A stretch of DNA of 64,000 bases from a virus (taxonomy: Duplodnaviria; Caudoviricetes): IMG/VR virus record IMGVR_UViG_2791355104_000001, one strand, 5' to 3'. The notes under the pieces were generated by a model. The model made no database searches, was not told where the DNA came from, and was given only the letters and a program-made list of their open reading frames with translations. Position numbers and translations under genes: made by a program. Numbering within the stretch: the first letter of the stretch is position 1; every line of letters begins with the position of its first letter. Below are positions 1 through 64,000 of the stretch, one piece after another.

Positions 1-1
1 T

Positions 2-466
2 GCGGCATCGAACATTACTAAGCTAGCAGAGCAGGGGCGTAAAGTTGAAAGGGCGCGAGTCCAGAAGAAAAAGCAGGCATTGAAAACGAAATCTGAGCAC
101 TTGAAAGAATGCCAGGTAGCGTTTAACCGCTTTATCAGGCTTCGAGACGAGGGTGAGCCTTGCATAAGCTGCGGAAGATATCACCAAGGCCAGTACCACG
201 CGGGCCACTACAGAAGCGTAGGCAGCGCGCCGGAATTGCGGTTTGAAGAGCTAAATTGCCATTTGCAATGCACCCCCTGCAATAACCATTTATCCGGCAA
301 CCTAATCAAGTACCGGGTAAACCTGATTAAGAAGCTAGGAATCGAAAAAGTAGAATGGCTGGAAGGCAATCACCCGCCAAAACATTACCAAGTGTCCGAA
401 ATAATCGAATTAAAAGCACATTATCGCAAGCTTTGCCGCGATATCGAAAAACAGCAAGCGGCATAA
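2..466 (+). CDS. ninG: NinG/Rap-family recombination endonuclease (5' partial; frame is open to the window edge)
   Basis: CISCGR...HAGHYRSVGSAPELRFEELNCHLQCTPCN motif; no stop codon in frame from position 2 to the listed TTG at 80. Confidence 0.9.
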   Translation, partial: AASNITKLAEQGRKVERARVQKKKQALKTKSEHLKECQVAFNRFIRLRDEGEPCISCGRYHQGQYHAGHYRSVGSAPELRFEELNCHLQCTPCNNHLSGNLIKYRVNLIKKLGIEKVEWLEGNHPPKHYQVSEIIELKAHYRKLCRDIEKQQAA

Positions 467-481
467 CGCCCGGGAAGCAGT

Positions 482-769
482 ATGAGTCAATCAGTAGAAT
501 TTAACTATCAAACACCATACATCCCGCGCGGCGGCTTAATCATAAGATACGCCAGGACCGAAAGAGGCTACAGCATGATAGAATATGCAGCTAAATTCGG
601 AATAGCAGTGAACACGCTTGGCAGGTATGAGCGGGGCGAGACAGAGCCTAGCTTTTTCACGGTAATGTCAATATTAAAAGACTTGCAGATCGACTTAGTA
701 GAGGCTTATGAAAATGTTAGACAGCAAAGCAAGCCGGACGATAAAAGAAACCCGCGCAGAGCTGCGTGA
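482..769 (+). CDS. XRE-family helix-turn-helix protein
   Basis: IRYARTERGYSMIEYAAKFGIAVNTLGRYERGETEP is a typical XRE HTH. Confidence 0.8.
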   Translation: MSQSVEFNYQTPYIPRGGLIIRYARTERGYSMIEYAAKFGIAVNTLGRYERGETEPSFFTVMSILKDLQIDLVEAYENVRQQSKPDDKRNPRRAA

Positions 770-1145
770 ATGGGGTAGATTTTGGCAGCGGTATGGTACT
801 GAAATAAGTTCCGGAGGAAGTTTGTTTGCTGCTTTCGTAACGCGGATGCAAAAGAGCAACCCGAAGTTTCACCGACGCGCGAGGGTCGGGCAGAAAGATT
901 TTAGGGCGCAAAAGCTGGAAGGCGTAGAGCGTCCGGTCACTGCTACATGCTCGCCTACTCATTCGCCAATACTGCCACAGAACAAAGAAGTATTTGTTCC
1001 CTGGAGTCTGCAAGGTATTGATGACTTTATCGAATCAATGCAAACTGAATGTTCAGAGGCACTTAAGCAGCGATACATAAAAGATGACCGTAATTTTCGT
1101 AGTATCTGGCTGGATAGGGCTGAGAAGTTGGTAATGTACAGATAA
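708..1145 (+). CDS. Hypothetical protein, possibly a late antiterminator (Q-like)
   Basis: Lies between nin and lysis genes; ELREWGRFW resembles the N-terminus of Q-type proteins. Start codon uncertain. Confidence 0.4.
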   Translation: MKMLDSKASRTIKETRAELREWGRFWQRYGTEISSGGSLFAAFVTRMQKSNPKFHRRARVGQKDFRAQKLEGVERPVTATCSPTHSPILPQNKEVFVPWSLQGIDDFIESMQTECSEALKQRYIKDDRNFRSIWLDRAEKLVMYR

Positions 1146-1164
1146 AACCGAAAAGGAAACTCAC

Positions 1165-1806
1165 TTGAAGAACGGACTATATAAATTACTAGCACTTATA
1201 GGAATTCCCGCAGCCTTTGTTCTCGGCTACCACGTAGGGAGGGTGGACAGGTTTTCGTGGGTAACACTGTCTGATTTATCTGACCTTGGTGGTTTACTGG
1301 CGGGGCTTGCGGGCGTTGCTTTGGCGATTTTTGGTTTTGATGGGATCGACGCTTGGAAGAAATCCCTGAAAGCAGGCCAAATCACAAGGGTAGTGGATGA
1401 AGCAAGTAAGTTACTGGAAGAGGTTGTGGGTTCTGGGTTCGCAGAGTTCATATCTGAAGCTACATACCATAAGACACCTCTCAATCCTAAGGATGGCATG
1501 AGGGCAACTATACTTGAACAAAAAGAACGTGCTAGGTCACATTGGAAAAATGTTAAGTATCAGTACGACCAGCAGCGCAGCCAATACAATTTATTGACCA
1601 GTCGCCTCTCTGCTTTAACCGGGGAAAGCCTTCCTGAAAAGGCAGCATCTGAGAGTGTAGCAGCAAGTATTAGTGAGGTTAAAAAAAGAGCGCTTGCGAG
1701 AAATATGAATGACGCATTAGCGCCCCTAAACTTGCAAGAAGAGCAAAAGAAAATAATTGCTGATGCGGGAGAAGGGCTCTTCTATTTTTATCCGTTTAAC
1801 CGTTAA
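1165..1806 (+). CDS. Membrane-anchored hypothetical protein (moron between Q-like gene and lysis genes)
   Basis: 213-aa ORF with two N-terminal hydrophobic segments, then a charged helical region. Confidence 0.65.
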   Translation: MKNGLYKLLALIGIPAAFVLGYHVGRVDRFSWVTLSDLSDLGGLLAGLAGVALAIFGFDGIDAWKKSLKAGQITRVVDEASKLLEEVVGSGFAEFISEATYHKTPLNPKDGMRATILEQKERARSHWKNVKYQYDQQRSQYNLLTSRLSALTGESLPEKAASESVAASISEVKKRALARNMNDALAPLNLQEEQKKIIADAGEGLFYFYPFNR

Positions 1807-1885
1807 TTAATTCAAACACCAGATATGGGTTTTTTATATCCCTTAAATTACCGTAAAATATTCTAAAGTCGCAGAAATTGCGTAG

Positions 1886-1914
1886 AGCCCTGACCTGACC
1901 GTCGGGGCTTTTTT
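1886..1914 (+). terminator. Rho-independent terminator upstream of lysis genes (tR'-like position)
   Basis: AGCCCTGAC-CTGACC-GTCGGGGCT stem-loop (one G:U pair) followed by a T-run. Confidence 0.7.
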
Positions 1915-1986
1915 GTTGGCTCTCCGTGCTTACCCAAAGCACATTCCACACCTCGCCCTGCACAGGGGCACCTAATTAGAATATTT

Positions 1987-2424
1987 ATGTATCCATATAG
2001 CAAAACATCACAAAGCAGGCTCGAAACCTGCCATGCCGATATCCAATTGATATGGGCTGAGTTAGCCAAATACATAAATTGCTCAGTGTTCTGTGGCCAC
2101 CGAAATGAAGCCGACCAGAACAGGGCGTATAGAGATGGGAAAAGCCAACTCAAGTGGCCTGACTCAAAGCACAACACATTACCCAGTTTGGCAATCGATA
2201 GCGGCCCGTACTTCCCGGACAAGAAAAACACTGACTGGGATGATCACATGGCGTTCGCGGTATTCGCTGGATTTGTGCAGTGTGTCGCAAGACAGCTTTA
2301 CGCGGAAGGAAAGATAACGCACCTGGTACGGTGGGGCGGTGATTGGGATATGGACGGACAAACGTTAGATCAGAAGTTCAATGATCTTCCTCACTTCGAA
2401 TTGTATAAGCCGAGTAAGTCATGA
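1987..2424 (+). CDS. Endolysin, M15-family (L-Ala-D-Glu type) peptidase
   Basis: CGHRNEADQ...SKHN...AID...WGGDW...DLPHFEL motifs of M15 phage endolysins. Confidence 0.9.
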   Translation: MYPYSKTSQSRLETCHADIQLIWAELAKYINCSVFCGHRNEADQNRAYRDGKSQLKWPDSKHNTLPSLAIDSGPYFPDKKNTDWDDHMAFAVFAGFVQCVARQLYAEGKITHLVRWGGDWDMDGQTLDQKFNDLPHFELYKPSKS

Positions 2425-2657
2425 ATCTTCTAAAGCGATTTATCGATATCGTCGTTCCTAGATTCATTGAAGAATGGGTGGCGCTCAAAGAAGTAAACGA
2501 ACATCTGGTGCCAGTATGTTGTATCGATGACGTTAAAGAGCATGAGTACTTCAAGTGGATGGCTAAATCCCGAGGGTTTAATTTATTCGGCGCAATGCTC
2601 TTCCCTCAATTTGGTGAGCCCGTTCCATTTGTCAAAAGCGCGAAGGTTAAATCATGA
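2421..2657 (+). CDS. Hypothetical protein in lysis cassette
   Basis: ATGA-coupled to both neighbours. Confidence 0.6.
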   Translation: MNLLKRFIDIVVPRFIEEWVALKEVNEHLVPVCCIDDVKEHEYFKWMAKSRGFNLFGAMLFPQFGEPVPFVKSAKVKS

Positions 2658-3175
2658 ATTGGTCAGACGTTGGCGGATGGTTAAAAGAGAATGCTGGCTC
2701 AAGTGCTACGCTTGTCGGTTCACTTCTAACAGGTAACGCACCTGCCGCTATTGCTGCTGGCGTTGCAATGGTAAAGAGCGCTACGGGTTCAGATACCCCA
2801 GATGACGTACTCGCATCATTTCAGAACAACCCGCAAACAGTTGTAGAACTAAAGCGTATTGCTCACGAAGAACAGAAAAGCATTCGCGACCACTTAGCAG
2901 AAATGGAGCGGCTAAAGCTCAATGATGCGCAAGCAGCTCACGCCACAACACAAGCAACTATTCAGAACGGCGATAACTCAGACAAATGGTATGTCGCTGC
3001 AACTCGGCCTGGCCAATCGTGGGTATCGCTCATAGCTGCTATCGTCTACGTATTCTACGATAAGTCGCCTGACGCAACTATCCTCATTCTGCTACTAACA
3101 CTACCGTGGACATACGCAGGACTCAGACAGGTCGGTAAGGGTATTAATGCCGTTGTTACAAAAGCAAAAACCTAA
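2654..3175 (+). CDS. Holin-like membrane protein (3TM/GTA-holin type)
   Basis: Amphipathic N-terminus, two C-terminal hydrophobic segments, directly after the endolysin. Confidence 0.6.
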   Translation: MNWSDVGGWLKENAGSSATLVGSLLTGNAPAAIAAGVAMVKSATGSDTPDDVLASFQNNPQTVVELKRIAHEEQKSIRDHLAEMERLKLNDAQAAHATTQATIQNGDNSDKWYVAATRPGQSWVSLIAAIVYVFYDKSPDATILILLLTLPWTYAGLRQVGKGINAVVTKAKT

Positions 3176-3206
3176 TCATCCGCATTCAAAGTTCAAAGGC
3201 TAAACG

Positions 3207-3551
3207 ATGGACAAAATGACATTAACAATAGTGCTATCCATCGTCACGCTGCTTGTGAGTATTATTCAAGCCGCTTTCTGGTTTTGGGTAAACAGCATTA
3301 AAGAGCAAAACAAGTTACTGAACTCATCGGTAACGGAGCTAACCAGATCGCTCAACAAGACTTCAATGGAGTTTGACCGCGCATTAGCTGAGTACCAACT
3401 GTATGTAGCAAACAACTTCGTTAAACAGATACAGCTCGATGCCCACATGGACAGGATAGATAAGAACCTGGACGAGATTAAGAAAATGATTGAGCGCCTG
3501 CACGACAGAAACAACAACACTCACATCGTTACTCCTTTGGGTAGAGACTGA
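3207..3551 (+). CDS. Single-TM coiled-coil protein (holin/XhlA-like lysis accessory)
   Basis: N-terminal TM TIVLSIVTLLVSIIQAAFWFW followed by a heptad-like helix. Confidence 0.55.
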   Translation: MDKMTLTIVLSIVTLLVSIIQAAFWFWVNSIKEQNKLLNSSVTELTRSLNKTSMEFDRALAEYQLYVANNFVKQIQLDAHMDRIDKNLDEIKKMIERLHDRNNNTHIVTPLGRD

Positions 3552-3563
3552 TACTTCACTATT

Positions 3564-4175
3564 ATGCAGGTCTCATTCAAGCACGACATCGCATCGCTCA
3601 CGCAAGACCTTAAACGAATCAAAGAAAGCGCGATACCCAAGGCAACAGTTCAAGCACTCAACAGAACGGCTACCGGTGTAAGGACGGATGCTGGTAAGGC
3701 GATAAGTAAAGAGACAGGAATCAAAGTCTCAGATGTAAGGAAAGAGCTTAAAGTCTGGAAGGCCACCAAAGCCAAACTCAAGGCAGAGGTCAATGCCCGT
3801 ACAGGTAGTGCCACTAACTTAATCAAGTTTGTTACCGCAGCCAATCAAAAGCCTAACCACTTCAATAGCCGCCGCAAACTCAAAAGCGGTAAGCGTGGTA
3901 AGTACAAAGCCAAGGGCGTGAAAGCAAAAGCCTGGGGTAAGTCCAAGACCTACGAGGGCACGTTCATAGGTAAGGGCAGAACAAGCGGTAAGCTCCTAGT
4001 GTTCACCCGCACATCAGATAAGAGAACACCACTTAAGTCTGTGTTAGGCCCGTCGATTAGAAACACATTCGATAGTCAGCCAATGCAGAAGCTACTACAG
4101 AAGTCAGCGTCCATACGATTCAATAAAGACATGGCAGCGGCTGTGAAGAATCAGATTCGACTTGCAACAAAGTGA
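3564..4175 (+). CDS. Minor tail protein Z-like (tail completion) protein
   Basis: Basic protein with the ALNRTATGVRT...IRKE-like pattern of the gpZ family. Confidence 0.6.
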   Translation: MQVSFKHDIASLTQDLKRIKESAIPKATVQALNRTATGVRTDAGKAISKETGIKVSDVRKELKVWKATKAKLKAEVNARTGSATNLIKFVTAANQKPNHFNSRRKLKSGKRGKYKAKGVKAKAWGKSKTYEGTFIGKGRTSGKLLVFTRTSDKRTPLKSVLGPSIRNTFDSQPMQKLLQKSASIRFNKDMAAAVKNQIRLATK

Positions 4176-4241
4176 CGGGGCGCACCGAAATGGCGCGGGT
4201 TGTCAGCTTTCTTTGCAGTGTCAATATTCTTTACAAGAAAA

Positions 4242-4304
4242 AGGTACTTCCCAGCAAATCAAGGGCTTACGGGTACGCAGCAGCGCAAGGTTTGGCTATT
4301 TATG
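4242..4304 (+). other. Lambda-type cos site (cosQ-like 4242-4248; predicted 12-nt cohesive end GGTACGCAGCAG 4272-4283)
   Basis: AGGTACT...TTACG-[12 nt]-CGCAAGGTTTGGCTATTTATG aligns without gaps to lambda GGGTCCT...TTACG-GGGCGGCGACCT-CGCGGGTTTTCGCTATTTATG (lambda sequence from memory); directly upstream of the small terminase. Confidence 0.85.
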
Positions 4305-4365
4305 AGTCATTTTGAGTCGAAGTTGTTTTGTTATCCACTCTGAAACACACAAATAGAACACCGTT

Positions 4366-4881
4366 ATGGAAACTTATTTACTGAACAAAAAGACCATGGC
4401 GGAGTCTTGCGGCATCTCAACGCAAGCCTTTGATAAATGGGGCGTGAAGCCATATCGTAAAGATGGAAGACAGCAGCTTTATCGGGTTCAAGATGTCATT
4501 GAAAACAGGATAGAAAAAGAGCTTAAGAAAAACAACAACCGAGTTAACCACGGCGGCGAAACTATCGATGTTGAGCTAGAGCGAGCCTTACTCACTCAAC
4601 AGCAGCGCATCACGCAAGAAATCAAAAACGAGATTTTAGAAGGTCGGGCAATTCCTGTTGAAGCGGCCAGGGACATTTTAGCCAAAATTTTATCGCAGGT
4701 TGGTGCAACGCTGGACTCACTGGCACCAAACATTAAGCGACGTCATCCCGAGATAGAACAGCGCATTATCGACTTTATCAAATCAGAGACGATCAAGCAT
4801 CAGAATGAGGCGGCTAACCTCGACAATCACTTAGACGAAATCATTGATGAAGTTATCACCCAGGCAGAGGCGAAAATTTAA
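4366..4881 (+). CDS. Terminase small subunit (Nu1-like)
   Basis: N-terminal wHTH NKKTMAESCGISTQAFDKW, coiled coil, position after cos. Confidence 0.88.
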   Translation: METYLLNKKTMAESCGISTQAFDKWGVKPYRKDGRQQLYRVQDVIENRIEKELKKNNNRVNHGGETIDVELERALLTQQQRITQEIKNEILEGRAIPVEAARDILAKILSQVGATLDSLAPNIKRRHPEIEQRIIDFIKSETIKHQNEAANLDNHLDEIIDEVITQAEAKI

Positions 4882-6796
4882 AAAAGCGCTTTGCGAGGGT
4901 GCCCGTGTACTTTATCGAGAGCCACCGCTTACTGGTGTTGAATGGGCTGATGCTCATTACTACATGTCTCCAGAATCTTCATACATTGAAGGCCCTTGGA
5001 AGACGGCTCCAAGTCAGATTGCCATTCTCAACTCGATGTGCAATGACGACATCAGAGAAGTCAACTGGTTAAAGTCGGCGCGGGTTGGTTATACCAAACT
5101 TATCTGCGCCGCCATTGCTTACTTCATTGAGCATAAAAAAAGAAACGTCGGAGTCTGGCAACCCGATGATGGTGCAAGGGATGGTTTCAGTAAAAAGCAT
5201 ATCGACCCGATGCTTCGGGATGTTGACCCACTACGAGCCATATTTCCTTACCTAAACAAAAAGAGCAAACAAAACACCATCGAGAACAAAGCCTTCGTCA
5301 ATAGGCGCGAATTGTTCTTGATGGGCGGCAAGGCTGCGAAGAACTACCGCGAAAAATCACTGGACGTCTCTATCTACGACGAGCTGTCGAAGTTTGATCG
5401 GGATGTAGAAGGTGAAGGCTCGCCAACGTTCTTAGGTGATAAGCGCCTTGAAGGTTCAGCTTTTGGTAAATCAATTCGGGGATCCAGCCCCACAGTAAAA
5501 GGCGAATGCCAAATTACCGAAGCGGCCGACGAATCAGAGCAGGAATTTCGGCGTCACATCCCTTGCTGTAAATGCGGGGCACACCAAGAGCTTATTTTTG
5601 GCGGTAAGGATGCCAGTCACGGTCTTGAGTGGAATAAAGAACTTGAAGGTTCAGAACGAGCCAGATCAGCAAGATATCGCTGCGTAAGTTGTGATGACAC
5701 ATTCACATACGCCGATTTTATCGAAGCGGATAAGCAAGGGTATTGGCTGAGTAATAACGGTTTGGCCACTATTGATGGCATTACCTATTACCACCGTGAC
5801 GATTTCCCTGAGAAAAAGCGGATAGCGCCCACGCCAGAATCAGTGACGTGGATCCTTAATTCACTTTACTCAAACTTCTCGCCTTGGTCTCGCATTATCA
5901 CCGATTGGTACAAGGCGCAGGGCAACCCGATGAAGCTCAAGTCGTTTATCAACACGACATTGGGTGAAGCATTTGAAGAACTAGAGCGGGTGAAAACAGA
6001 GCCTGAGCATCTTCTTGCTCGCCGCGAACACTACAATGCGGAAGTGCCAGACCGAGTAGGATTTATCACCGTGGGTGGTGATATGCAAGATCACTGGGCT
6101 GAATTTACCGTTAAAGGCTGGGCTGCTGGCGAAGAAAGTTTTGTTATCGACCAGTTTGAGGTTCACGGCGATCCATCCACGCCGGACTTCTGGGACATGT
6201 TAGAAAAGCCGCTACGAAAATCGTACACCAAAGCGAACGGGCAAGTAATGAATTGGGCGACGGGAGTATTTGACTCCGGTGGCCACTATACCGATGAGGT
6301 TTATAAATTCACCAAGCGCTTTGGTGTGATGCGACTATTCCCCGGCAAGGGCGCGAGTGAATACGGCAAGCCTATCGCGACGAAACCTAAAAAGAAAAAT
6401 TCACACGGCGTCTACCTGGTAATGGTCGGCACCGACAATGCCAAAGATATGATTTACGACAGGGTGTGTATCGTTCCTAGCGATCCCACTGTTCCTCACC
6501 CTGGCAGCATGCACTTTCCGATGAAAGAGTGGTGCGACATTTCATTCTTCAACCAACTTCTAGCTGAAGTGAAGAAGCCCCTGATTGTGAAGGGGCAAAA
6601 AACGTATCGATGGGTTAACCCGCCAGGCAAGCGGAACGAGAAGTTGGATTGCGAAGTTTACAACCTTGCAGCGCTTCGTATCGCGCAACAGTATTTTGGG
6701 CTAAATCTTGACACCCTAATTCCTCAATATGAAGAAAGCGCAAGCAAATCACCCAGTATTTCAGATATAGGCAGATTACTAAATGGCAACAGTTGA
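4844..6796 (+). CDS. Terminase large subunit (lambda gpA family)
   Basis: KSARVGYTK Walker A, YDELSKF Walker B, FINTTLGE, DSGGH and NEKLDCEVY nuclease motifs. Confidence 0.96.
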   Translation: MMKLSPRQRRKFKKALCEGARVLYREPPLTGVEWADAHYYMSPESSYIEGPWKTAPSQIAILNSMCNDDIREVNWLKSARVGYTKLICAAIAYFIEHKKRNVGVWQPDDGARDGFSKKHIDPMLRDVDPLRAIFPYLNKKSKQNTIENKAFVNRRELFLMGGKAAKNYREKSLDVSIYDELSKFDRDVEGEGSPTFLGDKRLEGSAFGKSIRGSSPTVKGECQITEAADESEQEFRRHIPCCKCGAHQELIFGGKDASHGLEWNKELEGSERARSARYRCVSCDDTFTYADFIEADKQGYWLSNNGLATIDGITYYHRDDFPEKKRIAPTPESVTWILNSLYSNFSPWSRIITDWYKAQGNPMKLKSFINTTLGEAFEELERVKTEPEHLLARREHYNAEVPDRVGFITVGGDMQDHWAEFTVKGWAAGEESFVIDQFEVHGDPSTPDFWDMLEKPLRKSYTKANGQVMNWATGVFDSGGHYTDEVYKFTKRFGVMRLFPGKGASEYGKPIATKPKKKNSHGVYLVMVGTDNAKDMIYDRVCIVPSDPTVPHPGSMHFPMKEWCDISFFNQLLAEVKKPLIVKGQKTYRWVNPPGKRNEKLDCEVYNLAALRIAQQYFGLNLDTLIPQYEESASKSPSISDIGRLLNGNS

Positions 6797-6998
6797 ACAG
6801 ACACAGCAGTTGGCTGAAGCCAGAGCTGCGCGTCATAAGCTCATGACAGGCACCGCTGTCGTTCGAGTAAACAAGGATGGTATGTCCGTCGAATATACTC
6901 GTGCAACGCTAACGCAACTCAACGAATACATAGATGCGTTAGCACGGGTAGTTGAAGGAACTGGCCGTCGCATGCCTCCGGCAGGGGTCAGATTTTGA
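6783..6998 (+). CDS. Head-tail joining protein gpW
   Basis: LAEARAARHKLMTG...VEYT...RRMP; position between terminase and portal. Confidence 0.9.
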   Translation: MATVEQTQQLAEARAARHKLMTGTAVVRVNKDGMSVEYTRATLTQLNEYIDALARVVEGTGRRMPPAGVRF

Positions 6999-8608
6999 AA
7001 GATGTTAAAATACTAGATCAGAACGGCCAGCCTATGGCGTCTGCGTTTCGTGGTGCGTCAGGTGGGTTTGGCAATCAACTCTCCGATTGGATGCCTACGC
7101 TAAAAACAGCTGACGCCGGTATACTTCCCGACCTGCAAATGGGAAGTGCCCGCGCTGATGATCTGGTAAAGAATCATGGCTATGCGAGCGGGGCAGTACA
7201 GCTGCATGTTGATAATATTGTTGGTTCGCATTTCCGATTGAGCTACAAGCCTAACTGGCGGTCTTTAGGAATATCCGAACAAGACTCACGCGCAATGGCC
7301 GCTGATGTTGAATCTGCATGGAAAGAGCATGCGGAAGATCCGGTTGGCTGCTATCTGGATGCAGAAAGAAAGCGCACGTTCACTATGATGGCGCGGGAAG
7401 TTGTAGCCACACACGTCAACTTAGGTGAAGCGATGGCCTCGGCAGAATGGATATCCAGATCCGGAAGCCTCTTTAAAACTGCAATTAAGATGGTCTCCCC
7501 CAAGCGAGTATCCAACCCTCTTGGTGTACCAGACTCTGAACGGCTGCGTGGTGGCGTAGAGCAAGATCGCTACAGCTCAGCTATCGCATATCACGTTTTA
7601 AATCCTCGGTACGGTATCGGTGAATCCTTGAACGGGTTTAACTCTGGCGGCTGGCGTCGGGTACCGCGCGAAACACGCTGGGGAAGACAGCAGTTTATCC
7701 ATATTTTTGAGCCTCGCGAAGACGGCCAAACCCGAGCGGCCACACAATTTATGGCAGTCATGGAGCAATTATTCATGATTGATAAATTGCAGATGACCAA
7801 ACTGCAGAATGCTGTTGTTAGTGCTATGTATGCCGCTGTCATTGAATCTGAACTAGATTCTCAGACTGCTCACGACATGATCCTTGGTGCTTCTACTGGC
7901 GGGGGGAATGTTCAGCAGGGTTTAACTAACATGCTGGCGTTCTCTGGGCAATTCCATCAGGGCGCTAACGTAAAAATGAACGGGGTTAAAATTCCGCATC
8001 TGTTCCCTGGCGAATCCCTGAATCTTAAAACGCCCGGTAATGCCGACAATGGCTTTGCTGATTTGGAATCCGCTATCCTTCGCTACACCGCAGCCGGAAT
8101 GAATATGAGTTACGAGCAGCTCGCCCGTGACTACTCCAAAGTGAATTATTCCAGTGCCCGCGCTTCAATGATGGAGTCATGGCGCTATTTTATTGGTCGT
8201 CGGAAGGTCATTCCTGCGCGATTTGGGGCGTCCGTTTTTTCACTGTGGTTTGAAGAAGCGATACAGCGTGGATACCTCACATTGCCGCGTAAGGCAAAAT
8301 ATAACTTCTACGAACGTAAATCTGCCTGGTGTAACACGGAATGGATCGGTACTGGACGTCTTGCTATCGATGGCCTTAAAGAAGTCAAGGAAGCGGTGCT
8401 TCGCATTGAGTCTGGTTTATCTACCTATGAAAAAGAACTAGCCACCATGGGTGAAGATTATCAGGAGGTGTTTAGCCAACAGGTCAGGGAAGCTGAAGAG
8501 CGAAAAACCGCTGGGTTACCCCCGCCAAGCTGGGCTCAGGTTACACGGTTCAATGAAACCGTAGAACCAGAAGAGCAAAACCCCCAAACACAGGGAAAGG
8601 CCGCGTAA
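6995..8608 (+). CDS. Portal protein, lambda gpB family
   Basis: ARADDLVKNHGYASGAV, LARDYSKVNYSSARASM, IDGLKEVKEA motifs; 537 aa. Confidence 0.95.
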   Translation: MKDVKILDQNGQPMASAFRGASGGFGNQLSDWMPTLKTADAGILPDLQMGSARADDLVKNHGYASGAVQLHVDNIVGSHFRLSYKPNWRSLGISEQDSRAMAADVESAWKEHAEDPVGCYLDAERKRTFTMMAREVVATHVNLGEAMASAEWISRSGSLFKTAIKMVSPKRVSNPLGVPDSERLRGGVEQDRYSSAIAYHVLNPRYGIGESLNGFNSGGWRRVPRETRWGRQQFIHIFEPREDGQTRAATQFMAVMEQLFMIDKLQMTKLQNAVVSAMYAAVIESELDSQTAHDMILGASTGGGNVQQGLTNMLAFSGQFHQGANVKMNGVKIPHLFPGESLNLKTPGNADNGFADLESAILRYTAAGMNMSYEQLARDYSKVNYSSARASMMESWRYFIGRRKVIPARFGASVFSLWFEEAIQRGYLTLPRKAKYNFYERKSAWCNTEWIGTGRLAIDGLKEVKEAVLRIESGLSTYEKELATMGEDYQEVFSQQVREAEERKTAGLPPPSWAQVTRFNETVEPEEQNPQTQGKAA

Positions 8609-8625
8609 AGTGGTCTTTTATATCT

Positions 8626-9897
8626 ATGCTTGAAACACTATTAAACCAGTCTCTGGCGATGGACGCGAAATCAGCGCGCCTGTTGCTCGCCTCCTTAGCA
8701 GTAAAACAAAAAGGCGGCTTAAGTCTTTTTGATGAAAAAGGCGTTGTTGATACAGAGGGTAAACCTCGCGTTTCACAAACGCCCAGCGCTTACCATTCCA
8801 GTCATGGGGGTTACGCCAACAAGCCCTATTACTTGGTAGACGGCGTAGCGGTAATTCCGGTATCTGGCGCATTGATTCATAAGTTGGGATTTGTCAGTTC
8901 CTACATCTCCGGATACGACGCCATAGTCGCTATGTTCGATGCAGCCAATCAGGATCCAGACGTCAAAGGTATCCTGTTATCCATTAACTCACCTGGCGGC
9001 ACTGTCGCGGGTTGCTTCGACGCTTGCGACCACATCTTTGAAAATAAGCAAAAACCGTTATGGGCCATCTATGACGATATGGCCTGCAGCGCAGCAATGT
9101 GTATCGGTAGCGCAGCAGATAAACGCTTTACGACCCAGACCGCAATAAGTGGCTCTATCGGCGTGGTGCAAATCCATTCCAGTTACGAAGGAATGCTGAG
9201 CGAATACGGCATGGAAATTACCATGATTTATTCGGGCTCTCATAAAGTTGACGGCAACCCTTACAAAAATTTACCCGACGATGTTTATCAGCAATTCAAA
9301 TCCTCATGCGATGAGTTGCGCGAACAGTTTGCTGGAAAAGTTTCTCGCAATATCGGCCTTTCGCTCGATGAAGTTTTAGCAACGGAAGCGCTTTCCTATA
9401 CCGGCCAAGCTGCTGTCGATGCTGGCTTGGCTGATGAGGTGATTAATTCCCACAACATTCTTACCCATTTCACACAACACCTGTCCGGCACGGACAGTCA
9501 ACAACAGCGGAGCATCACAATGAGTGAGCAAGCAACCCCAGCGGCAGACGAGACGGTAAGTGCCGGACCTGAAGCCCAACAGCAAGCAAGCCCGGCAGCG
9601 TCAGCCCCAGCGGTTGACCAAAAACAGCGTTGCGCTGCCATCCTTAAAGCCCCTGAAGCCGAAGGCCGTTCTGATTTAGCTCAGCATCTCGCTTTTAACA
9701 CCGATTTATCTGCAGAAGATGCAGTCGCGGTAATGAAGGCATCGCCTGAAAGCAAATCCGCCGCCCAAGGCAACGCGCTTGATATCGCAATGAGCGCCAC
9801 AGAACAGCCTGGCATTGGCGCAATTGCAGAAGCCGAAGAGGAATCCGAGGCCGCCAAATATATTGCAGCCTATAACAAATCTGTTGGAGTTAAGTAA
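8626..9897 (+). CDS. Head maturation protease (S49, gpC-like)
   Basis: INSPGG, MACSAA, GSIGVV S49 motifs. Confidence 0.92.
   Translation: MLETLLNQSLAMDAKSARLLLASLAVKQKGGLSLFDEKGVVDTEGKPRVSQTPSAYHSSHGGYANKPYYLVDGVAVIPVSGALIHKLGFVSSYISGYDAIVAMFDAANQDPDVKGILLSINSPGGTVAGCFDACDHIFENKQKPLWAIYDDMACSAAMCIGSAADKRFTTQTAISGSIGVVQIHSSYEGMLSEYGMEITMIYSGSHKVDGNPYKNLPDDVYQQFKSSCDELREQFAGKVSRNIGLSLDEVLATEALSYTGQAAVDAGLADEVINSHNILTHFTQHLSGTDSQQQRSITMSEQATPAADETVSAGPEAQQQASPAASAPAVDQKQRCAAILKAPEAEGRSDLAQHLAFNTDLSAEDAVAVMKASPESKSAAQGNALDIAMSATEQPGIGAIAEAEEESEAAKYIAAYNKSVGVK
9520..9897 (+). CDS. Nested in-frame scaffold protein (Nu3-like)
   Basis: In-frame ATG at 9520 with GGAG at 9509-9512; Ala/Glu/Gln-rich product, as with lambda Nu3 inside gene C. 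Confidence 0.7.
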   Translation: MSEQATPAADETVSAGPEAQQQASPAASAPAVDQKQRCAAILKAPEAEGRSDLAQHLAFNTDLSAEDAVAVMKASPESKSAAQGNALDIAMSATEQPGIGAIAEAEEESEAAKYIAAYNKSVGVK

Positions 9898-10256
9898 TGT
9901 TTACCGAAACCTATGATTATGAAGATGTCACAAGTGGCAGCGATCAGATTGCCACTACCTCAGTTACCATCGCGTCTGGCCAAAACCTTGCGGCTTTCAC
10001 GCCTATTGGGCAGGTTACCTCGTCAGGTAAATATGTCGAAACCGATACTGCCGCCACTAACGGAAGCCAGAAGGCTGTATACATTACGCCCCAGGCAATC
10101 GATGCAAGCGCGGGTGACGTGACTTGTCAAGTTTTTAAAGCTGGCACGTTTGATCCTTCCATGCTCGCTTGGCATGCAAGCTTTACCGACACAACCAAGT
10201 CGCTGGCATTTGTCGGCACCCCGATCAGCTTGCAGACCAAAGCTGCTAAACTTTAA
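9897..10256 (+). CDS. Head decoration protein (gpD-like)
   Basis: 119 aa between protease and major capsid; YKAGTF-like motif (FKAGTFDP). Confidence 0.85.
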   Translation: MFTETYDYEDVTSGSDQIATTSVTIASGQNLAAFTPIGQVTSSGKYVETDTAATNGSQKAVYITPQAIDASAGDVTCQVFKAGTFDPSMLAWHASFTDTTKSLAFVGTPISLQTKAAKL

Positions 10257-10267
10257 GGAGCAAACAC

Positions 10268-11299
10268 ATGTTTAATGCAGTTAGCACTAGCACTATGCTA
10301 GAAATCGTACAGACGGTAGGCAAGTTTGAGTCATTCTTCTTGTCTCTGTTTTTCCCAAGCGTGATCACGTTTGATGATGAATATATCCATTTCGACAAAG
10401 TTTCCGAAGACGTTGTTATGGCGCCGTTCGTTTCTCCTGTCGTTGCCGGCAAAGTTCACAAAGAGCGTGGTGGAGAGCTTAAAACCTTTAAACCCGCCTA
10501 CTTAAAGCCCAAGCATGCCATTAAGCCCGGTCAGTTGCTCAAGCGTCGGCCTGGTGAAGCCTTTCTTGGCTCCATGTCTCCAGCGCAACGTAAAATGGCG
10601 GCACTGACCGACAATCTTGTTCGCCAAGACAAAGCGATCACCTATCGTGAAGAGTGGATGGCGGCGCAAGCCGTATTAACTGGAAAGGTCCTTGTGAAGG
10701 GTGAAGACTACCCAGATCAGGAAGTTGACTTTGGTCGCTCCGCTGGCAACAACATTGCCCTTTCTGGCGCTGCAAAGTGGGATACTGTGGACCCTGCCAC
10801 TTACGACCCTACCGATGACATCACTAACTGGGCGGAGAATGCGACAGGCTCTGTCGGTCTTATCGTGATGGGTAAGGGCGCATGGACTAAATTTAGTTCA
10901 TTTAAATCAGTAAAAGAGAAGTTGGATACGCTTCGTGGTAGCTCTTCTCAAATGGAAACAGCCACAAAAGACTTAGGCATGGTAACAAGCTTTAAGGGTT
11001 ACTTTGGTGACGTAGAAATCTGGGTTTATACCGGTCAATACACCGACCCAGAAACGAATGAGAAAGAATACTACATGCCTGCCAACAAGATATTGATGGG
11101 CAATGCTGCTTATTCTGGCGTCCGGGCGTATGGCGCCATTCACGATGTGAAAGCGAATGACGAAGGCGTTGTTGCCGCGTCTCGCTGGCCGAAAACGTGG
11201 GCGCAGGACGATCCCTCGGTTGAATACGTGATGACGCAATCAGCACCGCTGATGATCACGCCAGACCCAGATGCTTTCGTGTCTGTTACTGTCTTTTAA
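10268..11299 (+). CDS. Major capsid protein (gpE family)
   Basis: MAPFVSPVVAG, FKPAYLKPKH, REEWMAAQ, MTQSAPLM motifs. Confidence 0.95.
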   Translation: MFNAVSTSTMLEIVQTVGKFESFFLSLFFPSVITFDDEYIHFDKVSEDVVMAPFVSPVVAGKVHKERGGELKTFKPAYLKPKHAIKPGQLLKRRPGEAFLGSMSPAQRKMAALTDNLVRQDKAITYREEWMAAQAVLTGKVLVKGEDYPDQEVDFGRSAGNNIALSGAAKWDTVDPATYDPTDDITNWAENATGSVGLIVMGKGAWTKFSSFKSVKEKLDTLRGSSSQMETATKDLGMVTSFKGYFGDVEIWVYTGQYTDPETNEKEYYMPANKILMGNAAYSGVRAYGAIHDVKANDEGVVAASRWPKTWAQDDPSVEYVMTQSAPLMITPDPDAFVSVTVF

Positions 11300-11302
11300 T
11301 CT

Positions 11303-11324
11303 GAGGGGCTAACGCCCCTCTTTA
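11303..11324 (+). terminator. Intrinsic terminator/attenuator after capsid gene
   Basis: GAGGGG-CTAACG-CCCCTC followed by T-rich sequence. Confidence 0.6.
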
Positions 11325-11339
11325 TTTTTAGGAGTCACC

Positions 11340-11504
11340 ATGTCCAGTGCAAAGCCTCAGACAGAGAAAAAAGCATCTGCCAAAAAGGTAGAGCTACTAT
11401 TTACTGTGCAAGTTAAACCCGGTGAAGATCCATTGACGCCAGGCGAGCACAATCTTGATGCAGATTTAGCTGACGCCCTTATCAAAGATAAATTGGCTAA
11501 ATAG
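11340..11504 (+). CDS. 54-aa protein in the gpFI position (absent from the ORF track)
   Basis: AGGAG RBS at 11330-11334; MSSAKPQTEKK...LIKDKLAK; stop 2 nt before the next ATG. Confidence 0.7.
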   Translation: MSSAKPQTEKKASAKKVELLFTVQVKPGEDPLTPGEHNLDADLADALIKDKLAK

Positions 11505-11506
11505 CC

Positions 11507-11794
11507 ATGTCGTTTGAAAGTATTCTCAACCAAGCAGCGCAAGACTGCATTGATTGCCTAGGTGAAGAAGAAAACATCATCGTTAGCGGCGTAACGGTGC
11601 AGGCTATCTTTAGCGATACCGAGTTTGAAGGCGAAACCGGCGTTGAGCGAATGACAGTGATTACAGTGAAAAACGCCGATGCTAAATTCTTCCGCCGTGG
11701 CGATACGCTGCTGGTGAGAGATCGAAATTACACTATCGAGCGAATACCCACCACAGCAGAGCCGCTAATCGATATTGAGGTGAAAAGTGCATAG
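11507..11794 (+). CDS. Head-tail joining/closure protein (FII position)
   Basis: Size, synteny and GDTLLVRDRNYTIERI beta-rich motif. Confidence 0.65.
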   Translation: MSFESILNQAAQDCIDCLGEEENIIVSGVTVQAIFSDTEFEGETGVERMTVITVKNADAKFFRRGDTLLVRDRNYTIERIPTTAEPLIDIEVKSA

Positions 11795-12221
11795 AGCCGG
11801 TGAGATTGTCACAACGATTTTTGATGCCCTTCAACCACTTTTGGAAGATGGCCCCACACTCGATGTGCAGCGCAACTCTTCACGCCTACCGTATGACCAT
11901 CCGGCTGTTGTTGTGCGCATGGGGCAGGACTTGCCAGATTCAGTCGGTACCCATTTCATCGATTGGGACCTGGTTGTGCATACCGATATCCTAACCCGAA
12001 GTAACACGACCAGCCTGGATGAAGAAGCGTTAAATATTCGCAACCAAATTCACGTGCTACTTATGGCTAATCCCGACCTGAATCTTGCTTACGTGCAAAG
12101 CATTACGCCGTTGGGTCAGTCAGAACCTGAATATTCTGGTGATGGCGATAAATACACGATGGCCGTTCGCCAGTCGTGGCAAGTGAAGTACCGCACTAGC
12201 ATTAACGACCCTTCGCAGTAA
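11787..12221 (+). CDS. Tail terminator protein (gpU-like)
   Basis: Position before the tail tube gene; 144 aa. Confidence 0.6.
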   Translation: MHRAGEIVTTIFDALQPLLEDGPTLDVQRNSSRLPYDHPAVVVRMGQDLPDSVGTHFIDWDLVVHTDILTRSNTTSLDEEALNIRNQIHVLLMANPDLNLAYVQSITPLGQSEPEYSGDGDKYTMAVRQSWQVKYRTSINDPSQ

Positions 12222-12242
12222 GGTCGAACAGAATTTAAACAC

Positions 12243-12265
12243 AAACCCGCTTCGGCGGGTTTTTT
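12243..12265 (+). terminator. Intrinsic terminator
   Basis: AAACCCGC-TTCG-GCGGGTTT plus T-run. Confidence 0.75.
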
Positions 12266-12283
12266 ATTGCCCGGTGAAAAATT

Positions 12284-12364
12284 ATGAACGCAAGAAAGAA
12301 AGTCGTCACCCGCAAAGGCGGAAGCAGAACCACCGAATCACCTAAGAAAAAAGAGGAAAAGTAA
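12284..12364 (+). CDS. 26-aa basic peptide translationally coupled to the tail tube gene
   Basis: MNARKKVVTRKGGSRTTESPKKKEEK; TAATG overlap with the start at 12364. Confidence 0.45.
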   Translation: MNARKKVVTRKGGSRTTESPKKKEEK

Positions 12365-13284
12365 TGCTGACTACTCGAGAAGCGATTGCTTTAAAAATTG
12401 AAAGTACGCCGGGTACTGAGTCAGCGCCTGATCCACTGGTTGACTCAATATTGGTATCTGCCGTTTCGATTTCTAATGAAGGGCTTCGGATGATAGAACG
12501 CCCGAACATCAAGCCTTCTATTGCCACTGATCAACAAATTTTCGGCGGCACAATGAAGAAGTTGAGCTTTACCGCTGAGTTAAAAGGGTCGGGGACGGCT
12601 GGCACTGCACCGGAAATAGGACAATCCCTTCGTGCCTGCGGACTATCTGAAACAATAGGTGCTGGCACAGTTACGTACGCCCCTGTTTCTGATGGCCATG
12701 AATCAGCCACGATTTATTACTACCAGGACGGACGCCTGTACAAGCTGTTGGGGTGCAAAGGTAATGTCACGTTGAATGCTGAGGCAGGCGCACTTGGCAC
12801 TGCACAATTCGAATTTACCGGACACGATGGTGGTTTAGCTGACGCTTTATTCCCTACATTGGCCTACAACAGCACGGTGCCTAAACCTTTCATCAAAGTG
12901 GCGTTCAAAATTGATGAGTATGGCGCCATCATCAACTCCCTTTCTCTGAATGCTGGCAATAACATCGTTATCAATGGCGATGTATCTAGCGATTGGGGGT
13001 TCGGTGATGTGGAAATTACGAAGCGAGATCCCAACGGCACCATCGACCCTCGCGCAGTCAGCCTTGCTACCAAAAATTTCTATACAGCATTCAAAGACGG
13101 TACCCGACTGGCACTGAGCACTGGTCCTGTGGGCAGCACAACCGGTAATCGCTATCAAATCGATGCCTCCATCGCTATCCGAGAACTCGCCCACGGTGAA
13201 CGTGAGCAGATCCGCACAGACGATTTGACGTTCGGTTGTCATGAGACAAACGGCGATGACGACTGGTCCATCACATTTAGTTAA
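12364..13284 (+). CDS. Major tail (tube) protein
   Basis: 306 aa, Gly/Thr-rich, position before chaperone and tape measure genes. Confidence 0.8.
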   Translation: MLTTREAIALKIESTPGTESAPDPLVDSILVSAVSISNEGLRMIERPNIKPSIATDQQIFGGTMKKLSFTAELKGSGTAGTAPEIGQSLRACGLSETIGAGTVTYAPVSDGHESATIYYYQDGRLYKLLGCKGNVTLNAEAGALGTAQFEFTGHDGGLADALFPTLAYNSTVPKPFIKVAFKIDEYGAIINSLSLNAGNNIVINGDVSSDWGFGDVEITKRDPNGTIDPRAVSLATKNFYTAFKDGTRLALSTGPVGSTTGNRYQIDASIAIRELAHGEREQIRTDDLTFGCHETNGDDDWSITFS

Positions 13285-13292
13285 GGAATCCC

Positions 13293-13589
13293 ATGCAAGC
13301 ACTAGCTAACGAAGTTTTTACACCCAAGGATCAAGAGGGCGCGCAGACGCCCAAAACCTACACCATTAAGGCATTGAAACCGCTTCAGTTAACCGAGGCG
13401 GTAACCGCTGGCATGGACTACACGCTGGGACGGTTCACCTTTTCGTTCCCTGCCATCATTACGCTGCTTAAATACGGTCTTGAAGATCAGAAGCTTATAG
13501 AGAGCATGCCAGCCGCACATCACGCGGTTGTTGCCAAAGCTATCTACGAGAAATCCAGTCTCGCGGATGAAGAAAGAAAAAACTCATAA
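13293..13589 (+). CDS. Tail assembly chaperone (gpG-like)
   Basis: Between tube and tape measure genes; ends just after the slippery heptamer A AAA AAC. Confidence 0.75.
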   Translation: MQALANEVFTPKDQEGAQTPKTYTIKALKPLQLTEAVTAGMDYTLGRFTFSFPAIITLLKYGLEDQKLIESMPAAHHAVVAKAIYEKSSLADEERKNS

Positions 13590-13882
13590 TCGCAGTTGAA
13601 GTCACTAAACACGCTAAAGACTACAACTGCGAAAGGTGCGCTTTTGGTCGGTATTGCAATGATTCCAACCCGGCACCTTACGAAAAATGGGAAATCCCCG
13701 AAATAGGTCTGTCGTCAAAGACCTGCCTACTTCCCATGATCACACATCAAAGCAACGAGCTCATCAAGCTTTACCACTTTTATCGCAAAGGCGTAATGGC
13801 AGTGGCGGGCGGTATTTACGATCAGCCAGTGAAGTACGTTGATGCAATGCAAATAATAGAAGCGCAGGTTAATAGTGAATAA
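13577..13882 (+). CDS. -1 frameshift extension of the chaperone (gpGT-like; fusion about 196 aa)
   Basis: -1 frame is open from the slippery site 13577-13583 to TAA at 13880-13882; ends ...AVAGGIYDQPVKYVDAMQIIEAQVNSE. Confidence 0.8.
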   Translation, partial: KKLIIAVEVTKHAKDYNCERCAFGRYCNDSNPAPYEKWEIPEIGLSSKTCLLPMITHQSNELIKLYHFYRKGVMAVAGGIYDQPVKYVDAMQIIEAQVNSE

Positions 13883-16361
13883 ATACGAATTTATCATTTC
13901 CGCTAAAGACAAAACTGCGCAAGCGTTTCAATCGATCCATTCTGGATTGTCTGGCGTCACGAATGCCGCCAAGGCTTCAGCTGCGGCGGTGGCTGGCGTG
14001 GCCGTATCATTTGGCGCACTGACCGTGAACGCTGTGCGAAACGCGAAAGAGCTTGACGCATTATCGAAAGTGGCGGGCTATGGCGTTGAAGAATTTCAGG
14101 CGCTTAGCTACGCGTTTGACCAGTTCAACATCAGTCAAGAAAAATTCGCTGATATTTCCAAGGACGTTCAGGACAAGCTAGGTGACTTTTTAGCAACTGG
14201 CGGCGGTGAATTCGCGGATTTCTTTGAAAAAGTAGCGCCTCAAGTCGGTTTAACCGCTGACGCTCTGAAAGACTTGTCCGGTACCGATGTGCTTATTGCT
14301 GTTAAAAAGGCAATGGACGATGCGAACGTAAGCGCGAAAGAGCAAGTCTTCTACATGGAGTCGATCGCTAACGACGCTACGTTGCTACTTCCTGCGCTGA
14401 AAAACAATGGAGAGGCAGTCCGCCGTTACGCTGAGGAGTTCCGCGGACTTAATGCCGCCATGAGCCAGTCTGAACTCAACACCATGAAAGAAGTGGCAAA
14501 CGATTTTGCTCGGGTTGAGGCGTCTCTAACTGGCGTTGGAAACAAAATTGCCTTTGAATTTTCACCGTACATACAAGCCGCAACGGATCTTCTGGTTGAT
14601 GCAACAAAAGAATCGAACGGATTTGCCAAGGAGATAAAGGAAGGTTTCGAAGCTGCCGAGGATATTATAATTACCACGGCGGGAGCTATTTCGATTGTCA
14701 CTAGCATAATGGGTGATGCTTATGATGGCTATCGTACCCTTCCGGGATGGATGCAAGAGATTGGACTAGCTGGTGCGTTCATCGGAGGCAAGAAAGGCCT
14801 GGCGGTTATTGCTGCAACAGGTAAAGCATTAGATGGCGTAAAAAACACAGCAGAGTGGCTTGCTGCATACACGACGGGGCAAATTTCGTTCGCTGAATGG
14901 ATATCTGCTGACAACGAGGAAGCTGCTCAGAAGCTTGATGAGCTAAAAGAAAGTCTGGCAGGTTTTGGCGAGCAAGCTAGCAATATGCCTGACGTCTCCT
15001 TCGGTGATACTGATTCTTGGTTTAATAATTTCTCTGCGCGAGTAGATAAATATAAGCAAAAGCGGAATGAAGTTTCTGGCGGCCCGGAAGATGAAAAAAA
15101 ACCTGCCCTTATCAATGTAACGAGAGCGGAAAGAGAAGCTAAACAGTTTTTAACTATCGTTGATCTCCTGAATGAAGTAAACGGCAATCCCATTCAGATC
15201 GATACTGAATTTTCCGGATTGGATAGCGCTTCAGATTGGTTGCCGAAAGACCTTAATATCAACCTGCCTGTTTCGGGTAGATTCGATTTTGACGACACAT
15301 TTAAATCATCAGCAGAGAATTATTGGGGGGATATTAACGACAACGGCTTCCTGAATTTGAAGCCCACCGTCGATTTAACAGAAGCATCCGCTGCCAACCA
15401 GTCACTTATTGACTCTGCCGCATCAACGTTTGAACAAATTCACGAAGAGCGCCTTCGCTTTGCTGGGCTTGATGAACAAATAGAAGAGGAACGTTATCAG
15501 CGCCAACTGACGCGGATGCAAGATGAAATAGCGCTGATAGAAAAGAAAGGGTTACTGACTCAGGAATTAGAAGAGGAATATCGTCAGGCTCAACTCGATG
15601 CAGAAGAAAATCATGCGTCGCGTATGCAGGAAATTAAAGGCGGGTTTTGGGAAAAGTGGCTAGAAGCGGCTGAAGAAAACCTGACAAATTTTGATGAGTT
15701 GTCGCAAGCCACGATAGAGACATTTTCGGGGCAGATGGGTAGTGCTCTGGAATCCGTGATGTTTGACTCTGAATCTACAGGCGACGCCATAAAAGGCATA
15801 ATTGAAGGTATGGCCAGAAGCACAGTTAGCGCGCTCGGAGCAATGGCCGCGCAATGGCTTGCCTATAAAGCCGTACAACTTTTAGTTGGAAAATCCACTG
15901 CGGTGGCAGGGGCTTCAGGTCTTGCGCTGAACGCGCAGGCATCTTCTTTGATGGCAGGCCTCAATGCGTTTACCAGCACTGCCGCCATCCCAATCGTAGG
16001 TCCATTTGCAGCCCCGGCAGCAATGGGTGCGGCACTCGCTGTAACTCAGCCAATGGCAGCAGCGATAGGGGGATTAGCCGCCTCTGCTGCGGTAGCGTCT
16101 TACGACGGCGGTGGCTATACCGGAGATGGGATACGCGCGGGCGGGCTTGATGGTAAAGGAGGTATGCTGGCAATGGTTCACCCCCAGGAGTACGTCACTG
16201 ATTTCACAAAAGGTCAGCGACTAGGTGCAACTTCAGGAATGTCCATTAGCGTTACTAATCACCTCGCAGGATCTTCCGACGATATCTACGCTGCACTTGA
16301 GCGCCAGCCAAAGCGGTTGAAGCGCATGCTCAACAAAATCAGCAACAGGCCCATAGCATGA
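13875..16361 (+). CDS. Tail tape measure protein
   Basis: 828 aa, Ala-rich and helical; C-terminal YDGGGYTGDG...AMVHPQEYV motif. Confidence 0.9.
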   Translation: MNKYEFIISAKDKTAQAFQSIHSGLSGVTNAAKASAAAVAGVAVSFGALTVNAVRNAKELDALSKVAGYGVEEFQALSYAFDQFNISQEKFADISKDVQDKLGDFLATGGGEFADFFEKVAPQVGLTADALKDLSGTDVLIAVKKAMDDANVSAKEQVFYMESIANDATLLLPALKNNGEAVRRYAEEFRGLNAAMSQSELNTMKEVANDFARVEASLTGVGNKIAFEFSPYIQAATDLLVDATKESNGFAKEIKEGFEAAEDIIITTAGAISIVTSIMGDAYDGYRTLPGWMQEIGLAGAFIGGKKGLAVIAATGKALDGVKNTAEWLAAYTTGQISFAEWISADNEEAAQKLDELKESLAGFGEQASNMPDVSFGDTDSWFNNFSARVDKYKQKRNEVSGGPEDEKKPALINVTRAEREAKQFLTIVDLLNEVNGNPIQIDTEFSGLDSASDWLPKDLNINLPVSGRFDFDDTFKSSAENYWGDINDNGFLNLKPTVDLTEASAANQSLIDSAASTFEQIHEERLRFAGLDEQIEEERYQRQLTRMQDEIALIEKKGLLTQELEEEYRQAQLDAEENHASRMQEIKGGFWEKWLEAAEENLTNFDELSQATIETFSGQMGSALESVMFDSESTGDAIKGIIEGMARSTVSALGAMAAQWLAYKAVQLLVGKSTAVAGASGLALNAQASSLMAGLNAFTSTAAIPIVGPFAAPAAMGAALAVTQPMAAAIGGLAASAAVASYDGGGYTGDGIRAGGLDGKGGMLAMVHPQEYVTDFTKGQRLGATSGMSISVTNHLAGSSDDIYAALERQPKRLKRMLNKISNRPIA

Positions 16362-16948
16362 CGTTCCCCGTTGATAAATTTTCTGATGCGTCGTTTGAGT
16401 TGGTTCCGGATACACGATTGCCCTCAGCGCGTCTTTTCCGGTACCGCTCAAAGGGCAGTAAAGATCCTTACTACATGATCTCATTAACCAGCTCTATGTT
16501 GGACTACGCCGAAGGTATGGGCGTGGCCGCAGTGATAGATAGTTACATGGGGGGCGAAGCTATCTTCCCGCTACCTAATCCATTTCCCGAAATAGCAAGT
16601 CACACAGGGCTAACTTTAGCCCAGGTAGTGCAGCGGGGTGCTCGTCAGATCGTTATTGCAGGATTGCCAACAAATCGCTCCAACGCAGTTCCAGCTGGTG
16701 ATTTTATCCAGATTTCAGGTTCTGAAAAGGCTTACCAGATTGCTATCGGAGATGACTCTGATTCGACTGGCCGTGCATTGGTGACGCTATCACAACCTGT
16801 CATACAAGCCTATTCCGCAAGTGCGCAAATTGCCTATGGCAAGCACGTAGAGTTTCAGGTCTGTGTTGAAGACCGCTCAAGCTGTGAAGTCAGCGCCAAG
16901 AATTCCAAATTTATCGTTCACGATGTCGAGCTAATAGAGCAACTATGA
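16358..16948 (+). CDS. Distal tail (Dit-like) protein
   Basis: Synteny after the tape measure gene; ATGA coupling. Confidence 0.6.
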   Translation: MTFPVDKFSDASFELVPDTRLPSARLFRYRSKGSKDPYYMISLTSSMLDYAEGMGVAAVIDSYMGGEAIFPLPNPFPEIASHTGLTLAQVVQRGARQIVIAGLPTNRSNAVPAGDFIQISGSEKAYQIAIGDDSDSTGRALVTLSQPVIQAYSASAQIAYGKHVEFQVCVEDRSSCEVSAKNSKFIVHDVELIEQL

Positions 16949-17577
16949 TCCCGCTTTCAACTTCTCAATTGGACCGCTTAAAGCGCCGCGCCAATCAGGG
17001 GCGCACGTCCATTTACCTGATAAAAATGAAGATAGCCGGCACTTGGTATCGCCTGACCGATGCAGACATGCCAATCACCTACAACTTTGAGGTGTATCAC
17101 CCGGGTTACCTGAACGGCGATGATATTGATGATTTTGAGACCACGTCGGACCCCAAAACGAACGACATTACTATACCGCTTGATGCTAATGAAAAAACGT
17201 TCGTGGCCTTATTTCTCGGCAGTGGTTGGATGAACGGTGAAGTGATTGTTTATGAGCATCACCGCGACGATGAAGGGGAAATATTTACCAAGAATGTTTA
17301 TCAGGGGTTGTTAGATGATTTCTCTATCAGCGAGGAAAAGCGCCAGATAGACGTCAATGCGGCGTCCATTTGGTCTGACTTCGAAAAAACTTCAGGAATT
17401 CGGACGAATACGGCCTCACAACAACGTTTCTATCCCGATGACACTGGCTTCAGGCACGTATCAAAAGCCCAACGAAAAATCTACTGGGGCAAAGAAGCGC
17501 CTATATCTCGAACCACGTATACCGGCGGGCGAGTCGACAAGCCTGTTGGTGCCAATCTACATTTTGCGGAAAAGTAA
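16945..17577 (+). CDS. Tail-tip/hub minor protein
   Basis: RLTDAD...RTNTASQQRFYPDDTGF resembles DUF2163/hub-type tail proteins; synteny. Confidence 0.6.
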   Translation: MIPLSTSQLDRLKRRANQGRTSIYLIKMKIAGTWYRLTDADMPITYNFEVYHPGYLNGDDIDDFETTSDPKTNDITIPLDANEKTFVALFLGSGWMNGEVIVYEHHRDDEGEIFTKNVYQGLLDDFSISEEKRQIDVNAASIWSDFEKTSGIRTNTASQQRFYPDDTGFRHVSKAQRKIYWGKEAPISRTTYTGGRVDKPVGANLHFAEK

Positions 17578-17580
17578 ATA

Positions 17581-20500
17581 ATGGGTCTTTTATCGGGTAT
17601 TGGCGATTTTCTCTTCGGCTGGATGGCGCCAGACGTTGAGCAAGCTGGCCCCCCAGGCACTGAACTAAACTCAGCCTCAACTGAAGCGAATATCCCTAAG
17701 ATTTTCGGTAAGGTGAAAAAGCAAAGCGCCCTGGTCGCATTCAAACAAACGAATGACAACGACAGTGACGATATTAAGAATGATCTTCTGCACATCATCG
17801 TCGTTTGGGGCTACGGTGTCGAGTCCATCGACGAGCTTTACATTGATGATATTGCTTACTCAAGCAACAGCACTGCGTTTGAGCACGATGGGGGCGGAAG
17901 GGCGGTTTATGCGGTCAATTTTATCAACGGCATGGATGGGTATGTCGACTCAAATCTAACTCGGGCTGGGTGGGGAACGAGCGATAAACTTACCGGCTTG
18001 GCTTGCACATACTTTCGGTTTGAGTATCACGGCGGCGAAAATGCCATTACTTCTGAGCCAAAGCTAACCGCAGATTTAACCGGCACGGCAGAAACCAACC
18101 CAGGCTACGCACTCAAGGATTTGTTGAAGTCTCCGATTTACGGAAAAGGCTTGAACGACAGCTTTATTAATCTGCCCGCGGTTTCAGCTTGCAATAGCCT
18201 TTCCAGTCAATTAGTCGAAACCTATATTGGCTCAGGTGTCTATCGCCCGTTATTTACGTGCAACACTGCGCTTGACACTGAAAACTCGGTGTTCGATAAC
18301 GTCAATACTATTCTCAAGTCAATGCGGGCCATCATGCCCATATTGAACGGGAAACTCACGCCGATTATTGAACAGGACCAGGCACCGGTTCCGATAATTA
18401 TCACGCAAGACGATATTATTGAAATGGACGACGTTAAAAACTCGTCCAAATCTAACAGGTACAACCGTGTAATCGTAAAGTATTACGACCCAGATGCAGA
18501 TGGCACCGCGCAGGAAGCGGTGTATCCCATTCCAGATTCTGACGAAGATGTGGCGTGGCTGGCTGAGGATAATGGCTTCCGCCTTGAAAAATCGTTCGAT
18601 CGTAAAACGTGCGACAACTACTACGAAGCATTAGAGCACGCAAAAACCTTGGCTCGCATATCGAGAGAGCAGCTTCATACAACCATCACATTGCCTAAGT
18701 GGGCAACGGTATTTGAAGTGGGTGATATTGTGCCTGTGCAGCACGACTACTACGAGTGGAACGAAGAAGCGTTTCCCGATTATGGGGGAAAGTTATTCAG
18801 GATCACATCAAGCAACGAAAACCGCCGAGAAGTCACGCTCTCTATTCGTGAACACCAACCTTATCTCTATGACTTTTTCGGGCAGGGCAATAAACCTGCG
18901 TTAGCCGATTCAGGCATAAACAACGCCCCTCCTTCTGTTCCAACGGGTGTTACTGTCACGCCTATCTATGACGGCAATAGGCAGCTTCGCATCAGTTGGA
19001 GCGGCGACGCATCCCGATTCGATTACCAGGTGCTTTCAGTAGGTGGCGATGTTGTCGAAACGAGTCGCATTGCACGCTCTTATGTGGAGTTGGCCAGCTA
19101 CTCCCTTGGCTCTTACACTTTTCGCGTTCGCGCCGTGGGCGGCATGGCTGAGCTATCGGCATGGTCTACACCGAAAGATTTGGAAGTGTCTGGCCTCGAT
19201 TATTTCACCTGGAAAATTTATGCCGACGACATCAACGGTGCAAGCCCCAGCAAGACGGATGCGACGAAACCTTTCATTGGCTATCTATACGGGCAATTGA
19301 AAGAAACTTTTGATATTAACGCTATTGATATTAGTCAGTTCGGTTTCTTCCCAAACACGGCATCACAGTGGCTCTTTGGTGAGGGCACACCCCCTGCAGC
19401 GATGGGTAATGTCGGTGATACATATCTCGAACAAACTACCGGCGATATTTATAAAAAAACCAGCTCTGGCTGGGGCTCTCCTGTTGGAAATATTAGCGGT
19501 TCAGATGGTGATAAGTGGCTTTCTGGAACAAGTGCGCCAGCCGCTGGCACCGGCTCTAATGGTGATATGTATCTTAACACCACGAACTACGCGTTATATC
19601 AAAAGGTAAACGGCACGTGGGAGCCTCGCGGCACAATCAAGGGTGAGCAAGGCATTAAAGGTGATACCGGCGATAAAGGAGACGACGGCGAAGACGGTAA
19701 ATCAGCACCTAACGTCATCGCTCATCGCTTAATGAAGTGGGATTTCCGAACGAGTATCTACGGCTGGACCCCGCTTAATTATTCGTCTGCAAATATCGTT
19801 AATAAAACGCTGAGAGTCATTTCTAACGGCGGAGGCTCAGTAGGCATGAGTCGTCTGAATTTGCAAAGCGTTTCGGGTAGCGATTATCACGTCGTATTGC
19901 TCAAAGTTAAGTGCATTTCTGCATCATTAAACACCACAGCCAGGTTGTATTACATCAGGCAAAGCCAAGCGGGAACTGGCTACACGTCAACGCAGCGCGT
20001 CGATTTACCAGTGAAATATAAGCAGGGAGAGTGGACTTATTTAGAATTCGATATGCGCGCTGTATCGTTGTGGACGTCAAACAATTTGTACGGCGTTCGT
20101 GTTGACGTCGGACCGGCTGCTAACTATGAAATCGATTCAATCTACATAGGCTACTACGGCAATGCTGACGAGACTGATTATGACGACGGCCGGATATCGA
20201 ATGATAGAATCCAGGCTAATTCAGACGGCACAATTTCCTACCAGCTCAGTAACGGCAGTTGGGTAAATCTCGGTAAGGTCACGCGTGCTGGATTGGGCGC
20301 AATTTCTGACTCAGAAGCGCAAGCCATGGCGGATGACGCACGTGATGCGGCTTTTCAAAATGCGTTAGCGTCTGCGTTACTGCGGAATCCTTCCGGCGAA
20401 GGGCTCAACTTCATGAACCCGCTATACCAGAATCCTGTAGATGGCGTACCTGTTTCGACGGGAAGTGGCGGTGAGTTCTCGATTAATACATGGTCTGGGC

Positions 20501-21729
20501 ACCCGAACCCTTCCCGTGGCAGCATGCTTCAATTGACCGCAAACGCTTCTGGCGCTTACATGTATCTCGGCAAGACAGTTAGTGAATACAACATTAAGTT
20601 GATGCCGAACAGAAAATGGATTGTCAGCTTCTGGATAAAAACCGGGGAGGGGTATAGCTTCACGAACCAGGTGCACTTTGCTTATATAAATGGCAGTGGA
20701 CAGCGGGTTCATTTATCCCAAAACTACACAACACCAGGTAGGTACAACGCCTCTCGCGTCTCAGTAGTTATGGATATGACGCAGAGCAACAACAGCGCAG
20801 TGACTGATGTAATATTGCGGCTTGATTGCGATACGTCAGGCTATTGGCTCCTGTTCGATCAGATAATGATTGAGCCGGTGAGAGAAAGCGACACGAATGG
20901 CACGGAGCCTTCGCCCTACGTAAAACCTTTTTTGCAGCCCCCAATCCTGAAAAGCCAAATACTCCCTATGACCGCGCTGGGCGGGGCAAGAACGGCGTCG
21001 GTAACGTCATCGTCAAGCGAGCAGTTATTAACGTCCACTGTTGATCCTAGCTCATCATCGAAAGCACGGATTACGATAGCTTCACACACTCTGCAAACTG
21101 GTGACGGACCAATTAACTACGGCGCTAAAAATATTGATGGTAAAGAGCAAGACAAATGGCACTACGTTTACATCGACGACCCTTATTTCGTAGGCGGAAC
21201 AACTTACGGCGCAACAACGAGTGTCGGTGATTTAACCGCTAACAATTATCGCTACTACATAGATGCCATTCAGACCTATGTGTCTGGCGGCGGCACAACG
21301 TACCCGCCAATGCCTTACTGCCCGCACGCGGAAACGTGGCTCACTGAAACGCTGCAAGCGAAAGATGCTCAGGTTGGTGACACTATCGACGCAGTAACGA
21401 ATGGCGAAATTCATAAAGCTGAAATTATCTCTATTTGCGCCCATCGTTCTGACTGCGTGCGGATAACGAGTGCCAGCGGTTGTGTGAAAACAGTGTCTGT
21501 CTGGACACCAATTGATTTACGCGACGGCTCCACGATTCGCGCTATCAATCTCTGGGGGCATCAGATACTGGCGGAAGTCGATGGAAAGCTGGTTTGGGAA
21601 GATATCGTTAATCTCGAATTTATCGAAGACCAGCCGGTAATGCATTTATCGCTGGGCGGTATGAATTTCCTTGGCGGCAAAACCCCGCACAACCGTCTTG
21701 TAACCCACAACATACAACAAAAAAGGTAA
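17581..21729 (+). CDS. Central tail fibre/host-specificity protein (J-like) with FN3-like, collagen-like and CBM-like modules and a C-terminal Hint domain
   Basis: IPKIFG...LHIIVVWG N-terminus; two W-x-G-x3-P...GD-x-YL repeats; GEQGIKGDTGDKGDDGEDG; C-terminal C...LVTHN. Confidence 0.85.
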   Translation: MGLLSGIGDFLFGWMAPDVEQAGPPGTELNSASTEANIPKIFGKVKKQSALVAFKQTNDNDSDDIKNDLLHIIVVWGYGVESIDELYIDDIAYSSNSTAFEHDGGGRAVYAVNFINGMDGYVDSNLTRAGWGTSDKLTGLACTYFRFEYHGGENAITSEPKLTADLTGTAETNPGYALKDLLKSPIYGKGLNDSFINLPAVSACNSLSSQLVETYIGSGVYRPLFTCNTALDTENSVFDNVNTILKSMRAIMPILNGKLTPIIEQDQAPVPIIITQDDIIEMDDVKNSSKSNRYNRVIVKYYDPDADGTAQEAVYPIPDSDEDVAWLAEDNGFRLEKSFDRKTCDNYYEALEHAKTLARISREQLHTTITLPKWATVFEVGDIVPVQHDYYEWNEEAFPDYGGKLFRITSSNENRREVTLSIREHQPYLYDFFGQGNKPALADSGINNAPPSVPTGVTVTPIYDGNRQLRISWSGDASRFDYQVLSVGGDVVETSRIARSYVELASYSLGSYTFRVRAVGGMAELSAWSTPKDLEVSGLDYFTWKIYADDINGASPSKTDATKPFIGYLYGQLKETFDINAIDISQFGFFPNTASQWLFGEGTPPAAMGNVGDTYLEQTTGDIYKKTSSGWGSPVGNISGSDGDKWLSGTSAPAAGTGSNGDMYLNTTNYALYQKVNGTWEPRGTIKGEQGIKGDTGDKGDDGEDGKSAPNVIAHRLMKWDFRTSIYGWTPLNYSSANIVNKTLRVISNGGGSVGMSRLNLQSVSGSDYHVVLLKVKCISASLNTTARLYYIRQSQAGTGYTSTQRVDLPVKYKQGEWTYLEFDMRAVSLWTSNNLYGVRVDVGPAANYEIDSIYIGYYGNADETDYDDGRISNDRIQANSDGTISYQLSNGSWVNLGKVTRAGLGAISDSEAQAMADDARDAAFQNALASALLRNPSGEGLNFMNPLYQNPVDGVPVSTGSGGEFSINTWSGHPNPSRGSMLQLTANASGAYMYLGKTVSEYNIKLMPNRKWIVSFWIKTGEGYSFTNQVHFAYINGSGQRVHLSQNYTTPGRYNASRVSVVMDMTQSNNSAVTDVILRLDCDTSGYWLLFDQIMIEPVRESDTNGTEPSPYVKPFLQPPILKSQILPMTALGGARTASVTSSSSEQLLTSTVDPSSSSKARITIASHTLQTGDGPINYGAKNIDGKEQDKWHYVYIDDPYFVGGTTYGATTSVGDLTANNYRYYIDAIQTYVSGGGTTYPPMPYCPHAETWLTETLQAKDAQVGDTIDAVTNGEIHKAEIISICAHRSDCVRITSASGCVKTVSVWTPIDLRDGSTIRAINLWGHQILAEVDGKLVWEDIVNLEFIEDQPVMHLSLGGMNFLGGKTPHNRLVTHNIQQKR

Positions 21730-21733
21730 AACC

Positions 21734-22114
21734 GTGGAATTAGATTTTTCGATACTCACAGACCAAGACGTCTCATGGAAGCAGCCGAAAGAGCGTGTAT
21801 TCCGCATGAACAACACGCCGCTGGCGGGGCAAATAGTTGTCGTTACCATCAATCGCGTGGACAAAGACACGAACTTGGATGGCGTGGTAGATACCGTTTA
21901 CTGCGAGATATTCACGCGAGTAGCAGATGAAACCACAGGCGAAGTAGTGAACCTAAACGGGCCTCTCAGCACGTTCTTTGAAAACTCAAAGCAGTTAGAT
22001 GGATTAGAAGCAGCTGAAAATGTGATAGGCCCGTGGATTGCGGTCATGATTGACGAGGCATTGTACAGACAGTTGCGACGCTACCAGATTCAGCAATCGC
22101 TCAACCTAATATAA
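21734..22114 (+). CDS. Hypothetical protein downstream of the fibre gene
   Basis: 126-aa ORF starting 4 nt after the fibre stop. Confidence 0.65.
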   Translation: MELDFSILTDQDVSWKQPKERVFRMNNTPLAGQIVVVTINRVDKDTNLDGVVDTVYCEIFTRVADETTGEVVNLNGPLSTFFENSKQLDGLEAAENVIGPWIAVMIDEALYRQLRRYQIQQSLNLI

Positions 22115-22413
22115 AACTAACGCCGGTATATAACCCGCGCTTGAAGGTTTAGCTGATTACCGTGGATTGCGTGGATAACGCAGCATTTTCGCCGCTTTAT
22201 GGGGTTTAGCGCGAGTTAGTGGTACAATAGCACTTGTAAGCCGTCTTACAAAGATGTTGAACTTTTCTGCAGAACGCGCATACTAACCTGGTGCAACGGA
22301 TTTATTACATGCAACAGATTTTATGCGGTTTGGAGCTAAATAAGAGTTTCAAACAGATGTTGCGAGTTAGTTGCGAACGCACAAAAGTATCAATTCATTT
22401 TATAGGAGGCATC

Positions 22414-22584
22414 ATGGCCGCAGCACAGCAAAAACAAACAGGTTTCTGTTTGCACGCTCGCACTGCTAATGACGTTGTAAGACCTCGACCTTATAGCGGT
22501 AACCACAAAGACGTCGTTAACAAAGCGATTAATGAGTGCAGCTCTCGAAGTGCGCAAATTTTGAAAGAGTTGGCAAAGGTTTAA
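22414..22584 (+). CDS. Putative antitoxin of a Doc-type TA pair (56 aa)
   Basis: Strong AGGAGG RBS before ATG 22414; C-terminal ...SAQILKELAKV helix like Doc-binding antitoxin tails; directly upstream of doc. Confidence 0.6.
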   Translation: MAAAQQKQTGFCLHARTANDVVRPRPYSGNHKDVVNKAINECSSRSAQILKELAKV

Positions 22585-22610
22585 CAAATTAACGTTAGTA
22601 GTATCTATCC

Positions 22611-23075
22611 ATGGAAGAAGTAGAGGGAATTAGGTATCTAGACGTAGATGACATTATCGAGTGTAACAAGAAGGCTCTAGCGGTAACTCCGCTGGAGTCT
22701 TTTGCTATATTAGATAGAGGAAAGTTAGAATCTGCACAAGCCCGGCCGAGCAGGCTCAGATATTATGAACAGTGTGAAGATGTGTTTTATCTGGCAGCAG
22801 CGGTTTTTATTAGCATTAACAAAGCGCATGCTTTCGAGAATGCGAATAAGAGAACCGGCTTTCTGGCAAGTCAAATATTCTTACAGATTAACGGCTATCA
22901 CTTCCAGCCCATGATAGAAGACGCTATTGATATCGCGGTAAAGGTAGCCAGCGGCGATGAAGAGCACAATAACGAGTTTCTACTATCAAGCTGGTTCAAA
23001 GCGTTCAGTAACCTCAATGAGGATTATGAAAGTAGCGAACAGCAAGGTGTACGCACACTCACAGTACCCAAATAA
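22611..23075 (+). CDS. doc: Fic/Doc family toxin (death-on-curing)
   Basis: LESAQARP and HAFENANKRTG Doc-type motif. Confidence 0.88.
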   Translation: MEEVEGIRYLDVDDIIECNKKALAVTPLESFAILDRGKLESAQARPSRLRYYEQCEDVFYLAAAVFISINKAHAFENANKRTGFLASQIFLQINGYHFQPMIEDAIDIAVKVASGDEEHNNEFLLSSWFKAFSNLNEDYESSEQQGVRTLTVPK

Positions 23076-23109
23076 AACTGCAATAAATTGCCAGCAACAA
23101 AATCAGCTT

Positions 23110-23138
23110 AAAAAGAAGGCCTCATTCGAGGCCTTTTT
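23110..23138. terminator. Bidirectional intrinsic terminator between doc and the PEP-CTERM gene
   Basis: A-run, AAGGCCTC-ATTC-GAGGCCTT, T-run. Confidence 0.75.
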
Positions 23139-23160
23139 CAATTCCATTACTTTTAACTAC

Positions 23161-23736
23161 TCAAGCACTGAGCTTTTGCTGCCGGCGAAGGCAAAGAGCA
23201 ATTGCGCCAAAGGCGAATAGGCCGAATGTGGCGGGGGTGGGGACGAAAGATAAAACGGTGTCATCAGAAAAATAAAACGCAGTCGAATTCGGGTAAAAGC
23301 TAATAACTCCTTTTGCTGGATTTCCGTTCCCAGCATAAGGCTCAACCACGACATGTATAAAGCCTTGGATATCAAAGGGGGTAGTGTTGTAAAAACTACC
23401 TGTGTACACATCTGCGCCAGTGTCTTCAATGATTTCTGAGTGAAATACATGTCCGTTGGACATCAAGCTTATTTGAAAGTCGCCCACTATAGCATCGTTA
23501 AACTCGGTAACTATATCGGCATCAAGCCAAGTGAAAGTGTCGGTAAATTGGTATTCGAAACCAACGTATTTATATGCTGAGTTACTTAACAATAAGTTCG
23601 TATCGCCAACTATCGTAGGGTATCCAAATCCAATTTTACCAAAAGAACTGAACGGGTCAGATATCTTCGTGAAGCTAGCGTTGGCGGATAGTGAGGTAAA
23701 TACGCTTAATAAAATAGCGGCTGTTAATAGTTTCAT
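23161..23736 (-). CDS. PEP-CTERM sorting-domain surface protein 1
   Basis: Signal peptide MKLLTAAILLSVFTSLSANA; C-terminal VPTPATFGLFAFGAIALCLRRQQK. Start moved to ATG 23736. Confidence 0.85.
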   Translation of the reverse strand: MKLLTAAILLSVFTSLSANASFTKISDPFSSFGKIGFGYPTIVGDTNLLLSNSAYKYVGFEYQFTDTFTWLDADIVTEFNDAIVGDFQISLMSNGHVFHSEIIEDTGADVYTGSFYNTTPFDIQGFIHVVVEPYAGNGNPAKGVISFYPNSTAFYFSDDTVLSFVPTPATFGLFAFGAIALCLRRQQKLSA

Positions 23737-23830
23737 GGTCAATTCCATTTGCTGGTTGGCTAAGTCCATAACTATGTATCAAAAAATATAATTTAACAAG
23801 TAGGCAGCTTTAAGTAACAGGATAAATTCT

Positions 23831-24742
23831 ATGGCTCAAGCACCAAGCGAAATTGTTTATATTGGGGACAGGTTTAAATTTATAGATTTCACATCAAGGT
23901 GGGCACCCGCACCATTTCACAGGTTAATAACATTTCAAGATGGCGCTGTAGGTGATGGAGTGCAAGGAATGCCTGATGGGTTTGATGGCGATGCTGGGCA
24001 GAGTACCTATTCTGATGAGGTCTTATATAAGGGGCGGCAGGTTTGTAAATGTTTTTTGCCGCAAGGCTCTGTGGGGCAGCTTTCTTTTGGCGGGGCTGTC
24101 ACGTCAGGGGTTAGAGTAGAAAGAGGGCAGACGGTCTGGATACGCTCTATTATATACTTGCCCTCGTCCTTTGACCTCAATGAATCTATGGCGGGGGGTG
24201 GTGCTATGAAGTATATGCGCCAGAAAGTTACCAACGACTCTTATTCAGTAGGGCATGCTGATTTATATATACCCGCACCAGATTTAGGTTTGCCTGGGCC
24301 ATTCAAGCTAGTTATGGAGGCTCACACTTCACAAAGCCAAGGCCATGCAACTCACAACAGTAATATAAATGTTGGAAATCTTGACGACTACCAGCTTCCG
24401 AGGGATGAGTTTGTGGAAGTGCAATATGCAGTCACACACGATATCGGCCACTATGAAGAAAGCCGTTGCGTAGCCAGAGTTTGGGTTGGCGACACGCTTC
24501 TTGCGGAGAAAAGGGATTTTCACACGATGATAGGTGATACGGATTATTGCGACGTTATCAGGCTGTTTGGTTACTTTAATGCTAATTACAACCCTCCCAA
24601 TAGTCCTGATTACGATCCTAACGGCGGTGAGCATGGAGTCACTAAAGATATGCACTGCTATTGCGCAGAGTTTGAATGCACAACGGTAGAGCCTACTTAT
24701 ACTGATGCGTTCGGCAATCCTAAACTACCAACGAGACTATAA
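23831..24742 (+). CDS. Polysaccharide-lyase-like/beta-jelly-roll protein
   Basis: VWIRSIIYLPSSF, GGGAMKY, LPRDEFVEVQYAV, ARVWVGD pattern recalls lyase/ConA folds; no signal peptide. Confidence 0.5.
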   Translation: MAQAPSEIVYIGDRFKFIDFTSRWAPAPFHRLITFQDGAVGDGVQGMPDGFDGDAGQSTYSDEVLYKGRQVCKCFLPQGSVGQLSFGGAVTSGVRVERGQTVWIRSIIYLPSSFDLNESMAGGGAMKYMRQKVTNDSYSVGHADLYIPAPDLGLPGPFKLVMEAHTSQSQGHATHNSNINVGNLDDYQLPRDEFVEVQYAVTHDIGHYEESRCVARVWVGDTLLAEKRDFHTMIGDTDYCDVIRLFGYFNANYNPPNSPDYDPNGGEHGVTKDMHCYCAEFECTTVEPTYTDAFGNPKLPTRL

Positions 24743-24745
24743 ACG

Positions 24746-26386
24746 ATGCCAAATATTAATTACGGTTGGTTTTTCACTCTTAGCGAAAGCGCCCCTATAC
24801 CAACACCAATTACAGGGCTGTCAGGCAGTGACTGGGAGGTGGGATTTACTGCGATTAAGGCGTCTCAAGACGACGGCGCAAAAATATATTTCTCAGGTGG
24901 GCAAGGCGATGAGTACCGCTCAGTTGATAGGGATGTTTCTTTTAGAAAAGCTGCAACGCAGATTGCTATATGGCGGCATCCTCATTGGAAAAACATCCCT
25001 TACCACACGACCCTAAGGGGAGAGGCGGCATCTATTCGATTAGATGCGGAAGGTCACTCCGGGTTGTTTTCAGAGAGCAACGGCGGCACAAACGTCTTTT
25101 TTGATATACGCCAACTGGGTATTATATCTGGAAATACTAACCCCTTCCAGATGTCAAAGCTCAAAGCTAGAACGGTATCTACTGATACTATAAAAGCCGA
25201 CTGGGACGGCAATAAAGTATTAAACGCAGCTGGGACAGATTTCATTTTAAGAACGGAGGCGAATGCAAATCCCACGTTAGCAGATTCTGGCTACGAGCTA
25301 AAGCTGTACGATGTATCAGGCAATAATAACCATGTAACACTACCTGCGAGCACCACTTGGCAGTTCATATCGTCCGTAACATTGCCAACCGAGGTGGTTG
25401 CTGGCTCCACCGGTAATGTTTTTGAAGCTCCCGTAGGATTCACAGTTGAAGATGTGACTATAGGTGGCTATTCCGTACCATTCACTTTCAATCAGGCGGA
25501 TGGGACAGGTACTTTTGACGCGCCGGATATGGGTGATACTGTTGCAGGGTTTCCTCTATTTGGTGAAACAACACAAATTCAATTGATTGATAACACTAAC
25601 GGAAACACTGCTGAAGTTTTGACGCGATGGATCCCACCCTCGCCATATAGCTACGCGACGTTTATATCCAATCCAGATAATACAAAAGTAAACAACGCTT
25701 ATTATCAGTGGTCAGATCCTCCATTGGCAGGGCATCAAGCTATATTTGATGCCAGTAAGTATACGATTAACAGCTATGGTAGCTTGTCAGTAGTGACAAC
25801 AGAACCATCATTTGAAGTTACTGAATACTTAAATGATGGAGATCTCAAGGCGTTTCAAAGGTCGTCTAGTAAATCTGGAGAAGCCCCCTTTGACACCACG
25901 AAACCTCAGATAAGCATCCCGGGCGAAAATCCGCTGACTATCCAGCAGAATTCGACGTTTACTGCGCCAACTGCGACTGTCACTGATAATGGTGCGCAAA
26001 TTGGCGCGGTTGAGGGTACGGGAACTGTAGATACCGCAACACCAGGTGAATACACGATAACGTACCCCGGTGCAGAGTTCGTAGACTCCGCTGGTAATGT
26101 GGCTGACGACGCGACGCTGACGGTTATTGTAGAAGAGGCCGCTGCTATGGCAAAAATCGATATCACTTCCGGCACAGGCTTAGAGGACGGCGATTATCGC
26201 GTGATGCTCTGGTCTGGTCATACTACGAACGACCCGGTCATCTACGACAATGTGCTACCGTTTGTTGATGGAGTTGCGAGCGTCACTGGACTGGATGCAG
26301 CTCTAGTCGGACAGACGATTTACGGCGTTGCTCAGCACCCTACGCTCGGGGGCATTCAAATCAAGAAGGTGGCCGTCAATGAGTAA
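24746..26386 (+). CDS. LamG-like plus Ig-like (DUF5011-type) protein
   Basis: YDVSGNNNH LamG-type motif; KPQISIPGENPLTI...VDTATPGEYTITY...DSAGN Ig-like repeat. Confidence 0.65.
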   Translation: MPNINYGWFFTLSESAPIPTPITGLSGSDWEVGFTAIKASQDDGAKIYFSGGQGDEYRSVDRDVSFRKAATQIAIWRHPHWKNIPYHTTLRGEAASIRLDAEGHSGLFSESNGGTNVFFDIRQLGIISGNTNPFQMSKLKARTVSTDTIKADWDGNKVLNAAGTDFILRTEANANPTLADSGYELKLYDVSGNNNHVTLPASTTWQFISSVTLPTEVVAGSTGNVFEAPVGFTVEDVTIGGYSVPFTFNQADGTGTFDAPDMGDTVAGFPLFGETTQIQLIDNTNGNTAEVLTRWIPPSPYSYATFISNPDNTKVNNAYYQWSDPPLAGHQAIFDASKYTINSYGSLSVVTTEPSFEVTEYLNDGDLKAFQRSSSKSGEAPFDTTKPQISIPGENPLTIQQNSTFTAPTATVTDNGAQIGAVEGTGTVDTATPGEYTITYPGAEFVDSAGNVADDATLTVIVEEAAAMAKIDITSGTGLEDGDYRVMLWSGHTTNDPVIYDNVLPFVDGVASVTGLDAALVGQTIYGVAQHPTLGGIQIKKVAVNE

Positions 26387-27416
26387 CTATAACCAGGCTC
26401 AGGCGTTCAATGAATATGGTGGGGCGGTAAATACGCCTCCCCAGTTCAACGATGTAGGCACCATCACCGCTGTAATAGGCGCTGTCGTTTCGCTAGGCGC
26501 AGACATCACTATTACTGATGACGGCACAGTGGTTACGCTGGCATGGACACAAGTCGGCGGTAACGATGCGACGATTAATAATCCGGGTGTCAAGAACGCG
26601 AACATCGATACCAGCGCGTTAAGTGAGGGCACTCGCACTTTCAGGCTGACGGCAACAGACGACGAGGGCGCTACCTCTTACATCGAACGTGACTTAGTGC
26701 TTGCGTTGCCTGCTGATGTTACGCCGCCTGTTATCAGTCTCAACGGGCCGGAATCAGTAACTTTAAGAGTGGGCGAGACATATACGCCTCCGCCAGCAAC
26801 GGCACTCGATGAACGCGACGGAGATGTGACTGAGCGTATAACGATTAACAATCCGGTCGATATGGAGCAGGCAGGAACCTACACTGTTACGTTTAACGCA
26901 ACCGACTTAAGCGACAATGCAGCAGAGCCAGTCACGCAGACTGTTATTGTGGAAGTTTACGTTGCAACTGCTGAAGAAGTTCTGGAAATTCTCTCTCTGC
27001 TCGAATTCGAAATCGTTAACGATGGCAATGTCACGGCGTATTACGGGCGAGCTAACCGAGAGCGGTTTAGACTGAAACCGACCGCAACTGCTGAAGTAGA
27101 TTTAACTAAACTTGCGCTTATTGATGAGTTCCTCGACTTCTCGAAAAACCACGTCACGAAAGTAGAGCTACTCAGCAACAAAAAAACAATTTCGTCTGAA
27201 ACTAATGCGGTAATGATAAAAAAAGAGTCTTTGCTTGTAAGGCTGGGAGATTTAACGACGCCTGGCGTAAGCGGAAGAGACTTGGTTGTTACCTTTATCG
27301 TGTACGTGGGAGATGATACAAGGGGTATTGTAATGTCAGGTCGGAATAGTTCAAAAGTAGTAAAAATGGAATTCTACGAAGAAGCCTCTGCAATTGATAA
27401 GCTTCCGGCAGCTTAG
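26379..27416 (+). CDS. PKD-like plus DUF5011 Ig-like protein
   Basis: VTLAWTQVGG...TFRLTATDDEG and TPPVISLNG...GTYTVTFNATDLSDN; start moved to ATG 26379, overlapping the upstream stop. Confidence 0.7.
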   Translation: MSNYNQAQAFNEYGGAVNTPPQFNDVGTITAVIGAVVSLGADITITDDGTVVTLAWTQVGGNDATINNPGVKNANIDTSALSEGTRTFRLTATDDEGATSYIERDLVLALPADVTPPVISLNGPESVTLRVGETYTPPPATALDERDGDVTERITINNPVDMEQAGTYTVTFNATDLSDNAAEPVTQTVIVEVYVATAEEVLEILSLLEFEIVNDGNVTAYYGRANRERFRLKPTATAEVDLTKLALIDEFLDFSKNHVTKVELLSNKKTISSETNAVMIKKESLLVRLGDLTTPGVSGRDLVVTFIVYVGDDTRGIVMSGRNSSKVVKMEFYEEASAIDKLPAA

Positions 27417-27433
27417 GCGTATGATGCAGTATT

Positions 27434-27455
27434 AAAAAAGGCCGGCTAACCGGCC
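27434..27455 (-). terminator. Intrinsic terminator of PEP-CTERM gene 2
   Basis: GGCCGG-CTAA-CCGGCC with an A6 run on the left, i.e. a U-tract on the minus strand. Confidence 0.65.
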
Positions 27456-27461
27456 AATCAT

Positions 27462-28079
27462 TTATTTTTTAGACCTTCTGAATCCAGCAAAAGCCAACCC
27501 TAAGCCAAAGAGTGCAGCCGTGGCAGGCTCTGGAACAAAGAAATACGGTTCGTCAGCTAGCGTAAACTTATTTCCATCAAGAAACGCAAGCGTGATGGCG
27601 CCGTCTTGCTCAAAGTCATATCGCCAATCATCCGTAAATGCGGCTAAGCCAAAACTGAAACCATCGTTTAACTGTTCTGCATACGCCAATCCGGACCACG
27701 GATTAGGCTCATCGTAAATAAAGTTTTCAAGTGTGCCTAGGTCAAGAGAGCCAACAGCGGTGCGTTTACCGCTAAAAGCGTGATCTATACGCATTACAAA
27801 GCCGAAGAAACCGTTAAGCATGCCTATCAAGTAAAAAGGCTTCTCATAATGGGAATTATCCATATCGATGTTTAATTCCCATTTATAATAGAGTGGGTTG
27901 TCAAATGCGAATTCGAATTCATTGTCTCCAACTGCTATATGGCCCAAGTAAGGAGATTCGTCCCAGTCAGAAGAAGTGTGAGTTGTATTGTCTAAGTGAT
28001 GTTGGTCATAGGTGTACATGAGAGCCGCATTAGCAGCAACAGGCATTAAAAAGGCGAGTGCAAGGATCAGTCGTTTCAT
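27462..28079 (-). CDS. PEP-CTERM sorting-domain surface protein 2
   Basis: Signal peptide MKRLILALAFLMPVAANA; canonical VPEPATAALFGLGLAFAGFRRSKK. Confidence 0.9.
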   Translation of the reverse strand: MKRLILALAFLMPVAANAALMYTYDQHHLDNTTHTSSDWDESPYLGHIAVGDNEFEFAFDNPLYYKWELNIDMDNSHYEKPFYLIGMLNGFFGFVMRIDHAFSGKRTAVGSLDLGTLENFIYDEPNPWSGLAYAEQLNDGFSFGLAAFTDDWRYDFEQDGAITLAFLDGNKFTLADEPYFFVPEPATAALFGLGLAFAGFRRSKK

Positions 28080-28210
28080 GGTCAATTCCTTTTGTTGGTT
28101 ATTTATTCAAATACTAATGTATACACAAATATAACAGCGCGCAACTTTTAGATCTGATTGTTGAGCGCAGGGGAATTTTAATACTAAACTTACTGATGTT
28201 TACGTTCTGC

Positions 28211-28405
28211 TCAGTCAAGTGATGTGGGTGCGTGGGTTTTATTTCTCATCCACCATGCGATTGCCTCAAGTTCGTCTACAGAAAAATCTGCATCAAGCTG
28301 AATGCTGTCGTCACCAGTCCAATCAACCCAATCTGTGCTGTCATGAAGGCTGTTATCTGGCTGTATTCTCTCCCCCAGTATCGCTCTCGCTTTCTCTTCG
28401 TTCAT
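28211..28405 (-). CDS. Small acidic hypothetical protein
   Basis: 64-aa ORF with protein-like composition. Confidence 0.5.
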   Translation of the reverse strand: MNEEKARAILGERIQPDNSLHDSTDWVDWTGDDSIQLDADFSVDELEAIAWWMRNKTHAPTSLD

Positions 28406-28602
28406 AGCTATTCCCAGTCAAATTACTTGTAATTGATTTCCTAACTTAATCATACCGAAAAACGGCAAAACAAACACTTAAATAGCGCAAGTCGTTAGGA
28501 ACGCATAGCCTTAACTCACCGGAACTGCCGAATAGTTCAAAGGGATTTGAATCCCTTTTGTGGGCCAATTCGGTGTAACCTTATACAGTGGTTTCAAAAA
28601 CC

Positions 28603-28615
28603 TAAGTTATTGATT
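28603..28615 (-). promoter_or_regulatory. IHF-binding consensus in the att arm
   Basis: AATCAATAACTTA on the minus strand matches WATCAANNNNTTR, about 110 bp from the att core. Confidence 0.6.
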
Positions 28616-28727
28616 CCAAAAGGTGCGCCATTTCCGGAAATAGCTTTTTTGCCGCCCCCTTAAACAGTCGATTTTCATGGGTTAAGATGCTGAAATAAAA
28701 GGATTTTGCACTACCTTTCGCCGCCAA

Positions 28728-28773
28728 CTTGACATGGTAGAGGTCGCCTGTTCGAATCAGGCTAGACGCACCA
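28728..28773 (+). pseudogene. 3' fragment of tRNA-Val(GAC), probable prophage attR
   Basis: CTTGACAT anticodon loop, GGTAG, AGGTC, T-arm GCCTG-TTCGAAT-CAGGC, TAGACGC-A-CCA; acceptor 5' strand and D-arm absent. Confidence 0.88.
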
Positions 28774-28926
28774 TCTATTTTACTTCCAGAAATTCGTTCC
28801 GACGTTATTTTAAAAATATTTGAATTTCTTAACTCATTGACGGCATTGAATTAATCGGTTTTAAGCAGTTTTTTCAGAATCTCTGTTTCTTTTCGTTTTT
28901 CCTCTGAAAACTGATGAATACTGTCA

Positions 28927-28968
28927 GGATGGTCACGAGTGGTCACAATTCGTGACCATCCGTGACCA
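28927..28968. repeat. Four TGGTCAC heptamers (two direct, two inverted, 10-bp period); integrase arm-type sites
   Basis: GGATGGTCACGAGTGGTCACAATTCGTGACCATCCGTGACCA. Confidence 0.7.
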
Positions 28969-29020
28969 AATCTAGACTTTACTCCCTCGTTATTTGCCGT
29001 TAAAAAGCCATAGAGATTTC

Positions 29021-29902
29021 CTATTGCTGCATTTTGTATTTAACAAAGTCACCCAAAAAAATTTCCCAATTCTGCTTCGCACAACCACGTATTAAATTGT
29101 GCAATGCTGTTTTTTCATGAGTTTTTAGCGAAGTGGCGTTACGAAATAATATGCTGTTTGAAAATATGCCGTAACCGTTTGTCGCGCAGTTAACATTAAA
29201 CAACGTGACCCCTTCAATCGATGCAAATGCAATATATTCATTATCTCCAGTATTTCTGAAGAATAAATGCAGGCGCACTTGATTATCTAAAAGTATGTAG
29301 TGGCCATCAGAGGAGAATAAATTGTCTTTTAACCGTAAATTTGGATGAGCGCACAAAAGTAATATGGATTCTGCGGAAATAGACATTTCTGATTCAAAGG
29401 CGTATTTTTTCACTTTTAAGAGCTTTAAGCAGCCGCTTTTTAATGTCGAGCGATGCATGCCTTTTTCAGCAGAAGCTTTTTTTAAGCTGCTAAATGTGCG
29501 CCCTTCTGAATCTGTGACCATTAAGGCATTGCTATGTCGAGTAGGGGAGTGACTGGGCAAATCAAGCCACTCTCTAATGCGTCTTCGCCTTAAAGATAAA
29601 CGTTTACCTACGCTACCTGCTTTAATTTTCTCTTGAGCCGCAAATTGTTCTATACGGTCTTGATAGTTCATCGTTGGCAGTTTTCGCTCTACAATTTCAA
29701 GCGCTTCATAAATATTCCATCCGCAGCGGACTCGTTCGAGCACTTTATCGCTATTTAATCCAAAGGTTCTGGCTGCAGCAGACAAGCTGTCATAAACCTG
29801 ACCTTGTACTTCAACTTGCTTATTATTAGATACATGAGATGTCATGGAATTACTCCTTTCAGTTAAATTCCACAACAGTGTGTTAATTTTTGAGCTTTTC
29901 AA
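29021..29902 (-). CDS. Hypothetical protein with a homing-endonuclease-type DNA-binding repeat
   Basis: GQVYDSLSAAARTFGL...RVRCGWNIYEAL and a second GRTFSSLKKAS copy; start probably nearer ATG 29845. Confidence 0.5.
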   Translation of the reverse strand: MKSSKINTLLWNLTERSNSMTSHVSNNKQVEVQGQVYDSLSAAARTFGLNSDKVLERVRCGWNIYEALEIVERKLPTMNYQDRIEQFAAQEKIKAGSVGKRLSLRRRRIREWLDLPSHSPTRHSNALMVTDSEGRTFSSLKKASAEKGMHRSTLKSGCLKLLKVKKYAFESEMSISAESILLLCAHPNLRLKDNLFSSDGHYILLDNQVRLHLFFRNTGDNEYIAFASIEGVTLFNVNCATNGYGIFSNSILFRNATSLKTHEKTALHNLIRGCAKQNWEIFLGDFVKYKMQQ

Positions 29903-30061
29903 AAACTATCGAACCGAGAAACTAAAAGTGGGCCTATAGAAAGAATAAGTGAAGTGAGAAAAATTAAACGCCCCCGGCACTGTTAAAAAAACTCGAAGGC
30001 ACTCGAAGATGAACGAATAGTGAGCATCGGCGCGTAACTGAGGCCCGACGCGAGTGTGTTC

Positions 30062-30640
30062 TTAAGTTCTGATATAGTTTTTATCTAGTGACAAAGTAAT
30101 ATATCTCTGTAATAGGAAAGGCTCTTGTCTGTCTCGTAAGTATACCTTAGCTTGAAGTACATACTCACCGTTTGCCAATTCTTTTAAAAGGAATCTATTT
30201 TGTTTTTGCGATCTAGTTTGTATGGGTTCTTCGTAACTTTTATGCAAGAAATACTCAACGTATTTGACTCTATCCAATGCTCCTTTGTAGTAAGAATCTA
30301 CAACAACTCTAATATCGTAATGCGGGATTCCGGTTAAACCAGTTCTTGCTTGAAATTCTGATTGCTTCTCCTCTCGCAGAAAAGAAATGTGGTTCAGAAA
30401 GACGTAGTCTGCAGGAATTTTTTCTGCTTCAATTAGCTCAGTCTGCGCTGGCTGCCCTGCTCCTATGGCAACACTTGCTGGCTCGACAGATAGCTCTACA
30501 TACTCACTAACTTTTAGAGAAAAACCACCCCCTGAATTTTTTGAGTGCATAAAAAGGTTCCATGCGAAGAAAAGCGCAAACCCTATTAAGCAAAATTCAA
30601 TGATCTTAAAAACGACTTCAATCACCTGGCTAATTTCCAT
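30062..30640 (-). CDS. TM-anchored prokaryotic YEATS (pYEATS) domain protein
   Basis: N-terminal TM; RVKYVEYFLHKSY...NRFLLKELANGEYVLQAKVYL fits the pYEATS pattern. Confidence 0.75.
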   Translation of the reverse strand: MEISQVIEVVFKIIEFCLIGFALFFAWNLFMHSKNSGGGFSLKVSEYVELSVEPASVAIGAGQPAQTELIEAEKIPADYVFLNHISFLREEKQSEFQARTGLTGIPHYDIRVVVDSYYKGALDRVKYVEYFLHKSYEEPIQTRSQKQNRFLLKELANGEYVLQAKVYLRDRQEPFLLQRYITLSLDKNYIRT

Positions 30641-31270
30641 TGTTTACCCTCCGTCCGTGACATAAATGGTCTTACTTATTAAATGTGGACATCCATGTTG
30701 AACGTATGCCACTTCGTATTTATATGGCTTGCATAGCACAGTGTTTTTTTACAGGGGTGCGTTACAACAAAATTTTATTTCTTAAAGTGAGTTGAATTTC
30801 TCTCCGAAAATCAGTTTGATTTCTATGAGATTAGTCAATTATTCCACCACGATATTGTCTCAGCAATTGGATCTTCTATCCATGCTGAAAGTTTCACCGA
30901 TACTTATTGCTAGGTCGTGGTATTGTATGAAACTAAATTACATAGATCTGTTATTATGAACTATTAACTCAAGTTATACACTCCGATGATTAAACGCGCT
31001 ATTGAGATATCGCACAAGTAGACTATTTAATCATATGTGGCAATGAAATCCCTGTTCACAATAGTTCTTGAGTATAAACCCGTGACCGTGGTTAAATAAT
31101 ATCCAATCAGTTTCACTTACGTTTCAGCTCCCACAGAGACCCCCTCAGACAACGTCGATCTGTCTTATAAATTAGTTAGTAATAATTGTAATTAGCAATT
31201 GTAATTATTATGTATTTGAGGTTACTTTGCGATAACAATAGTTGAAATTAAGTTAGTACAAGGATGTTAA

Positions 31271-32470
31271 ATGAAATTAACGACAATCGAACAATCAGCA
31301 AAACGCCTATTTGATGCTCGTGTTAGGCACGTTAAATATCGTGGTCTCGAAGAATTGCACAACATTCTTGAAGAGTCTTATAAACTTCACGAAAGGCTAA
31401 AAATTGTTCCGGGAAAAAAGGAAGGGCTTCAAAATATAGATGAATTTTTATTGCTTAAAGCGCTACGTAACTACTCAGTTCATACAGGAGATTTCTTCGG
31501 TGGTGTTTATACATATGATCTCGAAAAGCTTGCTCCGGAGTTTTTGCGTTTCCATATAAGTCTTTACCAACTATGTCTAATAAATAAAAACGAAGTGAAG
31601 CGAGCGATCAATTCTGAGAAGCCGCTGCTAAACTACGCACAGGAGCAGGCTAAACTTGAAGCTATTAATCGTCAGTTAATACCTTATGGAGATTACTATG
31701 ATCTAGAGCCAGTTGTTTTTAATTTCATTGCAAAACTCTATGAAGAGCTACTTCCGTTGAGACTATCTATATCAGGGGAAGGTTATTCCACCATACAAGA
31801 TTCCTACAATGAAGAAACCCGTGCTGGCATGAGCCATTATGTACCAGTAGAGCCTATCCCTTTTCCTTTTGAAAAGGACAAATTTATGGAGAATCTAGTT
31901 CCACTTGGTAGTGGAAAACTGGAAACCAGGGATGAATTCGAAAATATAACTACAACCGGCCTAAACTATTTAGGCTACACGTTGCTTCAAACTGAAGTTC
32001 CCCCAGGTTTTGAGTATCTGGTAGATGCGCATAAAACAATGGCTATGGAGCTTATTGGCAGTAAAAATGAATTTATAGAACTCGCTGCCTCTTTGCCGCA
32101 CTATATGGGTGCTGCAGTCATCCTAGATGATGAAATGAAAGATATTAATGTACGGCAATTCAACATTAAGCAAGAGTTGGCGGCCTTACAGCAGCACGCC
32201 ATCCAAATAAATGAAAAGCTATTACCTACACACGATGGAGAATTATTTATACTTGTTTGCGTATCAGGTAAAGCACGCCAGATCACTCCAAACCTTGTTT
32301 ATAAGGACGAGCTATTCTCATTTTGTGAAGAATTGTCATCTCACCAGAATGAGAAAAAAAGCAATCAAAAAAATATAAAATTACGCGAATCAACTTCAAC
32401 CAAAGAAAATCACAAGAAAGCGCAAAGCAGGAAAAGAAAAGCTGCTTCAAAAGCTAGAAAAAGAAATTGA
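31271..32470 (+). CDS. Putative HEPN-like protein
   Basis: LLKALRNYSVH R-x4-H motif in a helical N-terminal domain; basic C-terminal tail. Confidence 0.5.
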   Translation: MKLTTIEQSAKRLFDARVRHVKYRGLEELHNILEESYKLHERLKIVPGKKEGLQNIDEFLLLKALRNYSVHTGDFFGGVYTYDLEKLAPEFLRFHISLYQLCLINKNEVKRAINSEKPLLNYAQEQAKLEAINRQLIPYGDYYDLEPVVFNFIAKLYEELLPLRLSISGEGYSTIQDSYNEETRAGMSHYVPVEPIPFPFEKDKFMENLVPLGSGKLETRDEFENITTTGLNYLGYTLLQTEVPPGFEYLVDAHKTMAMELIGSKNEFIELAASLPHYMGAAVILDDEMKDINVRQFNIKQELAALQQHAIQINEKLLPTHDGELFILVCVSGKARQITPNLVYKDELFSFCEELSSHQNEKKSNQKNIKLRESTSTKENHKKAQSRKRKAASKARKRN

Positions 32471-32545
32471 AAATAGCAAGGTTGTACACCTTCTTACCGA
32501 ATAATAGTGAGACACCTATATAGCTTTCAATTAAAAGAGGAAAGT

Positions 32546-32767
32546 CTAATCCGGCACATACTCAATCACATCCTCAATTTTACAATCAAAGAATTTACAT
32601 AAAGCTTCTAGCGTGGTGATGCTGGTGTGATAGCCAGTGTTATTGGCTATTTTACTCATGGCTGAGCTTTGAATACCCACCTCATTTGCTAGAAACGACA
32701 GTGTTATTTTTCTGCCTTCTTGCTCGGATTTCTGTTTTACCAGCTCTCTTATCTTGTACTTGATCAA
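32546..32767 (-). CDS. Cro/CI-type HTH repressor
   Basis: ITLSFLANEVGIQSSAMSKIAN...TLEALCKFFDCKIEDVIEY. Confidence 0.88.
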   Translation of the reverse strand: MIKYKIRELVKQKSEQEGRKITLSFLANEVGIQSSAMSKIANNTGYHTSITTLEALCKFFDCKIEDVIEYVPD

Positions 32768-32794
32768 AATACGTTTACCAAAAAATACACAAAA

Positions 32795-32847
32795 TTGTCT
32801 TGATAAGACGAAAAATGACTTGTATATTTGTCTTGTGAAGACGAAAA
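32795..32847. promoter_or_regulatory. Two 20-bp operators between the divergent repressor and xis
   Basis: TTGTCTTGATAAGACGAAAA (32795-32814) and TTGTCTTGTGAAGACGAAAA (32828-32847), 18/20 identical, each with a GTCTT-N3-AAGAC palindrome. Confidence 0.75.
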
Positions 32848-32866
32848 CAGGTCAAAGGAGGCCTTT

Positions 32867-33103
32867 ATGAAACAAACGTTACTCACAGCAAAAGAGCTCT
32901 CAGCCCGAATTAAATTTAGTGCCAACTACATCAATGCGGAGCTGCGAGACTCAATTTTCATCGAAGGTAAGCATTACATTCGACCATTCAATGGTAGAAA
33001 AATTCTATACATTTGGGAAGAGGTAGAAGCGTATTTGTATGAAAGTGCAGTTCGCAACGCCACATACATTCCCATGGCATCGGGGAGAGTGTGTCATGGG
33101 TAG
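32867..33103 (+). CDS. Excisionase/recombination directionality factor (AlpA/MerR-like wHTH)
   Basis: AAGGAGG RBS; LLTAKELSARIKFS...GKHYIRPFNGRKILY; overlaps the integrase start. Confidence 0.75.
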   Translation: MKQTLLTAKELSARIKFSANYINAELRDSIFIEGKHYIRPFNGRKILYIWEEVEAYLYESAVRNATYIPMASGRVCHG

Positions 33104-34316
33104 CATAAATGTTCGTGAATCCAAGCTCTATCTTGATTTCAGGTACTTAAATACGCGATGTAGAGAGCAAACTGCATTGCCAGATACGCGGGCTAACAGG
33201 AAGAAATTAGAAAAGCTACTTAAGCAAATTGAGTCAGATATCCGCTTAAAATGCTTTGTGTACAGCGATTATTTTCCCGATTCTAAAAAGGCTTCGAACT
33301 TTGTTAAAGATGATGAACAGGCAAGCCGCATAAAGCGAGCGATGCTGGCTACGTATCAAAAGACGTCCAACGCTCTTCAAGGGCACAATAATAGGGCGTT
33401 TGAGGACTTCGCTCAAGAATGGTTTTCTGAAAACGAAGTACGTTGGAAACAGAGCTACGTCAACAGCATGAGAATTTATGTGTTTTCGTATCTCACTAAA
33501 GAGTTTGCGGGTTTTGATGTTAGCGAAATAGATCGCCCGACTATTTTGAAGTACCGAGCCAAACTGATGCAGCCAAAAGCTGATGGTACTCAACTTTCGA
33601 CCGACTTTGTAAATCACATCATGACACCCCTTCGAATGATTTTACGCGAGGCTGCTGACAGGTTTGGTTTCCGCTGCCAATTTGAAAATATTGCGCCGCT
33701 TCGCGTAGACCGGCGAGATGTTAATCCATTTTCACTAGAACAAGTGCTAACGTTTTTGAAAACAGTGCGTGTCGACTTTCGGAATTACTACACAGTGCGC
33801 TTTTTTACTGGCATGAGGACAGCTGAAATTGATGGCTTGATGTGGAAGTACGTTGACTTTGACTTGGGCACGATAAGTATCAGAGAGACATTTGTGCAAG
33901 GTCGAATGGATTCAACCAAAACTCGCGGCTCTATGCGCGACATTCAAATGTCGACATTAGTGAAAGAAGCGCTTCAAAATCAGTTGGAAGTTTCTGGTGA
34001 TGGGAAGTTTGTTTTTCCGAACTCCCAAGGCAACCCCCTAGATCATGGCAATGTAAGAGACCGCGTTTGGAAACCAACATTGAAAAAAATCGGAATGGAA
34101 TACCGTAGGCCTTATGAAACTCGTCATACCGCTGCAACCTTGTGGCTAGCATCAGGCGAGGCGCCCGAATGGATAGCGCGTCAAATGGGTCACGCAAATA
34201 CAAAAATGCTATTTGAGATTTACAGCCGCTACGTACCAAACCTCACTCGAAGAGATGGTTCTGCGTTCGAGCAACTACTTTCAAACGTTCTATGTGAGGA
34301 CAGCCAACACTTATAG
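33096..34316 (+). CDS. Tyrosine recombinase/integrase with arm-binding N-terminal domain
   Basis: LYLDFRY...RCRE arm domain; FFTGMRTAEI, TKT, YETRHT, QMGH and catalytic Y in YSRY. Confidence 0.93.
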   Translation: MGSINVRESKLYLDFRYLNTRCREQTALPDTRANRKKLEKLLKQIESDIRLKCFVYSDYFPDSKKASNFVKDDEQASRIKRAMLATYQKTSNALQGHNNRAFEDFAQEWFSENEVRWKQSYVNSMRIYVFSYLTKEFAGFDVSEIDRPTILKYRAKLMQPKADGTQLSTDFVNHIMTPLRMILREAADRFGFRCQFENIAPLRVDRRDVNPFSLEQVLTFLKTVRVDFRNYYTVRFFTGMRTAEIDGLMWKYVDFDLGTISIRETFVQGRMDSTKTRGSMRDIQMSTLVKEALQNQLEVSGDGKFVFPNSQGNPLDHGNVRDRVWKPTLKKIGMEYRRPYETRHTAATLWLASGEAPEWIARQMGHANTKMLFEIYSRYVPNLTRRDGSAFEQLLSNVLCEDSQHL

Positions 34317-34389
34317 TTTTAGCACTTAGTACACTATGAAGGTGAAATAGGTCGGGGCTTATACTGGTATCAACAGAGAGGGCAGAACG

Positions 34390-35241
34390 ATGAAAATTAA
34401 TTCATTGCAGCCAGAGCTTTCAGAAGCGAAAAAGCTTGCTCGTTTTAAAGGTTTTTACTGCATGGCTGGTTTCGTAGTTAGATTTAACGAGCATGGTAAA
34501 CCGTATTGGGTGATTACGTTAATGGATGCATTTACCCAGTTTGAGATAGTAGCCACGCAGATTGATTGCAATACAAAACACTTTTCTCACTTTGGCTTTG
34601 TTCACGTTGAAGCGACGAAAGTTAAAACAACCGTTGGCGATATATATGTTGCTGACTTTATCTATGCTGTTGATGAAATTCCAGAAAAGTACAGACATAT
34701 ACGCTTAATTCCTAGAGATGCTTCGGCGAATCATGAAGATGTAACGCGCCTGGTTAAAATAGTAGAGTGCGTTGAGTATGAAGCGTTAAGATGCTTTGTC
34801 GCGCACACTTTGATTCAAAGCCGAATAATGGTGCCATTTCTTCGAAACCCAGCAAGCTTAAATTATCATCATAACTATATTGGTGGCTTGTTAAGACACA
34901 GCATACGAGTGGCTGAGTTATTTGCGAAAAACATGGTTGGTAGAAAAGAAGAAAAGGCTTTAGGTATTGTTGGAGCGCTTCTTCACGATATAGGTAAATC
35001 CGTCACATTATCTGAATCTATGATCTACACAGCTACAGGAACAATGGTAAACCATGACTCGTTAACGTTAGAGCTTTGTGCTTCAGCGCTGAAATTACTT
35101 TCCAAAACAAACCCTAGGTATGCTGATATTTTGCGCCATATCTGGACTTGTGAGAAAGAACAGTTTAGGTATTCCACCAAGCTAAATATCGCTTCTCAGA
35201 TTCAACGATTCGATAGAGAAGACTCAAAGGAACATTCATAA
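34390..35241 (+). CDS. OB-fold plus HD-domain hydrolase (YhaM/Cbf1-like)
   Basis: HHNYIGGLLRHSIRVA and ALLHDIGK; N-terminal GKPYWVITLMD OB-like strand. Confidence 0.75.
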   Translation: MKINSLQPELSEAKKLARFKGFYCMAGFVVRFNEHGKPYWVITLMDAFTQFEIVATQIDCNTKHFSHFGFVHVEATKVKTTVGDIYVADFIYAVDEIPEKYRHIRLIPRDASANHEDVTRLVKIVECVEYEALRCFVAHTLIQSRIMVPFLRNPASLNYHHNYIGGLLRHSIRVAELFAKNMVGRKEEKALGIVGALLHDIGKSVTLSESMIYTATGTMVNHDSLTLELCASALKLLSKTNPRYADILRHIWTCEKEQFRYSTKLNIASQIQRFDREDSKEHS

Positions 35242-35316
35242 AGTAGCGAGTTTATGAAATAGCATTATCGTAGCTCTAAAAGAGGCAAATAGGGCCTTCC
35301 AACAGGAGTAACAGTT

Positions 35317-35484
35317 ATGACGGACAAAGATAAAGAGCATGTCGTCGACTTGCAGCATATTGAGTTTGATAAAAACGGCATTGTGCGACTTGCTCTGTAC
35401 CGAAAAGAAACCCAGAGGGCGTTGTGGAAATCTATGCAGCAGTTTAAAGACATCAAACCCACCGTGCCTAAAAACAAGAAATAG
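35317..35484 (+). CDS. 55-aa hypothetical protein (absent from the ORF track)
   Basis: AGGAG RBS; MTDKDKEHVVDLQHIEFDKNGIVRLALYRKETQRALWKSMQQFKDIKPTVPKNKK. Confidence 0.6.
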   Translation: MTDKDKEHVVDLQHIEFDKNGIVRLALYRKETQRALWKSMQQFKDIKPTVPKNKK

Positions 35485-35570
35485 CTTCCTAATCAAAACT
35501 AAATCCACCAAGAGCGAGAATGTCGAGGAAGCTTGTAGCTCAATCAAAACTTACTATTTGAGGTTCTATT

Positions 35571-35690
35571 ATGGATTATCTTACCCAAATTCTTGAATCT
35601 GGCTTAATGATTCCTTTCGCCTTTCTCACCGCGGTTATCATTTTAGGTATTGGCATTCTATTAAAAAAAGACTCTGATGATGAGGAGTAG
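35571..35690 (+). CDS. 39-aa single-TM peptide (absent from the ORF track)
   Basis: GAGG RBS; MDYLTQILESGLMIPFAFLTAVIILGIGILLKKDSDDEE. Confidence 0.55.
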   Translation: MDYLTQILESGLMIPFAFLTAVIILGIGILLKKDSDDEE

Positions 35691-35741
35691 GTTTGCTGTC
35701 TAAAACGCCTATGGAACTTATCGAATAGGCAGTCATCAACC

Positions 35742-35778
35742 CTATGCGTCATTTTTTGCCGCATAGTTGTTTCATGCT
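35742..35778 (+). promoter_or_regulatory. Palindromic operator plus -10-like hexamer upstream of the ftsZ paralogue
   Basis: CTATGCGTCATTTTTTGCCGCATAG-TTGTTT-CATGCT; 20/25 identical to the operator upstream of the WYL gene, with the same 6-nt spacer. Confidence 0.75.
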
Positions 35779-35808
35779 TACAAAACATTAGTTTTCAAAA
35801 GTAAGCAC

Positions 35809-36894
35809 ATGCAAAACATTCGAACCGAAAATATTAATATTCACGTTATTGGTGTGGGAGGCTGTGGTGGCAATGCGGTAAGCAACATGGCCAGTCTTTG
35901 CTCACATGAAAATATCAGGTTTAGCTCTGTTAATACTGATATCGCTGCTTTGCATAGGTGTACAAATCATGAAGTGGTATTGATAGGTGAGGCGACAACA
36001 AAGGGATATGGAGCCGGTGCTGACCCGGATGTAGCTAGTAACGCCGCCATTCAGAGTAAAGATGCCTTAGTCACATTAATAAAAGATGCTGACCTTATTA
36101 TCATTATCGCTGGCCTGGGAGGTGGCACTGGAAGCGGTGCAACGCCAATCTTGATTGATTTAGCCAAAGAGAGTGATATCGATGTGATGTGCTTTGTTAC
36201 GCTTCCTTTCAAAGCTGAGGGAGGCAAGCGAAGCGACATTGCTAGAAACGCGCTTGAGACAATACAAAGCAAAGCTAACGCAACTCTCGTTATGTCTAAC
36301 GATTCATTGCTTTCTGCACTAGATGAAACCGTAGGGCTTCTCTCTGCATTTCGTCATTGTGACACTCAGATGCACAGAATTGTAGAAGCCATTATCGTAA
36401 TGCTCACGAACACGGGTTATATCAACGTCGACATTAACGATTTCAGTCACATTCTTTCTTTAGAAGGGGATACTGCGCTAGGTGTGGGTATAGCTGAAGA
36501 CGACAGTTCATTAAGCGCAGCATTAAAACATGCTTTGGAAAACCCGTTAGTCGACAAGCAAAACATAATTGGGGCGCAGGGTGTTATTGCGCAGCTTACG
36601 TGTAGAGAAGAGCCCAGCTTAGCAATGTATGAAGAAATGCTAGCGACACTCCAATCTTTAGTCGATGGCCCTCAAACTCTTATTATTACAGGCGTAACCT
36701 TATCTCCAGAATTACCACACTTTGGTGAAGTCTTAGTTATCGCCACAGGTGTGCCTTCTAAGGCTCAAAACTTCGAACAAGAGAAAAATGTGATACCCAT
36801 GAAGCAAGCATCTGTGCCGGGCTCATCAAAAAAAGATGCGGCATACTTGGATATACCTGCCTTTGTTAGGCTGCAGGGTAGGGAGTTATCTTAG
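35809..36894 (+). CDS. ftsZ: FtsZ paralogue (island-encoded tubulin-family GTPase, 361 aa)
   Basis: GVGGCGGNAV, GAGADPD, GLGGGTGSG, PFKAEG, T7 loop NVDINDF, C-terminal YLDIPAFVRLQ; start placed at ATG 35809. Confidence 0.93.
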   Translation: MQNIRTENINIHVIGVGGCGGNAVSNMASLCSHENIRFSSVNTDIAALHRCTNHEVVLIGEATTKGYGAGADPDVASNAAIQSKDALVTLIKDADLIIIIAGLGGGTGSGATPILIDLAKESDIDVMCFVTLPFKAEGGKRSDIARNALETIQSKANATLVMSNDSLLSALDETVGLLSAFRHCDTQMHRIVEAIIVMLTNTGYINVDINDFSHILSLEGDTALGVGIAEDDSSLSAALKHALENPLVDKQNIIGAQGVIAQLTCREEPSLAMYEEMLATLQSLVDGPQTLIITGVTLSPELPHFGEVLVIATGVPSKAQNFEQEKNVIPMKQASVPGSSKKDAAYLDIPAFVRLQGRELS

Positions 36895-37931
36895 TCTGAA
36901 GGCAATCGTCTATCTTGTACTACTTCTTGTTGGTAAGCGAAGAATAACCTTTCAGAAAGCTCAACAAAATACTGACGCAGTTTTTGAGGGGCGATGACCT
37001 CTATGTTGTCGCCCAAGCCCCTCAAAAACGCTCGTAATTTATTAGTATCTTTAACTGTCGCAGTCAGCAGAGATTTATCAGCCTGAATAGATTGCGTAAT
37101 TACCTGATCGTCACTCAGTCTGTAGCCGTGAAGTAAAAATAGAGATTTATTTTTAACCAATAGCTGAAGCTTAATGTCTTCTTTGTTGTTCGCTGACAAG
37201 GTTTGGATATTTTCCTGTTCACCAAACTCTTGTTGGCAGTCTTCATCTGTTACGGTAACGTTTCTAATAAACTGTAACGGCAACGCATAGCGTCTTTTGT
37301 GCAGCGAACCAAAAGTGCAGACAAAGAGTTGCCGGCCATCTTGTTTAACCAGCCCCATAGGATTAACTCTGTCGTAGTGCTTCCAAACCATTTCGTTTCC
37401 CCCACTAAAAATACGCTTAATATCGGCAGAAATTTGTTTTTTAAAGAAAATTGCACTTTTTAATCGTTCAAACGAAGTCGCATCTATTTCTGGAGGGATA
37501 AGCGGCTGGGAAACTTGCGAATCCGCCACTGATCTTAGCCAGTTTGTAAGTAAAGAGTCACTATCTTGCTCTAAGACCTGACTCGCTTTTGCAAAGTAAG
37601 GCTGCATTTCTTTAAGTGTAGAATTTGGCAGCGTGGCACCGGACTGTTCAAGCACTTTAAATGCTAGAGCGGTATTTCCATCCATCAAGCTTAAATTGAG
37701 CTTCTTAAAATAAGCGTTTATAAACCAGCCGTAGGGTTTCGAACGCTTATCAACGTCTAACCCAAATAGCCCAATATTTTCTAGGCTGACTAAGTCCCGC
37801 TGCACCGTGCGCATATCGATATTGTGATGGCCACAGTTTTGTAGATTTTCAAAAATTTGGCGGCTTGAAACTTTTCTAGGAGCAGAAGGCACAAATTGAA
37901 GAATGTCGAGCTTGCGTTGAAATGCACTCAT
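36891..37931 (-). CDS. wHTH-WYL-WCX transcriptional regulator (BrxR/DriD/PafBC-like)
   Basis: N-terminal wHTH ...IDMRTVQRDLVSLE; VNPMGLV...LFVC...RYALP WYL domain; LRAFLRGLGDNIEVIAPQKLR WCX. Confidence 0.9.
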   Translation of the reverse strand: MSAFQRKLDILQFVPSAPRKVSSRQIFENLQNCGHHNIDMRTVQRDLVSLENIGLFGLDVDKRSKPYGWFINAYFKKLNLSLMDGNTALAFKVLEQSGATLPNSTLKEMQPYFAKASQVLEQDSDSLLTNWLRSVADSQVSQPLIPPEIDATSFERLKSAIFFKKQISADIKRIFSGGNEMVWKHYDRVNPMGLVKQDGRQLFVCTFGSLHKRRYALPLQFIRNVTVTDEDCQQEFGEQENIQTLSANNKEDIKLQLLVKNKSLFLLHGYRLSDDQVITQSIQADKSLLTATVKDTNKLRAFLRGLGDNIEVIAPQKLRQYFVELSERLFFAYQQEVVQDRRLPSD

Positions 37932-37968
37932 TAGGGAGAACTGGCTTTTGCAATTATGACTTCACCAT

Positions 37969-38005
37969 AGCATAGGGACGGTATGCGACAAAAATTGTCG
38001 CATAC
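37969..38005 (-). promoter_or_regulatory. Perfect 11-bp inverted-repeat operator plus -10-like TATGCT upstream of the WYL gene
   Basis: Minus strand reads GTATGCGACAATTTTTGTCGCATAC-CGTCCC-TATGCT. Confidence 0.82.
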
Positions 38006-38079
38006 TGAAAAGCTTTTTGATTTATCGTCGATGTTACAAACCAAGGTTTAAAATCTAAACGTTGATTGATGGGAAAGGC

Positions 38080-38586
38080 TCAATCATCATTTTTAAGAGC
38101 GGATAAGATGGACGCTGGGAACTGTGAGCCAAGCGCATTACTAAGATAAAAAGCAGCGGCAATGGGCATTTCATACAGGTATGACTGTGTGACGTTATTT
38201 TCTTTGTTAAATAGTAGTGGGGTACACTGTTTGTTGTAATTGAGGATAAAGTCGTCTTTAAATTCTTCCGTGCTTACAGGCGTCTGCAATAAACGAATAT
38301 TTATATCAATCTTGTTGCCCAAATAATTAGGGTTGGTTGGTTTACGCGTTCCTGGGATTTCACTGTCATACATCGCGGATGTCGCAGTTGCTACGCCTAC
38401 AATGTGCTGTTTGCGGTGCATAAAGACAATATCACCGGGAGAGACTTTTTTAAGCTGCTCCCATCCTGGTCTTTTAAAAGTAATCCCATCTTTACGCACA
38501 CCGAGTTTTGGTGCCCATAAAAAGCTTCCGTCTACGACTTCCTTGTAGCTGCTGTTTACGTTAACCCAAAACACTCTTTTCATCAC
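38080..38586 (-). CDS. Stand-alone EVE/PUA-like (modified-DNA reader type) domain protein
   Basis: FWVNV...FLWAPK...WEQLKKVSPGDIVFMH...IVGVATATS pattern. Confidence 0.6.
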   Translation of the reverse strand: MMKRVFWVNVNSSYKEVVDGSFLWAPKLGVRKDGITFKRPGWEQLKKVSPGDIVFMHRKQHIVGVATATSAMYDSEIPGTRKPTNPNYLGNKIDINIRLLQTPVSTEEFKDDFILNYNKQCTPLLFNKENNVTQSYLYEMPIAAAFYLSNALGSQFPASILSALKNDD

Positions 38587-38671
38587 ATTACCTGCTTACT
38601 TAAAATCAAAGTTCGATTAGCCGACACACGCGGCGATTAATGACAGTTAGTCGGTTCTTTACTGTCTGTTT

Positions 38672-39373
38672 TTAAAAGCCGTCAAAGTCGCTAACGCGGG
38701 CCAAACTATGGCAAAAGTTTGACAATCTGGATGATTCAGATTGAGTCAAATCTGCGGGCAATGCAATGTCAATGGGTGTTTGCGCGTCTAAATAAAACGT
38801 TAAATCAATTTCGTCTGCGCTCAATTCATCTGGTTCATCGTCTTCAGACATAACCGCAGAGTTTATTAAGTCAGAAAGTCTTCTTGCTTGCGATTCGGTA
38901 AATTTAAAAGGCAACTCGATATTGAAATCATAGTGACGCCTTAAAAGGAGAGAATGGCTGTACCAGTCGTTGTCATGCACATCGTCGGTTTCAACAGTCG
39001 GCTCTGGTGATGTTTCGGCTTGCACGTCACGATACGAATCTTCTTGGCTTTGGTTGTCGGGGTAAAGTGCTATCTCAGCTAAATCCAGCATGTCGTAAAA
39101 AAACTTAAATCTTGCTACATTGCTCCGCGAGCCTTTAATGCGTTTACCGCAGTTGCATCCTTCTAGTTTGCCAAGCGCTTTCCAAAGTGAGCGGTTAGTG
39201 GGCTCATTGTAAAGTCCTCTGGCATTCATGTATTTGGCAATATTCTTTAGCGTGATTTCAGAGCGATTCGTTTGGTATTGCTCTGATAGCGTTGTAAAAA
39301 AGTTATGCAAAATAGATTCTTCTGCGACGATACACTGTAAAAGTTCTTTGTTTAGATTGGGATAATCTGACAT
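38672..39373 (-). CDS. Hypothetical protein with a duplicated C-terminal motif
   Basis: GGAG RBS before ATG 39373; two copies of I-x-LP-x-x-(F/L)T-x-S-(Q/E)-x-x-RLS. Confidence 0.7.
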   Translation of the reverse strand: MSDYPNLNKELLQCIVAEESILHNFFTTLSEQYQTNRSEITLKNIAKYMNARGLYNEPTNRSLWKALGKLEGCNCGKRIKGSRSNVARFKFFYDMLDLAEIALYPDNQSQEDSYRDVQAETSPEPTVETDDVHDNDWYSHSLLLRRHYDFNIELPFKFTESQARRLSDLINSAVMSEDDEPDELSADEIDLTFYLDAQTPIDIALPADLTQSESSRLSNFCHSLARVSDFDGF

Positions 39374-39390
39374 GGTTGTCTCCAACTTAA

Positions 39391-40041
39391 TTAATCTTCA
39401 GCGCTAACGAAATTTCTTAATGCATCCAACCCATCGTCGTTGTTTTCATCAACGGTGAGTTCGTCAGTAATTAACTTAACATCGTAGATCTCGCATAAGA
39501 ATTGGTGCCAAGTACTTGCTGTGTAAGCTTCGAACTTCTCGGGTACATCTTCATCTGCATTTATTTCATTTGCATAGGCATTAATAACCTCATCTACCCA
39601 AAATGGAACACGTACAATAGTCTCAAAGCTATCTTTGAAAATCGTGGCCATAGGAGCAATCTCTAACTTGCTTGTTTGCTTGTTGAGTGCGCCAACTCGA
39701 TTGGATATTTGACGTTCGTTGATTTTGAGTTTCTTTTCCTCATACCAGTGTTTGATATCTGAAAAGCTTGCATAGGAATACACATCCTCACGTTGAGCGT
39801 ACTCTTTGGCTGTACTCAAAACCGCGACAATTAGCAAAATTCCATGCTGATTAAATTGTTTCATCGCGTTCACGATTTTTTGCTTTTTCTTATCGTCATC
39901 AATATTGAGACTCACTGAAGTAGCTTGCGATACAGAGTTCTCTGCTGGTAAAGCCGATGTATTGAAAACTTTCTGATAAAAGAGGGCGACCTCATCAGCA
40001 TCGCCAGTGACTTCGATAGTCATTTTTGCGGTTATTGCCAC
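39391..40041 (-). CDS. Hypothetical protein
   Basis: AAGGAG RBS with GTG start; 216 aa. Confidence 0.7.
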   Translation of the reverse strand: MAITAKMTIEVTGDADEVALFYQKVFNTSALPAENSVSQATSVSLNIDDDKKKQKIVNAMKQFNQHGILLIVAVLSTAKEYAQREDVYSYASFSDIKHWYEEKKLKINERQISNRVGALNKQTSKLEIAPMATIFKDSFETIVRVPFWVDEVINAYANEINADEDVPEKFEAYTASTWHQFLCEIYDVKLITDELTVDENNDDGLDALRNFVSAED

Positions 40042-40279
40042 GTAATTAGACTCCTTTGTTCCACGTATTTGTTTAACGAAGTTTACGTAGGTGAATATAC
40101 ACTAAAAGCACAATTTTTGATACATATTTGAATTCAATTTTGGATGTTTTATTGTGTTTAGTTTCGCTGTGTGAAATTATAAACCAAACTGGTAGGTGGG
40201 CTGCGACCTTTAAACTGGTGGTTACACAAAGGTGTGTCAATTGAGTTGGTAATTGAGTTGCATTTTGAAAGCGGCTGTT

Positions 40280-40885
40280 CTATAAAACTCTAAACTCACC
40301 AAGCCATTTTTTTCTGATTACGAAAATATCTTCTGACGTAAAGTTATACGGTTTCGATGGCCCAGGGTTTCTAGAGCTGTCAATAGTAAGCTCGTAAAGT
40401 GGAATGATACTTTTTTCGTTATCGGAATCGAGCATATGTAAGCCTTTGTCAGAAACGTTCTTAACAACTGACCAATGGCCCCCTGTCTGATGGTCGTAGC
40501 CGACAATGCAAACACAGTTTTTTGCGTTATCGGCTTGAGCTATCTGCTCAAGTACTTGTTTTCTATTGCGCGACGTGTCGTTTAACCAATATGGAATAGA
40601 AAAGTCAAATTCATAGAGTTCTTGAGTTTTATCATGGTACATATCGAAATGGGAATTAAGGTAGTCTAGCACTCGGCTTAGCGTATTCTTTATGGTCCCT
40701 CGTCTAGTACCATTAAAATAACTCATATAATCGCCATCTCTTAGGAATGCGGCCAGTACTTGACTAAAAAGTTCAGGCTTATCAAGGCTGGGCTCAAGTG
40801 CGTGGATAGCGTTAACAATGGCATAGAAGCCGCAGGCACCATCTAGCTCTCCTTGCTTGGCTGGTTTTATTCTTTGTAAGCTCAT
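40280..40885 (-). CDS. Papain-fold cysteine peptidase (C39/Josephin-like)
   Basis: QGELDGACGFYAIVNA (Q, C), GGHWSVV (H), LDSD (D). Confidence 0.65.
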   Translation of the reverse strand: MSLQRIKPAKQGELDGACGFYAIVNAIHALEPSLDKPELFSQVLAAFLRDGDYMSYFNGTRRGTIKNTLSRVLDYLNSHFDMYHDKTQELYEFDFSIPYWLNDTSRNRKQVLEQIAQADNAKNCVCIVGYDHQTGGHWSVVKNVSDKGLHMLDSDNEKSIIPLYELTIDSSRNPGPSKPYNFTSEDIFVIRKKWLGEFRVL

Positions 40886-41147
40886 AAGTAATATCCTTAT
40901 TTCGACAGAAAACTGGTTTTAATTGTATAGGCCTCTTCAAGGCTATAACTATAACCATCATTGCCATATTGTACTTTTATATATAGCTCAGAGACTTAAC
41001 GCTTTAATGCTATACTTTAGTCTAGTATAAAAATGGCTGTCCAATTATAATTTAGTTAAATCAAAGAAATTGAACACTTAATTTTTCAACAGTATTCAAA
41101 TCTTATCGAGTCATTCTGCAAGTGCGTGAAACCAGGGATGGAGTTGT

Positions 41148-44100
41148 ATGACGGACTATAGTAAAGCGAGACAGAGCTTAGTTAGCTGGGTAAAAGATAC
41201 ACTAACGGGCAATGTTTTGAAGGATAACACCTTATGGGAGTCTAATCCTTTTAATTGCTATACAACCGGAATTCTCTACCCAGTGGGTACAGTTTATGAA
41301 TCAGATGACGATGAGCAGTCTGAAGATGAAGACAGTGAAGCCTCAATGGCAAGCGGTGCTAAAAGAGTCCGCTATCAACCCCCATCTTCTATGGGCTTTT
41401 CTTTTTATGTAGATCAAACAACTCAATCAATCCGTGTTTTTTATAGCGGTTTCTCCTTTACTAAAGCTGGAAAACAAAACAACCGTCAGGCGTGGGAGAA
41501 AAATTCACTGGTCCCTGATGAGGGAGAAGAAATAGAGATAGCCCTAGCTGAATCTTCACGCTTCACTGTAATGAACTCAAGAGCCCTTGTAAATGTAAAG
41601 ATAAGGCCCCACGGAACAGGAAAAATAGTCACTGTTTCATTGAGCAATATCAGCTCCCAACCAAAGGAAGAAAAAGAATCGGAAAGAGATGCGACAGCGA
41701 AAAATTCGATTTTTCAAGCTGAGCTTAAGTGTTTCATAAGTAGTGATTCTCTCAAAGATTACCCTAGGGTTAGCCATGCATTACTGAGTGAAGAAGAGCA
41801 AGAGTTAGAGCTACGTTATAAAGATGAACGCGTATATGCAATTGGTCATGGTGTTGCAGTAGATTGGCGAGTAGGGGAGAAAACGACAGAGTTTTTTAGT
41901 GACTTCATGCCAACCGTCGAAGTTCCACAGGTTACTGCCAACGCAGGTAAAGCTAACAAAGTACTAAGCTTTTCATTCTTAGAGTCTATCGAGTCTGATA
42001 GGTCGGTTTTTAACCAGTTGAGCGACTTTATCGATAACTACGAAGACTGGATAGATAGTCAAATTGAATCAGCAGAAACAGGAACAAGTGAAGAGGTAAA
42101 GGTCGCTAAGCGCATTGTTGAGCGTATGGAAGAAGCTAAACAGCGTATGAGAAGCGGTGTATCGAGATTACGTAACGATGACTACGCTCAAAAAGCATTT
42201 GCGCAAGCAAATAAAGCAATGCTTATGCAAATGGAGCTAAATGGCCCACCAAAGAATGGCGAACCTTATTCGTGGCGGCCATTCCAGTTAGCATTTGTTT
42301 TGTTAGCGCTTGAGTCCTCCATTGATGAAGATAATGACTTTAGAGACTGTGTTGACTTGATATGGTTTCCAACCGGTGGGGGAAAGACTGAAGCATACTT
42401 AGGCGTCATGGCGTTGGTTTTTGTTTACCGTCGTCTCAGGTACAAAAATAGCGGTGGAGGCACTGCCGCTATTATGCGCTACACGTTGCGATTACTAACA
42501 TCACAACAATTCATTCGCGCATGTAAAGTAGTATCTGCTTTAGAAATTATGCGAACAGAGTCAGGTGAGTTAGGCGAAGAGCCTTTTAGTGTAGGTCTTT
42601 GGCTTGGCAGTGCTTCATCACCGAATACCTTCAAGCAATCTTTAGAAGTTCTAGATAATCGGAACTATAGCAAGTTTGTTCTACAGGAATGCCCGTGGTG
42701 CTCTACACCATTCTCACATGATAATTTCAGCATTTCAGAAAGCAGCTTCTCATTTAAGTGTCACCACAAAGGTTGCGAATTAGCCAACGCTACAGGAAAT
42801 ACTCTTCCTTTCAAAGTGGTCGATGAAGCGCTGTATGCTTCACCGCCAACCCTCCTTATTGCAACGGTAGACAAGTTTGCTCGACTACCTTGGGAAGACA
42901 GAGCTGTTTCCTTTTTTGGCGGAGCAATAAATAGGCCGCCAGAATTAGTAATTCAGGATGAGCTACATCTTATTTCTGGGGCGCTCGGGTCTATAGTAGG
43001 TTTATATGAAGTTGGTTTTGAAACCATCTTGGTATCGCGAGGTGTTTATCCAAAATTCATAGCCTCTACAGCGACAATCAGACAAGCCAAAGAACAGGTG
43101 CAAGCCTTATTCGGAAGGGAGAAGTCGGCTGTGTTTCCTCCTGTAGGAATTAGGCAGAAGGATTCTTATTTTGCAAAAGAAGTTCCCATAGCAGAAAAGC
43201 CTGGAAGGCTTTACGTGGGATATATGGCATTCGGGCAAACGCGCACTAGCTGTCTTGAGCATCTGGCTGCTGCACTTGTATCAGCACCTAACGCCTGCTT
43301 TGAAGATCCTGAACTTAAAGACGCATGGTGGACCCAAATGGTCTATCACGGCAGCTTAAAAGGCGTGGGAAACAGCAGGACGAACTTTCAAAGTGGTGTA
43401 CCAAAAGTTCAAAGTAGCATGTTGTTCAACGAATTTATGAAGCAACTTGAGCAAACAGATCTCTCTGCTGCGAATAGCTTAAGACATGATAAGGGCGCCA
43501 GAAGTAGCGCGTTTTTTAACGGTGTAGTTCCAAAAACTTTGCTAGGCAATAAAGACAATGTGGAGCTCTTTCAACGATTCTTTCCCGCTAGGCAGTTGAG
43601 GGTGAAGTCGTTGACTAGCAACCAAACAGCAGAAGAGAATGCTCAAGTTTTCCAAGATCTCAAAGCAAGTTATGAAAACAAAGCACATTCTATAGATTCT
43701 GTATTAGCTACAAATATGGTGTCGGTAGGCTTAGATGAACCAAGGCTAGCGTTAATGGTAATAAATGGCCAGCCTTTGACGACAGCCGAATATATTCAGG
43801 CCAGCAGTCGCGTAGGTAGAGGCAATACACCAGGAATTGTTTTCACAAACTATTATAAAACCCAAGCCCGAAGTCTCTCTCATTATGAAAATTTTAGGGC
43901 TTACCATAAGTCGTTTTATCGTTATGTAGAGCCATCAAGCATTACTCCTTTTACACATCAAGTTAGAAAAAGAGCACTTCATGCGTCTTTAGTATCGGCA
44001 TTTCGACATGCCGAAGGTGGCTTACTAAAAAACTCTGATGCGCAAGAACTTACTTATGATAACCCCTTAACACAAAAAATTATTCGATTGATGAAAACTA

Positions 44101-44372
44101 GAATTAAAAGTGCATTAGTGGGGGATAAAACCGAAACAAAACTATTGTTGGAAGAGTGCGAGGAGCACATCGCTCGTCTTATTCGCGAATGGGATAAAGA
44201 GGCATCTTCAGCAACGAACTTAAGATACCTCGCTAAGGACAAGTCTGCTGAAAGTTTATTGGTGTCTTTTGATGATGCTAAAACCAAAACTGGGCTTTGG
44301 GAGACGTTAAACTCCATGAGAAATGTAGAAAAAACAGGTCTCTTTGAGGTGGATGGGGGGCTTGATTTTTGA
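41148..44372 (+). CDS. drmA: DISARM DrmA-like SF2 helicase
   Basis: WFPTGGGKTEAYLG, YTLRLLTSQQF, IQDELHL, ASTAT, EYIQASSRVGR; followed by a DUF1998 gene. Confidence 0.85.
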   Translation: MTDYSKARQSLVSWVKDTLTGNVLKDNTLWESNPFNCYTTGILYPVGTVYESDDDEQSEDEDSEASMASGAKRVRYQPPSSMGFSFYVDQTTQSIRVFYSGFSFTKAGKQNNRQAWEKNSLVPDEGEEIEIALAESSRFTVMNSRALVNVKIRPHGTGKIVTVSLSNISSQPKEEKESERDATAKNSIFQAELKCFISSDSLKDYPRVSHALLSEEEQELELRYKDERVYAIGHGVAVDWRVGEKTTEFFSDFMPTVEVPQVTANAGKANKVLSFSFLESIESDRSVFNQLSDFIDNYEDWIDSQIESAETGTSEEVKVAKRIVERMEEAKQRMRSGVSRLRNDDYAQKAFAQANKAMLMQMELNGPPKNGEPYSWRPFQLAFVLLALESSIDEDNDFRDCVDLIWFPTGGGKTEAYLGVMALVFVYRRLRYKNSGGGTAAIMRYTLRLLTSQQFIRACKVVSALEIMRTESGELGEEPFSVGLWLGSASSPNTFKQSLEVLDNRNYSKFVLQECPWCSTPFSHDNFSISESSFSFKCHHKGCELANATGNTLPFKVVDEALYASPPTLLIATVDKFARLPWEDRAVSFFGGAINRPPELVIQDELHLISGALGSIVGLYEVGFETILVSRGVYPKFIASTATIRQAKEQVQALFGREKSAVFPPVGIRQKDSYFAKEVPIAEKPGRLYVGYMAFGQTRTSCLEHLAAALVSAPNACFEDPELKDAWWTQMVYHGSLKGVGNSRTNFQSGVPKVQSSMLFNEFMKQLEQTDLSAANSLRHDKGARSSAFFNGVVPKTLLGNKDNVELFQRFFPARQLRVKSLTSNQTAEENAQVFQDLKASYENKAHSIDSVLATNMVSVGLDEPRLALMVINGQPLTTAEYIQASSRVGRGNTPGIVFTNYYKTQARSLSHYENFRAYHKSFYRYVEPSSITPFTHQVRKRALHASLVSAFRHAEGGLLKNSDAQELTYDNPLTQKIIRLMKTRIKSALVGDKTETKLLLEECEEHIARLIREWDKEASSATNLRYLAKDKSAESLLVSFDDAKTKTGLWETLNSMRNVEKTGLFEVDGGLDF

Positions 44373-46213
44373 AAAGCAAACAATGGTTTACGCCTGTAAG
44401 GTTTTCTCACCTGACAGGGCACGCTGGTGTAGGTTCAATTGTAAGAGATCAAAATGACTATCTACTGTTTGTTAAAGACACATCGACTTGGCCTATAAAA
44501 AATTTAACCAAACTTCACGCGGTTGAAAGAGTAAAACGACATCTGGAAGTATCCAGCAATTTAGTGTTGCCGCCTGAGGCATCGATTGATGAGACCGCCA
44601 ACCTAAGGATCTCTGGTGGCGCGATTCCTACAGTACGTTTTCCGAACTGGGCTTTATGTAATTTATGCAACACATTGCATCTCGCACCTTGGAAGAATAG
44701 CAGTGTTGAAATAAGCCAAAAGCTGAAATGCCCGACGTGTAACAAAGGAACACTGAGTCAGGTGACATGGTGTGCTGTAAGTAGTTATGGTGATTTAATT
44801 GATGTTCCTTGGCATAAACTCAGTCACCGTAATCCAAAAAACGATGCTCAAACACATTGTCGTTCCAGCTCGAACGAGAGTTACCTAAAGCTAGAGCTTA
44901 ATGAAAGAGGGCGATGGGAAGTTCAGTGCAAGAAGTGTGGTGCCAAGAATTCGTTAGAGATGACGGATTTTCAAAGAAATGTACACAAACAGCCTGGTTA
45001 TCGTGAACGAAAATCGTTAAATGGCGAGGTGGTTACGTATACCGTTATGGAAGTAAACGATCCACGAGTATTTTCGTCAGTTAGCGAAAGGGCGTTAGTA
45101 ATACCGCCAGAGTCAAATATTGACAAAACGTCGTTATTTTTTAGATTAACTCAGCAATCACAGCTGGTTGCTGGCATTAAAGACGCAAAAAGGCCATTGC
45201 AGAAAAAACGAGAAGTTAAGAAAGCGATGAGGGAGCTTAAGTGTTCAGAGGAAGAGCTATTTAGTGCATTGGAAGAAATCGACAGAGGTGATTTAAAGGA
45301 TGCAGTAGATTTTAGCAACATTACACCCGATGACATGATGTTTGATGAATTCGAGGCGCTAACTACAATCCAAAAATTCAATAGAAACGCTGACTTTATA
45401 ACCTCTCATTTAACTAGCGAATGGTCTGACTATCTAGGTTCACTGAGTGAAAGCGGTGATATCAGGCCAGAGATAAACGTTATCGACAAGTTAATTGCCG
45501 TAAACCGCCTTAGGGTTATTGAGGTTTATAAAGGTTTTCAACGAGCAGCTAGCGACGCAGAAGATTTTGACCCCACACCAATAGTAGCTCCAGATTTTAC
45601 CGGTAACCTTGACTGGCTACCGGCGATAGAGCTTTTTGGCGAGGGCATGTTTTTCACGCTTAATAATGAAATTATTGAAAAGTGGGAGCAACACCCTCTC
45701 ATCAGACAGCGAGCTTTAGAAATAGAAACAAGATATCAAGATTCTGAAATAATATTGCCGGATGAGGCTATCCCCACCCCTAGGTTCATTCTTCTGCATA
45801 CGCTAGCACATGCACTTGTAAGAGAGCTAGAGTCCATAGCGGGCTACCCTGCAGCGTCTTTACAAGAACGAGTTTATAGTTCTGCAGAGAAAAAAATGGC
45901 CGGGGTCCTTATCTACACTGCCGTACCTGACATTGCTGGGTCGCTTGGAGGCATAATCGAGCAGGCAAAACCACGTCGATTTATCAAATTATTGGATTCT
46001 GCATTCAAGCAGCTTGAATGGTGCTCGATGGACCCTGTGTGTGGAGACATGGAAGGGCAAGGGCCTTCTTGGTTAAATCGCGCAGCCTGTCATGGCTGTG
46101 TCCTTTTACCTGACACTTCATGTAGTTACAACAATGTATTTCTAGATAGAGTTTTCATTAAAGGTAAGCCAGATGAAGGTATACCGTCACTGAAGGAGTT
46201 TGTGAAAAAATAA
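44369..46213 (+). CDS. drmB: DISARM DrmB-like DUF1998 protein
   Basis: LLHTLAHALVRELES.AGY..ASLQERVY, GSLGG, CSMDPVC...AACHGCVLLPDTSC Zn motif. Confidence 0.88.
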   Translation: MKSKQWFTPVRFSHLTGHAGVGSIVRDQNDYLLFVKDTSTWPIKNLTKLHAVERVKRHLEVSSNLVLPPEASIDETANLRISGGAIPTVRFPNWALCNLCNTLHLAPWKNSSVEISQKLKCPTCNKGTLSQVTWCAVSSYGDLIDVPWHKLSHRNPKNDAQTHCRSSSNESYLKLELNERGRWEVQCKKCGAKNSLEMTDFQRNVHKQPGYRERKSLNGEVVTYTVMEVNDPRVFSSVSERALVIPPESNIDKTSLFFRLTQQSQLVAGIKDAKRPLQKKREVKKAMRELKCSEEELFSALEEIDRGDLKDAVDFSNITPDDMMFDEFEALTTIQKFNRNADFITSHLTSEWSDYLGSLSESGDIRPEINVIDKLIAVNRLRVIEVYKGFQRAASDAEDFDPTPIVAPDFTGNLDWLPAIELFGEGMFFTLNNEIIEKWEQHPLIRQRALEIETRYQDSEIILPDEAIPTPRFILLHTLAHALVRELESIAGYPAASLQERVYSSAEKKMAGVLIYTAVPDIAGSLGGIIEQAKPRRFIKLLDSAFKQLEWCSMDPVCGDMEGQGPSWLNRAACHGCVLLPDTSCSYNNVFLDRVFIKGKPDEGIPSLKEFVKK

Positions 46214-47418
46214 TGGCAGCACGTGTTTTTGAGTTACCCAAAGAGCATGAATTAACAAAAGACCAGAGAATGGCTATTCGACTACCTGCAGATGGGCAAT
46301 ATTTGATTGTTGGTGCTCCTGGTACAGGAAAGTCTGTTGTCGCACTTATGCGCCTTAAAAAATACGCGGCAACAAATGAAACGCTATTCTTGTCGTACAA
46401 CCATGTACTCAATCATGCAAATAAAGTACTAGCCGGGCCTGATGAAAACTTTCATATGAATACTGCGATGTCTTGGCTTTATGATTTTCAATACAAAGCA
46501 GCGGGTGGCTCGCAGGCAAATTTTGAACAAGCCAAGATGCCTGAAATTGAAAATCGCAAACCTGATTATGATGCGTTGATTAATCGTTTTGAAGAGCTAG
46601 GCGCATCGTGCACATCAACGAACTTTATTATTGATGAAGGTCAGGATTTACCGCCAGAATGGTACGAAGCAGTCGAGGCACTTAATGTTGAAAATTTCTT
46701 TATTGTTGCCGATCAAAATCAGCAGATTACCGAACAGAACTCATCGCAGTCAGATTTACTTGATGCTTTGGGTCTAGAAAAAGACGACGTAATTCACCTA
46801 AAAGAAAATTGGCGAAACACCACGCCAATTTCTGCCTTTGCTAATTATTTTTATACTGACAAATCAAGTGAAAAGCCAGCGCTTCCGAAAAAACCATCGG
46901 CTCACGTTCCTATCTTGTATGAATACAAGATGCTAGGTAGCGCAAAAGAGCTAATTTTAAGTTCCTATGATAACGACCCCTCAAAGCTGATAGGTTTATT
47001 TGTTGCTAACGAAGGTAAAAGAGAACATTGGGCAAAATATCTTAAAAATGATAACAAACAAAGACGGGAAGCATCTCCCGTAGTAAGTACCTATTACTCT
47101 AATCAAAAAGGTTCGGTAAACATCGATTTCTCTCAAGGGGGGATTGTTGTTTTAAATGATAAGTCTGTGAAAGGTATAGAGTTTGATGAAGTGTTTATTA
47201 TCATTGACGGTTTTAAAGCAATAGGTAGTGACATCGAGTCGTTAATGAAGCGAATGTATGTCATGGCGTCGCGTGCTCGCGACAGGTTGTTTTTACTAAA
47301 AAGTGAAGTCCAAGAAAGTTTATTTGAAGACATTCTTCCACCCGTAGGCGAAACAATTGAAATTGAGCGAAATGGCCACGTTGAAAAACATGAACTCCTC
47401 AAGAGAATTAAAATATGA
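46213..47418 (+). CDS. UvrD-like SF1 helicase/ATPase
   Basis: GAPGTGKS, IIDEGQD, ENWRNT, KGIEFD, YVMASRAR. Confidence 0.82.
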   Translation: MAARVFELPKEHELTKDQRMAIRLPADGQYLIVGAPGTGKSVVALMRLKKYAATNETLFLSYNHVLNHANKVLAGPDENFHMNTAMSWLYDFQYKAAGGSQANFEQAKMPEIENRKPDYDALINRFEELGASCTSTNFIIDEGQDLPPEWYEAVEALNVENFFIVADQNQQITEQNSSQSDLLDALGLEKDDVIHLKENWRNTTPISAFANYFYTDKSSEKPALPKKPSAHVPILYEYKMLGSAKELILSSYDNDPSKLIGLFVANEGKREHWAKYLKNDNKQRREASPVVSTYYSNQKGSVNIDFSQGGIVVLNDKSVKGIEFDEVFIIIDGFKAIGSDIESLMKRMYVMASRARDRLFLLKSEVQESLFEDILPPVGETIEIERNGHVEKHELLKRIKI

Positions 47419-48953
47419 GCGCTAACAAATGGTTTTTGGTAACCAATACAGAGAATCTTAAATATTACTTCGACTGTAATATGATGGTCGAGAGACAGGC
47501 GTTTGAAGGTAATGCGTATCTTAGAGATATTCAGGCAGAAAGACCTAAAGGATACATTACCCTTAATGATCAAACCAATCTAACAGACGCGCTTGAGCTC
47601 TCTATTTCGGAAGATCCTAATCTTGAAAGTTGTATAGTTGAAGTAGACCTTAGTGGGCTAGAGTCAGCGAGCGTCTATGGTAGGGTTTCTGAAAAGCAAT
47701 ATGAGTTCGGTAGCCTTGACCAGATATTACGTTCTGATGTTGACGAAATTTTAATACCAGCGCCTTTACCTATTGGCATAATAAAAACTGTTTTTCTGAA
47801 AAATGCTAAAGCAAGCGATTTATTAAAAAGCGAGCTTACGCGCCTATATGGCGTACTTCCTCCTAAATACATTACGCAAAATGCCAAACTATTTAAATCT
47901 GGGAAGCAAGGTAGTTTGCCTTCTGAACTAGACATAGACTCATCAGTAAGCTGCATTAGTTTGAATGAAATTGCTGACATTGCACTAGATTATAAAAAAG
48001 CTGAGGCACTTGGTGGTGCTTTAGCACTGGCATATTACCAAACAAAAAACGGCAGCCTTTCATGTGAACTATTCAAGAAATTTGTAGAACGTTCTGATGA
48101 GCCTATCAGTGACACTATCATCGCTTTTCAGAACTGGCTAGTTGATGCCAACCATACAAGCGAACTCGATTCTTTCTATAAGAGAGTGCTAGACATAGCC
48201 TCTAGTGAATCTGACTTTGGCACTATTCAGCACGATTTGCTTAATTCGTTTGAAAATAAAGATGGCATACCAGACGCTTATACCAAAGTCGCTGGCCTTG
48301 CTAAGCGGTTAAGGCAACTCGTGGATAGAACATATGAGGGGGACCTAGACACTTACTTCTCCAAGCTTATAAATCATTATGAGAGTGAAGAAGAGGGCGG
48401 CTCAAAACCCTTTTTATTGATATCAATGATTTTTGTACGTGACCACACAGAAACTGCTTTAAAGTTCTATCATGAAAGTTTTACTGAAGAAGATTACTTT
48501 CTAATAGCCGCTTTCTATGGACTTTTTCAGGGTATAAAGCGAGTGCCTGAACGAGTTCGCAGTGTGAGTGGTCTTCGAAATTGGGTGTCGCATCACATGG
48601 TCGTTTTGTTACATAAAACGACGGGGGCTCGCGTTACTATTCAGAAAGCGCCAGTTCAACCGCCACTGATTTACCAAAAATACATTAAGGATACACCCAA
48701 CTCTAAGTTACAAGATAATTTACAGAAGTTTGTTTTATTTATGGGAATGAATGAACAAGAGGTACTTTCTTGGGAGCTAAACACTAAAGAAGAGTATCGG
48801 GTTAAAGGAAGCGCTATTACTTTTTCTACTCGCCCTAAGCTTGTAGCAAAGGTATTGTCTTCAAACTTTGAAAAGTCGATGCGCCATAAAACAATAAAAG
48901 ACGCTGATGAATTGTTCGATATGAACGAAGCGCTAGATATATTCAAGGCGTAA
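47415..48953 (+). CDS. Hypothetical protein (512 aa) in the drmAB operon
   Basis: ATGA-coupled to the upstream helicase; no confident family. Confidence 0.75.
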   Translation: MSANKWFLVTNTENLKYYFDCNMMVERQAFEGNAYLRDIQAERPKGYITLNDQTNLTDALELSISEDPNLESCIVEVDLSGLESASVYGRVSEKQYEFGSLDQILRSDVDEILIPAPLPIGIIKTVFLKNAKASDLLKSELTRLYGVLPPKYITQNAKLFKSGKQGSLPSELDIDSSVSCISLNEIADIALDYKKAEALGGALALAYYQTKNGSLSCELFKKFVERSDEPISDTIIAFQNWLVDANHTSELDSFYKRVLDIASSESDFGTIQHDLLNSFENKDGIPDAYTKVAGLAKRLRQLVDRTYEGDLDTYFSKLINHYESEEEGGSKPFLLISMIFVRDHTETALKFYHESFTEEDYFLIAAFYGLFQGIKRVPERVRSVSGLRNWVSHHMVVLLHKTTGARVTIQKAPVQPPLIYQKYIKDTPNSKLQDNLQKFVLFMGMNEQEVLSWELNTKEEYRVKGSAITFSTRPKLVAKVLSSNFEKSMRHKTIKDADELFDMNEALDIFKA

Positions 48954-48956
48954 AAT

Positions 48957-50528
48957 GTGAAGTTAATACCAGGAAAGCCTCATAACACCACAAGCAAAGC
49001 CGAGTTTAAAGTTTTTGAAAAACTTGCAGACTCTGAATTTGCGGATCATCATCCGATAGGCTTCCATTCACTAATTCTCACTAAACATGATTACAAAAGG
49101 GTTGGCGAGGCTGACTTTGTAATTGTTTCTATTTACGGACTATTTGTCTTAGAAGTTAAAGGCGGCAAGATCTCTTATGTAGATGGTAAGTGGTCTACAG
49201 AGGGAAGAAATGGCAAAGACCAAATTCAAGACCCTTTCCATCAGGCAAATACTGCCGTACATGCAATAGTTAAGAAAATTGATGATTATTTAGGGGCGCA
49301 CAAAGTTCGATTTCCGATTGGGTATGGGGTGGTTTGCCCAGACACGCTCTGGCCTTGTGAGGGTGGAGAGTGGGACAGAGAAATGGTATGCGACAGCCGT
49401 GATTTTAGAAATTTCAATCATTGGCTTAAAGCGTTATTTGACTATTGGACATTAGAAAGACCTAATAACGATCAATTACTCAGCCAAGCTGATGTTGACG
49501 CCATTGCCGCCTACCTGCGCCCCGATTTTGAAACTATTCAACCGCTTTTTGACCATGTAAAACAAGTAGAGCAGTCATCGGTAAGATTAACCGAAGAACA
49601 GTATAAATTTGTCGACATTGCTGAGATTAATAAACGCGTAATTTGCCATGGGGGGGCAGGTACAGGTAAAACATTCCTAGCCGCTGAACTATCCAGAAGG
49701 TTTATCGCAAAGGGGCTTAATACGCTTTTCGTCTGCAAATCTTCATGGCTTAGGCATTACTTAACAACGCGCATTCAAAACGACCGTCTAGTGATAGCAA
49801 CCATATCATCCGTGGGTAACGCATTACGCCGCTCTGGTCTCGATGCTTTCGACGCACTCATCGTTGATGAGGGGCAAGATTTGCTGAATTTTCAAGACTT
49901 GCAACTTCTAGACTCATTAATAGCTGGTGGTTTTGATAATGGACAGTGGTATTTTTTTCACGATGCTAATAACCAAGCTAATTTGTTAGATAAATTAGAC
50001 ACAGAAGCCTTCAGCTGGTTAAAAAGCAGGAACAACCCAACCCTTCTTCCACTTAGCGTAAATTGCAGAAACACTTCTAATATTCTTAAGTCGGTTCAAA
50101 AAGAACTTACGTGTGATGTGGGTATGCCAACCCTTGCCGATGGCCCCGAAGTTATTGAATATCAGGGTAATGAAAGTGAGCTGGTGGGCAGTCTAGAAAA
50201 ACTCATTACTGAACTAGCAAATTCAGAGCTGATGCCGGGCTCAGTTACAATACTCTCACCAATAAGCAAACGAAAGTCGATTATCAAAAAGCTACCTGCC
50301 TCAACACTAGAGCTCATATCAGAACTTGATGACTATGTAGTAAGGAAGTTGCCGTTTGAGGGGATCACCTTTTCGAAAATCCAAGACTTTAAAGGGTTAG
50401 AGAATGATGTGATTATTTTGGTAGATTTAGTACACCCCTCAAAATTAAGTGATGATGAAAGTAAAGCATTGCACTATGTGGGTATGACCAGAGCTAGGGC
50501 AATGCTCTACTGTTTGTGGAGTGAGTGA
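48957..50528 (+). CDS. NERD nuclease fused to SF1 helicase
   Basis: GEADFVIV...LFVLEVKGG (NERD); GGAGTGKT, IVDEGQD, NCRNT, FKGLEND, YVGMTRAR. Confidence 0.88.
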   Translation: MKLIPGKPHNTTSKAEFKVFEKLADSEFADHHPIGFHSLILTKHDYKRVGEADFVIVSIYGLFVLEVKGGKISYVDGKWSTEGRNGKDQIQDPFHQANTAVHAIVKKIDDYLGAHKVRFPIGYGVVCPDTLWPCEGGEWDREMVCDSRDFRNFNHWLKALFDYWTLERPNNDQLLSQADVDAIAAYLRPDFETIQPLFDHVKQVEQSSVRLTEEQYKFVDIAEINKRVICHGGAGTGKTFLAAELSRRFIAKGLNTLFVCKSSWLRHYLTTRIQNDRLVIATISSVGNALRRSGLDAFDALIVDEGQDLLNFQDLQLLDSLIAGGFDNGQWYFFHDANNQANLLDKLDTEAFSWLKSRNNPTLLPLSVNCRNTSNILKSVQKELTCDVGMPTLADGPEVIEYQGNESELVGSLEKLITELANSELMPGSVTILSPISKRKSIIKKLPASTLELISELDDYVVRKLPFEGITFSKIQDFKGLENDVIILVDLVHPSKLSDDESKALHYVGMTRARAMLYCLWSE

Positions 50529-50570
50529 CAACAGCAATTTAATTTTAAATCGCACTCGAAGGGTTTGACG

Positions 50571-52644
50571 TTAGTCTTGTTTGAATATATCTACATTCGT
50601 TTCTAAACACTTACGTAAGCTTAAATCATTTACACCTACACCCTACACCGAACCAGCTATCTGGTTTTTGATAAAAATCTAAGCCTCTCCCAATCTTAAT
50701 TGTCCAGCCATTATCTATACGGATTTCACGGTCATGGAGGTTTTCATTGACTTTGACATCCAAATTAACATCCATTTCCAACAAACTCTGTTTTAGCCCA
50801 TCAAGTGCTTCTGCCATTTCTTGAATATTGGTATTGTCATCATACGACGTTATCAAAGTAATACTTTCAACAGAGGGCTGCTTAATTACGGCTTCACAAA
50901 ACCGAACAAAATTAGTGAGTTGATGTTTTGCTCTTATGTAAGGGTCTTCAATTACAAGAGATTTAGCTTCTAGCAAATATGGTAGGACGATACTTTCGTA
51001 ACTATAACCAGTGGCGCCGTAATTAATTTTGAAGTGCTGTTCCTTTAAGTTTTGGTTGTCGTCAACGGCAACGTCATCCTGATTTGCTATCACTTTCTCA
51101 GCTGGTGTAACTACTTTGGTAGTAGGCTTCTCTGTATCGGCTTCACCATCATCAGTGATACTTGTTTTTGATGGTTCTAATGTGGCTAAAGCGCCTATAG
51201 ATTCCGGACAGCGGACAATAATCTCTTCACCTGCTGCATTGATGTACGACAAATCAATATTAGCAAATTCATCATCAGGTTTGCGCTTATTCATCTGTTC
51301 TTTTACACGGCGACGACATTCAACCGCATACTCAACATATTGGTCAAATTCGTCGTTTGAACACTCACCATGTGGGTGAAGCATTTTTATGAAAGCACAA
51401 ACTGTTTTCTTTATTCCTTTCTCGTCACGCCCCTCAATCGCCCTACCAAGTTTTATGCGCTTATTCACCATTTCATAAACGTTTACCGATTTTAATTGAT
51501 GGTGGAAAGCTTCAGCCAAATAGTCAGTGATGAATCCATAGTTGTCAGTCAGGTAGTCACTTGAGTTTTTGGGCATTTCCCAACCCGGCAAATATGCATA
51601 AAACCGGTCCATAATTGCTAAATCAAACTCTTTTGGGAGGGGTTGAAATAGGTCGTATTCAGTAGAGTTGACAACTTGACGAACAGATAGGTCTAAGTTG
51701 CCAACAAATGCAGTACTTGCATCCGCGATAACTTCTTTCCCTCGTGAAAAGCGGCCGTTTGCCATAAAGTCTTTCAAAATCTGGATAACATCTGGGTCTT
51801 TCACCTTCATGTTACCAACTTCATCAAAAGCAATGGTGTCCCAATGCCCAACAAGCCCCGTTTCTTTACGATTTTTGTTATAAAACAAGGAGGCTACAGT
51901 AGCTTGGCCACCAGAAATTAGTGTGGAGTAAGGCGAGAACTCACTGTAAAAGTAAGATTTACCTGTCCCGCGCGGGCCCAGCTCAACAAAATTGAAGTTA
52001 GCTTCAACAAGCGGCGCTAATCTAAGTAGAAAATGAAACTTTACGCGTCGTTCAAGCTTAGTCGGCTCAAGTCCGACAGAACGAAGGATGATGTCCATCC
52101 ATTCGTCTCGAGTCATCTTGCTACGCCCAGACTTGTAATCGTCAAAACTAAATCGACTTAGTTGAATAGGGCGTAGTTCTTCGATGTAGAAAGCATAGTC
52201 ATCTTCTTCTACTTCATTGTATGCAAGTTTCACCTCTGCCCAAATACCGCCTTCAAGTAGTCTCTTATTCTCCTTGTAGAATTTGTCGCCAACCGCTATT
52301 TTTTGCGAATTGAAGTTTTCTAAAGAGGCCCAGTGACGCTTTTTGGTTTCAACATAACGAACATGAACTTTATCTATAAATTTGTGACGTCCTTTTGTGG
52401 CAACCTTTGATTGGGCAATATTGGATTCGTCAGGACGAACGTAATTGTCTGAAAGCGTTTCAAGCACAGCTTCTAAACCGGCTTGAATTTCATCTTCGTC
52501 GTCACTGGCACAATACCGAGCAAGCAAAAACTCCAGCACAAACGTAGGAACATTTGTGCCTTTCTTAATTCGCTGAAGCAGGTCTTTTCTAACTAGTTTG
52601 CCGTCGAAGATTTCTATTAATTTATCATCTAGCTTGTCCATCAT
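50571..52644 (-). pseudogene. brxL: BREX BrxL (AAA+ ATPase, C-terminal MIT_C/PLD-like domain); last 20 codons shifted out of frame by a 7-bp duplication
   Basis: KGTNVPTFVLEFLL, ELGPRGTGKS, FDEVG, EDPYIR...HDREIR...GRGLD; tandem CTACACC at 50636-50649 causes an early stop at 50626, native stop at 50571. Confidence 0.85.
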
Positions 52645-52653
52645 ATCGCTTCC

Positions 52654-55206
52654 TTAAACGGCGTAGTCTGTTTCTAATTCAAGTGCATCGCCTAGTGTTG
52701 TGCTAGTTACTGGGTCGATAGCTTTTACCTTAAATTTGCCTTCAAACTCTGGGTCCATTTTCAGTGTAACTTTAATAGTCTTGTTTGGCTCAAGCGTTAC
52801 CGTACCTGTGGCTGCGTTAACGTGCTCTCCGGGGCGAGCTTCACCAACTACTTTGAGGTTTTTACCTGTTCCCGTATGTGCTTCGATTAACACTTCTGTT
52901 GCCTCTAAATCGTCAGAATCACCAAACAAGTCTGCACTTAACGACTCTAATTTCAGTTCGATTACTGCAAATCGAGTGGTAATACGCGTTGCGCCTTTTT
53001 TGTAATCTAAGATAACAGATGCTGTTTGGCCCGCTCTCACGGCATTTGGTTTTAACGTTATTTCGATAACAGGTACCAGGCATTCTTGCAGTGAAAGACC
53101 GCCATGATAATACAGCATACCTTTGCGGTAAGGTGCTAGAGAGCGAGGGCCTGCAAACATTTTTATGTCAGAGTTTATACCTAACTTATCACTTGAAAGG
53201 CAGTAGTGGTGGTCGTCAATATTTCCTGAGCCAAGCAATATTCTTTGATGCTCTATCTTCCAGTTACTATCTGGTGATAACACTTTATCGCCAGCTTCTT
53301 GAGCATTGTTCATGTGGAAGCCGTGATCAGTCACTACAAATACCTTCTGAAAGCCTTGCTCTTGAAGTTTATTTACCGCTTGGCGAATCTGCTTTAACTC
53401 CCTTTGCATCATTGCAGGCGCATCTTCGGGATGGTTCTCAAAAAAGCTATCTATTTCAGTACTTCGTAGAACTAATAAGTCTGTAGTACTGGCAACAGGT
53501 TTTGTCTTGGGCAGCTTTATAAAATCTTTTAAGGGCATTTCACTGAATCGATCGCCATACAACGTTCTGAAAACACCCATACGCTGTTCTACCGAACCAA
53601 CAGGCTTTCCGTTATAAAGTGCTTTAGTTTTACCATCATCCAAGCTTACCGAAAGGTTTGTGTGGGCGCCGGGTAGCAAGCTGGCCATGCCAACAGGCGT
53701 AATGGATGGCAATGTTGAAAAGGCGACGGACAGCTGAGAGTCAACATCCTCTTTGATTTGTTTATTAAGCTCGTACCCAAGCTCATAACGCAATGCGTCA
53801 ATCATAAGGTAAGCAATGCGATTAGTTCCACTTTTTAAAAGAGGTGCAACTTTGCTATCAAATAGTTGAGTGTTAGCTAATACTTCAGCTGGTGGCCACC
53901 CTGATTCATTGACGAAATGCGTAAAAGGTAGTTGGACAGATTCAACTAACTTCCGATAATTTTTACGAACCAAGTCGACAACACCTGGCATTAAATTATC
54001 AGACTCTGGGCAGTCATTTACTGCTTGCTCAAATTCACGATGAAACTGGTCGGCTCTGCGTAGTGAAGATTGATAAAACTCAACCAAATCGCTTTGCTTC
54101 TTAATAAAATTTGGCAGTTCTCTGGCTAAGTCTTCACATGTTTCCAAAAGGCGTTGTGACGATTTAACCAGCTCCCAATTTAACTGACTGTCACTGTTAG
54201 AGGACCAAACAGAGTTTGAGTGTTCCGCAACTATCTGTCGGGTTATATGCCCTTCGTCATTAAGAAGGGCAGTGATAGCTTGTTTGAGGTAACACTTCTC
54301 TTCAAATGGGAAAGTATCGCGGTGACCTAGTTTCGTAATGTTGGCACACACGCTATTAAGGTTTAGTTCTTGCTCAATCTCCGTGGCGCGCTCAATGTAA
54401 AGGCTCTGGTAGTCGGTGTGCTTTCTTAAGCTATCTCCAAGTTCTTCAACAATAGGTTGAGCTGAAGTTTTAGCGACGGGAACGTCAGATAAGCTACTGG
54501 GAATGGGCTCATTCAAGTCGAATGCAAACTCACTGAATAAAACAAATCGCCATAGTTCATCTGCGATGGCAGTCCAATTTGATTGCTTAGTGCGTAAGCT
54601 TAAACCTAAAGTTGAACTAAAGAGGCTTTGCACTTCGTTATACCAACTGGTTTCTGCCGCTAACTTATTTTGGACGGCTTTATTTGCAGTCATAAATTTA
54701 AATAATAAGTTAGCCGCTCCTTCGGTATTCAATGCTGCTTGTAGGGTAGGCCAATTAACACCCCCGCCAATTGCATTGATTACTTCAAAACTAGGATTGT
54801 TGTTCTTCTCAAACAGCTCGCGTATCGCAGTAGATTGGTCCGGCTTAGCTTTTAAACATATGTCGACATACTTATCACCAGAGCGCTCAGGATCGGGAAA
54901 AACACTTCCTGCTGCTGCATACAGCGCAAAAGGGTCTTTTTGTTTGTCTTCATCTTCGATGGGGGCTGTCTTCGGCACGTATACCAACAACTGTTTACTA
55001 GACTTTAAGTTTGACAGGATATTTATTGCATGTAAGCGTGTAGCCAAGCTGCCTTCAGTAACGTCAATGACATTACAGTTTTCATTTGCCATTTCTTTGG
55101 CCAGCTGGTGATAGCGCCCCTCGCCATCGTAAATAATCAGCACACTGTTATTGGATAGGCGACTTTGAAGAATATCCGTTTTTATATACTGTCCTATACT
55201 CACCAT
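52654..55206 (-). CDS. pglZ: BREX PglZ phosphatase/phosphodiesterase-domain protein
   Basis: IDALRYELG, LPSITPVGMASLLP, VTDHGF, HGGLSLQEC; 850 aa, intact. Confidence 0.93.
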   Translation of the reverse strand: MVSIGQYIKTDILQSRLSNNSVLIIYDGEGRYHQLAKEMANENCNVIDVTEGSLATRLHAINILSNLKSSKQLLVYVPKTAPIEDEDKQKDPFALYAAAGSVFPDPERSGDKYVDICLKAKPDQSTAIRELFEKNNNPSFEVINAIGGGVNWPTLQAALNTEGAANLLFKFMTANKAVQNKLAAETSWYNEVQSLFSSTLGLSLRTKQSNWTAIADELWRFVLFSEFAFDLNEPIPSSLSDVPVAKTSAQPIVEELGDSLRKHTDYQSLYIERATEIEQELNLNSVCANITKLGHRDTFPFEEKCYLKQAITALLNDEGHITRQIVAEHSNSVWSSNSDSQLNWELVKSSQRLLETCEDLARELPNFIKKQSDLVEFYQSSLRRADQFHREFEQAVNDCPESDNLMPGVVDLVRKNYRKLVESVQLPFTHFVNESGWPPAEVLANTQLFDSKVAPLLKSGTNRIAYLMIDALRYELGYELNKQIKEDVDSQLSVAFSTLPSITPVGMASLLPGAHTNLSVSLDDGKTKALYNGKPVGSVEQRMGVFRTLYGDRFSEMPLKDFIKLPKTKPVASTTDLLVLRSTEIDSFFENHPEDAPAMMQRELKQIRQAVNKLQEQGFQKVFVVTDHGFHMNNAQEAGDKVLSPDSNWKIEHQRILLGSGNIDDHHYCLSSDKLGINSDIKMFAGPRSLAPYRKGMLYYHGGLSLQECLVPVIEITLKPNAVRAGQTASVILDYKKGATRITTRFAVIELKLESLSADLFGDSDDLEATEVLIEAHTGTGKNLKVVGEARPGEHVNAATGTVTLEPNKTIKVTLKMDPEFEGKFKVKAIDPVTSTTLGDALELETDYAV

Positions 55207-57146
55207 GCACCTCCTTTTGCATTGTTAGATTGATTCGAACGATACAGTTTCAATCTGTCATCCGTGGCTATTTTTTCTTTGATGTAAGTGCGTAGTTCTG
55301 TCTCCGAAAGTGGTTTTGGTTGCCATTCCCAAACAAGCTCTTTTTTCTTACCTTTAATCACCTCTACTTCATGCCACAAATCGTCTTCAACATCGTGAGC
55401 TATTGCTAAACTTCTATCTGCATGGCATTTATTAAGCACTCTTTCAGGCCAAATAGAAAAGGCTAAGTGCGCCCAGTCATATTCGCCTTCTTGAAGCTTC
55501 TCCCAAGTTTGTTTAAGCTTCTTTTGCCATGGTCTGTTCTTAAAAAGCCGCCAAAAGGGTGATGCGTTTAATTGTATTCCATCGGCATTATTAGGGGCCC
55601 AAAACTTATTGATGGTTAAAAGCTGTTGCTTGAAGTCTTCTAACTCGCTGCTTAAGTTAATTAAAGTATCTAATGTCTTCTCATCTTTAACAGACCGACT
55701 CCTATTTGATTTCAGGCTCGAGAGCTCTAAGTTCAATTGTTCCTGTAGAGGTTCTATTTTGTCGTTTACACAGCTTACTAGTGATTGATTATCAAGGCCG
55801 TGAAAGTATAGCCAAAATGAAAAGTTATTATCATAAGAGCTCAACTGCCAATACAAAGGGGCTTGTCTTCTGCTGTCCGTGTACTTTTTAAGGTGAAGGG
55901 CAAAAAAATCATTCCTCAAGAATTTGGCTATATCAAGTCTAATATCTAGGTTTCTCTCTTCAACCTTCTGAGAAATTAATTCGGAAAGTTTATTCTCAGA
56001 TATAAAAGAAACTAGATTTTTGCTTGAAATCTCTGTAGGGGCGATAGTACTAAATGGATCAACATCCTTACTACTGAACGCTCTTGACTCAACAAACCGA
56101 CCAAATGAAACACCCACAAGCCAACTCAATACGTCTCTTTGCTTTTGTTCGTCGTTTGTTTTTCCATGCTTCATCGCTGTTGCTTTTTGAGCTTTAATGA
56201 CCTTTCTGTCTGATTCGGTTACCTCAAACAATTCAAAGCAATAATCATCAATCTCCTGCTGTATATGGTTTAATTCTTCTAATATTTTCTCTTTACAGTA
56301 GTCACTATTCTGTTTCAATAATGAATCGGGAAGTATAAATTGTCCTGAAGTCTCATCTGTCAGATCTAAAAGCCTTACATTGTTGTAAGCTTGTGTTGCA
56401 AGGTGAGATAATTTAGTTTTGGCGTCATTACTGAGAGCTGGAATAGGTATTTTTTGAATTATGCCAACTTCATAATGTTTGCGAGTATCAGCTAATCCGA
56501 GTGACATCGAAATAAGAAATTTGAAAACTCTTGAATTCATTATTGCTAGGAATGGTGACAAATCCTCCCATGAGTCATTTTCGATAAAGAGTGTTGGTGC
56601 CATGTGGCTTATGATGCAGTTGCTGGGCAATACTCGTGCAGATAAATCACTGGTTGTTGCGTTTGGCCAAGTTAATCCAGGTTTTTTATAAAAATCTATT
56701 GCATTTATCCATCTGCTCCATTGATTTGGTTTACCGATTTTGTGATCAAGAAATGCTTTTAATTCCTTCCCATCATTAAACCAATTAATCTTTAGCTTTA
56801 GGTCTGCATAATAAGGCGAAAAGTCTCCTCCTTTTGCTAATGGGAGCCATTCTTCTGAAAGAGTTTCCCACTTCGTTCTGATAAACCGAAAATCGTCTGT
56901 AGTAGCTAGCCCTTTAGTGGCGGTTAACATAGAGTTTTCATGAGTAAGTTTTTTATAATGCGTAAACTTATTTCGTATGTGATCACTTACCCAATATGAA
57001 AAAGGAGCACTCGGCACAACTTCAAACATCGTTGGGTTAACCAGAAATGTAGACGGATTATTTTTACCGTTTCGAACGCTTTTTATATTATCTTTTAAGT
57101 GTTGCTGTTTGTCGCTTTCAAATATCAGTCGGAAAAATGTAGCCAC
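55200..57146 (-). CDS. pglX: PglX C-terminal half (target-recognition region)
   Basis: KGLATTDDFRF, AKGGDFSPYY, RQAPLYWQL, DYDWAHLA-like (EYDWAHLA) PglX C-terminal motifs; GTG overlaps the upstream TAG. Confidence 0.8.
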   Translation of the reverse strand: MATFFRLIFESDKQQHLKDNIKSVRNGKNNPSTFLVNPTMFEVVPSAPFSYWVSDHIRNKFTHYKKLTHENSMLTATKGLATTDDFRFIRTKWETLSEEWLPLAKGGDFSPYYADLKLKINWFNDGKELKAFLDHKIGKPNQWSRWINAIDFYKKPGLTWPNATTSDLSARVLPSNCIISHMAPTLFIENDSWEDLSPFLAIMNSRVFKFLISMSLGLADTRKHYEVGIIQKIPIPALSNDAKTKLSHLATQAYNNVRLLDLTDETSGQFILPDSLLKQNSDYCKEKILEELNHIQQEIDDYCFELFEVTESDRKVIKAQKATAMKHGKTNDEQKQRDVLSWLVGVSFGRFVESRAFSSKDVDPFSTIAPTEISSKNLVSFISENKLSELISQKVEERNLDIRLDIAKFLRNDFFALHLKKYTDSRRQAPLYWQLSSYDNNFSFWLYFHGLDNQSLVSCVNDKIEPLQEQLNLELSSLKSNRSRSVKDEKTLDTLINLSSELEDFKQQLLTINKFWAPNNADGIQLNASPFWRLFKNRPWQKKLKQTWEKLQEGEYDWAHLAFSIWPERVLNKCHADRSLAIAHDVEDDLWHEVEVIKGKKKELVWEWQPKPLSETELRTYIKEKIATDDRLKLYRSNQSNNAKGGAW

Positions 57147-59209
57147 TATTTCTTCTCCATTATATATGCAGCGGCTTCTACCATTGCATCATCCATTACT
57201 CCTAAACCCAAGTCCACGAAGTTTTCTGTCTTTGCTTGTTTCAGGACAACTTCTTCTCGCCATCCTTTAAAGCTAGCAAGAAAAAAGCAAGTTCTTGAGG
57301 TAATGGCTCCTAATTTGGCTTTTGTATTGGTTAAATCTAAGCCTCTTTCTACAAATGCGGCCAAGATGTCATTGTAGCTTAAAGGATAATTTCGTTTAGC
57401 CTCGTCTTTCCAGGTAATCGAAAACTCACCAAAAGGAGGGTTCATCAGCACAACGTCAAACCACTTTTTGCATAAGTCTATAAATGCAAAACCTTTAGCA
57501 GCATCCGAGGCAAAGAGACGCCTCTGCTCACTCATACCTGAAGAGCTATAGTTAGCATATGAAGCCAGTGCATCGAGGATTTTTTGCTCTACTTGTAACC
57601 AAAAACCTTCTTCATCAATATCAGATACATCGAAGTCATCTTCACCACGTTGTTTAGCCATTACAACAAGATCTGGGAATTGGCTTAATGCTTGGTTTTG
57701 TCGTTGCCAAACAGCTTTCGCGCTAGCAATGGCGTCTTCAATTTCTTTTTCTATTTTAAGTAGAGTCCCAGCATCACCTGCTAACTGCATTTTTTCAAAA
57801 ATCACTTCAACCAATTGTCCAAGTACCGTCGGTTTCAACTGTGAAGTGAACTCTTGTAGTAACTCTTTTTCACCGGGCATTGGCTCAGCACAAACAATAT
57901 TTGATTTAGTGATTTGAGGGCGGAGTTGAGGTTTTACGCTTGCTTTTTGCCAACTGTTGTGGGCACGTTGCCATAGTGACATACCCGCGACTTGTGCTGC
58001 GCGCGGGTCGATATCGACGCCATGTATGTTGTTTTCAATAATCAACCTAGGAACATGCTTCAAGAACTCCGCTTTATCTGAATAAGTTTGAGTTAGTGGC
58101 GCATGGTTGGATTCACGCTCAAATGCCTCTGCTCCTTGTTTTAATTCAATGTCCCAAGCTTCACTATATATTAGTTCGAATAAGTCAAAACAATATAAGC
58201 CAAAGTGCATTGAACCGCAGGCAGGGTCAAGCATTCTGATATCACGAGGGTCTTTTAAATCTCGATGTTCAATATAAACCGTTTGTTTTAATAGTTCTTC
58301 TTGGCTTAAACCTTCGGTTGATTCCTGTTCAGGAGCTTCTTCACCTTGTTTTAAGAAGATTTCATAGGGGCGTCTAACTAAATACTCACATGCTTTGACT
58401 AATTTAGTCTGGCCTTTAGTCATTTCATACCAAATACGACCAAGCGTATTGTCGGTCAAGAACTCAACAACATAGCGCGGCGTAAAAAACTGGTTACGAA
58501 CAGCGAGTTCACGGCTATTACGTGGTGCTTGTGAAGCATCACGCATCTTTTTACGTTCTTCCTGCGAGTTAAAGTATTGATATATCCAGCCAATGGTTTC
58601 ATCTTCAGCCCATAATGATGCGATTTCTTCTTGGTTGATGAGGCCCAGTAGCTCTAGCAACACAGGTGAAGAGGGGAACAAGCGACCTTGAGCTGAGAAA
58701 CGATCAAAAAGAACAGAAAGGTCTAGCGCGAATTCGTCAAATATACTGAATAAGTAATGAACATAAGACTCGCCTGTTTCACCTAGGCTGTTGCCCGCTA
58801 AGCGATGAAACAGTTGAAAACCTTTTGAGTCGTAGCCTTTGCTCAGTGACTCGGTTAAAAAACCTCGAGCCTCGCTCATTCTGAGGGCAGCTAAGCGGTT
58901 TAGTACTGTAAATGCTTGCTCACGAACAATTCTATCTAGCGCTGCGATGCGGTTTTGCTTTTCCTTGCTCTTACCGTTTTCATGATCGTTTGCTGCCAAA
59001 TAGTGTTCGAAAGTGTCACGTAATAATCGAGCAGTTTCTTGCTGATGTGGTGACAGCCCAGATAAGGCGTCTAAATCAGCCACCTCGCCGCTAATAGGGT
59101 TCATCCCATATATTGATTGCAGCTGGCGAGTAAACTCATCTGATAAGAGAGCTCTTGAATCAGCCACGAAGCGGTTCAGCCTGTTCCGTGTAGTTTGGTC
59201 AAATGCCAT
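57146..59209 (-). CDS. pglX: PglX N-terminal half (N6-adenine methyltransferase catalytic region)
   Basis: QFFTPRYVV, LDPACGSMHF (motif I), GVDID, MNPPF (motif IV). Confidence 0.88.
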   Translation of the reverse strand: MAFDQTTRNRLNRFVADSRALLSDEFTRQLQSIYGMNPISGEVADLDALSGLSPHQQETARLLRDTFEHYLAANDHENGKSKEKQNRIAALDRIVREQAFTVLNRLAALRMSEARGFLTESLSKGYDSKGFQLFHRLAGNSLGETGESYVHYLFSIFDEFALDLSVLFDRFSAQGRLFPSSPVLLELLGLINQEEIASLWAEDETIGWIYQYFNSQEERKKMRDASQAPRNSRELAVRNQFFTPRYVVEFLTDNTLGRIWYEMTKGQTKLVKACEYLVRRPYEIFLKQGEEAPEQESTEGLSQEELLKQTVYIEHRDLKDPRDIRMLDPACGSMHFGLYCFDLFELIYSEAWDIELKQGAEAFERESNHAPLTQTYSDKAEFLKHVPRLIIENNIHGVDIDPRAAQVAGMSLWQRAHNSWQKASVKPQLRPQITKSNIVCAEPMPGEKELLQEFTSQLKPTVLGQLVEVIFEKMQLAGDAGTLLKIEKEIEDAIASAKAVWQRQNQALSQFPDLVVMAKQRGEDDFDVSDIDEEGFWLQVEQKILDALASYANYSSSGMSEQRRLFASDAAKGFAFIDLCKKWFDVVLMNPPFGEFSITWKDEAKRNYPLSYNDILAAFVERGLDLTNTKAKLGAITSRTCFFLASFKGWREEVVLKQAKTENFVDLGLGVMDDAMVEAAAYIMEKK

Positions 59210-59220
59210 GTTCTATCCCT

Positions 59221-62200
59221 CTAACTCTCAAAATTCAGGTTAATTTCAATTTCACTATTAAGCTCTAGGTCACCCTTAAGCTGCTGCAATTTTTGAATTA
59301 ACTGCTCTAATTCCGCTTTTTGAGTCACTCGTTTGGGTATAGTCACATTACGTTCAATCTTTTGGTTAGCTTTACCCTCTGCCTCGTATTTTGCCTTTTC
59401 TTCAGCGATGCGCTGCACTCGCTTTTCTTGAGCTTTGCGAGAAACTGATACATTAACATCTTTTAGTTTCTGACCTATGTTGAATTCTTGAGCAACCAGC
59501 GCGTTTAACCCCGATATATCGTAACTAACGGTTAATGCCATTGAGTCAAATTGACCTAGCTCTTGGTCTTTTTCTTCAATTGTCAGTTCGTTCCAGTCAA
59601 TATGGTTTGTTACTTCTATTTGCGCTTGCTTAATACTTTTTTCTTGTTGTAATTGTAGTTCTTTAACGCTGTTTGAAATTAGCGTTTGAAGGCTTGTTAG
59701 TGATGAGTTGAAGTCAGCGCTATATTGATAGAAGTCCTGCCTTTGTAGTTTTTCCTGATATGTCGATATTTCCTCAGCGGCGTTATGACGTAATTGGCCT
59801 GGGATCCCAGAAGTTGGCAGCGAATCTATAGAGGCAATTAATTCATCCAAGCTTTTTAACGTTTTGTCCAACCCTTGCTTAAAGGCTAGTTGGACTGCCG
59901 ATGCCCACTGCAATGAGCTAAAAACTTTTCGCTTTATCTTCACCAGGAATGTTTAAGTTTTTGAGGTCCGACGCTAATGAACCAAACTCATGCTGTGCTT
60001 TGTTGAAATATTTAACAGCCGCTTTACTAATATCATCCTCTAGTGGAAAGACAGTATCGCCCGTTAGTTCCGTAAGTCGCTCAGAAGCTAACAAACACAT
60101 CTCCTGTGATGGTCTGTCGTCGCGTAAATTCACACCAACGGTTTTAAAGGTATTGTTGGTTTTTATTGCTTCAATTGCTTTTTGACCTGAGCTGGTTAGT
60201 TCTTGCCCAGCAACTTTGAATTTCACTAAACCACCAACAAACATAGCAGAAACTAAATAGCGAAGCGTATCTTGCGACCAACCGAAGCGAGGACGAGAAA
60301 AATAGTCTGAAAGTGTTTTACCGTCGATGCCACCGCGGCTGTCGATATAGTCTTTTATGCTAATAATTGCCTGGTGGCTTTCATTTATTGAATAGCTTCC
60401 TCCGTCTTTGACCACAAGCGATAGTGGATCAACTTCGGACGTAATAAGAGACAAGTTATCAGCTCGCATAAATTTTTCGGCGATATTAGTGTTAACTTGC
60501 ACAGGTGCTTCTTGATAGCGGTCAAATACTTTTTTTGCGGCACCAGTAAGGTGTTTCTTACACGCTTCTAGTAGCTTTTGGTCGTAACTTTCGACTGCTG
60601 TAGCATTGCCCGCAAAAATAAATTCTCCATTAACAAGGCTACGTGTAAGCTTGGTTTCTATTTGCCCAATAAGGTTTGCTGCTCTGTCTTGCTGTGTTTT
60701 GCAGTAATCTTTTATTTCTTTTTCTGTTTCTTGGCGATACCTGTGTGCTATTTCATCACAGCGATATGCTTCATTAACTAATTCATCGATATCCTGTGAC
60801 GTTCTGGCAACCAGATAAATCTCGTTAGGGGTGTAGCGAGATGCATCAACTAAACGTGTTCTTGCAACATCAAACTCAGTAGCGGCTACAAATTCAATAA
60901 CTGTCTGAATGGGATTTTTATCACCATTTAGCGATGATGTGTGCCCAGACTCATTCGTATACTTTATACCTGTCTGAACTGCTCTAGAGCCATTTAGGCT
61001 TACGCTTGGAAGTGGGCTCATTACTTCTTTTATAGCGTTACTCATAATTTTACGAAGTTCTATCGATGGCAAGCGTAACTGATGACGTTCTTGTTCAATA
61101 TCGTTCAACTTTTCGCTAAAGAAGGTTAGCTCTCCGTCTTTTTCTGCCAAGGGAACTTTCGGGTCGCTAATAAGATCTTCTATTGCCTGGTTTATGGCAT
61201 CTTTTCGAGATTGTGCCGTTACTTCTCCATGCATTAGTGCTGCAACGTTGTGTCGTGTTATCGGCAAATTGTTTAGTATTTCAAGCAGAGCCACCGTTTT
61301 TGCGACGCCTTGATGATCTTTCGAGTCGTACCAATTTGACTGATATAATCTACCAACCGCTTTGTGTTTAGTGGCAAAAGCTGCACCAATATCTTTTTCC
61401 AGAGCATCGTAAAGGGTAACCGATGTGGCCAACCAACCTACATTTTGATCGGCTATTGGGGCCTGGTCTTCATTGCCTTCTACTAAAACATCATGAATAA
61501 CTTTAATTGCCGAGCGAAGACCTATACCACCAGTAGATTTGGCTAGAACGCCAAGTAAGTTGAGCAGCAACTCAAAGTGCGCAGGTAAAAACGGATACAA
61601 ATTAACAAAAGACTTTTCGTCTACATCAGCTTCGTAGAACTTATTGCCCTCAAGCTTGGTAGCATGACGTAAAGATTGTCCGTTGCTTTCAAATAGTGCG
61701 CGTAAGTTGCTTTCACCTTCCGAGGATTTACCGAGCAACCTGAGATAACAAATCTCTTTGATGTCGCTAGATTTTAAGCGGATATCAATTGGGAATCTGT
61801 CTATCAGTTTGTAAAGCTCTGGTGAGTTGAGCGCAGCACTCTTGTCATCTTCTGCAAGTGTTTGTTGTGCTGTACCGAAAATCCAGACTTTGCCTTTACC
61901 CAACTGTTTAGTAATTTGCGCAAATCCTTGCAGCTTAAAAATAAGCTTTTCACGAGGGCCAACATAGTTACCAATCTCATCAAAGATGAAAATACAGTAC
62001 TCTTTGCTGCTGGTTTCACGCACTATATCTATTATTTCTTGTGCTTGTTGTTCTACGGTAAAGACGATTTCTTCATGGTCTGTCTTGAAGCTGTCAGAAT
62101 GTGGCCAGAATTTAGGGTACATCTGATGAGCAAGCTCGGGAATGATAAAATCTACAACAGACGGATCGTCTTGATATGATTGCCAGGTTTCTCCCTCTAA

Positions 62201-62773
62201 CATTTCTGAGAAGAGCTTTTCGAATTCTTCGTAACGTCCGTCTTTTTTGAGCCTTCTTTCGAAAGAGGCTACTTTTAAATTACGAGAATAGCCTGCCCAC
62301 TTTAGAACCTTGTTGTACAGTACAGTAGCGACATCTTCCATAGATGCACCAGCCGACTGTTCACTGGCTAAATCGACCATAACGACAGAAGCAGGAAATT
62401 TTTTTGCCACTGTGTTAAGTAGTGCCTTTGTTCTGGCGTCGCGAATTCGATCAGAGAAGTGTTGTAGAAATGGTGTGCCATCAATTGTGATGCGGTCGTC
62501 TAATGCCATTCCTATGTATTTCGAAAGCGATGATTTACCTGAGCCATAGAAACCGGAAACCCAAACACCAATTTCGTTTTCATCGTTTGAGTTCATTGCT
62601 GTTTGCATTCGCTCTAGCAATTCGTGCATGCTTTCACAAAGATGGTCTGTAACTACATATTCTGAAATCTCTGCCTTCAGATTCTTTTCTTCATTACTGC
62701 CGTAGGTAATTACTTTTTCAATTCGGCGATCTAACCCTTTTGTTCCGTCAAATAGTGATCTTATGTTTGTCAT
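59221..62773 (-). pseudogene. brxC: BREX BrxC P-loop ATPase, split into 951-aa (59918-62773) and 240-aa (59221-59943) frames
   Basis: SGFYGSGKS, FIFDEIG; the two frames overlap by 26 nt and sum to about 1190 aa, typical of full-length BrxC. Confidence 0.8.
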
Positions 62774-62785
62774 GATTTACTCCTG

Positions 62786-63219
62786 TTAACCGCCAACATG
62801 TAATGAACGATAATTTCCATCTTCTGGATAAAAACCTAAAAACTTTAGTCTAGTTTTCCCCGTTCTTACGCCGGGGTACAAAAATACAGTAGGCACATTG
62901 AATTTACCTTGAAGCCCAGATTCGATAGATCCTATTCTCATGTAAGGATGAAGTGCTTCTAAGTCAGTTACTAAGATAAGCGAGTTAGGGTCTTTTTCCG
63001 CTTCTAAAAGGAAACTCTCGAATACTTCTTTTAAGCCTTCGCCCTCTTTTGTTAAGTTATTTGTTATTGACTGTGTAACCTTGTTGAAGTTGAGAGGGTC
63101 TTTTTTGTCAGCAGTTTCCCACATTTTCCTAACTACTGGATTTATCTTGTTTAAGAGCACGCTTATTTGTTGTGCTATAGAGAATTCTTTTACATTCCAG
63201 CCTTCGGACTTTAATTTAG
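62786..63219 (-). pseudogene. brxB: BREX BrxB (DUF1788), 5' part cut off by IS5
   Basis: LVTDLEALHPYMRIG...VFLYPG...YRSLHVGG; reading frame runs into the IS end at 63220. Confidence 0.85.
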
Positions 63220-64000
63220 GGAAGATGCGAATAAGTCCTGAATGTGAGATCATAGCTGCATAGTAAATCACAGCCATTACCGCCCATGAGCCAACAGTTA
63301 ACTTTTGCCGATAGTGAGTTTTCCAGCAAACGTCGCCAGACGAGAAAAGAGATTTTCTTATCCAGAATGGATAACCTGCTGCCGTGGTCTCAACTGCTGG
63401 AAGTGATTGAACCCTTTTATCCTAAAGCAGGCAATGGCAGACGTCCGTATGCGCTTGAGACCATGTTTCGCATTCATTGTATGCAGCAATGGTATAGCCT
63501 CGGTGATGAAGCGATGGAAGATGCGTTATATGAAATTGCTTCGATGCGTCAATTTGCGCAACTATCACTGGATAAAGCCATTCCTGACCGCACAACCATT
63601 ATGAACTTCCGGCACTTGCTGGAAAAACACAAGCTGACTCGCCAATTATTCAAAACGGTCAATCAATGGCTGTCTGACTGCGGTGTGATGATGACGCAGG
63701 GCACACTGGTGGATGCCACGATTATTGAAGCCCCCAGCTCCACTAAAAACAAAAAGAATGAACGTGACTCGGATATGCATCAGACCAAGAAAGGTAATGA
63801 GTGGCACTTCGGTATGAAAGCCCATATCGGTGTGGATGCCAAGAGCGGTCTGACTCATACGCTGGTGACCACCGCCGCCAACGAACATGACCTGAATCAG
63901 ATGAAGAACCTGTTGCATGGCGATGAGGAATTCATCTCTGGCGATGCTGGATATCAAGGCGCAGAGAAGCGTGAAGAACTTAAAGAAAAGGATGTGGAAT
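63220..64000 (+). mobile_element. IS5-family insertion sequence (right end outside the window)
   Basis: Terminal GGAAGATGCGAATAAG at 63220 (IS5-like IR), preceded by TTAG (YTAR target). Confidence 0.92.
63286..64000 (+). CDS. IS5 transposase (3' partial; absent from the ORF track)
   Basis: [25 protein letters not shown]...[14 protein letters not shown]...VDATII...[11 protein letters not shown]...GDAGYQG. Confidence 0.95.

Follow-up and report, generated by a model that had tools for sequence, protein, structure and literature searches.

A WYL regulator gene paired with a second ftsZ: a proposed, previously undescribed inducible switch of cell division

Single-stranded DNA (ssDNA)-sensing activators of the WYL family are emerging as an SOS-independent route from DNA damage to a block of cell division, with DriD-DidA and DdaA-AciT as the described examples. 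DriD recognizes the site ATACGAC-N7-GTCGTAT, as the first-pass annotation of the locus studied here had correctly stated, and its sites cover the -35 region of promoters that have no -35 element, with constant spacing to the -10 (PMC13004042). The didA site reads ATACGTCCGTTTCTGGCGCAT, and the DdaA site CGAC-N7-GTCG (PMC13004042, PMC10853764, PMC13010146). In the DriD promoter oligonucleotides printed in PMC13004042, we counted 8 nt between the site and the hexamers CAAGGT, CAATCT, and CAAGCC. DriD reads bases through R37/E40/R41 and contacts polymerase through a three-helix bundle (residues 79-133; PMC13004042). DdaA is a WYL activator that turns on the division inhibitor AciT after DNA damage (PMC13010146); both DriD and DdaA control multi-gene damage regulons, and the WYL-activated division genes didA and aciT encode inhibitors (PMC9186387, PMC13010146). 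PafBC is another ssDNA-sensing WYL activator (PMC8635444, PMC11804915), with the in vivo motif tGTCgg(N10)tA(N3)T (PMC8635444). CapW and BrxR are WYL-WCX regulators of defence islands, and CapW, a repressor, senses ssDNA (PMC11662680, PMC9122601).

The window analysed here, a 64,000-nucleotide stretch of DNA (IMG/VR record IMGVR_UViG_2791355104_000001), contains a gene for a WYL-family regulator convergent with a divergent ftsZ paralogue (ftsZ2); their stop codons overlap, and no terminator was found between them. In this genome the module lies within a defence island, with an integrase on one side and DISARM-like and BREX genes on the other; the DISARM-like genes are 3 kb away and the BREX genes 13 kb. 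The features are as follows.

35744..35764, plus strand: predicted ftsZ2 operator, 21 bp, ATGCGTC-ATTTTTT-GCCGCAT (core CGTC-N7-GCCG), read directly and unique in the genome
35773..35778, plus strand: -10-like hexamer CATGCT of the ftsZ2 promoter, 8 nt after the 21-bp operator, read directly
35809..36894, plus strand: ftsZ2, encoding a 361-aa divergent FtsZ paralogue (Pfam, TIGR00065, alignment, tree)
36891..37931, minus strand: gene for a WYL-family regulator of 346 aa (Pfam WCX, PADLOC WYL model, AF2, Foldseek)
37969..37974, minus strand: -10-like hexamer TATGCT of the WYL promoter, read directly
37983..38003, minus strand: predicted WYL operator, 21 bp, with the sequence ATGCGAC-AATTTTT-GTCGCAT, read directly
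41148-46213: nearest defence genes, DrmA/DrmB
50626-63277: BREX genes

Direct reading confirmed the positions of the two 25-bp palindromes described in the first-pass annotation, which share 20 of their 25 bases and lie 6 nt from their hexamers; in the transcribed direction, the centre of each is rich in T. On the ftsZ2 side, the 25-mer CTATGCGTCATTTTTTGCCGCATAG (35742-35766, plus strand) is followed by TTGTTT and then CATGCT (35773-35778), the ftsZ-like ATG being at 35809; on the WYL side, read on the minus strand, GTATGCGACAATTTTTGTCGCATAC (38005-37981) is followed by CGTCCC and TATGCT (37974-37969), and the ATG is at 37931. The core CG[A/T]C-N7-G[A/C]CG is present at both operators, and the promoters read TGTCGC(N10)TATGCT at the WYL gene and TGCCGC(N10)CATGCT at ftsZ2. 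A sigma-70 consensus scan found no complete -35/-10 pair at either promoter, nor was there a -35 match 16-18 nt upstream of CATGCT at ftsZ2; the predicted operator would span -41 to -21. Consistently with the DriD/PafBC class, both module promoters have a fixed site-to-(-10) spacing, with the site over the position of an absent -35.

The scan of the full host genome suggested in the first-pass annotation returned the two module sites and nothing else. The 23-bp motif TATGCGNCA-N5-TGNCGCATA, with up to two mismatches allowed, had two matches in the window, both at the module promoters (0.03 expected from shuffles), and occurred only at the same two places in the complete 4,314,189-bp Alteromonas mediterranea-type genome, where its reversed control pattern gave no match. 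The exact 14-base core TGCGNCA-N5-TGNCGCA was found at four places genome-wide, only the two module sites having a gene-facing NAnnnT hexamer 8 nt downstream. No multi-gene DNA-damage regulon was apparent in the 4.3-Mb genome, the operator with a well-placed -10 occurring only at the two module promoters, and no operator copy was found at the DrmA/DrmB or BREX genes.

[quoted passage not shown] The wHTH is formed by helices 3-12, 23-32, and 40-53 with a beta-hairpin at 58-71 (pLDDT 74-93), and the three-helix bundle between wHTH and WYL-like barrel by helices 85-100, 103-122, and 127-136. The C-terminal dimerisation domain matched WCX (PF25583) with an E value of 5.1e-7 and 30.4 bits (cut-off 23.9), and the PADLOC WYL model matched residues 142-328 (E 3.3e-12). 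Pfam WYL (PF13280) matched neither the window protein nor any other in the whole genome; it does match three more distant relatives (loci L029, L030, and L044). The top Foldseek match was DriD (8tp8, E 3e-12, full length), followed by PafBC and, with E values near 1e-5, by two repressors, BrxR and CapW; both the wHTH and the beta-barrel at 165-231 aligned to their DriD counterparts. Among 15 homologues, the recognition helix R41-T42-x-Q44-R45 shows no variation at R41 or R45 and at least 90% conservation of Q44. Sequence identity to DriD is about 16%, and when the WYL alignment was run as a profile against PDB sequences, it gave spurious bromodomain matches only and no DriD, BrxR, or CapW; kinship to DriD rests on fold and not on sequence. 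The resemblance to DriD noted in the first pass extends to operator core, position over the -35, fixed distance to the -10, fold, and base-reading residues. Conserved basic residues K165 and R173 are located in the predicted barrel.

FtsZ2 matched the Pfam models Tubulin (1.3e-35) and FtsZ_C (1e-11). Its TIGR00065 score of 247.8 bits is under the 295.2 cut-off, so it does not qualify as the housekeeping FtsZ equivalog; the true ftsZ of the host lies elsewhere in the genome, and its product is 31% identical to FtsZ2. The canonical ftsZ context, the dcw cluster after ftsA, was seen in one comparison locus (L012). FtsZ2 carries the signature GVGGCGGN and retains the features of an FtsZ/tubulin GTPase, namely the GTP-binding motifs with the GGGTG[ST]G loop, the T7-loop aspartates (NxDxxD), and the C-terminal FtsA/ZipA-binding peptide YLDIPAFVR; across the FtsZ2 family, the alignment showed GGGTGSG, NTD, NVDxxD, and a YLDIPAF-type tail to be kept. 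The linker is short (~28 residues), and the C-terminal tail is degenerating in Shewanella FtsZ2. In a tree with gammaproteobacterial host FtsZ and seven diverse outgroups, FtsZ2 formed a clan apart from the canonical FtsZ sampled (support 100/98), on a long branch. Phage records held no close relative, the best matches being ~34% identical and no better than cellular FtsZ, so that a recent phage origin is not supported. PADLOC had no model for FtsZ2 or for four neighbouring genes of unknown function.

Searching other genomes, as the first-pass annotation had proposed, showed that ftsZ2 adjoins a homologous WYL gene in at least seven genera of marine Gammaproteobacteria and in one further 7.4-Mb genome. 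The two genes are convergent in Alteromonas, Colwellia, Cognaticolwellia, and Thalassotalea, and in tandem in Pseudoalteromonas (on the second replicon), Shewanella, Oceanimonas, and the further 7.4-Mb genome. Neighbourhoods of the pair are unrelated between genomes and often non-island, and defence genes are lacking around most related loci; the earlier description of an island ftsZ paralogue does not hold for the module as a whole. Within the genus, the module is accessory: the WYL homologue was present in four of eight other species, with ftsZ2 beside it in three of the four. The 21-bp operator NTGCGNCA-N5-TGNCGCAN lies exactly 8 nt before a [T/C]AnnnT -10 in 27 of 30 FtsZ2 promoters and in most WYL promoters, where the 8-nt spacing holds in nearly all examined Alteromonas, Colwelliaceae, Shewanella, and Aeromonadaceae loci. 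These family promoters have no -35, and the 8 intervening bases vary in sequence while their number is invariant. Pseudoalteromonas has the operator before ftsZ2 only, and Oceanimonas-type loci before the WYL gene only, with none directly before ftsZ2. The proposed autoregulation consequently fits the present genome, where the WYL gene has its own operator, and is not universal. WYL relatives with other cargo use the same site: in Betaproteobacteria the cargo is nucleases, and in another Alteromonas it is an unknown protein of 241 aa, whose derivation from FtsZ was ruled out (hhalign probability 0.8%).

These comparative data (recurrent pairing, operator, and spacing) indicate that ftsZ2-WYL is a real regulatory module and strongly support the original link between one WYL regulator and both promoters. 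The pair ftsZ2 and WYL is a self-contained, portable two-gene cassette, not specific to this island; its members currently carry the plain annotations "cell division protein FtsZ" and "WYL domain-containing protein". With the same activator-type predicted site at both genes, the cassette resembles an inducible division-control switch of a kind not described before. Consistently with the first-pass statement that no WYL-FtsZ module had been described, we found no description of it in the literature on FtsZ with WYL or on FtsZ paralogues in DNA damage or anti-phage roles.

The conserved sites make it very probable that the WYL protein directly controls both promoters, and promoter geometry together with fold suggests that it probably activates rather than represses them. 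We consider it rather likely that the regulatory core is a WYL activator directly driving ftsZ2 and itself. In such a circuit, a dimeric wHTH/three-helix-bundle/WYL/WCX regulator of the DriD/PafBC structural class would bind the 21-bp palindrome before ftsZ2 and, in this genome, also that before its own gene. Since the operator would take the place of the -35 at exactly 8 nt from the -10, the regulator, once its WYL domain is ligand-loaded, would most likely recruit RNA polymerase, as DriD and PafBC do. By analogy, the ligand would be ssDNA from damage, replication stress, or phage infection, and we lean slightly towards ssDNA or DNA damage as the signal. Induction would then produce a burst of regulator, through positive feedback, and of FtsZ2, an FtsZ presumably able to polymerise, whose linker is short and whose FtsA/ZipA-docking tail is intact. 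Its most likely effect would be to perturb or pause division, competing with housekeeping FtsZ for membrane anchors and partners, and FtsZ2 might then fill the role that DidA has under DriD and AciT has under DdaA; a division brake as the output is put forward tentatively. Against a brake, FtsZ2 appears fully functional and not crippled, which is not an obvious inhibitor design. Convergent genes with overlapping stops and no terminator would make polymerases collide on joint induction, which also counts against the model, as do the lack of an operator directly before ftsZ2 in Oceanimonas-type loci, the ~16% identity to DriD with no DriD, BrxR, or CapW in the PDB profile search, and the missing PF13280 match.

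The direction of control bears on a different reading, in which the WYL protein is a CapW/BrxR-type repressor that sits on the operators and keeps RNA polymerase out until a signal, for example ssDNA, releases it, de-repressing ftsZ2 and the regulator itself. We regard this as unlikely, despite the position of the module within a defence island with integrase, DISARM-like, and BREX genes, the kind of island regulated by the WYL-WCX proteins CapW and BrxR, of which CapW senses ssDNA (PMC11662680, PMC9122601), and despite the significant fold matches to BrxR and CapW structures (E about 1e-5). Polymerase would be shut out just as well by a repressor sitting on -41 to -21, and the presence of two sites only, compared with the multi-gene regulons of DriD and DdaA, counts against the model set out above. 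However, a repressed promoter must be strong by itself, and neither promoter has a usable -35; the operator-to-(-10) distance is constant to the single nucleotide over more than 25 diverged promoters, which is typical of polymerase-positioning activators such as DriD and PafBC and unneeded by repressors; the fold is nearer to DriD and PafBC, including the bundle by which DriD contacts polymerase; and the majority of related loci lie outside defence islands. Placement at an operon head or in divergent orientation, as for BrxR/CapW, was not found either, four other genes lying between the WYL gene and the defence genes. It is very improbable that the palindromes serve a different host factor or are mere structural elements, with no part for the WYL protein. 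Each could fold into a 9-bp hairpin whose loop is rich in T, but no T-run follows either stem and both sites lie upstream, not downstream, of genes; with just two copies in 4.3 Mb, the palindrome is not a repeat family, and terminators or repeat elements were ruled out on these grounds. Moreover, the sites accompany the WYL gene through unrelated contexts and gene orders, relatives with nuclease or 241-aa cargo use them too, and the recognition helix matches that of DriD, a reader of the same core.

Rather than a brake, FtsZ2 might be an inducible stand-in that sustains division when housekeeping FtsZ is blocked by a damage-induced or phage-encoded inhibitor, or a decoy that soaks up such inhibitors. 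The retention of all GTP-binding and T7-loop residues and of the partner-binding tail implies that FtsZ2 could build a working ring, and its strongly diverged surface (31% identity, long branch) is as expected of a protein escaping FtsZ-aimed inhibitors; its place among anti-phage systems in this genome and its accessory distribution (WYL homologue in four of eight other species, three with ftsZ2 adjacent) point the same way. To our knowledge, however, no phage FtsZ inhibitor has been described for these hosts. The linker of about 28 residues is short, the degenerating Shewanella tail suggests that full divisome function is not always maintained, and the known WYL-activated division genes, didA and aciT, encode inhibitors (PMC9186387, PMC13010146); we hold the stand-in or decoy role to be doubtful. 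Equally speculative is the wider proposal of FtsZ2 as a new kind of FtsZ-based stress or immunity effector, a fully active, inhibitor-insensitive or decoy FtsZ under an ssDNA-triggered WYL switch. On this reading it might assume or relocate division, or disarm phage factors directed at FtsZ. If true, a mobile cassette would give bacteria a second, conditional cytokinetic system.

The effectors of DriD-DidA and DdaA-AciT are small, lineage-specific proteins, whereas in this cassette a switch of that type, its promoter grammar exact to the nucleotide, appears to be wired to a complete FtsZ paralogue, and the pairing is kept across at least seven genera and one further genome. The promoter rule known from DriD and PafBC, an operator half-site followed by N10 and TAnnnT without a -35, is thereby extended to a third, distant branch of the family and could be used to predict WYL regulons elsewhere. 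Several hosts are cultured isolates (Alteromonas, Pseudoalteromonas, Shewanella), and the cassette offers a testable case for the role of a conditional second FtsZ.

Among described systems, DriD-DidA of Caulobacter crescentus (PMC9186387, PMC10853764, PMC13004042) is the closest. It has the domain order wHTH/three-helix bundle/WYL/WCX, which is also that predicted here with a WYL-like barrel, and is the best structural match, has the operator core CG[A/T]C-N7-G[A/T]CG with an AT-rich, T-biased centre, places Arg, Glu or Gln, and Arg at the same helix positions (Gln here replacing the Glu of DriD), sets its site where the missing -35 would lie, with constant spacing to the -10, and controls a gene acting on division, as ftsZ2 is presumed to do. 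In contrast, the two regulators are only ~16% identical, beyond detection by a sequence profile against the PDB; DriD acts at several damage-response promoters and the present protein has two genomic sites; DidA is a small membrane protein targeting the late divisome, not a full-length FtsZ paralogue; and the present cassette is mobile and accessory. DdaA-AciT of Acinetobacter (PMC13010146) likewise pairs a gammaproteobacterial WYL protein with a CGAC-N7-GTCG site, but further targets of DdaA include recA, ssb, uvrA, and other repair genes, the aciT site lies ~160 bp upstream of the gene, and AciT is unrelated to FtsZ. Mycobacterial PafBC ("sigma adaptation"; PMC8635444, PMC11804915), the second-best fold match, uses the same grammar without a -35, tGTCgg(N10)tA(N3)T corresponding to TGTCGC(N10)TATGCT here; it differs in being a heterodimer or fusion reading a single half-site, compared with a full palindrome and a presumed homodimer, and in its large regulon. 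BrxR and CapW (PMC9122601, PMC11662680) are also WYL-WCX regulators with palindromes at promoters in defence islands, but match the fold less well, are shorter (about 265-290 residues), and lie at the head of the operon that they repress, while the module promoters here have no -35. On the effector side, SulA and other FtsZ-directed inhibitors are likewise stress-linked proteins tuning Z-ring function; Pfam SulA had no match in this genome, which is weak evidence of absence since the model was detected in only 1 of 14 control genomes. Finally, the truncated FtsZ paralogues of Hyphomicrobiales (PMC13732431), described in a paper that does not mention WYL or the cassette-bearing taxa, are also accessory, and some have been proposed to modulate division; FtsZ2 differs from them in being full length, with its GTPase motifs and tail, and apparently under a dedicated WYL switch.

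FtsZ2 (361 aa) contains the Tubulin/FtsZ GTPase and FtsZ_C domains and scores 247.8 bits, below the curated true-FtsZ cut-off of 295.2 bits; the housekeeping ftsZ, whose product is 31% identical to FtsZ2, is located elsewhere in the genome. The convergent gene encodes a 346-aa WYL protein that matches Pfam WCX and a PADLOC WYL model, with no match to Pfam WYL. As the genes run towards each other, their stop codons overlapping (36891-36894), and no terminator-like hairpin was found between them, joint firing of both promoters should give head-on transcription. The palindromes and hexamers at these promoters read exactly as the first-pass annotation had given them, and the palindromes are identical at 20 of 25 positions, as it had claimed:

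35742-35766, plus strand: ftsZ2 25-mer palindrome CTATGCGTCATTTTTTGCCGCATAG, followed by TTGTTT and then CATGCT
35773-35778, plus strand: CATGCT hexamer of the ftsZ2 promoter (ftsZ2 ATG at 35809)
38005-37981, minus strand: WYL-side 25-mer palindrome GTATGCGACAATTTTTGTCGCATAC, followed by CGTCCC and then TATGCT
37974-37969, minus strand: TATGCT hexamer of the WYL promoter (WYL ATG at 37931)

With up to two mismatches allowed, a 23-bp operator pattern matched twice in the window, at the two module promoters (expected 0.03). The whole-genome scan suggested in the first-pass annotation gave the same picture, the two module promoters being the only matches in the complete 4.31-Mb genome. The exact 14-base operator core occurs at four places genome-wide, and only at the module promoters does NAnnnT lie 8 nt downstream, facing a gene. 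The other two (G000:C1, in the genome, near 1011890 and 3194873) are G+C-rich in the centre and lack a -10 hexamer at +8, and thus are probably chance matches.

Promoters of related loci were oriented by transcription direction, and the operator was placed at its best match no more than 230 nt from the start codon. Of the 30 FtsZ2 promoters, 27 have a 21-bp site (NTGCGNCA-N5-TGNCGCAN) followed by exactly 8 non-conserved nt and [T/C]AnnnT; most WYL promoters had the same layout. Spacers (lower case) and hexamers at FtsZ2 promoters include:

Window: agttgttt CATGCT
A. hispanica: aaatggtg CATTCT
Thalassotalea: cttacatg TACACT
Pseudoalteromonas: cttgttgc TATGCT
Shewanella: cttgaggt TAGGCT

Constant spacing across promoters, with varying sequence in between, is a phylogenetic footprint: it marks a factor that has to sit at an exact distance from the -10. 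On the transcribed strand, most of the operator centres compared are rich in T. A promoter scan found no sigma-70-type -35/-10 pair at either window promoter, and the would-be -35 bases (CATTTT) fall within the operator. The autoregulation initially proposed for the WYL protein fits the window and most loci, where the operator is present at the WYL gene's own promoter, but not Pseudoalteromonas or a 7.4-Mb genome, in which it precedes ftsZ2 only; in Oceanimonas-type loci it precedes the WYL gene only.

FtsZ2 homologues formed two sets, one from Alteromonas (58-99% identity) and one from Thalassotalea, Colwellia and Cognaticolwellia (~40%), with ordinary FtsZs lower. Every FtsZ2 context retrieved for the Alteromonas, Thalassotalea and Colwellia groups has a convergent WCX-bearing gene, with flanks that are unrelated between loci (nitroreductase/SatD/topoisomerase III, exonuclease I/GIY-YIG, or ABC transporter/sensor kinase). 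The search from the WYL side yielded 16 loci (Alteromonadaceae, Colwelliaceae and one Pseudoalteromonadaceae MAG), 15 of them with a convergent FtsZ2; in Pseudoalteromonas the order is tandem, WYL then FtsZ2, on a large second replicon. Tandem pairs were also present in Shewanella (japonica group), Oceanimonas-type genomes and the 7.4-Mb genome, with identities down to 29% for WYL and 31% for FtsZ2. In the comparison that the first-pass annotation had suggested, ftsZ-like genes convergent with wyl thus recur in other genomes with the operator kept, and the survival of the pairing through changed gene order, context and deep divergence argues for a functional link between WYL and FtsZ2. The WYL family was found in 80 of 401 sampled genomes of the GTDB order. 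Identical or near-identical proteins carry names that assign the host to Alteromonas mediterranea or a close relative. Among other species of the genus, four of eight have a WYL homologue, three of these with ftsZ2 beside it, and the module is therefore accessory within the genus.

Two loci depart from this arrangement. In a MAG contig whose DNA is 91-92% identical to window 34015-37899, the WYL gene and ftsZ2 are separated by an inserted 309-aa protein (L013:1050-1979); it has an N-terminal cold-shock (ssDNA/RNA-binding) domain, is co-directional with WYL and replaces window 36884-36954. In a Colwellia MAG (L028:5017-6066), the WYL gene and operator are intact and ~1 kb without an ORF of at least 80 aa stands in the place of ftsZ2, which is thus lost or decayed in this genome.

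The WYL-FtsZ2 module seems, from its sequence relatives, to belong to a cassette family with swappable cargo, as distant WYL relatives with other cargo follow the same operator and 8-nt rule. In two Betaproteobacteria (L029:3182-6814 and L030:3802-6462; WYL relatives of 28-31% identity), the operator ATGCGACA-N5-TGTCG lies upstream of operons encoding PD-(D/E)XK (PDDEXK_4) or DUF2779 nucleases. At L044:683-2592, in another Alteromonas species (G204), a WYL regulator (32% identical, matching Pfam WYL) is followed by a gene for a 241-aa protein of no known family, which carries its own operator, 8 nt and TAGTTT; this looks like the same switch with different cargo. In the Aeromonas representatives examined (L047, L050-L054, L058-L060) the WYL gene stands alone, with no adjoining ftsZ2, and its promoter has the operator, 8 nt and TAG[G/C]AT, so that this copy is apparently autoregulated. 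A WYL homologue was present in 27 of 28 sampled Aeromonadaceae genomes and could be that family's DdaA/DriD-like damage regulator.

The FtsZ2 family has kept its nucleotide loops and T7-loop aspartates throughout, together with a C-terminal peptide that resembles YLDIPAF and is drifting in Shewanella. The signature is GVGGCG[G/C]N, the canonical FtsZ counterpart being GVGGGGGN, and the linker is short (~28 residues in FtsZ2 of the window). A maximum-likelihood tree has a branch with 100/98 support that splits all WYL-linked FtsZ2 from all canonical FtsZs sampled, and the Alteromonas FtsZ2 clade has a very long stem; the tree thus points to an old, fast-evolving paralogue family rather than a recent host-gene copy. 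Phage records held no closer FtsZ2 relative. A Vibrio chaetopteri relative falls on the FtsZ2 side of this branch; its locus (L010:236-15185) has no WYL neighbour and no operator, and its genes all point the same way, among them those for an ankyrin-repeat protein, a Sel1-repeat Ser/Thr kinase, a MotA/ExbB-like protein and a PP2C phosphatase.

Beyond about 28 kb, G+C in the window falls from ~0.48 to ~0.40. This low-G+C region contains an HD-domain protein, the ftsZ2-WYL pair, four unknown genes and:

33039-34316: integrase
41148-50528: DrmA/DrmB-like helicase pair, then SF1 helicase, unknown protein and NERD-helicase, with no methylase seen in this set
50626-63277: type 1 BREX set (BrxL, PglZ, PglX-like, BrxC), adjoining the DrmA/DrmB-like set

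Since it also holds the integrase, DrmA/DrmB-like and BREX genes, the pair sits in a defence island in this genome. The four genes, which separate the WYL promoter from the DISARM-like operon, are co-directional ORFs (38080-40885, minus strand; 168, 237, 216 and 201 aa) with no match in Pfam, NCBIfam or PADLOC. A hydrophobic ORF of 39 aa (35571-35690, plus strand), acidic at its tail and without a family match, lies after the HD-domain gene and before the ftsZ2 operator; the region around it is common to the window and the L013 contig, and the other FtsZ2 loci examined have unrelated upstream genes. At the edge of the region, the minus strand (30062-30640) encodes 192 aa that include a prokaryotic YEATS domain.

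We propose that a WYL dimer would bind both operators and, when ligand-loaded, recruit RNA polymerase to promoters without a -35, raising its own level and yielding FtsZ2. Direct control of both promoters by the WYL protein is very probable from sequence. Promoter geometry and fold make activation the likely mode: an AF2 model (mean pLDDT 69) shows wHTH, three-helix bundle, beta-barrel and WCX domain following one another as in DriD, at nearly the same residue numbers, and Foldseek ranked DriD chains first (E 3e-12, full length), ahead of PafBC and of the repressors BrxR and CapW (near 1e-5), so that a repressor role, for which the operator's overlap with the would-be -35 bases might be cited, seems unlikely. 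The analogous regulators DriD, PafBC, CapW and DdaA point to ssDNA as the most likely ligand, a signal that we favour somewhat.

The output of FtsZ2 would most likely be interference with, or re-programming of, the Z-ring through the shared FtsA/ZipA-binding tail, in parallel with didA and aciT, and a division brake is a tentative reading by that analogy. A back-up or decoy FtsZ, for which the kept loops and tail and the long divergence from canonical FtsZs speak, is rather unlikely. We would class the finding as a putative division-control module activated by a WYL protein; its effector is new and unexpected, and its regulon is a dedicated one of two promoters. Consistently with the initial statement that no WYL-FtsZ module had been described, full-text literature searches turned up no paper joining a WYL regulator and an FtsZ paralogue; a 2026 paper on the truncated FtsZ paralogues of Hyphomicrobiales has no mention of WYL or of these taxa (PMC13732431).

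Sequence search alone detected no solved WYL regulator from the WYL protein, which is too divergent. DriD binds ATACGAC-N7-GTCGTAT, the site that the first-pass annotation had given, with ATACGTCCGTTTCTGGCGCAT at didA; its site centres are AT-rich, and in each CGxC half-site Arg37 and Arg41 read the two guanines while Glu40 contacts C1 (PMC10853764; PMC13004042). DriD sites lie over the -35 position, at a set distance from the -10, in promoters lacking a -35 element (PMC13004042). Among 15 homologues (down to 28% identity), R41 and R45 of the WYL recognition helix do not vary and Q44 hardly does, and their spacing is exactly that of DriD R37/E40/R41. Counted from the printed DriD promoter oligos rather than from the paper's figure (PMC13004042), 8 nt separate the 21-bp site from CAAGGT (didA), CAATCT (CCNA_03891) and CAAGCC (bapE), equal to the site-to--10 spacing of the module promoters. 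Moreover, the PafBC in vivo motif, tGTCgg(N10)tA(N3)T (PMC8635444), has its counterpart in TGTCGC(N10)TATGCT at the WYL promoter and TGCCGC(N10)CATGCT at the FtsZ2 promoter. DdaA of Acinetobacter, an activator of the division inhibitor aciT, has CGAC-N7-GTCG as its binding site (PMC13010146).
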